DNA from: Oopsacas minuta
Lineage: Eukaryota > Animalia > Porifera
DNA length: 64,000 nucleotides
Assembly: GCA_024704765.1 (NCBI GenBank)
Contig: JAKMXF010000155.1
Span: 640,912-704,911, forward strand
Reading direction: 5' to 3'
Part shown: piece by piece, positions 1 through 64,000 of the stretch
Layout of the letters: the number at the start of each line of letters is the position of its first letter
Position numbering within the stretch: the first letter of the stretch is position 1
Notes under the pieces: model-generated
What the model saw: only the letters and a program-made list of their open reading frames with translations
Database searches by the model: none
Told to the model about the DNA's origin: nothing
Translations under genes and position numbers: made by a program

Positions 1-468
1 TTAGGTAATTTTTATATTCATAATGAGTGCAATGAATGATTTCAACCTGATTCTCAAAACTATCTGATTGAACTATGAATTTGGTAGATGATTTAATACT
101 CGATATTTATACTAATTGATTTAATGTTAAATCAAATAGGATATCAATGAGTGATTTTGATCTTACATAAAAATCATTCTATTTTCTTGCCTGACTCAAT
201 TAGCTTGGAAAGTATTGAAATTACAAATATTTGTAGAAACTCAAATATACTACAAAATAAATGCTCTTAAATGACAATGTATTTATGTACAAATATAAAT
301 ACAATTATCCAAAACTAATCAAAATTCTAATTTGTTCTGCCCGAATCATGGTTATTATAGCAACAAAATTCTCACCTCTCCTTACCAGTATTTAATTATG
401 GATCAATGATGATGAATATGTAATTCACTTATATATTATTATATCTAACTATAAAAAACCCAATACTA

Positions 469-1800
469 CTAGGGCGTTCAATAAGTCTTGTGGGTGATGT
501 CATAGAATATGATGCAAACACTATACACACTAATTCACTATATTATTTATTCAAAGTAATCCCCTCCTGCAGATACATAAAGTTTTAACCTTTCCACCCA
601 CTTATAAACACATTTCTGTACTCTTCTCGGGGGGATGGATTTGGAGTACTGGTACAGGCCCGTTCCGAGTGCTTGTAATGTGTTAAAATCTTTGCTTTGA
701 AGGTAGATTTTAAGCTTGAGGAATAGCCAAAATCACACTGAGCTAGGTCTGGTGAGTATGGTGGATGGGAAAATAATTCTAACCCCTCTACATCCAAGAA
801 ACTTTTGGTAAGCTTAGCTGTATGGGAACTGGCGTTATCAATTAAAATCTTCATTCCTCGAGTTCCGGTTTTCGGGTGGTACTTTTCTATATTTTTTATC
901 AAATTTGGAAGCACTTGCTCTGTAAAGAAAGTAGCAGTAACAACTTTGCCACTCTCACAAGGTAATTGAAAGACATTTCCATGGCTACTGAAGAAGATGG
1001 TATACATAATCTTAGGTTTTCTGAAGTCGGGCCTAGGGATTTTCACCGGTTGTCCGTCGCCCCTCACCCATGATCGCTTCTTATACTTGCTATATGGTGT
1101 TGAATAGTACACCACGTCTCGTCACCAGTAATAATCTCTGTTAGGCGTCTAGAATCGCAGTTCTCATGAGTTTCCAAGAGTTACTTGGCAATATTCAGTC
1201 GTGCCAACCTTTGTTCTCACTGAGCTTATTCGGGACCCATTTCCCACAAATCGATCGGTAGCCAAGCTCAGTCGTTAGAATTGTATGAATAGCTCCTGAT
1301 GAAATCTCCATACTTTGCTCTAATTGATTGACAGTAATGCACTTGTCTTCCATGACCATACTTTGAATGAGTGCGATATTCTCTGAAGTGGTGGAGGATA
1401 CCGGTCTTCCAGATCGAGGCAAATCTGTGACATCAGCATCACCAGATCTAAAACGGGCAGCCCATCGCTCTACAATAGATCTGGAAGGGCAATCCACGCA
1501 ACTATATCTCCTGTAACTCGCTGAGGATCTTTATGAGCTGGATCTTGAGTATTGTGCGAAACTCTATTTATGCTCGCCATTTGAGGTTGAAATTATCATC
1601 CTTTGAAGCCAAAATTCAACAGTAGGTATAAATTGACTGCGCGTAACTATCTCAAGAATTCATAATTTGTATTGAATAAGCTTGAAACTTTCAGTATTTG
1701 AAGTTTAACTATATGGGCTTATAATATATGAAAGTTAGATATATTACTTGACTAATTCCTAAGATGTATCATCACCCGCAAGACTTATTGAACGTCCTGA
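469..1800 (-). mobile_element. Mariner-like element, decayed (~1.33 kb)
   Basis: Imperfect ~30-bp TIRs (ctagggcgttcaataagtcttgtgggtgatg at 469; catcacccgcaagacttattgaacgtcctga ending 1800), flanked by TA at 467-468 and 1801-1802. Broken transposase in ORFs 1195-1497 (HTH, WAARFRSG..DLPRSGRP) and 585-1115 (IDNASSH, HPPYSPDLA). Confidence 0.9.
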
Positions 1801-2857
1801 TATACTATCACCTCTTGATTACCATTTAGCTGCACAATATTCTACTACGTATATTTTTCCTATTCAAATATAACCTACAAAACTATATATCATAAGAGTC
1901 ATTAGATCTCAGGAACATCAGTTGTTCGAATGTTTTGTCTGTTAGGCGAGTTCTCCCTGGACGAATTATTTCCTCTGCAATGCTAAATAACCTCTCCAGA
2001 GGAACAGAAGATGCTGATATACACAAAAAATCTTTGCTAATAAGCTAAGTGTTAGGAATTTAGGCGTGTGTGACTTCCAGAAGCTGAGAGGGGCTGAGTT
2101 TTCTGGAGACATAGAGTACTTAGATATTCTTGTATTTACAATTCAATGCAACTTTGAGTATTGATGCCATTGACAGGAACATGGATCAGTGAACTAAATA
2201 ATCCACAAGGCTTCTTTATCGCAGGTTCGGGATTGGGAATGATTTCATTAAGAGAAAATGCAGGCTGGTTATGAGCGATATTTACAGCTTTAGCAATGAG
2301 GCTGTACTTGTGCCTCGGCATTTCAGCCTTAGAGCCCCACTGTAGCTTGAACCTTGGATCCAAAGCAGCTGCTGTTAGAAAACCGTCGTGTTCTTCATAA
2401 TGTGACAGTCTTTTGAGAAGAGAGTCCTTCAGTGTAGCAACGAACTTTGAACAGTACTTAGAACACAATACTTCCATCTCCGACTTCAGTATACACACAA
2501 AGGGGATGACCATATTCCCAGTGATCGCCTTTTCACCTTGAACACAATTTGTGGCACTTACGAAAGGCGCCAAAGTTTGAACCATGTCTTTCAGGATACT
2601 GTAGTTGTATGCAGTAATCTGGTGCTGTATATTTAGAGAGACAAAATTTCTTCTGGAATATGCAGGTTGGATCGCACCATGACAAGTTGTGAAGTCCATA
2701 TTGTAGTGGTAGTAGTTTGGAGCCGTTTGTGTGATTCCACTAATTCTAATGCATGTATTCATTTGCGACATGGGATACAATGGCTAAAGCTTTGGCAAGT
2801 ACTTTGTTAAGAGTAGCAGCTTGATTAAAACTATCTTTGATCACTAGCTGCAATGTA

Positions 2858-4171
2858 CAGGGTGCGTTTTAAGTTCTGTCCCATAGTCAAATCCTCATAA
2901 CTTTACTACAATAGATCTTTTACTATTTAAACTTTTATACCAGTTTACTATGATCAATACAATTACATAATCGCACTGATTACTCAATATAACCTCCCTT
3001 GTCATGAATGACACTTGATATCCTGCCAGGTAGGGCCTCAACTGCAGCACGGAGTACATCTTGGGGTATTTTCTCCCACTCTTCTCGCAATTTTCGCTTC
3101 AAAGAGTCTATACTCTTGTGAGATTTAGCACAGACTCTGCTTTCGAGAATGGACCATACCGAATAGTCCATTGGGTTCAGGTCTGGGCTATATGGAGGCC
3201 ATTGCTCTTTCTCAATAAAACATGGAATATTGCTCTGAAGCCAGGTTTGGGTAACATTTGATGTGTGAGCTGGTGCTCCGTCTTGTTGAAATACAAATGA
3301 TCCACCATTAAACATGGTTTGGCTAAGGTTCTTCACTATGGGCTCTAAAATTAAGTCACGATAAGTTGTCGAGTTTATTTTTACGCCTGCTGGCACAAAA
3401 ATTAGTGGCGTCCGACCAACAGCCGATATTCCAGCCCAAACCATTACTGAAAGTGGTTTTTGGACTCGAGGAACGTACTTCAGATCTGGATCAATAGTAG
3501 ATGACTTGTGTGATATAATCCTGTCGTTTTGAGGGTTCAAAGCTTCCTCAATGGTGAAAATCTTTTCGTCGGAGAATACAATTTTTTTAATATCATGATT
3601 TACGTGCCTACGTAATTGTCCTTTACATCTTTGAAGCCTCTTGACCTTTACTTGCTCACTTAGGAAGTGAACTCTCTTTCTTCTGAATGAACGCATGCCT
3701 AAGTTCACTTTCACAATTTTCCGTACTGAAGACTCTGATACTTTGAGTTCCTGAGCCATTTTCCTCATAGAACGCCGTGGGTTCCTACGGATACGTTCCC
3801 GCACCAACCTTTGGAGTGCTGGAGTCGTTACTGAAGGGGGACGACCACTTCTTGCTTTGTCACAAACTTCCCCAGTCTCGTTGTACCTCCGAATCGTACG
3901 ATAGACAAACTTACGTCTATTAGCGGGAATATTGAGCAACTTCAAAATTTCTTTCTGAGTCTTGCCATTTTTAGCTAACTCAATAATAGCTGACCTTTCG
4001 TGTTCCATCAAATGAAAATACTAATACGTGAGAATGGTGTATTGTATAATAGGTATAGGTGCTAGCTAAACAATATAGTAAAAGAATCAACATAGTAGTA
4101 TTAAGGATATGCTTAGAATATAGATAATACAATAAAACATAAAGATGGGACAGAACTTAAAACGCACCCTG
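2858..4171 (-). mobile_element. DD37D (maT) Tc1/mariner element, apparently intact
   Basis: Perfect 27-bp TIRs CAGGGTGCGTTTTAAGTTCTGTCCCAT (2858-2884 and 4145-4171), TA duplication at 2856-57 and 4172-73, and an uninterrupted ORF. Confidence 0.95.
2980..4011 (-). CDS. DD37D maT transposase, 343 aa
   Basis: Full ORF with HTH region (RSGRP), FSDEK and QQDGAPAH...WPPYSPDLNPMD; 37 residues counted between the second and third catalytic Asp. Confidence 0.93.
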   Translation of the reverse strand: MMEHERSAIIELAKNGKTQKEILKLLNIPANRRKFVYRTIRRYNETGEVCDKARSGRPPSVTTPALQRLVRERIRRNPRRSMRKMAQELKVSESSVRKIVKVNLGMRSFRRKRVHFLSEQVKVKRLQRCKGQLRRHVNHDIKKIVFSDEKIFTIEEALNPQNDRIISHKSSTIDPDLKYVPRVQKPLSVMVWAGISAVGRTPLIFVPAGVKINSTTYRDLILEPIVKNLSQTMFNGGSFVFQQDGAPAHTSNVTQTWLQSNIPCFIEKEQWPPYSPDLNPMDYSVWSILESRVCAKSHKSIDSLKRKLREEWEKIPQDVLRAAVEALPGRISSVIHDKGGYIE

Positions 4172-5179
4172 TATGAGCGAAACATGAAACGTGCTCATTC
4201 ACATATTCGTACAGGGAGTCGTTACAAACAGGTGATAATACATCACTTTCCCCATCATCAGACGATTCGTCACTCAATCATACCCAATTTCCTCGAATTC
4301 AGGTAATGAGAAGGCTTTGATCATGTTAGCAGCGTTGTATGTGACGATTTGTAATACCTTATTGGAGATCCCAAAAGTTTCAGTTGTGTCTCTAACTCTT
4401 CAGTGATGGAATCAGCTGTATGAAATCCCCGAGAAGAAGAGTAAGCGAGCATAACATATTCCAAATTCCTGTTAATGATGAAATGGCATATAACACCATA
4501 GTAACTTCGCATAAGGCTCCTGGTCCAAGAATCAATAGCACACATAATTTTTCTTTAGTTTGGTGCTTCCGACCGAGGATTTGGTATTTAGGGTCCACCT
4601 TGTTCATCTTATTTCGAAATCATATACTCTCTACAGTTGAGAGGGCCACAAGTCGCCAACAATGTATGTTGCAACGGCATCTGTCAGTTCTGTTTGCCCT
4701 TGATCTTTTAGACTCTACTTCTTAGGCGTAGTGACCAATGACATTAGAGTTGACTGCTGTCTTTTGACTGTTGTTTTTGCTTGTTCCTCTCAAATACTGC
4801 CTTATGCAGTTGTGCTTTTCTGAAATAAGAAAGATACTTTACTTGACCATTGATCTATTTTGAAATAAGATGTACTCTATTTAATTAATTATTCAACTTA
4901 CTTATCCCAATATGCTAGCATTGTCTGCATATACACCAAAGAGACCTTAATAACAGACCAATACTACCTTGAGATGGAGAAGTAAGTTTCATGCTCCCTT
5001 AGTAGAACCAGATATTTCTGACGGAGATGGCCTGCATTTAGCAGAAAAAATGCCTTCAACGCCTCAGGTACATTGAAAATCTGGAGATCATTAAGTGGAA
5101 CTTTGCCACTATTGTTGTGTTAACAAGTTATTTTCATTTACGTCATATATGAATAACTGGAACTAATTATGAGTGTATA

Positions 5180-5702
5180 CAGTGGTACCAGTCTTGTACG
5201 ACTGCCTGGCGTTCCGACAAATACGGTCGTAAAAGATAGGCGGTCGTTGATGGCAGGTTTGCTATAGCCGAATGTTATTTATCTATACATTAACTATCTA
5301 TCAATTCAATGTGTGCACAAATGTAATACTACAATGTTGCGAGCCAATATATTGAAAATATTCTCATTTTATCTACTAATACTAATTATGTTTGTTTTGT
5401 TTGTATAACCAACTATCCAGTGTGCTAAGAATTTAAATTAATATAAAGGTTGCCATAGTTATTTTGTAAATATTGATTCATTACCGACCAAATATTGGAT
5501 AGGGAATTGTTTTATAGATTTATGGTCGTTGGTTACAGGTAAATTTGACCTGAAACTGCAAAAATCGTGGTCGTTGGTCGCGTTCTACAAATAGTCGCTC
5601 ATCACAGGTCGAAATGTATCGTAAACCATCCGCGCCGGAGAAATCAGTCGTAAAAGGCAGGAAGTCGCTCATGGTAGGGGTCGTACAATACAGGTACCAC
5701 TG
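5180..5702. mobile_element. pogo/Tigger-type MITE (523 bp)
   Basis: 23-bp TIR cagtggtacc(a/t)gt(c/a)ttgtacgac, TA on both sides, no ORF, repeated RGTCG motifs near both ends. Confidence 0.8.
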
Positions 5703-7445
5703 TAATAACTATTTAATTGTATTTATAAGTCTTTTGAGTATTTTAAATACTTTATGAAATTTTTTGAATATAAATACAATAAAATACTTGAAAAAAAGTA
5801 TTCCAATACTCTCAAATACAAATACATATGCATTCGACCCCATGTCTGATCACTTAATTATGAAATTATATCTTTGTGAGTTCCTAATATTTTGTAATAT
5901 TTACCATCAATCAAAATTTAACTATCATAATCAACTAAGGTGTTGTTGAATGTTTTCTATCATTCTCATGGGGCCAGTTGCACTATGAACTAGCTATTAG
6001 TTTCAATTCATAGCTTGATTGATGTACTAAGTGTCAAGCAGAAATTCTTCTCACTGCGCGGCCTAGCATGTAAGTGCGCTAGTAAGGACTATTTGTATTA
6101 AATAGTACTTGCGTGCATCTCTGGGTGGACCTATTCACTGCTGAACTTGGTGACTGACACTAGTGCTTGGATATAGTTTTGTTAAGTCTTAGCCGAATAA
6201 TCTGTCCAAATTACCTTGAATTTTGAATTGTTCCTACTATGAATGATTATAATACCCCAAAAAGAACATCACGAAAATTTCACTCAACAGATGTAGCAGT
6301 GGTTAGGTCGAAAATTCCCCTTATTTATCCCAACAAATGGGTCAAATTATCTGGATTTGAGAATATTTAATTATAACTATAGACGCAAAATATTTTGAAA
6401 ATATCCTAAAAGTTTTGAATACTATTTGAATAATTCATTTCTACCGTCATGAATGATATATATTGTTAGAATTATCCTGATTCTTGATTAGTTCATTAAA
6501 TCGTAAACTTTGGTTCAAGTATGGCAACAGAAATATTTAGGTTGGTGCATTTGTTTGGAACAGAAATTACTTAGCTATTTGAACTTCGAAATTGAATATA
6601 TCATTGTATACATATATTGATCATCCATGGTCCATTAAAGGAATAATATGGTCTCTTGGCCTCTTAACCAGCTAAGCCACTTATCGCTAGTAATCATTGC
6701 ACCGCGTGTTCCTATAAACGTATTCATGTAAATGATCATAATGGTATTTTTTGCCCTAGCAGTTGTCTGTCAATTACCATGTCAAAATCTATTGCCAATG
6801 TATGGGAATTTGAGTTATGTAGATTTCCGTGTATTTGGCCCGAAATTGGAGGTTACTACATTATTTTGCAAATATTGGGTAAGTATATGTCATCCATGGT
6901 CAATACTATACTCTTCTATCCGCGAAATTTTTCATGCTAATTTTTATATTATGTGTACAAGATCCTTAGATCCCATCATACATATACATATTTTGTCACT
7001 CTGAATGTAGTAATGTTCTCTTGCATAGTCTTAAGACTGAATCAATTTCTTCCAAGAATTCTAAATTATAGATCTAAATACAACCTTTGCTTAATTACAT
7101 TATGTACATAAAGACCGGGAGTGATGGCAAATACCAACTATTTACTATTTAGGGCCATAATGTACTAGTAAACTATTTTCCCAATCATTATGCTTTTCCA
7201 TCTAACTTACTCGACCTATTCGTGGTCTTAGTCTTATTGCATCAGATTTCTCGTTATGTACGTATTTTATGATTCCAGTTGTACTTGTAAAATCACATGT
7301 ATTATTAATTTCATGAAAGTCTGGTTCCATTTCTTAATATATGTCCGAACATTAGCTCAAGCTTTGGATTCCAGACATATAGAATAATTTCAACATTTGG
7401 AATCGGCAAATCACTGTCCCCAAGTTGAAATATTGTTGACATTCA

Positions 7446-10435
7446 CAGTGGTTGCGCTAAATCAGGCTGGGATTTTCTTTATGGGGCTGTCATAGCTTGC
7501 TCTTCTTTGAGAAAATATTAATGTGTACTTAAATATCAAAATATTAATTGATTTAAGAAAGTTTCGTTTCTAGTAATATAATTAATAGAAGCAATAACAT
7601 TGTTCACTATTAATAATTCAATACTTATTAAAAGTATTTCCAAAATATTTTTAAGTGAAATGGATGAATGAATAAATCAGCTCAATTGAATCCTCCGATC
7701 TCCAGTTTTATCGAATTTGTCCGCCATCTCGCCCATATCTATTTTGGATGCACGAGTCCTATTGATTGACAAAGTCAGAGGTCTCCCAGTCTATCACCAT
7801 CCATAGTGCTACGAAGATACGTCTTAACACGTTTCATACAAGAGAATGATTAATCATTCTCAGCTGTTGTAACAAGGATGTTACATGCTATCTGGTAGGC
7901 CTTGTAGAGTTCTGTGTAGACCATTTTGTGTGGCTCGATGATGTTAATGACCTCTAATATAGTTTTCAACTGTGGATTAGCCTTTCTATATTGATTGGAG
8001 AACACAGTAAATTCGCTACTTTGTAATTCCTCATTCAGATGATAGTGCTCAATAAAGAACTTCGTTGCATGGATCTTAAGGAAATCATCAGATGTGGGAA
8101 TCAATGATGACATCGCCAAAAGGACAGAACACGTGTCCTTGCTGCAACGTCTATTAAGTTCAGCTATGAAGAGTCTAACAACTGGATCGAATAATCTCAC
8201 TTTGTAGTCCGATTTGATCCACACTCTAGAATTAACAGCATCTTCTTTACAAACTCGACGGCGTTTTACGATCGGCTGCGGTATCGCGTGTTCATCTAAG
8301 AGTGCCTTTGCGGTATCCCAGATTTCATCAAATAAGTCCTCGGCAGAGAGAGACATCTTGAGTGTATCAATGTGATTAACTGCAATGCCAATATCCAAGT
8401 GTTTGTCCTGCATATAGTTTGCCGAATATGAAGTTAGTGTCAGAACTTTTCTGAATAATTGAAGACAGACCACGAAGTGAGTATCAATAAAATTGATGAT
8501 ACCTTGCGCTGCAGCACTTCTATCGGTGTTGGTATCTTCTGCGAAATGCACAGTGGCAGCAATGATTCCCCCTAAAGTATGCGCCACAGCAGAGCAAGCC
8601 TCGGATTGACAGCACCAACGAGTTTTGGATAACAATTTCAATTCACGATGTTGCGCCTCATGTGTACCCAGGACCTTCTGCGTTTTCTCGAAGAAATCAA
8701 GTGGAGCTAAATTTGAGAAGAATGTGTAGAGCTGTTCAATACTCGCATAAATGACACGCTTTGTCGATATTTTGGCGCAAGCAACCACTACTAAGTTGAG
8801 CCTGTGTGCCCACCAATGCACATATAAGGCCATCGGGTATACTTTACTCCTCATAAGTGCTTGTAGACCATGTAGTCGTCCACTCATTGTTGAAGCACCA
8901 TCATTACACTGGGCAGCCATATGATCACGAACGCAGACACCCACAACTGCCAGCACATGAGCCGGCTTTACCACGATGGAATTCGTGTCTAGCCCCTCTG
9001 CTCTGATGAAATTGAAGAAATAGTCGTGCAACTCACCCTCGTAGACATATCTTACACAAACGGATATTTGTTCAATTTCCCCACAATCTCTAGATTCGTC
9101 CGCCAATAAAGAAAAATATTTCTCCGTCATTAGTTCTTCTAGAATTTTCTGGCGTACAGAGTTGGCAAGAATAGACAATATCGAATCCTGGATAGAGTGA
9201 TGAACATACTGAGCATTTCTAGGTCGTTGACTTTCTCTTTGATAACCTTACCGTGGACACCAAACGCAGTAACAATTTCGAGAAAATTCCCTCTCTTTCG
9301 AGATCCGCAGTTGAACTCTGGGCCAATGACTTCACCCATATCATCCACCAATCTTCCCTCACGGTCACCTCTGAGAAGAAGGCCTTGTACAGCACAGAGG
9401 GTGATTACCTGACCTACTATTTTTACATAGTGCCGATTATCTTGAACAGCTTGCATGCTCAGTGCTCCAACTATTACCTCAATGCTTTCTGTACGAAGAT
9501 TACCTTTGTATCCTGACCATTTGAGCATTGAATTAAGATGAGATAACGACTCCTCATGAAGTTTGATACCTTTTCTTCTCCATCGCAATTTTCCAATTGT
9601 CAAACCTAAAGAAGTCCACTTTAACTCATGACCAGCACCAGCTACCTGAAATAACCTACAAGGATAGCAAAAACATGGCATCGATTATTCGAGAATACTC
9701 AAGCCCATGTCTGCCAATGTACTATCCTTTATGAAAGCAACGCATCTGGCCGCCTAACATGGTTTGCTTATAAGTGATTAACTTCGGCTGTCTCAGGTCC
9801 TCAGACAGATTCTGTGCACTTTCTGGAACGTCCTCCGCAGAGACATCCATCGCCGTTTTGCACGTTTAGGATTGTGAGAGTAAGTATCTTCTGGATGTTC
9901 AATTATTACATCTTCCACTTCAAATTCCTGAGTTGCTTCTGGCTGGTCCACTTCAATCTCATCACGCTTTCTCTTCACAAAGGAACCCATTTGAATTTGA
10001 AATGTAGCAAATAAGTATTTGTAACAAAGCTAAAATATTCATTAATAGTGTATAATGTTAATTCCCTTTTATACATCTATTGTGAATCAGCGTCTTAATT
10101 ACAAATTGTTTATTTATTACAGTAGCAATAATTGCCTCATTATTGGTTAGTTTCATCAACTTAGATCTTAGAAGAATTAACAATTTGCGACAAGAAATTC
10201 GTGACACAACAATTCGTTATATTACAATGATTTGGTACCTTCTCCAACTTAGATCTTATCAATAGTAAATAATTTTCCATAATAATCGATTCACAATTGA
10301 GGTATCAATAATTTGCTAATTTAGTATTCGTAATGCTACCAAAAATATTCTTATGGAGCTAGTTAGATAAATTGATAGACCAGCTTAGCTGATGAGGCTA
10401 GAGCCCCATCTTGCCCTATGCCAGCGCCGCCACTG
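7446..10435 (-). mobile_element. hAT element (Tip100/DUF4371 type) with frameshifted transposase
   Basis: Termini cagtggttgcgct and agcgccgccactg; degenerate 8-bp TSD gacattca/cacgttca (6/8). ORFs 9793-9990, 9139-9681 (GNFLEI) and 7850-9178 (FSLLADESRD..EQISVCVRY, HxxAHRLNL, LSKTRW), then SFSCMKRVKTYLRSTM at ~7790-7850. Confidence 0.88.
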
Positions 10436-10699
10436 CACGTTCAATCAATAGATATAATTTGCAAATGTCTCCTAATTACCCGTTGTGCCACTAAATTGGT
10501 TCAAATTCAAATATTATCAAATCAACTTTCTCCACCACATTCGTACTTCGGATCAAATTTCATGCAATTGTATCGGTTATTTATCATATTTGGAGAGTTT
10601 GTTTCTATAGCACTGTTGAAATGTGGTAACATTCCTTTCTTAAACTCACAAATTTTCAGAAAACTTGACACGGGTGTTCCAGCTGGTAATTTTTTTTTC

Positions 10700-13600
10700 T
10701 TTCTAGGTTCTCTAAAGCATAAAAACGTCATATGTGATGCCTGGAAATATGATCGTCACCTACAATACCATCGCAGGCAAGGAATATTATCATCTACTCA
10801 AATTCATAAAATTCTTTTTGAGACCAGATTACACGAAATCTACCCTTTGTAAAGAGATCCCTTTTCGGAATGACTATGTTTGTACTGTTGTGAACCGTGA
10901 CAGTCTCCAATGTGATACTCTTGTCCTCGATTTGCGCAACATCTCAGGCTGATACACAATTTGTCAACTTCTGATCCTATTTTCTTAAATTCAATCCGAT
11001 CTCCTTACATTTGTAAAAGACGAGTCTTTTATAAAAAGGATTCTAATACTCCTCAAATGAATCCACTTTCGAAATTTGATGACACTAACAAACTCGATGC
11101 TTGTTCTAATATTATTTCACTTCAGCAGTTAACTAGTTCTGATTGTAAACACATCTCCCTCAATGGAATCCGTATTGATGATACTCAACACGAACTTATA
11201 CACATCGATGAAATATTTAGTATGCCATCAATTAGAAGGAAAATTTACATTTAAGGTGTTTCTATCAACTAATATGGGTGGTTCCTGTTCGAACACTTCA
11301 TCCAATGCTGATATTAGTGATGTATTTGGTTTTCTAAAACGGATTTGGTGAAAATAATTATTTTCTCCTGACAAATTAAACTTATACACCTCAAAACAGT
11401 GGTCGCAAAATTACATTCTTTCTCTCGTTTTATTACATATCTTTCGATACTTTATCCTGATCTAATTCCTAATCAATCTAAAATAGATAAATTGTATTCA
11501 ATTTGCTGGAGTCAAAAAATCTTTGTCTCGTCAAAAACGAAAATCTAAGAAAAATATGGTAAGAAACCACAACTATTTTAATACAACCATTTCTGCTCTC
11601 AAACAGTGGAAAAAATCCGAGTAACTGATAATTTGCCGGGCTTGTTTCGACAATATCATGATAATCATTCTCTTTCTTTGTTCTAAGATACATATACAAG
11701 GATGCGAAATTATTGAATTTTCGAAATCTGAATTCCGAATGGACAGAGGTCTGGTATAATTTCCGGCCTAACTATACAAGAAGCTATACAAGCCAAAGAT
11801 GAGGTAACCCCTGAAGGTTACCATAAATTCTTCGAAGCAAACCACAAAACTGGACATATATATAATGCAACCTTGTTTTTATATCCTGAAATTTACTCGG
11901 CCTTATATGTTATTATTTATGTATTTTGCTAAAGCTTCCAATTTATTCAACAACAAATAAATAACTTGATTCTGGATCACACATTTTTCAAACGTTGAGT
12001 ACAATATCAAAGTTGTCAGCTTTCAAAACTTGCAAGAAAAGATTTATTTTCAATGGGTATCGAGTTCTCTGGTACTGTGACAGATTTACGTCGTGCTTCA
12101 TCGACCCTAACTGGAAAATCTTTCCTGAATTTACATGATATGGTCATTCCAGAGAGACCCACAACCATTGTTATCGGATTCAAATAGATCATAATGGCCT
12201 CACAAAGGCATTCAAAGTTTGGAAAAGTTCCAAACTAATCCTGACAGCGACACCATGGTGGACCATGGGTCACCATTGGTGACCCATGACCCATCTGACC
12301 CATCGTATCCGAGACTCATGACCCATTGACCCATTGACCCAGGACCCATCCGACCCATTGACCCATCAACTGACCCATTGACTCATTATGTGACTCAATT
12401 TCTAAAAGTCTAATCAGATAGTAGTAACAACACACACGAAACTCAGTCTATACTAGTAACAACCATAATTAAATGATGCTAATCAATTAAACTATTATTG
12501 TACCCATCTAACACAACAGAAATTGCCTGTACAGTTTCTGGGTTCAGGTGGTTTCTCATTGGCGTAATTATGTTTCTAGCATTAAACGCACTATAATGAC
12601 GTTCACTTTCTGCCGACGAAGCGGGTATTACAAAAACTCTTTTCGCCAACTGAGCAAGGTTATGATAAAGTATCTGTTTTTCTTCCCACCACTCGAGTGG
12701 ATTGTACCCGACTCGAGGTTGTGGCACTTTTTCTAAATTATACTGAAACAGTTCGGTTTCAATTGTTCCTCTTAATGATTCAGAACATTGCATTCCATCG
12801 GTAGATTTTTGGGAGGCCATCTCAATACTGTAGAACCAACTAAATGGATTTGTCTTCTTCTTTTTTGTAGGAGTAGCTTCGCCCATACATTCAGTTTCAG
12901 GTTCATTTGTAACATCTTTACTAGCACAACCCATATCATCTAGTGTTATATCTTCTGACAAAACGTGTATACTTTCTAACACTTGAACTAGAAATAAATT
13001 CCTATCCGCTACAGATGTCACAAAGGCAAAATATCTCAAAGAAGGATCTAAATAAGTAGCCACAAAGTGCAACATTCCCAAACTTGACCAAAATTTTCAG
13101 TTAGAAACTTTAGGAACTTGGACTTTAAAGTCGTAATGATCGTATTATCTGAATCATTAGGTTTCCATGTCTCATAAAGTGTGTAATATACTGGCAAGCC
13201 ATTTTGAAGAGTCGGCACATTGGCAAATTCAAGCATATCAAAGAAAGTAGATAAAGGCTCCAAAAAGTCTACCACATCACGCAGTAAATCAATATTTATA
13301 CGCGAAATAGGATGTTCCTTTTCCGGTTGCGTAATTCAAACAATAACGCTTCACGACTTTTCAAAATTGAGACGAACATGTTTGATAATCTTCTCCAAGG
13401 TCGAGTCAATCCTCCGTGCTTCAGAGTAGAAGGAAGGTTACTCTGTATTCCTGAAGAGAGGTTGACAAACCTTACCAATTCATGACAAAATTGATCAAGA
13501 TACATTAACTCTTCGTTCTGTTGAAGAATTTCCTTCCAAGCTGAATCTATGACAGTATTTAATCTGTGACAAAGACAATCTACGTGGGTTTTATCAGTTG

Positions 13601-15810
13601 TAGCTGCTATGATGTTTGAACCCTTATCGGTTGTACATGGGGTGTCATAAATATCAAGGTTCAATTCGGATAAAATGGAGTCAATAGCTTGTTTAATATT
13701 GTATCCGGTATGCCGTTGCTCAAAGTATTCACACTTATACATAGCGTGACATAATTCGTAGTCCTCAGTGATCCAGAAGACTGTAAAGTCCATAAAACTG
13801 TTCTTATTTACATCGTCTGTAGTAAGGTCTGTAGTAAATGAGACACATTTTTGCTGACCATACTGAGCAACTTTACATCGAATTAGTTCCTGACATTCCT
13901 TAATTTTCAAAAAGGTAGAACGTTGAAAAGTTTGGCGACTATAGAGGAGATCAGCAACATCAATATTACCATATTTACTGCCCATCTGGACCATTAATTG
14001 GGCAAATTCACGAAGACCGACATTTCCACAAAATGAAAAGATGTCCCACCCTGTACTACCATCTTAACCTCTGCATCTTTGATTGCTTTACATTCAACAT
14101 TGGGAAATTTGTGGTGAGCCGGTTTTAGGTAAGACTTTAAGGTTGGCTGTAACGAGTTAGACAACGAAACGCAAGTTCTCATGTGGTCAATCATATTCTT
14201 CGTTCCAAATAATTTGACTGAATCGTCCTTTACAGCTTTGTATTGGATACAACAGTAACATCGGCTACAACAACACCAGCCAAATATTTCGCTACCATCA
14301 CTTTGCTCCAGAATTCGAAAAGATTTCCAACATTCGGACTTGACCGATTTATCCAAATTCTCTTTTAATGTAACTTCATTCCTGCGAATAGCGTCGCATA
14401 GAGAAGATGCAGACCATGACATCTAACTGAAATATATTAACTAATTGAATAATGTATATATATAAACTCATTGTAGATAAGTCCCGTGAACTTTATTCAT
14501 GATTACTAGATATATTTGAAACTTGGCAAGAGAATAGTGAGATATGTGTGTAAGTAACTAAGGTATGGAAGTATTTTTAAGTACATACAATATCAAAATA
14601 ATGCGTAAGCCTATTAGTATACGACTAAATGTACATAATAAACCATGGATAATCTGTTGGCATGTCTTAAGTATTTTTTGAAAATATCGCAATAATTATG
14701 AGTGATTTGCAAACTGAATAATCCATAAAAATTCCACATGGGTCATGGGTCACGGAGCCGTGACCCATGACCCATGTGACCCATCGATTTACGTGACCCA
14801 TCTGACCCATGACCCATGACCCATCGACCCATGGTCCACTCTGAGCGACACTAGCACCATTTCATCTTCGCAGAATATCTTCGACAAATCTTTTCATGTT
14901 TCTATACTCAATCATGAACTGGATGAGGATATCCAATGAATCCATATATCATTTATGATTACTTATTTAATTCTCAATACTGTCTTAATCAATGAGGATA
15001 TTCTGCTGAACCCCATTATTTTGTATAAAGATGTGTCACCGAATCGAAATACTAGCTGTTGGGAAATGCTCCCGTATTCTGATTTGTCTGATGAGGTAAT
15101 CCGACAAAATTCTATGACAGAAAGCATATATTCCGAAAAGGAAAATATAATTTATTCCACTCTATTCCCGAATCATGTAACAATCATCCTTCTCAAGATC
15201 CAACTTTCTCTAACCTTGAAGACCATTCTATCGAAAGTGAAATCAATGAGAAAATTCAGAATACATCTGGTTGTCCGCTAAAAGAATTTTCAATCATCCT
15301 CGATCGATCTGCCGTTGACCCAAATTTACTAATAAATTTCGGGAATAGTTCCATGCGTTGTAAGAAATAGGTAGCAATTAAGTCTCCTTTGTCAAAAGCT
15401 GTTATTTTCGAAAGATGTCGAAACACTGAATAATTTGTACCTGTTTTGAAAGGTGAATTTCTGCCAATACTGAAACTGATGTTTATAAAACAATTGTGAA
15501 TAATGTAAGGTCAAAAGGATATTCTCAAAGAAGAGCTTTAAAGATTACTCTTCAAATTCTTCCTTGAATGTACCTAATGGGAAGTTTAAATCCTATAAGA
15601 AGAGTTTCCTTCGAATGAATTCCGACAAACTCATATTTATCGATTTATTCTCGGACCTCATTAATCGAGTCACCCAAAGATTACCGGTTACTAAAAATGA
15701 TATAATTCAGAGAATACATTCTGATAATCGTGCTATCCCATTGATGTCCTGATTAAAATTTTCTCCTTCAAACATGATAGATATATGCAAATCTTATCTA
15801 AACTCCGAAT
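10700..15810 (+). pseudogene. Decayed tyrosine-recombinase (Crypton-like) gene split by a hAT insertion
   Basis: Manual translation gives MRNY*IFEI*IPNGQRSGIISGLT (GQR at 11741), NHKTG (11843) and TDLRR (12080), all in one frame, then GHSRETHNHCY (12142-12174) after a frameshift. Upstream are C2H2-like DRHL..H and DLRNHL..IH motifs (~10740-10960). Coding-like sequence resumes after 14851. Outer limits are approximate. Confidence 0.7.
12254..14843 (-). mobile_element. hAT element (2590 bp) with GACCCAT subterminal arrays and frameshifted transposase
   Basis: Perfect 8-bp TSD AGCGACAC (12246-12253 and 14844-14851); 18-bp TIR ca(tg/ga)gtggaccatgggtc. ORFs 13994-14422 (BED-like), 13296-13994 (TTD, CLCHRLN), 13048-13275 and 12479-13081 (PASSAESERHYS). 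Confidence 0.95.
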
Positions 15811-17234
15811 ATTGAGCTATTCCTTATGTTGACTAATTAATTAATTAATTATTATATCACAAAATTACTTTGTGAAATTTTGATATTTTCTATATATTCT
15901 CTTTCTCTTTACCATCTATATATAACCTTTTAATATCATGAATTCATCTTTCACTACTGATGACTTATCCTAAATTTTGAATAATGTGTGGTTATTTGCA
16001 TAGTATAGTATTTCATTATACATTTGAATGTGTTTTGTAAATCAGAGAAGTCAGACTTATTATTATCAAAACAAGTCATTTTCATGATAAGTCTGGGAAA
16101 CAAAAAAAATGTGGCCTGTGCCATCCTTTCAACTTTGGTACTACTGGTTTGAAATTTACATAATTGTAGCCCAGAAGGTGCCACTTTTGCTAGAAGATAA
16201 AAGGCGAATAAAGTCAACAATGAAGGTGAAAATTCGGACCAAACTAGATCTTTGCGAGCTTCTTATTGGCAAAGAATGCTTCAATGTTTACAAAGACACT
16301 TCAAAAACCTCCAAAGTATTTACACAAAGGAAATTCAAAATATTCGCAATCGCAAATTCCACTCATTTAATTTCTTGGAAATACAGAATTATAGGTAGAG
16401 GACCATTATCATGATTTAGCAATTAGAGTAACCTCGGACAATTTGAGACAAATGCAACCATGAAGGATTGATGACGTAAGGTGGACTTTCAATTTTGTGG
16501 AGATTAAAACTTTGCTTTGACGACTCATCTGCCTATATGGATCAAAGGATTGGAAATCGGGATATTAGATGCACAACAATATAAAACAACTACAAACGTC
16601 ATAATGACTAGGGTATTGGTAAGTTCAAGCCTGAAACAAATCTCACATCTATGATACTAATATAGTAATTTTCTTGTTTACATCTTCGATAATGCTTATT
16701 ATTCACAACTTTTCAGCAAGTATAATAGCATAAACCTTACCATATTGTCATTTGTAAGCCCTACAAAGAACATGAAATTCAGATTTATCATCCTTCATCA
16801 CTCACCATCCTTTATGGAGTTCATTCGAGAGCTGATTCACTTTCATCTAAGCAAGATTATCGTGATATATTCACTGTAGAACTCGTACCTGGAACATTTA
16901 TTTGGAACTCAGTTTTCTTCAATAAGAAATTTCGCATTTGAGTCATTGAAATTCAGCCAAGGAGAAGTAGGATTCCATTGTTCAAGTCAGCATTTAGGTG
17001 ATAAAGAGTAACATAAACTCCTCGAAAACGTACATTAAGCTATTTAGTAGCGAAGCAGATATATTATCGATGTCTGAAACTGGTAGATGGGCTCATTTGA
17101 GATGGAACCTTTAACGATTCTACTATATTAGTGCCATGGAAGATTTCAATTGCATCTTTCGTGTGTTCGTTGATGGAAAAACATACTGGATAAACTCAAT
17201 ATCTCCAGTTGCTCGCTGTACATTATCGGAAAAG

Positions 17235-17337
17235 CACTTAAAAATGTCAGGCATTTTAAGTAAATGTCAGGGATCATAAGTAAAAATTTCAGTCATCTTA
17301 GGTGCAGCGAGCTCCACTTAAGATGCCTGACATTTTT
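17235..17337. repeat. Three ~21-bp direct repeats followed by one inverted copy
   Basis: aaaaatgtcaggcattttaagt (17240-61), aaatgtcagggatcataagt and aaaaatttcagtcatcttaggtg, then cacttaagatgcctgacattttt, which matches the reverse complement of the first unit at 21/22. Confidence 0.75.
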
Positions 17338-19092
17338 CAATCAAACCAAATGTTCGCTTATTGGTGTTAGTATTAACGAGTGTTGAATGAATCGAGTACA
17401 CTGGGTTTAATTCAAAAGGACCTTTTAACATCCGATTATGTAGGACGAAGCCTGGAGAGTGGGTTTACTTGCTACTTATTAAACGGTCTAAATTGAGTGA
17501 TTAACTACTGAGCTATGGAATTAACCGCACAACTATCCTAATTGTTTTGATGTTGAAGCATAGGCTATATAACTTCAATTGTATGTACTTACTGCACTTA
17601 ATAAGTTCATTACCCTGAACTGTAAACTATTCTTTGGCCTCTCAATTACTATTCTTAAATTTCAATGTCTAGAGCTTGTTTCAACTCTGGTGCATACTTC
17701 ACTTTGAAGTCTGTATATCAAAACAGGTTATTATTCAATAATATTACAATATATTTATCAACAATTTTAACACTAGTGAATTAACTGAAGTTTGAAATCA
17801 ACAATCAAGAACTGAAGTCTTCAATTTGGTGTAGGCAGAGCATAGACTGAACATAACCTTAGGAAAGGGTCACGATTATTATCACTACCTCGAATAATAT
17901 CACTCAGGTTCCAAGATATTTGGTGAAAATACCTATGTAGGAAAATATAGGTCTTTCATGGTGTCGTACTCCAACTAATTCTTGTCTAGAACACAGGTCA
18001 AATTGTGTACCACTAGAAAATCCCCAATAGGCAATTAACAACTAAAAGCTTCTCTATATGTCAAACAGGAATTAAATTTTATAGATAGGTCTTGTAGTGA
18101 AAAATTTGAGAACGTTCCTATTAAGTGAACCCTGTCGAGTTAAACAGTCTATTATTAGGTTCAAACCTAACAATATAAGACACTTTTATGTTAGATAAAT
18201 GCGAAGACACCGGTTGTCCAAATTTTGGAAAGAACATGCCGATTTTAGCCTCAAATTCCATTGATAAAGTAGCAAAAATTGACATTTTTGAATATGGATA
18301 GAGTGGCCATGATAAAATATTTGGTAGAACATTATCAACTCTACACATATCATGTATATTTGGTATAATAGGAGTTAGATTACTCAAAATATCATTCAGG
18401 GTTACAAACGTTGATTGACTAAAGTAGTTTATATATCCTAGGTGTAAGTCACCTGGGCAGTGAATCAACATTTTCTTGATTCATGAGCAAGATGTATAGA
18501 AAACGAGAGGAACGAATATAGTGCACTAATGAATAATCAAATTATAGACTTTCTGAAATTCGAATTATTTCTTAATCAACCCCATGTTTGACCAAATGAA
18601 ATTTCCAAGTATTTTGGATTTTACTCCTACAGAATTCCTTCCGTTATTTCTTGCTCAATCTACTCATTCCATATTATTAAATCTTAATTTGGGTATGTCT
18701 GTCATGCACCAGTGCAGAAAACACCATTTGTACTACCTGAAAATTTGAACTTGAATCCTTTGGAGAGACACCAATAAAATATGGTAATTTTTGGATTCAA
18801 TATATATTAGTGCATAAGAAAACAACTTTTCATCTGTGGTTAATATCTTTTTCTTGAGTTATGTCCCTCCTACTGTCTGGAGGTAGAATACTGTATTTTT
18901 TCGTTTTGTATTTATATATTTGCTAAAACTCTATCAACGGCCTATTTTTGAGTGCGATTAACAGATACTTACTCGAATATTTAGCTCTAACTCAGTGTTA
19001 TTGGGATATTGTGCAAGTATATAGTAGGCCGGATCAAGAAAAGTATAAATCGTCAGTTCAACTTCCACCTAAGGGAAAAGTTGCCTCTGCTG

Positions 19093-20427
19093 CAGTCTGA
19101 CACGAAATTATTTACAATTTTCTGATTGTTTCTTAAGAACCCGTAATATTGCAAAAGCACGAAATTGATATATCTCGATCACATTACATGAACAATATAA
19201 TACATATTTTTGTTATTTCAAAATTTTTTGATTTTTTACATCATTTCTTTGATTTTGTCGCGTCATCCTTGGTGATTACTGAGCATTTTATCCCTATTCT
19301 GTGGTGAACTGGAATTCTTCGAAATAAATGCTACAAGCCAAACGTCAAGAAGTTTCGGAGTTGTTAAAATTGAAAACAACTACTATAAAGTCAATTGCAA
19401 AGCGATATGGAGTTTCTTTGAAGACCGTGTATTATGTCAAAGCTACAGTGTCAGATTCCAAAAATTTGAAGCATCGAAAAGGAGCTGGTAGACCAATGAT
19501 AATGTCCAAAAATAACAAGATATCTCTTGCAGCAAAGTTCCGAAAAAATCCACGAGTATCTGTAAGAAGGATAGCAAGTGAATTTCAGGTCACTCAGGGT
19601 TTAGATATATCTAGAGAGTCGATACGGAGGACAATAAAGAGTATGGGACTTTCTAAGAAAGTTCCGATCAGAGGGCCCGGGAATCACTCCCCAGAATGAG
19701 AAAATACATGTCGATTGGGCCAAGTAACACAGGAATATTCACTGGCACAAGATAATATTCACGGATGAATGTTCTATCTGGCTAAATCAGGGTAGAATTC
19801 GAATGTGGACAAGAGGCGAATGACAAACCCTCAACATTCCACGGCGTACTCCCAAAGTACACATTTGGGGAGGAATTTCTGCTCGAGGTGCCACCCCAGT
19901 GAAGGTTTTCAAGCATAACTTTAATTCAGAACATTATTGTAATGTTTTAAATGAAGTTCTGTTTCAGACTGCAGATACATTATACCCTGATGGCTGGAAA
20001 TTGCAAGAGGATAATTCGAGTATCCATACATCAAAGTTTTCATGTGCTTTCAAAGAGACATACCGTGTTAGACGCATAGACTGGCCTCCCAATAGCCCGG
20101 ATCTCAACCCCATCGAGAATTTATGGGGTGTACTGAAGCACAGAATAATTGTCAACGCTCCAAAGACAATTGAGGAAGTGGAGAGTATGATACATTCTCA
20201 GTGGGAAACGTTTGAACCTGATTTTCTTTCTAAGTTCACAAGTTCTATGAAAAAAAGGTGTAATCTGGTAATTGCCTCTGGTGGGAAAAAGATAACTATT
20301 AGTAACATTATTATTTAGGTAATATCTGTCACTTCTATACAAGAAATGTATCGTCAATTTCTTTGGTAATCAATGCTAAATTGGATTATGGTTAATTTAT
20401 AATTGTAAATAATTTCATGTTAGACTG
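19093..20427 (+). mobile_element. Tc1 (DD34E) element, decayed, inserted in the left TIR of hATm-like copy 1
   Basis: 27-bp TIR cagtct(g/a)aca(c/t)gaaattatttacaatt; TG on the left and TA on the right. ORFs 19328-19699 and 19899-20318 (QEDNSSIH...WPPNSPDLNPIE, 34-residue spacing). The hATm TIR resumes at 20430. Confidence 0.92.
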
Positions 20428-23400
20428 TATTTTCTAGGAAATGCGGGACTTAAATTTGAAAATTAATCGATTTGACCCTTGCGGTTGTATATTTTTGCTG
20501 TGTCACTTTCGCAAAATTGATTGTATATTGTTCGAATTTTCAAATTCCTTTGACTTAGCCCCTTTATATATAATATTTGGTAGTATTAAGTCGCATATGT
20601 GCTGTTGAATGGTGTATTAATCAAATTTCTATGTCTAAGGATACTCAAGTTATCAAGATTTTTTTGCATATTCTATCATACCCTAATATTATTACACACC
20701 CCATTTATTTCCGATTATTTAAAAATTCTATATTCTTAGTAAAATTTGTTATATAATCACCAAACTTAGTATATTTCTTTATCTAGATCCAATTTCATCA
20801 ATAGGTTACCACAAAGAAATTTTACCAACATTCCTAATCCCTTGTTCTTAACTTAGTTACCATTTATCTAGCATGGAATTTATGGCTAATTATAGTATCT
20901 ATATCAATGCTCGATCAAATCATTCATATTATTGCGTGATTATATTCCAAAAATGTATTTATTTTTGAAATGGCAGAAAACACGCGTAGTAAAATATTAC
21001 ATCCTATTTTTGGCTATCCAGGACCCATTCCAGAAAATCAACTTCCAACAAAACTAGATATATATAATCATTCAAGAATGCTTAGAAATGAAGATTCTAA
21101 AACAACTAGAGACGATATAGCGAAAGAATTAACTGAAGTATTAGTGCGTATCTATAATTTAGCTACCATATCCATTATATCAGAGCTCAAAATAAAACAG
21201 TACATCAATTCTGATATTATAGAGAGAGCTAAATACTACGGAAAAAGTATCCAAAACAAGCAACATCCTGACCGTATACTGCCTATTATTTCCGAATTCA
21301 ATGCCTTGTTCGAGGTCTCAAGTTGCAAATGCCTAATTCAGGAAGGTAAATGTCTTTGCTTTCTGAGTAAAAAGATACCACGTCGTGAGTGGCCATTTCT
21401 CTTTGATCAGCGAAACGCTCAAAAATTATTTATATCCAGCTTGGATTGCACGACAACCTCTAAAAATATTGTTAAACAAAAAAGAAAAGAGGCACAGTAT
21501 GAAAAAGAAGAAAGGGAAATGAAGAGATTACATTCAGTTCAACCTTCGCAAGAATTTATAGAATGTGTCTTTGAAGAGTTTGAATCTTTTGACTCAAGCA
21601 CATCTAATAATCACAAGCATACACGTAATCATAATCAATTACGAAATTTAGCCATAATGTGTGATAGATATCAAATTAGCGATCGGGCAGGCGCAGCTAT
21701 AGCTAACGCAGTACTGCAGGATTACGGTATTATCACACAGGAAGAAGGTTGGCAAATTATTGATAGAAACAAACTCCGTAGATCTAGATTCTCTGTGAGA
21801 AAGGTATTGGCTAATGAGGCTCACGAGACTATCAATGAGATATCTGCAATATATTTTGATGGCCGTAATGATCAAACTGGTGTGCTAGTAGAAAGAAAAA
21901 TGGACATTTGTATCAGGAAACTGCAAATGAAGAACATTATACTGTCTTATCTGAAGCGGGGAATCAGTATGTTGCCCATGTAACAGCAAGTTCTGGTAAA
22001 GCCAAAGATATAGCAAGAGAATTGACTGATCTTTGCAGGGAGCGTAATTCAAATTTAATGGCGGTTGGAGCTGATGGAGCTCGTGTTAACACTAGAATCT
22101 ACAATGGGTGTATTAGATTACTTGAACTAGAGTTCACAAACCACTCCACTGGTTTATTTGCCAATTACATTGTAATGAACTTGCATTGAGGCATCGCTTT
22201 CAAACAATAGATGGAAAATCCAGTGGACCCAATTCTTTTAAAGGAGTAATTGGTAAAGAACTTAATTTGTGATTTTACTTGCACCAATTGTAACGTATCA
22301 TCCTTTATGCGGTAAAACTCAACTTATTGATTGCGATATTTTCAAGAATTTAAATAAAGATCAGAAATATCTATATAATATCTGTCATGCAGTTCAGACT
22401 GGTATTTGCTCATCTGAACTACCATCGATGCAACCTGGTCCTATGCATCATGCCAAATGGACAACACTGGCCAACAGATTACTTAGGTCGCACATTTCTA
22501 CGATACATCACGCACCTGAATTATCCCAACTTGTCAATTGTATTGTGAATTATTATGCGCAAGTTTGGTTTAGAATCAAGAGTAACCCGATTTGCACAGA
22601 TGAACCCAAAAATATGTTTTTGCGATATCTTTGCTGCGAGATCTATCGGAGTCTGACCAAGAAGTAATTTGCGATGCGATACAGAGAAACGCATATTTTT
22701 GTCATCCAGAAAATCTCCTGTTATCGATGCTTGCAGATAATGATGAACAAATTAGATAGAAGGCTGTGAAGACTATTTTAGATATCCGAATTAACAGTTC
22801 ATCATTTAGACCGATTGAAATTCGCCCATTTAATCTTCCTTCAAAAAGGTTCACTGCCGAAACATATGTGGATATGATTGATTGGGAGACTTCTTTTATT
22901 ATACAACCGCCTTTTACAAGATACATCTCAAAGGAAGTACTTATTAATTGTGTATGTGCTCCACCAGAAATTCCAGCATATCCATGCTATACACAAGCTG
23001 TTGAAAGAACTATTCAATTAGTCGCTAAAGGTTCGTGTTCAGTAACAGGAGAAGATGCGAGTCATAGATTAATTCTTTTAACCCAACATCAAGAGAAAAT
23101 ATGCCCGCATTTGAGTCAAAGAAAGATTATGCATGTTAAATATACGGTACAACTATAGAATCCGACACCCCAACTTTTTGAATGTAGTCAAAAATCGCTA
23201 TATGCACCGTGGAAGAACTCGTTGTGAGAAGCTGATAGAGCTTTCGAACTCAAAAATCAGATGGAAACTGACGAAGTTACGAAAATCTCCCAAATAAGCC
23301 AAATCCTATGGAGAAAATTGTATTAGACACTATACTGAAATAATGCTGATGAATTCTATACAAACTACCATAGGAATGCACATATAATCAATCTTGCAGT

Positions 23401-24264
23401 TATCAACGCTTGCATCAGTTGATTGATTCTTTTATGAATTTATTAGTTTGCGTAATTTGTAGTTATTACTATTAAGAACAGTCAATTTAAACCTGGTGTA
23501 GCCTGGTTCCCTAACAGGCGAAAACCTGGTCATACCGTATATCTCGAAAACTATAATTCGCATCGCTTAGCTTTAAAAGGAAAACGGTAGGTCTTGGCCT
23601 CATCTAGCCAAAAAAATACCACTTGGACCACATCTAGCTATCCTAACAATAGGTGTTATGCACTATTAATGTTGCCAAATAATCATCAAGTACATTTCAA
23701 AGATATCTTAACCAGGGGTTCATTTGTTGCTTAGAAAAACACATCTTGAACTAAGATGAATGATAAAGACATTACAGTATCGCCAAATTTACTCTGTTGG
23801 TGGTACATATTAGTTGTTTAGTATATCTGTACATGCGGCTTCTTTACTTAATGATTCTAGAGGTTTGTTACTAGCCTCAGAGTCCCCATTACAGCTATAC
23901 AGTAAGTTTCCGGATACAAAGTGGCGTAACATGCTACCATGGGCGTAATTCCCGGGGGGACAGAGGAGGAAGTGTCCCCCCACTTTTGAATAATTTGCGA
24001 TGATGTATGGATTTTGCGATCATTTTCGTACCAAATCACAAGATTTTACAATTCGTCCCATAATTTATGGATCTATGCCCTTGTTTGCAAGCGCCATGCC
24101 TCGCCCATGTTCCAAGTTAACATATTTTGCTCATAATTTACACATTCTTTGCCAAAGTCAGTGTGGTTGTAATGTAGTTTGTGCAAATTGGGTTCCAGCA
24201 CTGATTCCCAATATATTATTCAGATTGGCTAAAGGAATATCCATAGGAAATACGAGCATTGTTA

Positions 24265-24339
24265 AGCCCACAATACACGATGCAACTTGATTGATTGCAA
24301 CTGTTTTATGCAACAAAATTGCATCGTGTATGGTGGGCT
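24265..24339. mobile_element. 75-bp mini-MITE, PIF/Harbinger-like
   Basis: 21-bp TIR agcccac(a/c)atacacgatgcaa, flanked by TTA on both sides (24262-64 and 24340-42). Confidence 0.7.
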
Positions 24340-24692
24340 TTAAGTTATATTATACCTGTGTATGATTTGACTGAAATTCCCAACAATTCAATGATCATAG
24401 TATATGAATTGAATATACGTATTACTCGTCGTATAGTTAATCGTTGATAGTAACTTGATACCACTATGATTTTCTATCACTAATGAAAATCTACATTCCT
24501 TTGAACAAATTATACTTAAGTTACACTGTGCAATAAAATGTTGACCACAAAGAACCACATAATCTAAGCTTTAATTGTATCGCTTAAGTAAATAGCATTC
24601 CAAAAAAGTGAATGTGTTGTAATGTACGTATGTTAGTATATAAAGACCATTCGTACATTATTTTGTAACATGCTGCTATCATTCAAACCACA

Positions 24693-26966
24693 ATGGACCA
24701 CACAATATTCCTCGAACCCTTGATTATACCTGACATTTCAGCAAGCTTTTTACTCTCTGATCTCTTACAGTTGTCCTCTTCTCTGGAAAATACTATTGAT
24801 TGACTTAAGCATTACAGGGTGTAACATAATTGATGACTACTTCACTGTACCTATATACCATACAACCTCACTCATATTTATTTAACTATAGTAAAAGTTT
24901 TGCCATTATCCGATTATATCAATCCTTTGTACCATTTATTTATGCATTTTCAAACTAATGTTCATGTCTATGTCCAAAAATATTTAATAGTTTATGCTCC
25001 CTAATATCTTAGCAATATCATGGTCAAAGAACACAAGATTAATATTAGAAACCAGGCTGTAGGGATGTTATTAGGTGGTATGAAGCAAAGGCGCGTTTGC
25101 AATTTACTTGGAGCATCCTTGCGTACTGTCGGACGATGGTGGACCCAATACCAGAAGGGAATCTCATTGGAAAATAAACGTGGTAGAGGACTGAAGGTTT
25201 CGTTATCAAAAATTGGAATAATCGTCATTTCTAAGTCACTAACAAAGAAACACCAATCTACAAGAAAATTGTCGGGAAAACTTAAGTCTAAGGGTATTAT
25301 AGCATCACATATGACTATCCAAAGGTATCTCAAGAATTCTATTGGAGCAACTAGTTATAAAAGACCGCTTCAGCCAAGATTATCCGAAAAACAGATTAAA
25401 GATCGGATTTCTTTCTGTAAACAGACAGTCAATTGGACTGTTCAAGATTGGCGTATGGTGTTATTTTCTGATGAATCCCCCTATGAATTATTCCACATAC
25501 CTAATAGACAAAATGATCGTGTATGGGCAAGGAAGAAAGAATCAGTGGCCCCTCTGAGAAAATTAAATTTCATTCTAAGATACATGATTGGGGAATGATG
25601 TCATACAATGCGATATCAGAACTGCATATTATACCTAAGTCCTGTACAGTAACTGCAAAATATTATATCGAAGAAATACTGAAGAAGTCTCTGAAGATCG
25701 CACTAAGGAGGAAAAGGAAGACTGGAGCTGTTCTAGTCAGAAGATTACTCTCAAACATGTCCAGGTACATCTTTCAGCAGGACGGGGCACCAGCTCATAA
25801 TGCCATAAAGACTCAAGATTGGTGTAAAGACAATCTGAATTCCTTTTGGGAGAAAGGTATTTGGCCAGGCAACTCGCCAGGCTTAAACCCAATAGAGAAT
25901 TTATGGGCCATCATCCAAAGCAAAATTAATGAAATGGAAGTAGCAACCAATCTAAATATGCTTGAAAAACAGCTGAAACTGGCATTCTCTCAGATTTCCC
26001 CTGAGATTCTCGACAATCTGGTGAGTGGTATGCCTGAAAGGATTAAAACTTGTCTCAAATATAAAGGCAGATATATAGGAAAATAGATTGGACAGTGAAT
26101 TCATCGAACGTTAATTTATGCATATTTTTTCTGTAAGTCATCAATTATGTTACACCCTGTATGCTTATTACCACGAGGAGTCCAGTGCAGATTCGGTTTC
26201 AATAATGTATGTAGGTGCATTTACCGATTCTAAGAACTGTAACAATTGGAGATCTAGAGCGTGTAAGACAACCTGTTCACTTCGTTATGAGTCCTTCTTC
26301 AAGAGTTCAAATCTATCTCTTCCCTCTCTATTGCAGTTCTTGTATTTTTGGAGTGTAGATATACAGTCACATGCATTTCTTAGGAGACACTTGCAACGGT
26401 CCCCGAATACTGTTGTAGACTGGAAGAGTTTTATGAGAGATGTTTGCATTGAGGATCTAATAATAAATCAGGAGCCAATAGGCGGGCCCGGTACAGTGGT
26501 AGAGATTGATGAATCGAAATTTGGGAGACGAAAATATAACCATGGTAGATTACTCACTGGTCAATGGGTTTTCGGTTTATATGAGCAAGGTACTGATAAC
26601 GTACTGATGATTCCAGTTCCCGATTGCTCAGGTGCAACCCTACTTGCCATTATTCAGCGATATGTATTACCTGGAACTACCATCCAATCAGACGGATGGG
26701 CTGCTTATAATGTTGTCCCAGCTGCAGGCTACGCTCATTACACTGTAAACAACTTTGAGAATTTTGTGGATCTAATTGACGGTGCACAAACACAAGGGAT
26801 GGAAAACGCTTGGGATATGGTCAAGAAAACGCAAAGAAGAGGCCAAACAACAAATCCTGAATTGCTAGAATCCCACCTTATCGAGTTTTGTTGGAGAAGA
26901 AAGAATAAAGGAAACATCCGATATAGCATCGTCAAGTGTATTAGAGAATTATATCCTGTTGTGTAA
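24693..26966 (+). pseudogene. IS1595-family (Merlin) transposase interrupted by a DD37E element
   Basis: ATG at 24693 (MDHTIFLEPL..ENTID*LKHY) joins 26162 onward once the insertion is removed. The 26118-26966 ORF carries VVEIDESKFGRRKYNHGR, QWVFG and TTIQSDGWAAY. Confidence 0.88.
24815..26159 (+). mobile_element. DD37E Tc1-family element (1345 bp), transposase frameshifted
   Basis: Perfect 24-bp TIR CAGGGTGTAACATAATTGATGACT with TA TSD. ORFs 25020-25598 (FSDES) and 25523-26086 (QQDGAPAH...WPGNSPGLNPIE, 37 residues between D and E). Confidence 0.93.
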
Positions 26967-28794
26967 TTTAGTTGTTAATATATATAGTATTACTTTGTTA
27001 AGAATAGTTACATTATACACTCTTACATCACATACTTGCTAAATGTTAGCATAAGCTATTCTAAGGGATATTGAAACTAGTAAAATGCGTCCATATTGCC
27101 TCGAATAACTGCCCCTAGGGCATAGGGTGGCTTGAAATAAATACTCACCCCAGCTAACATTAGAAGTTATGTAGTGTTGTTAACAGAATACTTGTTATTT
27201 ATTGTGAACGACATACTATTATTAGCTGTGAACAGTAACAATTGCAACTTCCGTTGGACAATAACAGCTATTGCCGGGCTGTTTCTATTCCTGTCGTATT
27301 GATGTCGTGATCCCTGTGTAAGCGCAGGAAGTATTTCAGATCATACATATTTACAAATAACTTTTACACAAACGAGCTGAAGAACTAGTTCAACGAACAG
27401 ATTACTATTTGCAGACAGTTTACATGCAAACGGACCGAAATAATAATACATAAAAAGTCCCACTACAACAATTCAACTTGTGCTTTAACATCAGCCCAGA
27501 CTCAGGAGCAACCATGACACTATCTAATCCCGTTCCTATATCGCTACCGTATAGACTCAAAGGTCCCTAAAACATCAAACGCGTTTGCACCTGGATAACA
27601 ACATGAATACTAAGTTGGATCCAGTCATTTGCAGCTAGAAAATGGGTGAATAAACGCATTAATTATGAAGGTTGTGCCATGCCTCCTTTTGTTACTTCTA
27701 GGGTTTCTGAAGCCAGTGCAATAAAATGACAAGCAAGGGAGCCAGTTCTACTTAGGTTAAATATATAAATTTGGGCTATTTCTAAGCAACAAATGAACCC
27801 CTGGTTAAGATATCTTTGAAATGTACTTGATGATTATTTGGCAACATTAATAGTGCATAACACCTATTGTTAGGATAGCTAGATGTGGTCCAAGTGGTAT
27901 TTTTTGGCTAGATGAGGCCAAGACCTACCGTTTTCCTTTTAAAGCTAAGCGATGCGAATTATAGTTTTCGAGATATACGGTATGACCAGGTTTTCGCCTG
28001 TTAGGGAACCAGGCCACACCAGGTTTAAATTGACTGTTCTTAATAGTAATAACTACAAATTACGCAAACTAATAAATTCATAAAAGAATCAATCAACTGA
28101 CGCAAGCGTTGATAACTGCAAGATTGATTATATGTGCATTCCTATGGTAGTTTGTATAGAATTCATCAGCATTATTTCAGTATAGTGTCTAATACAATTT
28201 TCTCCATAGGATTTGGCTTATTTGGGAGATTTTCGTAACTTCGTCAGTTTCCATCCGATTTTTGAGTTCGAAAGCTCTATCAGCTTCTCACAACGAGTTC
28301 TTCCACGGTGCATATAGCGATTTTTGACTACATTCAAAAAGTTGGGGTGTCGGATTCTATAGTTGTACCAAATATACTTGATATAACATAATTGAATCAT
28401 ATACCACGATAGATAAAAAGCTAATAATTTTCAAATAATCGGAAAAAAGGAGGGTGGGTAATAATATTAGGGTATGATAGAACATGCAAAAAAATCTGGA
28501 TAACTTAAGTATCCTTGGACATAGAAATTCGATTAATACACCATTCAATAGCAAATATGCGACTTACTATTACCAAATAACATATATAAAGGGTCAAATC
28601 AAATGAATTTGAAAATTCGGACAATATACAATCAATTTTGCGAAAGTGACACAGAAAAATGTAAAACCGTAAGGGTCTAACCGAAATATTTTTCAAATTT
28701 AAGTCTCGCATTTTCCTAGAAAATGGCAAAAGCAACTTTTCCCTTAGGTGGAAGTTGAACCGACGATTAATACTTTTCTCGATCCGGCCTAATG

Positions 28795-29020
28795 TAGAAT
28801 GTCATTCAAACTACATTATTTATACTCGCACTTGGGCTTCTTCAGTCTAAATTTGGGAGATGTGAGCGAAGAACAAGACGAACCTTTCCACCAAGACATG
28901 TTAGTCATGAAGAAGACGTATTAGGGAAAGTGGGACGAACGTATGATGGGAGACTATTTGTGGTGATTGAAGCGCGATGCTCCGAATGTACACAAAATAA
29001 AATGTTAAAAACAACATTTT
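28795..29020 (+). pseudogene. hATx-like transposase C-terminal fragment
   Basis: Translates RMSFKLHYLYSHLGFFSLNLGDVSEEQDEPFHQDMLVMKKTY*GKWDERMMGDYLW*LKRD, resembling the remembered MSLKxHFLxSHLDFF..NLGxVSxExGERFHQD..RYQGxW...MADYCW motif. Confidence 0.65.
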
Positions 29021-30277
29021 TAACTTATACGTCACTTATTACGGTATAAAGTATAATATTGATTATAATACTGTAAATGTCAAATATTTAAGGAACGCAT
29101 TCGTATTTAGAAGATTCACGAGCATTTGTTTAGGGGATGAAATATGATATAATATGTATTTTGGATTAATTGGAGAAGTTTAGATTCTGATCTAACCTAC
29201 GATGGAAAAAAACAAATATTGCTACTTTTGCCATCCACGCACCTTAAAGCAGTGGGGAAAAAACTCAAATTTAGATGAAGAAAATTTCATAAAAATTTGT
29301 TGCATTGTGGAATTATACCCTAAGCGGCATTTTTCCATCTCCAAGGAGTGGAATTACGTTTGACATACTGGATGATGCTCGTTTGCGAAGAATATTGACA
29401 CAACTGCACCACTAAGTCCTTTTCTTCCTAATGTACTCATAAAGTTTTGTACAGAATTGAACATTTAGCAATATGAACTGTATTGACATACAAACACTTG
29501 CCACACTTTTTGGGTGTGGGTCTTTGCCAACTAGTTGGTTGAAATATTTCTGGAGATATTGAACTTTCTATGGGGTTTGTTTTCCCTATAAATCCCTTTT
29601 GACCATTAAATATTTTGCATATAAGACAATGGTCAGAATTATGCTGCCTAGTTATCAATGTTAAGGAGATATCATGGAGAATACCATAAGGTTTAGACTT
29701 CATAATTCCAACTTCAAGATTTAAAGAACCGAAATACAAGATTTCCACATTACAGTTGGAAGGAAAGGAAAAATATCTCGAGAATCCGGTGCTTCTTTAC
29801 TTATGGGAATATCATATCACAATTGGATAATTGGTAAATATTTGGTAATATATATCGATTGGTGAGTCAAGATTTGGAGTGAACATATTCGATAAACATT
29901 TTTCACAGCTTGCTGATGAAATATAGACATAACGATTAGTATTAGCCGAATATTGGATAAAGTGGAGTTTCTAACAATATTGTAACATAATATTAGTATA
30001 AATAATATAAAATGAAAAGTTGAAGAAAATTGTTGATATATAATAAGGGCCAAAAATTATTCTGTCCGACATCCACAGTTTATCTACCATATTTCATCAA
30101 CCAACGTCCACAAAGTTTGGAATCTTATGCGTAACCCTAAAACGAACAAGTTGTGGGATAGAAAGTGATTTAAGATGGCATATGCGTAAAAGATGCAGCA
30201 GTGTGTCTGAACAAAAGACTGAGGTGAAACTAGGTAATATACAAAATGATCAATACAATGTATTCGACAAAAGATTG

Positions 30278-33200
30278 GGTACAATTGCAGAATCTTACAC
30301 CCCCCAACTTTTTTAATGTGGTCAAAAATCCCTATATGCACCGTTCAAGAACTCGTTGAGAGAAGTTGATAGAGCTAAAGAAATCCAAAATCGGATTAAA
30401 ATTGACAAAGTTACGAAAAATTTACTCCCTAAGCCAAATTCTATGAGGAAAATTGTATTACTCACTATAGTCAAATTGTATTCATTTATACATTACAATT
30501 ACCATAGGAATGCTCATACTGTTGATATTGCGGTTATACACGCTTGTTACTCTACTCTTTCATGTTCATTTGTTTGCTATTCAGTGTATTTCACTGCAGG
30601 TAATTCTTTTTACTTTAAAGGAAAGCTGGTTATTACATAATTCTGTCTGCAACACTAAATATACAATGCAACATTTCATTTCATATTATGCATGCAACTA
30701 AATTGCATCCTGTATGTGAAGTCGTTCAAACGTACCATACTTGCCAACTGTTCCGTTGGTTGGCGGGACACCACGATTACTCGCCCCGAATATGTGTTGA
30801 CTGCCAATGAGGCTAATGTCCAGCCAAAACTTGACAAAACCCTTAATTGTCCCTCTATTTTGTAGTCCAGTCTAATACAAATATGCTGCATCCGACGATG
30901 TCCCGTTCAATTAGCCCCTTCTGTCCCGCATTTTATTTTCACTCATGTTGGGAAGTATGGGGTTGACTTGCCCTGTAATACCCCGATAATGTTTAGCCAG
31001 TGCAAAGCAAAAGTATCAAGTTTTGGATAGCTAATAAAATATGGGTGGTATTTCTTGCCTGAACCAAATGTGTGGGGTCAAATGTCTATTATAGATAAAC
31101 TTGAGCAAGTGTAATCAGTTTGTAACTGCAACACATTCTCATTATAACGAAGTGTTCTGGACTGGTACGGAACCCGGTTACATTTCGTGATCTGCAGCAT
31201 TAGGATGTATGCGGAGTAAGATCAGTACTTTCAAGCTGGACGGGGTTTGTGAATCACTTTGTTATAGCGTGAGTTTAGCCATATAATTGATGTTAGCTTA
31301 TAACGGAAGTTTACAGTACTGGGCCTTATGAGGTGGTGTACCAGGTTCGGCGGTCGCTCCGAACCAATAATTAACAATTTATATTAATGGTGAGATGTGA
31401 TTAATGCTGCAACAGTAAGTTTGTGGTTCCTGCGTCCCTACAATGTCAGTATTATTAGACAGTCAACTCCCCTTAATTAGGACAAATTTAGGTAATCGAG
31501 TGAAAATTAGTAACTCACTCAAGACGATTTTCTCTTGATTTAGGAAATTGTAATAAGCTACATACTAGGTGCATCGCCTAATTTGGGATTAATATGGCCA
31601 AATCAAATTCTATTTACTAGTTATTGTTATCGGAAGACAATAAAACTATCCGAATAAGAAATTTATTTGATTATGGGATTATTTACATAAATTTTCTTTA
31701 CAACCAACAATCACCTAAAATATGGTAAATATGCTTGAGATTAAACATGAGAAGTGTGGTAAAAATATATGCTTTCAGATTTAATTTCTATTGTATACAT
31801 TTGTTGATGTGTCCATAGTTATACTAGTATCTATTACATACAAAATTTAGTATAATTGGAATGCTGTTTGTCTGGTTACTGAGTTGAACAAAAGATGGTT
31901 TAGTAAAGTGGCATACAAACCACATGTAAATATTACCTATAATTAAAGAATACATTCCAAACGATCATACAATGTATTTCGATCGATCTTAAGTCAAGTA
32001 TAAAAGGAATATCAGGGAAATAGAACTAACAAATCCTAATTATTCGAGTTGTGATATTTCTATTATAAAACCCTTAATGGCAGTTGCTCCATCGTTTCAA
32101 CCTCTGCTGGTTCCTACAATATTTCCAGTTATTGAAGAAATGACCTTAAAACAACTTTTTCGTAATATCACTATTGATGAAGATACTTGTATAGCATGGC
32201 TCAAAAGTAACGGACTTTTAGCTACCGGGATGATGTGCAAATGCGGTAGAATTATGAGACCCGGAACATTTTCAGGTATTGCAGATGGAAAGGAGTGGAG
32301 GTGCCCGGAAAAGTCATGCAAGAAATTCGCTTCGATGAGGATTGGCTCATTCTTTGAAGGTGCTCATATACCGTTAACTGAGTTGGTAGAATTTCTCTAT
32401 TTCTGGCCCGATAATATGCAAACTACTGCCTTTTTACACAAGAATCTGGGGTGGGGAGAGCATACTATAACAGACTGGAAGAACTTCCTCAGAGACCTAT
32501 GTGTTGAGGAATTTTTAGTCAATCCTCAACCAATTGGAGGGCCTGGGCATGTTGTCGAAATTGGTGAATCAAAGTTTGGACATCGAAAGTATTCAAGAGG
32601 TCTTATGCTATCAGGTCAATGGGTATTTGGAGGGATAGATAAGGAAACAAAAGACACCTTTATGATACCTGTTCACGACAGGTCGGCAGCAACATTAATC
32701 CCTCTAATTCAGAGATATATTCTTCCTGGTACTACCATACTTTATGACGAATGGGAATCGTATAATTCTATCCCCGCTGCAAGTTTTCAGAATCTCACCT
32801 TCAACCATAGTCTCAATTTTGTTGACCCTACTACAGGTGTACATACGCAAACAGTTGAGAGCACATGGGCTGGTGCGAAGAAACGGCTGAGGAATTGCAT
32901 GACTACTAATCCCATACTTCTAGATACTCACTTATCTGAAGTTTGTTGGTAGAAGAAACATGGAGAAGCTAGTTCCTCCAATTATATCATAGAAATACGG
33001 AAATAATATCCAGTTGTCTAACTGTTGTGATTGTTATCAGTAACCTGTAATTAGTACCATACTTCTGCTTTGGTGTTTCTTTTGTAGCAGTACTTGTTAT
33101 ATTTTAGATTTATAGTTAAAGTAGCATATAGAAAGCTTAATACTAATTAGTTACTCCAAATATAACTACTACCCATAGTAAAATATCCAGCCATGGGGTG

Positions 33201-33923
33201 TCATATATTTAGTATTCTGCCCACTATCATAAGTAGAAACCCATGAAAACTTTGTTCCAACATTGATAACGCACCTGGAGAGAAGCTGGATCAATAATTA
33301 TGCGACTAAATAGTACATGAATTGTTTCTAACATTGATATGAACACAAACGAACGATCAAATTGGTTTGTCTTGGCCGGAGTAATACAAATTGAACTACC
33401 ATTTTAGGAAACAGAATATGTGCAATATATGCGTCATATCGGAAATTCTATTAACTAGGTTCGAATTATCGAAGGGCCACTGTATAAAATGTTGAATGCA
33501 ATGTTGCACTGTATATAATGTTGAATCTAATGTTCCATTGTATACTTAGTGCTGCAGACAGCATTATCTTATCACCAGCTTTTCTTTAAAGTAACAAGAA
33601 TTACGTGCAGTGAAATACACTGAAGAGCAAACAAATCAACATGAAAGAGTAAAGTAACAAGCGTGTCTAACCTCAATATCAACAGTATGCGCATTCCTAT
33701 GGTAGTTGAACTGTATTAATGAATAGAATTTGACTATAGTGAGTAATACAATATTCCCCATAAGATCTGGCCTAGGGAGTAAATTTTCATAACTTTGTCA
33801 ATTTTCATCCGATTTTGGAGTTCTTTAGTTCTCTCAACCTCTCTCAACGAGTTGTTGAACCGTGCATTTAGGGATTTTGACCACATTAAAAGTTTTGGGG
33901 TATGTAAGATTCTGCAATTGGCC
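30278..33923 (+). mobile_element. Second Merlin-superfamily element (~3.65 kb), older, ~410-bp diverged TIRs
   Basis: Left end ggtacaattgcagaatc is homologous to the first Merlin TIR; the inverted counterpart lies at ~33515-33923, with ~29-bp tandem units at 33481-33545. No TSD found. Confidence 0.8.
32077..33021 (+). pseudogene. IS1595-family (Merlin) transposase, near full length, premature stop at 32950
   Basis: Zn-ribbon-like CKCG..WRCPEKSC, VVEIGESKFG (catalytic D changed to G), QWVFGG, TTILYDEWESY, NHSLNFVD, HTQTVESTW. The tail *KKHG...YPVV parallels the first copy. Confidence 0.88.
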
Positions 33924-34841
33924 ATCACTTAGCCTGAAGCCATATGACGCCTATAGAGGTATGAAATGCTAAATCATCGCATTGTGAAAATTTTTGCAAA
34001 GTCCACTTCTTTGTTGAATCAGATTTTTGGGCGCTCTTCACATATCCTTCTCCTTGAGGTTTCAGAATATTTTGTCATTAATAGAAACTATGAGATCTTT
34101 ACTACGTAGATATAAAGATTTCCTGATATTTAATTCCTCTTGCATTTCTACTATCATTTCGTACTATAAGAGAGCAATAACAAAATCCGAAGTGATATTT
34201 TATATACATATATTGTAAATCAACTCATTTACTAAATATTCTTTATGTTTCAGGCAAAATGTGATTAGGAGATTATTTTCAGGCAAATCATGATAGCGCT
34301 AAACATGTATTTTCTGGCTTGTAACACCAAATTTATGAATAATAGCGAAATTTTCTTCCTTTTGTCTCGTTTGAGAGCTTATTTGATATTCAATTTGAAT
34401 TCTACAATATGGATTCTTCCTAAAACGTTCATTTTGTAACTGAAACACCTTATAGCTGAAAGAATATTGGCGTTATTGCTGGATTGACAGACGAGGGCCC
34501 ATTTGCAAATTAAGAAAAGGAGCTGACATTTTCAGGTTAATCATATTTCATATAGATGTTTGAATCTACAAATTAATGAATAAATCGGGGATGGATATAC
34601 CTTTACTAGGAGTAGGTGAAATGAGATGGAATGCCTCTATTTACTTGTCCAGCCTTTAATCTTGGTAAAAGTCAAAGACTGTATTCTAATTATAGGAGTC
34701 TTGGCCAACTTTCCGTACGCCTAAAGAAAATAATATCAACATTTCGCCTGTTGGCTCGTCATATACGCCTGAATAATTTCTTGAGAGATTGAGAAACTTG
34801 CGTATATATTTTCGTTATATTTGTTTTTCCTTATTAAATAG

Positions 34842-35156
34842 ATGCCAAGTCGTTCCGATGTCAAGGTTAGAACCTTTGAGACTGATTTGCAGTTTCAAAT
34901 AGATTCTAAAGTTCGTGGTTCTCATCTTTTTGATCTAGTATGTAAAACGTTGGGGATTTTTGAAGTATGGTATTTTGGCTTATATTTCTTTGATTCCAAA
35001 GGTCTTCTTACCTGGTTGTTGTTTGATAAACTAGTTCTTGAACAAGGTATTTCCAAATCCCCTCTACTTCAATTGTTTTTTGGTGTGAAATATTATCCAG
35101 AAGATGTCGCCGAAGAATTAATTCAAGAAACTACCCAACATTATTTTTATCTAGAG
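34842..35156 (+). CDS. NF2: Merlin/ERM-family FERM protein, coding exon A (F1 lobe, 105 aa)
   Basis: LFDLVCKTLG..EVWYFGL and KYYPEDVAEELIQETTQHYFYLE; donor GAG|GTATAT at 35156/35157, phase 0. NF2 versus ERM orthology is not certain. Confidence 0.88.
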
Positions 35157-37506
35157 GTATATAGTTTGTCTATTATATATCTTCGATTTATTATCCGCTT
35201 ATCCGTCTTCTTTGCATCTCTGGGATTGAATTTCGATATTAGTCTATAATTCCGACTACATTTGTACTTTATTTAGTTACTTAAATTTTGTGAAACGTGA
35301 AAGTGATCAATAATTTCCCCGTATTTCACGTTGCCTTGGATTTTCTTTCACCATTATATAACACAAAATCGCAGTTCAGTTGGCCGCTTTGCTGAAGGCA
35401 CAATTGGATACTTCTTATATATTTTCAAATATTGAGTATGTGCATATAGAACATTAAACGACTATATGTAGTGGCGATATAGGCTAGTACTATGTACATT
35501 TCAATTTGCAATCTTAGTTAGATCTGATACATCAAGACATCTTAGCACAAATCTCGGAGATATTATGAAATGGCTTGGATCTTAGAACTTGTCTTAGATT
35601 TATCACCTTCCACACAACCTCGACCAAGTCTCAAAATGATTCCTACTGTAATTATGTTTCAAACCTAATCTATGATATTACTTAGATTCTAGAATCGAGT
35701 GCGTATAATTCAATGTTATTAATAGTGAATAATTTGAATATATGTATTTCTGTAATTACCGAATATTTTATGCAATTGTGTCCTCCGTTATTTGGTAATG
35801 AAAATTAACCGCCCTTACTTTCAATCTAACGGAGTAAGGTTACAGGCTAACTGCCGAAATCAATATTACTGATTAGTCTTAAGTCTTAACTATAAAAAAT
35901 ATTTAAATTACGATCAATATCTATTAGAAGTTTCTAGCCAAGATTCCACGTTATTAATCGTCAACCCATTCTGTAAAGCTGCTTGAGTAGCTTTAGAGTC
36001 GAGATTAGGCCTTCTACACCCATTTTCGGGGGTATGCAATGGGCTACCTCTACAAGTTGCTTGAGGTTTTGAAATTATTTTTTCGTGGCTTTTAGAACTT
36101 CCCCATCTCACCTTCTAGACTAGATATCATCTGCGGAGAAGCAAACAGAAAATTTTATAATATATAGTTCGGTATTACTCCTAAACCAATTTGGGATTAG
36201 GCGTTGGTAGCAATTAGCTCTGTTTGTGCAGGGAAATGACTACCGATGCTGGCCAGCTGACAAATTTGTACCCCTTTCCAGTTAGGATCTCGTACAGCGT
36301 GAGTTTTCTTCTTTTCCCCGAGGGATGCTCATCGCAATCATCATTCTTTATGCATGATTATTAAGTCCACAGACGAATTCGTTAACATTTTTCTTCAGTT
36401 GAAAAGCCTTGTGCCACTGTCTCAGGGTCTCTTTTGCAGTTGTGATACACATTTTGGTAAGTGTACTGATCGTTAGTTGTGTAGATAGCTTTGTACGCAA
36501 TTATTTCCTTAATCTTTGTACTGTTTGAGGCCTCCTCCTCTTCCTAGATGGCATAGTTTGCCATAAATTAAAATACCTTCTGTAAACAGTCGTCCAAAGG
36601 AATCATATCTTCTTGAATCGATGCAATATTTGGTGATTTTGAGTGAAGAATAGCACTTCCCATGTATAACTATTAAACAATAGTTCGAGGAATTTAGGAA
36701 GATTGCGTTGCGCGATTCAAATTTGATATTTTTGGTTTTCGAAAGAATCAGCCTCTATAATATGTTTGAATGTCCTCCCATTTCTTTAATACTTCTTCCT
36801 TAATTGTCATGTATTGAGAATTCTATCTCACTCCTCCAATTGTAGGCTAGATAGGAAGCTTCCCTCTGTCACTGGTCTGCGTCACGTATTTATTAGTCAT
36901 TAGAGCAGTGGTTTTCTACCTTTTTAAATCCCGGACCCCTAAACTTATTGCGGACACCGCGGAGCCTTACCCTTTCTATCTTCTGAGTAAGGAACTAAAA
37001 GAAGATTTAGTAACGGAGCGCATGCATCACTGACTATAAGTACTGGGAATTTCAATATTTCTGGACCAGGGATATTTGAGAAGTGCATTGTAATTTTTTC
37101 TATTTACAAATAATTGAATAATTTAATGGAATGCTTATTACAGTCATTAAGTTTCACAAATATGATGTGAATCTCACATTCTCCATCTTTAGTATTTTGA
37201 GGTGGTAAAAACATATTAATCACTTAAAATCCTGAAAATTGATCTTTGATTTACCAGTTCAAATGTAGAATAATCCATATATATTTATACAAAATACCAA
37301 AATTTATCATGGTAAGGTTGGCTGTACTTGAGTTACATTCGACACCATGGATGCAGTTGAGTAACTAAGGTTTGGATGGCCCTGGTTCATAATTATGTGC
37401 AGGGCCATCACTTCAAACTCGATTGAAATATTTTCAGTTTTTTCGGATCCTGCATTGGAATTTTTAGAATTGGAAATGGGAAATTTACATTTTACAGCAC
37501 TATTGG

Positions 37507-38562
37507 GAGTGCATGCATTAGCCTAAATTCGTATGCATGTATTAGTCCAAATTTCAGATGCTTGCGTTAGTCCAAATATCAATTTGGTATTAGTTCAAAT
37601 TTTTGGTGATCGAATGCATGTATTCAGGGTGAAGTTTCGTCGCGAAGAAATATTGTCATTACTTTTGTTGTTTTGAATCTAAATACTCTAAGCAGCTCAC
37701 AGCCTGCTCCAGATCCGAATCGAATCCAACACACAGCAGTTATCCAAATTCTCTACTAAATGCTCATCTTCTCAACTCGAGCCAATCTAGCTAGATATTT
37801 CATTAAAATTGCCAATTCTAGCACCTACCAACGTGAGTTCTAAAGGGGCGCATTCACTATTCAGAATTTCGAAGTTGTCATTAGTCAGAACATCCTTAGA
37901 CGTCACAAGGCATAGTATATTAGTCCGACTGTTGTCACAAGTCAGTATCGATTTTCCGACTGTTGTCACAAGTCAGAATCGCTTTTCAAGATTGTTGTCA
38001 CAAGTAAGGATCGATTTTCAGAATGTTGTCACAAGTAGAAAACAAAATATCCAACGGTCCGCCATTTTGCAAATTTTATAATATTCAGTCCAACAAAAGT
38101 CCATCTAAACAGAAAATTATCATGAATACCATATCCCCGCCCCTAGGTAAGTTAATAACCAGTACAAATGAAAACTCCCAGATCCATAAGGTAGTGAACT
38201 AAATTCCTAATCCCCTCCCAATGGTACTGGTTTATATTTACTACAATACAAAGTTTTGCCAGGGCTTCGTTTTGCCACGCGACATCTCGGAAAATAGATT
38301 CTGACTTGTGACAACAGTCTGAAAATCCATTCTGACTTGTGACAACTAAAGATATTCTGACTAATGACAACTTCGAAATTCTGACTATCGCAACTTCCCC
38401 GTTCTAAATACTCTCAGCAACTCACAGCCTGCTCCAGATCTAACTCACGCAAACATCATCAAAAATTTGGACTTATGCTGAATTTGATATTTGGACTAAC
38501 GCAAAAATATCTGAAATTTGGACTAATGCACGCATACGAATTTGGACTAGCGACGCGCTCTC
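37507..38562. mobile_element. Non-autonomous MULE-like element with ~115-bp TIRs
   Basis: GAG(T/A)GC termini, repeated ttagtccaaa motifs, and 9-bp flanks cactattgg/cactattga (8/9). The exact boundary is ambiguous by 1-2 bp. Confidence 0.7.
37845..38400. mobile_element. 556-bp foldback MITE (Merlin-like structure) nested in the MULE-like element
   Basis: GGGG/CCCC termini, perfect 8-bp TSD GTTCTAAA (37837-44 and 38401-08), and arms containing ~30-bp tandem units (gttgtcacaagtcagaatc) in inverted orientation. Confidence 0.82.
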
Positions 38563-39055
38563 CACTATTGAGTTAAATTATAAGGTTTCTAAAAGAAGTT
38601 TCCAAGTTCAGATACCACCTTTTTCACTTGTATGAATAGTTTTCCGACGTATGCAACTCTACCCTTGTCACATAGCCATTAATGTCAAGAACAAGAAGCT
38701 GGTTCTGCTAGCCTTGTGATAATTATCATTAATTAATTAAGATTGAAGTTTATCAGAAGTTCTGCGTATACCAAATTTGTAACAACCTTTGGGGGCCTGG
38801 CTCAATGAACAGCCTAAACCGCCTATTGCTACTCCACTGCATGGAGTCACAATGGGAATTGACTGTACTTAATTGCAAATAGGCCATGTAACCTCAATTT
38901 ATTTGAATGTAGTTTGGTGTCTGTATTAAATTGGTGGTGAATATCAAGTCGAGGCAATGAACATTCGAGTTGAATTGGATGCAGTTTAGCGTGATTTTGG
39001 GCTATTAACATGATATTAATTTTTTGATAATTTATTAATATTAGCAATCCATGGG

Positions 39056-39231
39056 CAGGGGCGGTCCTAGGATTTTGTATACCCTGGACAAGCCCGGAAC
39101 CAATCCTATGAAATTTCTTATTATATTGTGTGAAATGGTGGCCTTAGGATCTGGCAGAACCGGGGTCAGAAATGGGCCATATTTTCGATTCTTGTCAGAT
39201 GCCCCTTTTGCCTCCCCCCGAGACCCCACTG
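39056..39231. mobile_element. hAT-type MITE (176 bp)
   Basis: caggggcggtc...gaccccactg termini; 8-bp flanks tccatggg/cccatagg (6/8). Confidence 0.55.
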
Positions 39232-41107
39232 CCCATAGGTTTAAATTATTTTAGAAATGTTGTGAAATTGTTTAAACATCATAGTTTCCAGTGATACATT
39301 CTACGCTAATTTATTTTAAGATATTAATATAATGTAAGATAAAGAAAGTAATCCAAGATCGTGAAAATATTGTGATCCGTTACAAAATTATGTATTTAAT
39401 GGAGTCGCTTGTGACTTTAATCATTCATTTTTCATAGAATACTCACACTTTCTGGGTTGTTTTTGAGCACAAACTATTCTTTTTTGGATATAGTTCCAAC
39501 TCCAATTTCCATTGTGTCGGCTACAATTGGCCCCTTGGGCTACAATTGGCCCCTTGAGCGACAAATTTTGTAGGTGTTATGTCTTAGGAAGTTGACAACA
39601 CAACATTCTCAAAATTTGTCCTAATCCTATCGAGTGACCACTTGTTCGCCGCAACTAGTCTAGCTCATTCTAATTATTCGCATATTCTCTCTCTTCTCTT
39701 TGGACGCGATTTGGCTAATTACTCATGATTTCAATGTACTTACTATGTATTTGTATGTCATACTGATTTTAGATTCGTTTTTCTTTTCGAACTAGTTTGG
39801 GTTAAATAATATGAATGATAACTAGAGTATTACACTATGATGGATTTCAACATTGAATCTTCTCCCCGAGACTGGTTACTCTGTACATTGACGGGTCTAG
39901 AAATTGTTGGCAAGGGGATAAATTTCCAGCTGGGCTTTGTAAGCCTCCAGTGGTATCCATGGGCAAATCCCTGGACGGCTAGCCATTTTGCCATAGCATT
40001 AGTTGCCTTCTTCTGTCAGAAACTATTAATCTCGAAGGTATTTCATCTAACCGCGTAATAATCATTTGGCTTTGAATATTAAACTTGTCTATTTATGTAC
40101 ATTGCTTCTGTGTACATATATGTATATGAATGTGTTGTTTACATTTGCACAAGGTAATATTCAAGTGAGTTAGCTACGTGTATTTTTGTTTTTCAACTTC
40201 CAAAGTTTTATATTAAAATTTTGACCATTACGACAAGTGACTGATGCCGAATACAGGGCAGTGTTAATAATGGCCATCACTAGAGGCGTAGCTTGGTTTC
40301 CCACTCCGGTTGCTGACAATTTCTCTGGAATTGCTAGCAACCCCAATAACATAGAGATTGCTTGTATCCCCAGGAATTCAAGGGTTGCTGACACTAGCTT
40401 TGGGGTGACCAGCAACACCTATCGGCCCATTAGCTACGCTTATGTCCGCCACCCAAGGAACTTGTAAAAGGTGGAGTTTTTGTCAGGTAAACTTCATGTA
40501 AAATGGACGTTAAATGAAGAGGCCGTATATTGATGCTGTAAACCTAGTAGACAGTTTTAGCCTCATTAAGAACCTAATAAGGTAGCCGCTATACAGGGGT
40601 GATAAAAATGGGAAATGCTAGGGGATTGTTTTTGAGGTACGGGGGTGGTGGGTGCTGAGTACATCCTAGAAGAGATAGTTCAATTTGAGACTTAGGATTC
40701 ATGATAGTTAATACTCTAATTATTATTTTCTACGTTATATTGGTAAGTATGGAGATTTTCCTGTATTTATAATCACGTATACTATATTTTTGATGGTAAT
40801 AATTCCACTTTAGATGGTCAATTTTTCAAAAAGAAGATTCCATATTCGACCCAAAGGATGATCAATTATTCAATATTTCATGAATCAGATTGTACATTAT
40901 TTATGAATTAGTCAGCGTCTCGTTTTGTAATTTATTTGTTATCTTAAATGCTCCGTAAAAGTTATGAATACGCTTATCTTCATCAATTAGCAGAAACTTA
41001 CTTGTTAGCACTGTATAATGCCAATGAATACATAGGTGACCCCAGTCGCGCCCTACCGTGTCCCTGGAATTAGGTTAAGTTCAAGCATAGCATTCTATAC
41101 ACTAAGG

Positions 41108-43413
41108 CAGTGTTCCTCAAACTATTATCAGACAGCGCCCCTTGTCAACAATATTCCCTCGATGCCACCCCTCCAGAAAGTTCAAAATTTTTTACTACAC
41201 TCGTATTTGTTTAATGATAATAAGTAGTATTCATCAATTAATGAGAAGGGTGTACTTGAGCGTGATGTTCTTCGATGATCCCATTTACATCTGGTTTCAT
41301 ATCAGTTAACAGTAATCTCAAATCTCCGCATTGAGCAATACCTAGTCTGTTTCTTTGCTTCGTTAGTAATTGAACGACTGCATTAAAATCTCTCTCAACG
41401 AGATATGATGTCGGAAACGCCAGAACTAGCAGTTTTGCTACTTTACACAAATTGAGAAATTTATTTCGTCCTACGATTGCAATCCAAAATCATTCATACC
41501 CCATCATTGTAAAATCAACTTTTTCCTCGCAATCACTTTGCAAATCCATCAGCACTTCCTGCAAATAGAGTAAGAACTGTTTGGCATCCACACAGAAAGG
41601 GTCAATTAGCCAATGAGGCAGTTTAATTTCTAACAAGTCAGTGAATCGCTTGATCATATCTGCTTTCAGTACTCCAAGATGTTCACAATATGCTAGCAAA
41701 TCGTCATCTGAAATTTGGAGTCCTGCTAGGTGAGGAAACTGGTAAAATTCTCATCAATCGATATTTTGTGTAAATAACGTTAGTTTCCCTATGAAGGAAG
41801 TGACTACAGTTTTACACTTGACCAGAGTTACTAAATTGCCTTGTAGTTGCAACTTCATTGCATTGAACTTATCAAAAATATCAGTCAAATAAGCTACATC
41901 TGATTTCGCTGCACTGACAAGCTGCATTAACTGCGGTTCTCTTCCTCTAAAAATTCTAGAAAGGTGTCGAAGATACTGTAGAACCGACTGGGACACTTTC
42001 CTTTTGAGTGCCACTTCACTTCTGTGTTCAAAAGCAGACATTCAAATTCTGTTTCGTTTTCGTGACATATTTGGTGAAATATTCTTTCCTTGGTTGCGGA
42101 AGCTTTGATTGTATTTATAACAGTAATGACGATATGCAATGAGTTGTGCAAGCGCGTACTTCGATGTTTTGCTACCAAATGTTCTCGATGGGCGAAGCAG
42201 TGAATAGCGTAAACCTCAGACACAGCCTTTACAAGTACCAAATGGAACCACGATGCCTAACAACCTTAGCTGGTACCCATCTGTTGCACAAGCAATGATA
42301 TTATTCATGGGAATTCCATTTCCTGAAAGAAGTTTCCCACGACTTTGTAGATAGATTCACCTTTTGTATCAGTTACTAGTGGTCTAGCAAATAACATTTC
42401 TTCAACCATTATTCCTTCGAGAATATATTGGACATATGCAAGGAGCAGTGCTTCGTTACCTGGCAATGTGGATTCGTCAATTTGAAGAGAAAATTCCGTT
42501 GTTTTAAGTTTACTGTAGAGAGTTTTCTCAACATCACTAGTCATCATATTTATTCTCCTAGCAACACTATCATTGCTTAACGGAATGGACTTAATCACTC
42601 TTCGCCCATCTGAATGCATAACAGTTGTAACTGCTTCTTAGATTCCATGTAAAATGGGTTTTTACCAATTGCATGTGGCTAACCAGATTTTGTAATTAGT
42701 AACGAAATGTTATGAGGCAACCAAATCATCAATATTTTGTCTATCTATTTTTCCAAAGATTCCGCCCATTGTTTTGCGGCTGTCTCTCAATTAATGAAGA
42801 ATTGCACATCTTTCTCTACCTTATCACTGTGGCGCGTTTTCAGATGATCAATCATTCTTGATTGCTTCATTCCTCATTAGAAAAAATTTGTTCGCACAAC
42901 AAACACATTTGGAGTTGTTCATTAGAAGGAGATTTAACAAATCAGTATTTGACATAATCAGCATTATACTGTCTACACTTCTTTTTGCTATTCATTTCTT
43001 CGATCGAGTTTATCAATTCCTTTCGTTTTAGATTTCTATGTATGTATTTATATTGAAATTTAACAGATTACTAACTATTACGAAGTTTACATTTGTTTGA
43101 AGAATAGTGATGATTATATTTCGATTAGGAAAGCCATAGACCTTATGACAAAAGCATTCTTCATTCATTTTTAAGGATTAGCTGTTCTTAATAATCACCA
43201 AGAGTATTACCACTGTAAATGGTTTTGATCATTGAAGTATTTGTTAGCACCTATTGATAATGAATAATGAGGAATATGATAACACTTTTTTGACTTGAGG
43301 TCGTATCGCTGTTTCGCTTTCTATAACCCACAGTGTCCCCTTGCTCCGTGTTCGCCCCCCTACAACCCTTCAGCGCACCCCAGGGGGCTCTATGGCCCAC
43401 TTTAAAAACACTG
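41108..43413 (-). mobile_element. hAT Buster/Charlie-type element (2306 bp), decayed transposase
   Basis: Perfect 8-bp TSD CACTAAGG with central TA (41100-07 and 43414-21); CAGTGTT termini. Fragments IPLSNDSVARRI, FSLQIDEST, HCFAHREHL, VAYLTDIF..N..LQLQG and FPTSYLVERDF. Confidence 0.93.
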
Positions 43414-43977
43414 CACTAAGGCAATGGTATTCTATTCAAATCCTAGGCCATGGATGGCAATTACCCTGCGACTTTCGAAACGATATCTCGATGAGTTTAC
43501 AGTAATTCATGATTATATGAGTAAATATGGTTATTTAATGTACTCTGTCATACTTACAATATATTTTGGAAGAATTTACGAAAAATGATAAATTTCATTT
43601 TTCTGAGATATTTGTATTATCAATATTTGACTGAAAACTATCAAAATTCATCGCCTTCAATGCAATGTAATTGGTTATTTCAACCGTGTGTTCTAGAAAT
43701 ATATCCACTAGTGTATTTACATCAATATACGCATGTGAATATACTATAATTAGTTATATCCTGTCAAATACATATGGCCAGATCAAAATTTAGTAACCAC
43801 ATTTTGATCACCCATAATTAGTAAAACAATTTTTTACAATATTTCAAAAATATTTCAAAATATTGTCACACTCCAAATTCACATCTTTACTCAATTCAAC
43901 GTCTATTATCACATCACATCTGCTCTATTCTACCTCTATTTTCACTGTTCCCCGATTCTGCATCTACAATCTTCAAC

Positions 43978-45200
43978 ATGGTCTGTCTTGTACCTGGCTG
44001 TAAGTCAAACTACCACGATAAAGATGAATATATATCTTTCTTCTCCTTCCCTACTGACAATAAGACTAGTGAGAAGTGGTTCTGAGCTATACTTCGACCG
44101 AGAGAGGACTATAAGATGTACAAACGATTGGGGGTACGTTGTGAACTTGTGATAATGCTTTTAATTAACACCATACTCAATAGTTATCGAATTTTATTTC
44201 TTCAAGGCCTGTATACAAGAATTTCCATGAAGAAGACCTCGAATGGACCATGCAATTCTTTGATGGAATGAAGTGATAAAGACGGAGAGGTAGAATGTTG
44301 CTCTTAAGAAGCGCAGTCCCTAGCATCTTCCCCAACTGTCCTAGCTATCTGATCTACCCTACTGTTAGAAGTCTTGCATATTTCAAAGAAACTGAATACC
44401 TTCTAACTGCCAAAATCCAGAATGATCCTCTTGAACATCATTTTGGTCTATATAGACAGATGTTAGGATCCCATTATAAGATTTCCTTTAATCAGATATT
44501 AGAGAGCGAACGCAGACTCCAACTTTCGAATCATCTAAAGGTGTTCGATCTTAAATGTTATTCTGCGTCTAGCTCTACTGAAGGCACCATTTCTCTGAAA
44601 GAATATCACAACGGATTTGCTGACGGCTGTGATTGTTAAATCAGGAACAACTTCATATAGGATATTATCTCACCAAATTGAACGAAATCTCACTTCCTGA
44701 AATAGAAGTCTCCCAAATAGAATGTCTCGTTTATATTGCGTAATATGCTATCTTTTCTTACATTAAGAAGTCTATTGGTTATCAATCTTGCCAAAGCCTT
44801 TTAACTTCAGATAAATTTCTCGAAGTTAACAATGATATCGGATCCCAGTATACTTTGATAGACTTAGTGGATAGATGTTCTCTTAAATATCCTTCTCGGC
44901 ATGTGGTGAAATGTGTGAATATTTTATATGAAACCTTTGTTCAAATTGACAAGAGTGAGTCCCTACACAAGGAATTCTGTACTGAACGATCTCGTAGCTT
45001 GTTGGTATCTATATCTATGAGCCTTATTGAAGATAGATACAGTGATATCTGGAAAGATTGGTGTTTTTGTGGTGTCTGGAATTGGGATATATTGTTGAAA
45101 TTGTGGTTAACATGATCTAATACAATCCTGTCGAAGAGGTTTCGCAATTATAATGTTATGGTCTTAAATAGAGATAACACTAAGCTAAACAAATGTACCT
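43978..45200 (+). pseudogene. Internally deleted P-element (THAP9-like) transposase
   Basis: THAP domain MVCLVPGCKSNY..FSFP..KWF*AI, a putative intron at 44134-44206, then AVPSIFPNCPSYL joined directly to C-terminal YLLTAKIQNDPLEHHFGLYRQ..G..Y. Termini not found. Confidence 0.8.
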
Positions 45201-47299
45201 GAATTTCTTTGTTCTTTTGTTTTAGATTACAGTATTCAACTATTACTGCATGCCCGCATGCCTGACGGGTGGAGAGAGTGAGAGGACGAAGAGCCAGACA
45301 ATACAATGGAACCTCTCGTAGCGGGGAATCGAATCTTGGGGGATTAACCTCCCCACTTTGGGAGGTTTCATTGTAAATGAATTATTATCAGTTTATCTTT
45401 ATGTATTGATATATTTATCTAGTACTGTATTGTGGATAATGGATTATATTTCTACTATTAATTTATTATAATATCGTAATTCTAATTATGTTTAGAGGTG
45501 TAAATCATTAAAAGATAGCAAAAGTTACATTAGAGCACTTTAGAATAGCGTTGAAAGGCATTATAACAATTATTTGAAATATTGAAAGTCCAGGGTGATT
45601 GCCATGTATGGTCCAGAAATTGAATAGAGTGCCATTCTCTTAGTGTATAGAATGCTATGTATGAGCATATATCTAGCACCATTTCATATGAATTGTTTGG
45701 TTATTTATGATTCAAGTTTCAGAGTTATAGTAGTGGGTATAGATGGCATATTTTGCCAATATTCACCAATATCTTGACAACCTCCAATACTATGGCCAAA
45801 TCATCAAACAGACATGTAGATGTACTCGACTTCCCAACCCTGAAATACATATTAATATGATATTCTCTCATGGTCATGATGCATCTTGAACATGAGCATA
45901 TATGGCATTATTAATAATTGCGCAATATTCTTTTGAGATATCGTATCTAAATGTATTATCAGATATGGGATTTCGAGTATATACTACATCTCTATTTTTG
46001 CATTTGCCCATAGAATAAAAAGTTGTCAAGTTATTGGTGAATATTTGCAAAAATATGCCATCCATGGTCACTACTATAACTCTGGAACGCGAGAACTTTA
46101 TAATGACAAATTTTGATAAAATATACAGTAACATCCTTAAATCCGATGTTATACATCTTGTAACCGTAATTGTATTAATTTACTCAACACACAGTTTCAA
46201 ATCTGTAATATTTTTCTGACATATTTGCTAAGTAAGCAATCAAATGAAATAATTTTGGCCTGAAAATAGTCTGTACATGTAGACTGCGAGTGATGTCAGA
46301 TATCAATAATACATTTCTTCAGGCCAAAATGTAAGGTTTGATATTAATCGCAACTAATAGAATTCCTTTGCACTGAATTAATTTATCCCGGGTTCATGTC
46401 CATCAATCAGTAGCATTCCTTAGTGTAATGAGTGCTATGGATTAGTTATTTGTAATGGCATCTCGAATGTGAATTTGATTCGATTAGCTTATTTGCAATG
46501 CCATGGTATATACAGTACATATTACGATTTTCTCAGAAACTCTTGTATTTCACATAATTGTCAGAAGATTTCCTAAGTCCGCTCCCCAATATTCTATTCT
46601 TCTGGGGACTTATTTTGATCAATACGATCACTGATTTTTCATGTGGCCGAGCATATGACACTACTATATTGATTTTTTGACAATTCCAAGAATCTACATA
46701 TCATTGTTTATTGCTTTCGTCCTTACTAACCAGCAAAATGTATTTTTTTGAATTTCTCGTAGTGCAGGTCACATAACTAATTTGGGAATAATTTCGTCAA
46801 ACATGAAGGTCTCAGGAATGTGTCAACATTCCATTCTCATAAGCTATCCCACCTTATTGAGTGAGTCTTTTTCTAGTTCATGTCGCTCACAAATTCAGTC
46901 TAGTTATTACATATAAGCCCTCTCAATGACTTTTAACTCAATCTTCCCATTTCGGACCTTGCTGCTGTAACTTCCTTGCTATTTTTCACATGTTTCTTGT
47001 AAACCATTATATTATCGTTTGTTTTTGAGAGATGCATTTACTTTGATGTATATTTTCGTATTAAGACATCGATAGAGGTTTTTCATACAGTTATTTATGC
47101 AAGATTGCGACGAACTCAGCTTGATTTGTATAGTAACTATACATCCTGAATAATTGCACAAATATATCTTGTTATAAGGGTAATCTGAATTCTATCAAAT
47201 AGAATCTCTGTACATTGTTTCAAACTGATCATTTATATTAATGTTAAAATGTAATATTCAAAAACAAGTCTTGTTGTATACTATAAAACCTGACGTGAT

Positions 47300-47720
47300 G
47301 GCCATAAATGGATGCGTTTTTCTAACCCAGCACGGAAAGTTATATAGAAAAATTGGATAACTTAGATTGTGTACTGAAAAAATATATTTATGTAGCCCTG
47401 TGTAATCCATGGGGATCATGCTGTGGCAAAACCCATATGGTTGACCCTAGCAATGTTTCTGGATCAAATTGATAAAATCCAGATTCATCACCAGGAACGA
47501 TATTCCAGAATCTTCTTGAGTAACCATTGTGGAATTTTCATTTCATAAATGTGCACCAGTCAACTATAGATTCTCTTGAATCATCAGACAAATTTTGGGA
47601 TCCAGCGAGCACTTATTGATACTTCCTGATCCAATATCAATCAACTCTTCTCTCTGGTCATGTGTTACTCGTGGAATAAATTCCATCATACTTTTCACTA
47701 CGTCACACAGTGGCTCAAAA
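47300..47720 (-). pseudogene. Mariner transposase fragment
   Basis: The minus strand gives SARWIPK.. and, after a frameshift, WNIVPGDESGFYQFDPE..W. Confidence 0.7.
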
Positions 47721-50700
47721 TGGCAAAAATTGGCGGATTAGGTATTTGGGTGTTGCTAGCTCTGCATAATGTGTATTTATTTATGGATTATCGACCCAAA
47801 CTAGTTGATTAAACCTATCAGGTTTTATATATGGCTTAGAATTTTTCTGGAATGACCTCATATCACCCTCATACCATATATGGTCAGTTGTATTTTTGTA
47901 ATTTTTGAGAGATAAGTATTGAAATATGTATAGTATGTTACTATCTTAATTTAATATGTTGACATATACTAATTTACTAATTGATACACCTTATCAAGAG
48001 CTTAAGTTCAGTATTAACTTCTCCACCATTATTTCTTGTTCAGAATATTGATTTGTTTTATTTGACCTCTGATATTTCTCTATATTGAACAAGGATAGGA
48101 TCTCTCTGACTCAAGAGTCTAACAAAGATGTCACTTACATTGCCTTCAAAAGAACATTTACGAGCAATCTTCTCCCTATATCTTCTTACATGTTTACAGA
48201 ATCCAAGCATTCTCCAGAAGAAGTCTACAATCCAAAACCGTCATTGAAATCTCTGATTAATTGATGAGGAGATGGTTGTGTTTACCCAAGGAAATTTACC
48301 AAGTATTTCCTCATAAGTTTTATCAGTGTCTATCCTTTTATGAGCATTATAGACCCTCAATACTCCTGGGAGGTTTGTGTGGATAGTACTAAGAGCATGT
48401 GGGTTTTCTTCAATCATAGGGGATGTAGCAAAGCAACACAATATTTTCATTGAGAAAACATCTTCTTGCTATATTACTAGTTGTAGTGGTACTGCTATCA
48501 CTGGATTGAGAATCTATTGAAACCCAGTCTTCTCAAGCAAGAGATTACGCATTCGATGCATTCAACTTTTTAACTATATGATGTGAAGGCAGCCATTTCT
48601 TCATTCCGTTATCCAAATGATATATCAATAGCATAAAATAGCGCAAGACACACAAATAACTATTGAGAGGGCATGGGAGATGAATTGATAAGAGATGAAA
48701 TTTCATCAGATATTGAAAAGGGATTGCAAGGATATTCGGTTCTTTTTGATAAAAATTTCAAGATGTATCCTTAGAATGCACTGATTTTCACGATGAAAGT
48801 TGTTTCCACATAATATTATTTGGTTTTTCGATTACATAGTGCATTTCAATCCACAGATCAGCTAGTTCGCAAAAAATATTAAAAAATTTCAAAATTCCTC
48901 TAGGAAGGGAACCTTTGTCCGAAAGATGACCTCGTATTTCCGTTGACGTTATGGTCACGGTCGCTACGTTTCGCTCACCTATATCTAGTAAAATCTTGAA
49001 GGCAAACATAGTCTCTAACTGTTTCAGCTATAAAACTATGCGACGTCGGGTGTCCTCGAAAAGTGTTTGACCAATTTCTAATTCGTTCATTCTAATATAT
49101 TCCATAATTACTACCTAGATAATAATGGTCTTTGTCAAGATATTTTGTAACCGAATCTGCGGAAACCTTTTTCTATGATTATTGAAAAGCATATTGATTA
49201 CATTAGAAACAAAATGTATATGTTCCATTCCAACGAAATCTTGGAAAATGACCTATAAAGTTGCTATTGTTAGAATCACTAACATTCTTCAATTTCATGA
49301 GAATATTCACTTCACTATCTGCTCATAGCACAGTCATGAGCAAGCAAATCTCTGTATCTAAACACAATTATATGTTTTCAACTAAGATGAATTCAGAATT
49401 ACGACTTTCTTGGAGCTTTGAATATGAAAATTTTACCCTGATCTGCCATGTTTTCCCACTGTGTGTCAATAGGAAAACAGACAATTTGAATTTTGTAATA
49501 GAATTTATACAATAAAATATGTGACATGCGGAATACAGGATAGCAAATTTATTGGAGCAGTCAGGAACTTTTTGGTAGACCCTCGTATTAGCTGGATCAC
49601 TGATAAAGCGTTTTGCTTATAGAAAGGTAGAGCCTCCGAAGGTTGCCTGGATAGAACTTGAATACTTGGTGAGTGTTCCATATTCTCCGTCCAAAAGCTC
49701 TGGATAGAATCTATCAATGGTAGTTCCAGGAAATGTATGTTTCCACGATAATTTTGATTTGCCTGCCTTGGTTTTCTGCTTTATTGCTGAGCTCTTCAGA
49801 TAGCTAGTTGTTGGTGTGGTAGTAGTTTTACTTGCTTCGCTAGTTCTTCCATTTCCATTTATACACTAGGTGTGAGGGTGAGGTGTAAGATACAAAATAA
49901 ATTATGTTTTACCCAAGTAGATCCCAATTCACAAATAATTACAATCTACATTGACAAATCAGCAATTTGATATCTAACCAAATATATCTCTATTATGTCA
50001 CCACATAACTGAGGGACAACATTAAAATGCTGATATTAACAATGCATATCTTTGTATTTACAGGAGTGAAATGTGTAAGCAAAAATAGCAATAACATTGT
50101 ACTTTGATATGGGAATACATATTCCCAGTATAGACTTATCCAGAAATTGCTGTAGAGGATTAATACTTGTGTGAGTGAAGGAAACATGAAGTATCCAAAT
50201 TTAAAAAACTCACGATAAAGAGTGTTTAGAATTAGACTAGTCGTTGTAGGGTTATATGGTGAACAAATTCCTTTTTCGCTGTGTTCACATAGTATGAAAT
50301 AGTATCTTTGGGATTGGTTGATTCAAGTTATCTAGATATTACTTTCGTTTTGCACAACCTTCCTTGAAGAATTTTACACTTCACCAAAATTGTAGATGTG
50401 CGTATTTACAATTAAGTTTAAGTATGATAACTATTATTTTACTTTTATCTCTAAATATCGTATTGAAGGCTTCTATTTCTCCCTGCTACATATTAGAACC
50501 AAATCTTGATACTTGTATTTCATATAGTTAATATTGCCTTTGCTCATGCATAAATGTTTAATTTCATGTAAACATTTTAGGCTATTACCAATAGATTCGT
50601 AAATTGGGCCATTACGGCCGTAGTAGACTACCTGCGGCCCTTAGATCTATCTTTTCGAATTGATTTCAAGTGTGCCGATATGGCGTATTAGGCAAAATTT

Positions 50701-50878
50701 CAATTATGATTTTTGAATCTCCATCGTCAACTTAGTGGAAATATTTATGATTATATGCACCACCAATAGGTATTTTGATTACAGTGAGCTAAAGCAAGGA
50801 TATTTTAGAATATTTAAATATCTAACCGCAATAGTAAACACCTAACTCCCTTAGTAACGATTTTATTCCAAGTATATA

Positions 50879-52188
50879 CAGGGTGTCTAATAAGTTCTGT
50901 TATACATTTTCGCGTCTTAGACAGTAGCTATTAATATACTTATGAAGTAATCTTCTAGATTTTCTTGTAGCATTTTTGGCGCTCTTTCGAATTATGCCAA
51001 GTATATATCATTCAAGTTGATGATTTCCCAGAAAATCATGTTAGAAGAGATTCGTTCAAAAATTGTCACTTTTCACGAATCTAGGTTTAGCAACAATGAA
51101 ATTCGAAAAAGGCTAAAAAATGATAAAGTCAATCCGATGTTGATCTATCACACAATAAAACGATATATAGAGACTAGGAGCATGTCTGACAGGACACGAG
51201 TTGGTCGTCCAAGATCTGCTCGCACACCAGCCCTGAAGAGTAGTGTCAGATGTCGAATCCTGAGAAATCCCCGGCGTTCAATGCGAAAAATGTCTCGTGA
51301 ATTCTGTGTCAATCACGAAACGATGCGGGAATTGGTTGTAGAGGACCTAGGAATGAAGTCCAATAAGAGGGAAAACGTACACCATCTTAACGACTCCATA
51401 CGTCGTAAGCCACTCGAAAGATGCACACAACTAAAAGCCCGATTCGCTCCTTGGACTGAAGATCAGATTCTCTTCTCAGATGAGAAGCTGTTCACCGTTG
51501 AGGAGGCAAGCAATCGTCAAAACGACGTATACTTGCTTCTCGAAGTCAGGCTATCCCAGATAGCATCAAATACATTGATAGAGTCCAGAAGCCTCTTTCT
51601 CTGATGGTATCGGCGGGACTGTCGGCAAACTCACGGACAAACTTGATTTTTGTCCCCCAAGGAGTGAAAATAAACTCCCAGACCTACAGAGAGCTGGTCT
51701 TGGAGCCTGAAACTGCGTCTGCTAGTGAGAAGCTCTTTCAAAACTATCCTTGGACTTACCAACAAGACTCTGCGCCTGCACATGCTTCAAAAATATCTCA
51801 GGGTTGGTTCCGAGAGCAAAACATCGATCTCATAAGTAAGGATGAATGGCCACCATCAAGCCCAGATTTAAACCCACTCGACTATTCTGTTCGGGCAAAC
51901 TTGGAGAGCAGGGCTTGTGCGAAATCTCAAAAGAGTTTGGAGTCCCTCAAGGTTAGTTTGTTGAGTGAATGGCAGAAAATCCCACAGGAGAAGCTGCGAA
52001 AAGCTGTCCATCAGTTTCGGGGCAAACTAACTTCCGTAATTCATATAAAGGGATGCTATATTGATTGATATTTCTAATGTGTAATTAAGAACATAAGTCC
52101 TAAGAAATAGAAGGTTTCATGGCTTTGCAATGGATAAATTTGAAATAATTGGGGAATTGATATATAACAGAACTTATTTGACACCCTG
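50879..52188 (+). mobile_element. Second DD37D (maT) element (1310 bp), frameshifted
   Basis: 26-bp TIR cagggtgtc(t/a)aataagttctgttata with TA TSD. ORFs 51017-51604 (FSDEK) and 51604-52068 (QQDSAPAH...WPPSSPDLNPLD, 37-residue spacing). Confidence 0.93.
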
Positions 52189-53101
52189 TACTGTATAACG
52201 TTTGTAGTTAATCATCAATTTGACATATTTCTTATATTAGAATAGTATATGCAATTATTCTAGGTATCATTGTTGTCTAGTCTTGATGACCTGGAGGGGA
52301 ATATTTTAGTTCTAACATAGTGTTTTGAGTGCTGCATCTACCAGGTGACAAATGAAGACGATAATTACCTGTGTTTTCTGGTGGTATATGTTGTTAATAC
52401 CATCTTGATGCAGGCCACAAGGTATGGTCGCAATCTAATCACAAAGTTAATGCTGTTATGAGACGGATTGGAGCGATTGTCCTGGAGTGGTGTAGTTCAA
52501 TGTAGATATTCCTTCAAGTCAGGGTGGTACATCAACTACTGGGAACATTGTAGGTGATTGCCTTTTGGATATGTGAGACTTTTAAAATGAGCGACTTTTT
52601 GATTAATCCATCTGATAAACCTTTATTGTTGACTTAATCAAGGTTAGTAAAATGGAAGAATTATGTAACGAAACTTATGAATACATCTTAGTTCATTTTC
52701 CATGTGCGAACCTCACCCCCTCTTTACACAAGCTACTTTCCCATTCCTTCAAGATTATTGGAGAATATAATAATGGTAGGGATCACAGAATCTATCAGAA
52801 GAATGTCTAGAAGCTTGTAATAAGTTCGTGAGACTGTATCGGGAAAATCTCGCCAGAATAACATCATTCTCTGACAATGTACGAGATATTCTAGTTCGCC
52901 TTTTGTGTTGTAGTGATCCCCTATTAGTGCAGAATTGTTCCCATCCACCAACACAAGAAAATCTGGTGTATATGATCCAAATAGCCCCCAAATATCTTGT
53001 ATAATATATTTAGTAACAGTTCTCCACAAGGTATAATCCCACAAATATGTATTTAGGGAAAGACTACAACCCTCGTTTATTACTATATAATAGCTACTTA
53101 T

Positions 53102-56100
53102 TGGGGCCGGATCGAGAAAAGTATAAATCGTCGGTTCAAATTCTACCCAAGGGAAAAGTTGCCTTTACTCTTTCCTATGAAAATGTGAGACTTAAATTTG
53201 AAAAATATTTCGATTTTGACCCTTGCGGTTTATATTATTGCTGTGCACTTTCGAAAATTGACTCTAAATTGTTGGAATTTTCAAGTACTTTGACTTAGCT
53301 TCTATAAATATATTATTTGGTACTAGTAAGTCACATATTTACTATCGAATGATATATTAAGCTAGTTTCTATTTCCAAGGATCAAGTTATGAATATATTT
53401 TTTCCATATTCTATTATCCCCTAATAATATTAGCCACCCCCTTTTTTCTGAAGATTTTGAAAATGTATTAGCTTTTTTTTTTTATCTAAAGTAGAATATA
53501 GTTCAATTTTGTTATATCAGGTATATTTAATGTGAATAATCTGTATTGAACTAAAATGCGGGCATTTTTTCTCTTGATATTTGGGTTGAAAGAATTAATC
53601 CATGTCTAGCCTCTTCTCCTGTTCCTGAACACGGACTTTTATTGGCTAATTGAATAGTTTTTTCAACAGCTTGTGTATAGCATGGACATGCTGCAATTTC
53701 TAGTGGCGTATGCACACTATAAATTAGTACTCCTTTTAAGATGTATTCTGTCAAGGGCGGTTCTGTGATAAAAGAAGCTACCCAATCAATCATATCCACA
53801 TATGTTTCAGCAGTGAATCTTATTAGGGGAAGTTTAAATGGGGGAAGTCAATCTGTCTTAATGATGAACTGTTAATTCGGATATCTAAAATAGTCTTCAC
53901 AGCCTTTTGTCTAATTTGTTCATCATTATCTGCAAGCATCGATAACAGGAGATTTTCTAGATGACAAAAATATGCGTTTCTCTGTATCACATCGCAAATT
54001 ACTTCTTGGTCAGACTCCGATAACTCTCACAGCAAAGATATCGCAAAAACTTATTTTAGGTCCATCTGTGCAAATCGGGTTACTCTTGATTCTAAACCAA
54101 ACTTGCGCATAATAATTGACAATACAATTGACAATTCGGATAATTCAGGTGTAGGATGCATCGTAGAATGTACGACCTAAGTAATCTGTTGGCCAGTGTT
54201 GTCCATTTGGCATGATGCATAGGACCAGGTTGCATCGATGGTAGTTCAGATGAGCAAATACCAGTCTGAACTGCATGACAGATATTATATAGATATTTCT
54301 GATCTTTATTTAAATTCTTGAAAATATCGCAATCAATAAGTTGAGTTTTACCGCATAAAGGATGATACGTTACAATTGGTGCAAGTAAAATCACAAATTA
54401 AGTTCTTTACCAATTACTCCTTTAAAAGAATTGGGTCCACTGGATTTTCCATCTATTGTTTGAAAGCGATGCCTCAATGCAAGTTCATTACAATGTAATT
54501 GGCAAATAAACCAGTGGAGTGGTTTGTGAACTCTAGTTCAAGTAATCTAATACACCCATTGTAGATTCTAGTGTTAACACGAGCTCCATCAGCTCCAACC
54601 GCCATTAAATTTGAATTACGCTCCCTGCAAAGATCAGTCAATTCTCTTGCTATATCTTTGGCTTTACCAGAACTTGCTGTTACATGGGCAACATACTGAT
54701 TCCCCGCTTCAGATAAGACAGTATAATGTTCTTCATTTGCAGTTTCCTGATACAAATGTCCATTTTTCTTTCTACTAGCACACCAGTTTGATCATTACGG
54801 CCATCAAAATATATTGCAGATATCTCATTGATAGTCTCGTGAGCCTCATTAGCCAATACCTTTCTCACAGAGAATCTAGATCTACGGAGTTTGTTTCTAT
54901 CAATAATTTGCCAACCTTCTTCCTGTGTGATAATACCGTAATCCTGCAGTACTGCGTTAGCTATAGCTGCGCCTGCCCGATCGCTAATTTGATATCTATC
55001 ACACATTATGGCTAAATTTCGTAATTGATTATGATTACGTGTATGCTTGTGATTATTAGATGTGCTTGAGTCAAAAGATTCAAACTCTTCAAAGACACAT
55101 TCTATAAATTCTTGCGTAGGTTGAACAGCGTATAACTCTTCATTTCCCTTTCTTCTCATTCATATTGTGCCTCTTTTCTTTTTTCGTTTAACAATATTTT
55201 TAGAGGTTGTCATGCAATCCAAGCTGTATATAAATAATTTATTGAGCGTTTCGCTGATCAAAGAGAAATGGCTACCCACGGCGTGGTATCTTTAATCGAG
55301 GGAGCAATAACATCTACATTCCTGAATTAGGCATTTGCAACTTGAGACATCGGATGAAACTTTGAATTCAGAAATAATAGGCTGTATACGGTCAGGATGT
55401 TGCTTGTTTTGGATACTTTTCCGTTTTATTTTGCTCTCTCAATATCATCGGAAATGGTGTACTATTTGATTTGAGTCTGATATTGTGGGTATGAATGGCA
55501 AATTATAGATATACACTAATACTTCAGTAAATTCTTATGCTATATATCTCCAGTATATTTAGAATCTTCATTTCTAAGCATTCTTTATTTATTGTATGAA
55601 TCTAGTTTTGTTGGAAGTTGATTTTCTGGAATGGATCCAAGATGACCAAAGACAGGGTGAAATACCTTACTACGCGCATATTCTGTCATATTTAAAAATT
55701 CATAAATTATTGGAATATAATCACTATATAAAATCAATGAATTGATTGAGTATATATTTAGAGACTAATTTTGACCATGAATTCCATGCTAGATAAATTG
55801 TAACTAAATTTATAGCAAGAGATAAGGAATGTTTTAAAATTCCTTTCTGATAATGTATTGCTGAATTTGGAACTAGTTACAGAATTATACTACGTTTGGT
55901 GGTTATATAGCTATTTTCAGTAAGAATTATGCATTTTCAAATATTCGGAAAAGACGGGGGGGTTAATATTATTAGGGTATGATAGAGTATGCGAAAACAA
56001 TATCTTGATAACTTGAGTATCCTTGGAAATGAAATTCGTTTAATACACCATTCGATTGCAAATATGCGACTTACTAGTACCAAATAATATATATACCGAA

Positions 56101-56301
56101 GCTAAGTCGAAGGAAATTGAAAATTCCGACAATTTATAGTCAATTTTGTGAAAGTGACACAGCAAAAATATATAATCGAAAGGGTCAAATCGAAATATTT
56201 TTCAAATTTAAGTCTCGCATTTTCCTAGAAAAGAGTAAAGGCAACTTTTCCCTTAGGTAGAAGTTGAACCAACGATTTATACTTATTCTCGATCCGGCCT
56301 A
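53102..56301 (-). mobile_element. hATm-like element, copy 2 (3200 bp), inverted relative to copy 1
   Basis: ~360-bp imperfect TIRs (53102-~53460 and ~55930-56301); flanks ctacttat/ctacttgt (7/8). ORFs 54474-54755 and 54788-55015 are identical to copy 1 ORFs in the supplied track. Confidence 0.88.
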
Positions 56302-59034
56302 CTACTTGTATACATTCTATAATCCATCTATTAGGGAACTTGACTTGATACCATATTTCAATGTTAGAAATAACATAATATTATTGAACGTTGAATGTTA
56401 AAAATATTCAAATCACCGAAATAACGTCATATTCCCGACAGTGGTAACACTACGGGAATTTTGTAATATTATTTTTGAAATTTAAGGTGTTGATATTCTA
56501 TATAGACCACCTAAACAAGCCTAGTTGTAATGGTTACCCGAATACGCCATTGTGACGAATTTGGCTCACTGAAATTTACTGCATTTTGTTTGTATAATGG
56601 CCAACTTAATATACGAATAAATATGTCCCTAGAAGGCTTGGAAGCAAGAATACCAGCTGAAAATGTATTATTATCAACATATCTTGATAAATATATATGA
56701 TAGAGCTTTAGTATGCATTAATTTATATAGGAATATTGTATCAAAGAATGCATTTAAGTTGCCTAAAATATGGTATATCACCATGCGGTTTCGAAAAATC
56801 TATTTTCACCATGTTTTCAGTGTTTTTAACGCTTGACGGTGTATCTAGTGACAAAAGCGAATAAGTAATTTGTATATAAGGGTTGACATGAATGGAATGT
56901 GAACACATTCCTATCTCCCAAGCAAATGTGTTTCTGTTTGTTGAGGCTATAACCAAAAAACTATGAGTCTCATGAATTTATCTCAGTAGTTACTTCATAG
57001 CCAAATTCCTGTCCACTAATATTATTGGTGTTCTATGAGATCTGAATATGTATACTTAGATAGTGACTAGTTAATTATTCGATACCGTATATCAACAAAT
57101 ATGTTGTCATTAAATGAAATCTGACTATATTTGTAAAAGAATTTATGAATTACAATTTGTCCCTTATTCTTAAGCATTTGAACATTATCTCCTTGTTAGT
57201 GTGTTTATAAATTTTCTGATAGATCTAAACCCTCTTCATCTTCCGTGAAAAATTTAATCAATCAGACTACAATTGGCTGACCCACTTGAGTATGGAATTT
57301 GTCCCTCCATGATGTACCGGACCCTCAAAAATTTCAAAACGACCCAAAGGTAGCTGACTGGTGCATCAGAGAGTAGAGATATCAAAGTGTTCTAAACGTT
57401 GAATGTAGCAAAGATATGTGTATCCGACTTTTATTTGCCGATTATTCGATTTCGGTCCGACCTTCCTTTCAATCGTTCTACAAAATTCTAACACCTCGAA
57501 ATTCTGAGTTTCTGACATGATGGAATTAAGAAAACTTTGAAGATTTAAATTTTTGTGCATAGAATTTTATGGAGGTAAGTTCTAACTCAAAAATTGGGAA
57601 CTAACAGCAATTATAAGCATTTCTTCGCTACTTATTCAAGTTTAGAACACATTGATTTCTCTATACTGTTTGATGCCTCGTTCGCTACATTTGGTCGTTT
57701 GAAAATTTTGGAAGCAATCTATATCATGTACGGATCAAATTCGAAACTCAACTGGTTCTTAATTGGTAACCGATTGCTTTAAAATTTTCACAGAGGTTGT
57801 ACGCGGTTGTTATATCTCTCATATACGGCATTAATCTTAACTTTTTGTCCAGCACCCTGGACCCTTCTAAATTCTAACAGTATTTTCCATTTATAACCAT
57901 TACTTAATTTGTCTGTGCCACATGTACTTGGCACAAATTTAATAATGGCCACAACTCAAGTGAAAGATGTACAAATGTTTAGATGAAATGGGCAGTGCTG
58001 GTTTTTGTCAACGGCGATTTAATTCTGTTAGTGATTGGAATATTTTAAATTCGGCTAACCGGGATGTACTTTATGTCGATTGTATTTACTGAACACATGG
58101 TTTCATCCATTACTAAGTACTGATATACCGAATATTACTGTTTTCTTAATCTTATATCAACTTGACATGAATATTTTTGCCAATTCCTATTTCATAGCTC
58201 TAACTTTTATTAGATTACCCTGTCATTTTGCTATGTCCTTAATAGTAGTTGCAATTTACTATTTAACTCGGTATTATAGGCCTATGCTTTTACATCATGT
58301 CACAATTGGCCGGTTAGCCTCTAAGACATTCTAAACTTTACAGTACACTAAAGTGGTTTACCAACCCCAGCCCAGAAATGGGATTTAGTCAGGAGCTGAA
58401 CTTTCTAACAACTTGTATATTCCTATGGTCTCACAGATTTTGTATTAGCTCTATGTGGCTCTGAACATGCGACGGTTGAGCTCGAGCCACCTCTTACCCT
58501 TCAGGTTAGGCGGCTATTGATCTAGTGTAATTCATATGTAGAGATTCCAAATTTATGTCAAAATTCACCGAATACAATGTACTTGTTTATATTCCCTGCC
58601 CTACCAATGTTTACTTTATTCATTGTTAAATTTATTAAATGTATATTTCATAGAAATTCACAATTCGTTTATTTCCCCACAATCTGACACGACAAACATC
58701 TAATATTTTCATATTTGAATTCCAATATTATGTTCTAACTTAACAATATGTGTTTTTGGACACTAAAAGGAACATAGATTTCCAATTTTTCGCAATTGGA
58801 TCATTCAATGAATTAAATAATTTCTATAAATGAAAATTCCTTACTATATAAAATATATATTGCGTAAGGAAATATTCATTTTCAGTAGCCCTGAGTGTCT
58901 GGATAATTGGTGCCATCGATTCTTTATTTTAGTACTACTATTATTGTGGGAAACTCCCTGTTTGTCAGGTTTCAATCCAACTGACATTTGGACTGCTAAT
59001 ATTTTGTGTTATATATTTGAAAATTCTTTTTTAG

Positions 59035-59670
59035 GTTAGCAAGTTGATAATATCAGGTGATATTTATTGTCCCCCTGAAGCTGCCCTATTACTCTCATCT
59101 TATACTGTTCAATCAAAGTTTGGTGATTATGACTCTGAAGTCTACAAGCCTGGGTTTTTGAGGAATGAAAACCTTATTCCTAACAGCGTAATGAAACAAT
59201 TCCTTATGTCTCAAGATATGTGGGAAGATCGTATAGTTGCATGGTATTCAAAAAGACAGGGGTTACTAAGGGATGAAGCTGAGATAGAATATCTTAAGAT
59301 TGCGCAGGATTTAGATATGTATGGTGTTTCATACTTTGAAATTAAAAACAAAAGAGGTACTCATCTATGGTTGGGGGTGGATTCACTTGGACTTTGTATA
59401 TATGAATATTTTGATAAGATGACTCCAAAGATTGCATTCCCCTGGAGTGAGATACGTAATATTTCATTTAATGATAAGAAATTTGTTATCAAACCAATTG
59501 ATAAAAAATCTCCTGATTTTGTTTTTTTTGCTGCTCGTGTCAGAATTAATCGCCAGATTCTGCAATTGTGCATTGGCAATCATGAACTTTTTCTTAGGAA
59601 ACGGGATGTAGACTCTCTGGAGTTGCAGCAAATTAAAATACAAGCCAAAGAAGACCGTTTTACTAAGCAG
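59035..59670 (+). CDS. NF2: Merlin/ERM-family FERM protein, coding exon B (F2-F3 lobes, 212 aa)
   Basis: [71 protein letters not shown] and [13 protein letters not shown]; donor CAG|GTAATT at 59670/59671. The helical and C-terminal exons are not in the window. Confidence 0.93.
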
Positions 59671-60209
59671 GTAATTATTATGCATTATGGTATTGTATTG
59701 TATGATGTACTATGCTTGTATTATTATTATTAAAAATATAGATTTGGGATACTGTCAACTTTATGTGCAAGTTTCCCATATTCCTGGTCATTGTATACAT
59801 CAAAATCTGGCAAATATCCGCCTTTTTGATGTATAGTTTTATAAAATCTGAACCTTTGTTGACAATTGCAATATCAGGTTCCTGTTAACTACTAGATTTG
59901 ACACCATTATCTTTGTAGTGTAAATATTTAGTGGTAGGATATCGCAATGTCTATTATAATCATTTCGTCACTCGAGCTGTAAAACTATCTTTGGACTTGA
60001 ATAGTCCACACTCCTTGTGTGAAATGTTTGAATTTCTTATTCTATATTAATACTCGATGCATTTCCTAATTTATAGTTAATTGAGCGACTAGTAAGAGCT
60101 AGAGATTTGAATTTTGGCTGTGGAATGTGATAGATCTAGAAACTATTTCTCAAAACCTTCTTAGATTGATGTCCACATTTATTAACCTATTAGATGATTT
60201 GCCTTTACA

Positions 60210-60428
60210 CAGGCTGATTAGGATGCAAAAGATTGCTCAATAGATTCTATTTCACAATATCATTAGTGCTAGCAATTTTCAATAAAATAAGAGGTAATAT
60301 AGAAGTCGTGCAATTTAATTCTCGTTATCTACAAAAACTGCCAGGACGTCTACAAATGCACCAACCCCACACCAAGCCAAACGAACCAAGCCATTATAGG
60401 GGTGGCTGTAGGTCTGTCTACGCCCCTG
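60210..60428. mobile_element. hAT-type MITE (219 bp), degenerate left end
   Basis: Right end ctacgcccctg; 8-bp flanks cctttaca/ccttcaca (7/8). Confidence 0.5.
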
Positions 60429-61869
60429 CCTTCACAGGAATTTCGTTGTGCCCCACCATAAATGCCCTGCCCAAAAAAATTCGACGCAACACTCGCATAC
60501 ACCCCAAGTGACTATCTAACAAATCATCATTTCTATCAGTTTTCTGCTATCATTGTATTTTTCATTGTTTGCTAGCATTATCTAGCCTACATATATCCTA
60601 ACAATAACTTGTGGATGTTCGACTAGAGTTCTGTTAGCCGATTTAACAAAAGATTTCCTCATTGCCGTAACTGAAGTCCGACAAAACGTTCCACGACATT
60701 TCGTTCCACTTTTGATCGGTCAATTTTTGTTAATAATTTAACAGGTTTTAAATCGCTAAATAATTGAACTAATTTCTTGTCTGAATACGTTTGGTTCATT
60801 CTAACTTAAATAAAATTGGTTTACCAATTACTTTGCATAATTTGCTAAATAGATTAACTAAGTACTTTGAATAGACTCATTAGATTGTGGTCGAAAATAT
60901 ACATAGTTTAATTTTAGAGGATGACATAAAATTTTGTAGTAGTTATTACAAACTGGTATAGCTTCAAGGGCAGTTGACTAGATCTTATTGCAGTTGTTTC
61001 AATCAATTTTAGCGTCCTGGCGGATTCAATGGGTCCCAAAACCTGTTTTCGGAGCCCGCTTCTTTGAGCTTCTTTGTCCCGGGTGAATTCCAAATTTCCA
61101 ATAGGCATTAACATTAATTTATTTCAGAATTACAGACACCCCATATTTCCGACTTCCAGCCATTTATTAGTACCAAATTATATAGATAACCCCGAAATTA
61201 CGGCCATTTACCTGAATCCAAGGGTGACCGTAATTCAGATGTTCCACTGTATGTGTGTGTGTGTTCACTTGAAATTACTTCCTTGTTCACACCTTTGGAC
61301 TTTGGAGGGGTTAAGACCAGATTTGCCATGTATACTCGCAATGAGATCTAGATGTGCACGGTCATCGAAGTGCTGTGCAGCACGCCCTGTGATGGTTTTG
61401 CCCCTTTGACTAAAAGCATTGTTTATTGATTATATATGTATACCGCCCACCGGAACCACATACGATGCAACAAAGCTGCGTATTGTAATGTTTGCTTTAT
61501 TTATGTTCGCAATATTTATATAACCGAGCGAGTTTCGCTTGCTGTTTACGATCACGCTATTAGGGGAAACTAGGCCTGATTAAGCCAATGTACAGATGGG
61601 CAATTAGAAATGTTTGAAGTTTATATTTCATTGCTTTTGTCGAGATTACTGAGCCAAAGCTCTTTATAAATCCTAGTTTCCCGGTTTAAATATGACTACT
61701 TGTATTATTAATAAGTAACATGCAGGAATTGTAATTAATTTATTAAACACTTATCTAATAACAATAGGAAACTAAACAAAACAAATAGAAGCTAAAAACT
61801 AAACTATGTTCTACTTGGGTGCAGCTACCACATCTCGACCACTGTCCACTTCAATTGGTGGCTGCACCG

Positions 61870-63516
61870 TTAGGAATTTCGTGAAATCCGGAGAGAGGTA
61901 GGAGAGAGGAGATTTGACACATTAGCATGGAGAGAGAGGGAAAGAGAAAGCAAGGGTTCATACGAAAGGAATGGAGATAGTGAAGCGTATGAATGAGCAT
62001 CTGCATGTACCTGATGTGCAGGCTACGGCCTGCTGTGGGATAAAGGTCGGCATCAAGAGGGAAACACGGGACACACACGATAGCTCACAGTGCATAATCG
62101 GTGAGGGTATGCTAACAGCATCAGAGGGTACTGCTGCTAAACTACGTAAACTGGACAGCCTGTAGTGGACGATACAGCGTCAGCGTGCATGTGTATTATC
62201 AGCTCCAGTGCAACCTACCGCCCTAGCAGAGTTGTTTCTACCTGCAGAATACCAGCGGACAGCCAAGGAGGAACAGTTCCTACTCTATAACTCTGGGGAA
62301 GACGATGCACATAGATTCCTCATCTTCGGGACACAACGCACCCTCGGGATGCTACAGCAAAGCAAGATCTGGTTAGCTGATGGCACCTTCAAGACGGCGC
62401 CCCCCTCTTCACCCAAGTGTATGTGGTGCATGGACTCCGAGGAGGGGACGATCCTATAAAGACTGGTAATCTGTTCCCGAGTCTGTTCGTGCTACTGCCC
62501 AACAAGACAGAGGATACCTATCGTAGGATGTGGGAGCAGATCCGCATACTCTGTCCTCTTGCCCAGCCTGAACGGATGCTACTGGACTTTGAGAAGGGCG
62601 CAATTAACAGCTTTGAGCATGTGTGTAGTCAGACTGCACATGGCGCCAGATATTCTATGTGAGGTGGAAGAAGCAGCACTTCACCACTGTGTTAGGCCAC
62701 ACATGCTCAAAGCTGTTAATTGCGCCCTTCTCAAAGTCCAGTAGCATCCGTTCAGGCTGGGCAAGAGGACAGAGTATGCGGATCTGCTCCCACATCCTAC
62801 GATAGGTATCCTCTGTCTTGTTGGGCAGTAGCACGAACAGACTCGGGAACAGATTACCAGTCTTTATAGGATCGTCCCCTCCTCGGAGTCCATGCACCAC
62901 ATACACTTGGGTGAAGAGGGGGGCGCCGTCTTGAAGGTGCCATCAGCTAACCAGATCTTGCTTTGCTGTAGCATCCCGAGGGTGCGTTGTGTCCCGAAGA
63001 TGAGGAATCTATGTGCATCGTCTTCCCCAGAGTTATAGAGTAGGAACTGTTCCTCCTTGGCTGTCCGCTGGTATTCTGCAGGTAGAAACAACTCTGCTAG
63101 GGCGGTAGGTTGCACTGGAGCTGATAATACACATGCACGCTGACGCTGTATCGTCCACTACAGGCTGTCCAGTTTACGTAGTTTAGCAGCAGTACCCTCT
63201 GATGCTGTTAGCATACCCTCACCGATTATGCACTGTGAGCTATCGTGTGTGTCCCGTGTTTCCCTCTTGATGCCGACCTTTATCCCACAGCAGGCCGTAG
63301 CCTGCACATCAGGTACATGCAGATGCTCATTCATACGCTTCACTATCTCCATTCCTTTCGTATGAACCCTTGCTTTACACTTTCCTCTCTTCTCACACTG
63401 CCAATGTGTCATTTCTCCAACTCTCCTGTGCATCAAGTATACCATCCTCCTTCTAATAGCTTTTCTGCTCCTTTGTTTGTACTGATCAGCTGGAAGGAGG
63501 GTTGATCAGGGTCCAT
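61870..63516 (-). pseudogene. Rearranged MULE transposase (FLYWCH + MULE domain)
   Basis: ATG at 63516. THWQCEKRGKCKARVHT (FLYWCH), WLADGTFKTAPP, LLDFEKGAINSF and CFFHLT*NIWRHVQS ending at 62626. A possible C-terminal remnant (LRISRNS*) lies at 61870-61946. Confidence 0.85.
61947..63376. repeat. Long palindrome: two 679-bp arms and a 72-bp spacer
   Basis: 61947-62625 is the reverse complement of 62698-63376. Mirrored identical ORFs appear in the track (62208-62459/62864-63115; 62417/62906 starts). No mismatch seen by eye. Confidence 0.95.
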
Positions 63517-64000
63517 TAGTAAAATGACGAGTTGTTGAAATATGAAATGTAGGAAATAACATTTAGTTGATAATGCAAGCTATAAAAATAATACTGTTAC
63601 AACATTTATATAGAACTACAGGTGACTTTCCATGTTTACTGGCAAACATACAAATTAATTTCGCATCTTCTTCATCAATGGAATTAATTACTACGTATGC
63701 ATTTCTAATATAAATTCGTTACCATTACTATGAATCATCTTGCCTCACCTTGCTAACACAGAACTTCTATGTTTGGGTTTACGATATCAATACTGTAGCA
63801 ATAGATTCTTCAGAAATCATTCATCCCTAATTGATTGATTATATTTGCAATATTACAGAGGCATTCAATAAATACTAATCATACCATCTAAAACTATAGA
63901 TACCTGTGTAAAGTTGGTAATTTTTGCTATGAATGTTCAAAGTAGTCTCCTTTATACGCTACAACTGAATTTAGCCTTTTAATCCAATTTTCAAATGTCT

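Follow-up and report, generated by a model that had tools for sequence, protein, structure and literature searches.

A stretch of 64,000 nucleotides from Oopsacas minuta, referred to below as the window, contains a long palindrome built of MULE transposase sequence downstream of an expressed exon of an ERM/merlin-like gene. In a preliminary description this structure was read as an inverted duplication formed recently at the locus, after inactivation of the transposon, and as a possible animal counterpart of the maize locus Mu killer, transcribed from the host gene. The question is whether the palindrome was indeed made at this place and silences a MULE family from there, or whether it has a different origin.

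The palindrome is real. An inverted-repeat search of the window gave arms at 61933-62625 and 62698-63390. A base-by-base mirror walk narrowed them to 679 bp without a mismatch (61947-62625 against 62698-63376) on the two sides of a 72-nt spacer (62626-62697), although the count of zero mismatches may slightly overstate arm identity, since the assembly was made with SPAdes and Pilon and may collapse a few inter-arm differences. The palindrome comprises 1430 nt in total, and there are no other copies of the family inside the 64-kb window. Its parts are the following.

61947-62625, plus strand: left arm, in which the 5' coding sequence of the transposase is repeated in inverted form, with its sense on the plus strand
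62626-62697, minus strand: spacer (loop), in which the gene of the right arm runs on as ...WPNTVVKCCFFHLT, followed by TAG at 62655-62657 and then by NIWRHVQSDY
62698-63376, minus strand: right arm, the original sense copy, with the second half of the FLYWCH domain, the linker and the start of the DDE/MULE domain

The spacer is translated as ...CCFFHLT up to the TAG, which continues the gene of the right arm, and family contigs run leftwards past 62626 as ordinary transposase sequence, with loose ends at 62619 and 62630. The arms and the 72-bp loop are thus where the preliminary description had placed them. Its view of the loop as ordinary transposase sequence is borne out by the translation, and the arms and Pfam domains agree with its claim that the central and catalytic part of the MULE is replaced by an inverted copy of the 5' coding sequence.

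The domains identify the gene and its direction. The MULE domain (PF10551, E 6.4e-9, 62658-62906, minus strand) is above the Pfam cut-off and marks the gene as a MULE transposase, and a FLYWCH finger (PF04500, E 4.6e-7, 63161-63445, minus strand) is situated upstream. Since both domains are found on the minus strand in the right half, the right arm is the authentic sense copy. The reading frame starts outside the palindrome.

63377-63516, minus strand: start of the right-type ('R') ORF, with ATG at 63516-63514, reading MDPDQPSF..., the first FLYWCH half, one frameshift

This start aligns with the intact FLYWCH starts of two related loci, L004 and L002. The transposase gene itself is truncated and carries two stops and two frameshifts. 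One in-frame stop, TAG, is present in both arms (62163-62165 and 63158-63160), in positions where family contigs have AAG. A run of six C is also present in both arms (62400-62405 and 62918-62923), where family contigs have one more C, corresponding to a 1-nt deletion. This common stop and C-run frameshift had already been pointed out, and we found both. The further stop is the TAG of the spacer, and the further frameshift lies in the first FLYWCH half. The TAG of 62163 was not seen in other copies, among both family contigs and related proteins. The frameshifted tail PPSSP.C.WCMDSEE of the window copy recurs in L004 and in the protein P0013, which implies that the window copy was already dead at insertion. 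No intact autonomous copy was identified among the loci compared.

The two arms are annotated as separate genes, LOD99_1564 (protein P0005) for the left arm and LOD99_1565 (P0001) for the right arm. P0005 and P0001, that is, both arms of the window locus, were retrieved when the central piece of the broken gene was used as query. The C-terminal end of LOD99_1564 is the junction-spanning peptide, and a search of the annotated proteins with this peptide returned LOD99_1564 only. None of the ten ORFs of the region exactly matches an annotated gene model. For the annotation, LOD99_1564 and LOD99_1565 should be regarded as a dead transposon, one gene for each arm; the neighbouring ERM gene model is truncated.

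The palindrome lies within a discrete unit that spans 60673-63854 and about 90 nt past a scaffold gap. Its right end corresponds to window-equivalent position 65379 and is linked to the rest across this gap of 1186 N only, both ends of a nested element flanking the gap. Besides the palindrome, the following features were observed, from left to right.

60663-60672, no strand: probable 10-bp target site duplication, TGCCGTAACT on this side; its right-hand counterpart, TGCGGAAACT, is at window-equivalent 65380-65389 in L001
60673-60764, plus strand: left terminal inverted repeat, starting with GAAGTCCGAC...; its partner is at window-equivalent 65291-65379, past the scaffold gap
60765-61805, plus strand: 'A' region, non-coding and multi-copy, about 1 kb long, corresponding to the 3' region of the transposase gene on the minus strand
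61806-61899, plus strand: left-type ('L') segment, ATGTTCTACTTGGG..., with no counterpart in the right arm
63517-63854, minus strand: 'U' region, forming the 5' leader that separates the ORF from the right terminal repeat
63855-64000, no strand: start of the nested element, with the terminal inverted repeat CAGAGGCATTCAATA... and a TA duplication, interrupting the unit

The terminal inverted repeats are about 90 nt long, the two ends being 90% alike over 84 nt, and contain only short sub-repeats of the ACATTTCG.TCCAC type. Such a unit bounded by terminal inverted repeats is found at several loci: the same terminal motifs with unrelated flanks occur at L002, L003, L004 and L007, and the similarity stops there. 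In runs X1 and X3, single-copy DNA contigs stop at 60702 (60673 + 29), as expected for 31-mers, and beyond this point the summed depth exceeds that of single-copy sequence by a factor of tens to thousands. The 10-bp direct repeat at the unit ends has 8 of 10 matches here and 8 of 10 at L007, and no target site duplication was recognisable at the ends of L002 and L004.

The A region aligns at 87-89% with L002, L003 and L007, and has a summed depth of roughly 40-225 times single-copy, depending on the run. Its first 545 nt follow the end of a transposase ORF in L003, in inverted orientation. The L segment is common to the window, L002, L003 and L007, is unrelated to the right-type 5' region, and also forms the N-terminus of the protein P0003. 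The U region directly adjoins the terminal repeat in L002, L004 and L007. The nested element spans 63855-65290, has its own inverted ends and consists mostly of the 1186-N scaffold gap starting at 64001; L002 and L007 are uninterrupted at this site. A hAT-like insertion with an 8-bp duplication was observed in the left terminal repeat of L002.

Nine other loci, fetched via annotated proteins regardless of structure and not a random sample, are all fold-backs (9/9). L002 is 88% identical to the window over 60736-63868, that is, beyond the arms alone. Moreover, L002 and L007 align with the window unit end to end at 87-89%, with the same L segment, arms, R segment and outer junction. Over the arms, the DNA depth adds up to about 250 times (X2, X3) to 1500 times (X1) that of the single-copy flanks, indicating hundreds of family copies.

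The outer junction is the most informative region, and the features there include one more segment.

61900-61946, plus strand: outer end of the ancestral left arm in decayed form, about 80% similar to the FLYWCH part of the right arm; 3 nt are deleted and Cys/Trp codons have been lost

Here the preliminary description had noted a GA-rich homeology and taken it as a sign of template switching. The homeology is genuine: 61900-61946 compared with the reverse complement of 63377-63428 scores 26 against 12.8 +/- 2.1 in shuffles, and the global alignment, when anchored, scores 16, the shuffles giving -3.6 +/- 4.1 and at most 11 in 1000. Chance GA-richness as the source of this 50-bp similarity is ruled out by the shuffles and by conservation in sister copies. 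However, what had been taken for the trace of a template switch is what decay has left of the ancestral arm's outer end. The two sides become homologous near 61900, and the window and L002 have the same 3-nt deletion and substitutions in 61900-61946. In L003 and L007 the counterpart of this stretch is still right-arm-like, and in L007 it even has the substitutions private to that copy.

Since the layout and the outer junction are shared with copies that are 11-13% apart, the inverted duplication predates their divergence; and since the layout and the frameshift are both shared with other copies, both are inherited. These comparisons establish that the layout was not made at the window locus: it arose once in an ancestor and spread by transposition. 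The proposal of a recent duplication at the locus, following inactivation, is not borne out, given the same outer junction and layout at L002 and L007 (87-89%) and the frameshift in L004 and P0013.

The perfect identity of the arms then requires a different explanation. Arms and spacers of the copies are as follows.

Window: arms of 679 nt, 100% identical, spacer of 72 nt
L002: arms of 971 nt, 100% identical, spacer of 172 nt
L003: arms of 1557 nt, 100% identical, spacer of 2045 nt; of a different kind, built of A-type ends
L004: arms of 1789 nt, 100% identical, spacer of 206 nt; palindromic over the whole element, both ends being 5' ends, as in the true layout of Mu killer
L005: arms of 929 nt, 100% identical
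L010: arms of 749 nt, 100% identical
L007: arms of 647 nt, 99.8% identical, with an N gap at the centre
L009: arms 98.8% identical
L008: arms 97.5% identical

Thus arms of 647-1789 nt and spacers of 72-2045 nt are found across the loci, and the arms are 97.5-100% identical within copies, but 79-91% identical (9-21% different) between copies. About 60-70 arm differences would be expected in the window copy without homogenisation, and none is seen; its terminal repeats, which do not adjoin the arms, reach only 90% identity. Where the identical stretch ends on the outer side varies from copy to copy: in L007 and L003 the left arm stays right-arm-like for about 30 nt more, as conversion tracts would predict. 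We infer that the arms are kept alike by inter-arm copying, either gene conversion or mismatch repair in snap-back DNA, and that their identity reflects this copying rather than youth. Bulge removal by SPAdes and polishing by Pilon may erase a few differences, but cannot mask 10% divergence, and some loci keep their mismatches.

The centre of the palindrome also differs between copies. In the window it is marked by a short repeat.

62618-62625, plus strand: 8-nt repeat at the putative deletion site, CATGTGTG

Compared with L002, the window lacks 768 bp (L002 5809-6576), to which the left arm contributes 333 nt and the right arm 263 nt, the rest being the spacer. In the relatives CATGTGTG is found at both edges of the lost centre, and in L004 and L003 the second CATGTGTG directly precedes the sequence that opens the spacer of the window. 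Most simply, the 72-nt spacer would be the remainder of a longer palindrome after a 768-bp deletion between these direct repeats. The structural difference at the centre is directly observed; we infer deletion as its mechanism. The exact 72-nt centre was not found elsewhere among the annotated proteins, so that the deletion may have occurred before or after insertion. It is conceivable that the centre alone was formed by a de novo fold-back at the same 8 nt, acting as inverted microhomology, but the shared outer junction makes such an event unnecessary.

In our judgement, the palindrome quite probably forms the core of an element that is old, dead and non-autonomous, one copy among those of a mobile fold-back MULE family in O. 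minuta. An ancestor would have gained the layout once, with the plus-strand order A, left-specific segment, inverted copy of the transposase 5' part, spacer, original 5' part (minus strand), leader U and right terminal repeat, and this layout would have spread by transposition. Inter-arm copying would extend outwards as far as a diverged, indel-bearing stretch that blocks it. In the window copy, the centre of a longer palindrome would have been lost between the direct CATGTGTG repeats, leaving an asymmetric spacer, and this already frameshifted copy would have inserted downstream of the ERM exon. A transcript across the copy, if there is any, could form a 679-bp duplex and possibly feed siRNA production, as a by-product common to dozens to hundreds of sister copies.

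One possibility is that the locus nevertheless works as a Mu killer-like silencer: the ERM transcript, or another one, would pass through the palindrome, and the resulting siRNAs would silence the MULE family in trans. This is compatible with descent from a mobile family, and what we judge unlikely is a real silencing role of the window locus. The presumed host exon is outside the element.

59033-59671, plus strand: ERM/merlin-like exon (FERM_M/FERM_C), expressed and spliced at both ends

The annotated ERM model has 231 aa (PF00373/PF09380). Run X4 is RNA-like; it covers 58974-59669 only, at a depth of 1000-2360. The loose ends at 59033 and 59671 imply splicing, and an RNA contig continues for 255 nt past the exon donor. 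The palindrome lies 2.3 kb downstream of this used donor, on the same strand. The 30-mer that follows the donor at 59671 is absent from the window, L001 and L006, which together extend to window-equivalent 79962, 20 kb downstream, and this stretch holds transposon genes only. The next merlin exon, by which the preliminary description had proposed to prove an intronic position, is spliced on but does not lie within these 20 kb. A very long intron is thus possible, and the palindrome may be intronic in the ERM gene. However, such an intron, longer than 20 kb, would exceed about 60-fold the mean of 341 bp in this genome, in which DNA transposons account for 15.4% (PMC10280926), and the scaffold gap at 64001 intervenes. 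The proposed host context is partly supported, the exon being expressed and spliced onward, but RNA contigs (X4) have depth 0 over 59844-60539, the unique stretch between the exon and the element.

The palindrome has the structure of a hairpin source, its RNA being predicted to fold into a single stem of -1498 kcal/mol. In X4 there are family RNA contigs not only for the arms but also for the A region, the L segment and U. However, the arm RNA contigs, among those listed, have 7-10% other letters and hence come from other copies. An apparent excess of the reference T at 62047 was observed in the RNA run; the neighbouring positions 62090-62092 are all non-reference, and the contig with T at 62047 need not be that of the window copy. 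Genes of the Piwi and Argonaute programme are reported to be conserved in O. minuta (PMC5381599), and endo-siRNAs mapping to transposable elements, as well as hairpin RNAs, are reported in the demosponge Amphimedon (PMC6211395). On the other hand, the public runs found for O. minuta are four, from one sample, with no small-RNA run among them, and the locus is one of very many fold-back copies, with nothing that singles it out.

A related possibility concerns the fold-back copies as a class, which might be a built-in source of hairpin RNA, in effect a self-limiting mobile hairpin: a copy inserted at a transcribed site, for instance the window copy behind the expressed ERM exon, would yield long dsRNA of the transposase 5' region. 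We consider this doubtful. If true, the family would carry its own 'Mu killer' wherever it jumps, arm homogenisation keeping the duplex perfect, and an animal transposon family would limit itself via a heritable mobile hairpin.

Very unlikely, in our opinion, is an artefact, in which the palindrome, or its centre and perfect identity, would come from the hybrid SPAdes/SSPACE/Pilon assembly or from chimeric long reads. Palindromic DNA is difficult to sequence, in six of the ten loci the arms match at exactly 100%, and there is an N gap at the centre of L007 and a gap after the window element; however, arm mismatches are kept at some loci (97.5-99.8%). In the Logan contig tables the family consensus swamps the alleles of the window copy, and reads of its own junctions are not resolved. 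Still, window alleles are seen at about 54-99 in X2 and X3, which is 1-3 times the single-copy depth of 28-53 and fits two arms, this being a weak argument. The 8-nt repeat cannot make false edges at k of at least 21. The genome was sequenced with Illumina and PacBio, assembled with hybrid SPAdes, scaffolded with SSPACE and polished with Pilon, and whole-genome amplification is not mentioned in the genome paper (PMC10280926). PacBio chimeras caused by missed adapters are symmetric to the end of the read, whereas the window arms stop at element-internal points and are flanked by proper ends. Judging from the arm limits, the element ends and the absence of reported amplification, a missed-adapter or amplification chimera is unlikely.

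Finally, a recent, locus-specific inverted duplication by template switch in gap repair of an already dead MULE is highly improbable. In its favour, the arms are identical with the stop and the frameshift in both, the TAG at 62163 appears in this copy alone among those seen, and CATGTGTG/CACACATG at the inner junction could equally act as inverted microhomology. However, this reading is largely refuted by the shared junction, as the outer junction and the L segment recur in L002, L003 and L007 at 87-89%, derived junction-side changes included, all related loci are fold-backs with near-identical arms, and the frameshift is inherited.

If the palindrome is one copy of a mobile fold-back family, the single locus is ordinary, a dead repeat copy, and the family is more interesting. 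A MULE of an early-branching animal would transpose with the 5' region of its transposase as an internal palindrome. Such a family provides a natural series for arm-to-arm conversion and palindrome instability, its centres apparently having been eroded by microhomology deletions. It also shows that structures resembling Mu killer need not be rare accidents but can be inherited and common. Should these copies give rise to small RNAs, the family would be a test case for self-inflicted RNAi silencing in sponges.

Several known systems are comparable. In animals, siRNAs are produced from double-stranded RNA of the hpRNA loci of Drosophila and from read-through of the Tc1 terminal repeats in C. elegans. 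Similarly to these sources and to those of Amphimedon, the window copy is an inverted transposon repeat that would give long dsRNA if transcribed.

The closest structural parallel is Mu killer, which was reportedly described by Slotkin et al. in 2003 and 2005. This maize locus has two oppositely oriented copies of the 5' part of the transposase gene (about 1.3 kb of mudrA), the centre of the element is missing, and read-through from a flanking gene makes a hairpin RNA possible (PMC3440606). The window copy is likewise a MULE with an inverted duplication of the transposase 5' part and a lost centre. However, Mu killer is a single non-mobile locus, whereas the window layout belongs to a multi-copy transposing family (L002, L007, all nine fold-backs). 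Both ends of Mu killer are transposase-side terminal inverted repeats; in the window this is true of the right end only, the left one being formed by A-type sequence and the L segment, and it is the sister copy L004 that has two such ends. Silencing of MuDR by Mu killer has been shown genetically, whereas transcription, small RNAs and silencing would be putative for the window copy. In contrast to the one-off Mu killer, the family of the window would also preserve the likeness of its arms through time.

Long inverted arms are known to evolve in concert in transposons with long terminal inverted repeats, such as Galileo, and arm-to-arm gene conversion is known in sex-chromosome palindromes. Here such copying is the probable mechanism, and part of the perfect identity could stem from the assembly method. 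The pattern is the same: the arms within a copy are far closer to each other than the copies are, and the identity ends at a diverged boundary.

Among animal transposons, the family can be compared with the Foldback-type Mutator elements, that is, FB of Drosophila, Tm1 of root-knot nematodes and the Phantom subclass, which have 9-bp target duplications (PMC3169594). Like FB and Tm1, it belongs to the Mutator superfamily of animals and has long variable inverted arms and many non-autonomous copies; the known systems include such copies beside transposase-bearing ones (PMC3169594). As in Foldback elements, the long arms make up most of the element and vary in length (647-1789 nt). However, the arms of FB and Tm1 are terminal, composite and non-coding, whereas those of the window copy are internal and coding, lying between terminal repeats of about 90 nt and unlike sub-terminal regions.

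The DNA around the window copy of the fold-back MULE, and its sister copies elsewhere in the Oopsacas minuta genome, carry the following features.

Window 63855-64000, continuing in L001 (a record of the window locus) at 11885-13320: nested element whose inverted ends read CAGAGGCATTCAATA..., with a TA duplication.
L003 (sister copy) 3750-5306 and 7352-8908: perfect inverted repeat.
L002 (sister copy) 1767-3939: hAT-type element with ends CAGGG...CCCTG and the 8-bp duplication ATTTAACA.
Window 61074-61409 (+) and L003 5060-5380: open reading frame of 106-111 aa, conserved between copies.
Window 23140-23737 and 27779-28375: long inverted repeat (99-100%), the arms of about 600 nt of a unit of about 5.2 kb.
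Window 21528-22496 and 54167-55135: long inverted repeat (99-100%), two 969-nt copies in opposite orientation, 31.7 kb apart.

The right end of the window MULE unit is split by the nested element, most of which is a scaffold gap of 1186 N starting at window-equivalent 64001. The ERM/merlin-like host exon (window 59033-59671) is expressed and spliced. The exon to which it is spliced is missing both from the 20 kb that follow and from the 59 kb upstream (window, L001 and L006, which reaches window-equivalent 79962), and the annotated gene model is short, at 231 aa. A transposon cluster, or a mis-join at the scaffold gap, may have divided the gene.

In the sister copy L007 the centre of the palindrome (6590-7994) consists of 1405 N of assembly gap, suggesting that some of these palindromes could not be crossed by the assembler. 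The perfect inverted repeat of L003 passes the MULE terminal repeat by about 1 kb, into apparent flanking DNA. Possible causes of this overrun are an inverted duplication of greater extent, an outer element that escaped recognition, and an effect of the assembly. Among the DNA read runs, X1 shows a repeat depth over window 61932-63497 that, relative to single-copy depth, is about six times that in X2 and X3; X1 thus looks like another type of library, and copy numbers derived from it are unreliable.

The left terminal repeat of L002 is interrupted by the hAT-type element, whose genes encode FAM200/ZBED5-like and hAT dimerisation domains. The reading frame shared by the window copy and L003 lies in the A region, the 3' region of the minus-strand transposase gene, and its stretch NSKFPI.ININLFQNYRH is kept across copies.

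The proteins P0167, P0172, P0178, P0180 and P0181, relatives with 39-47% identity, derive from ENA assemblies with megabase contigs and may represent the same transposase lineage in other animals.
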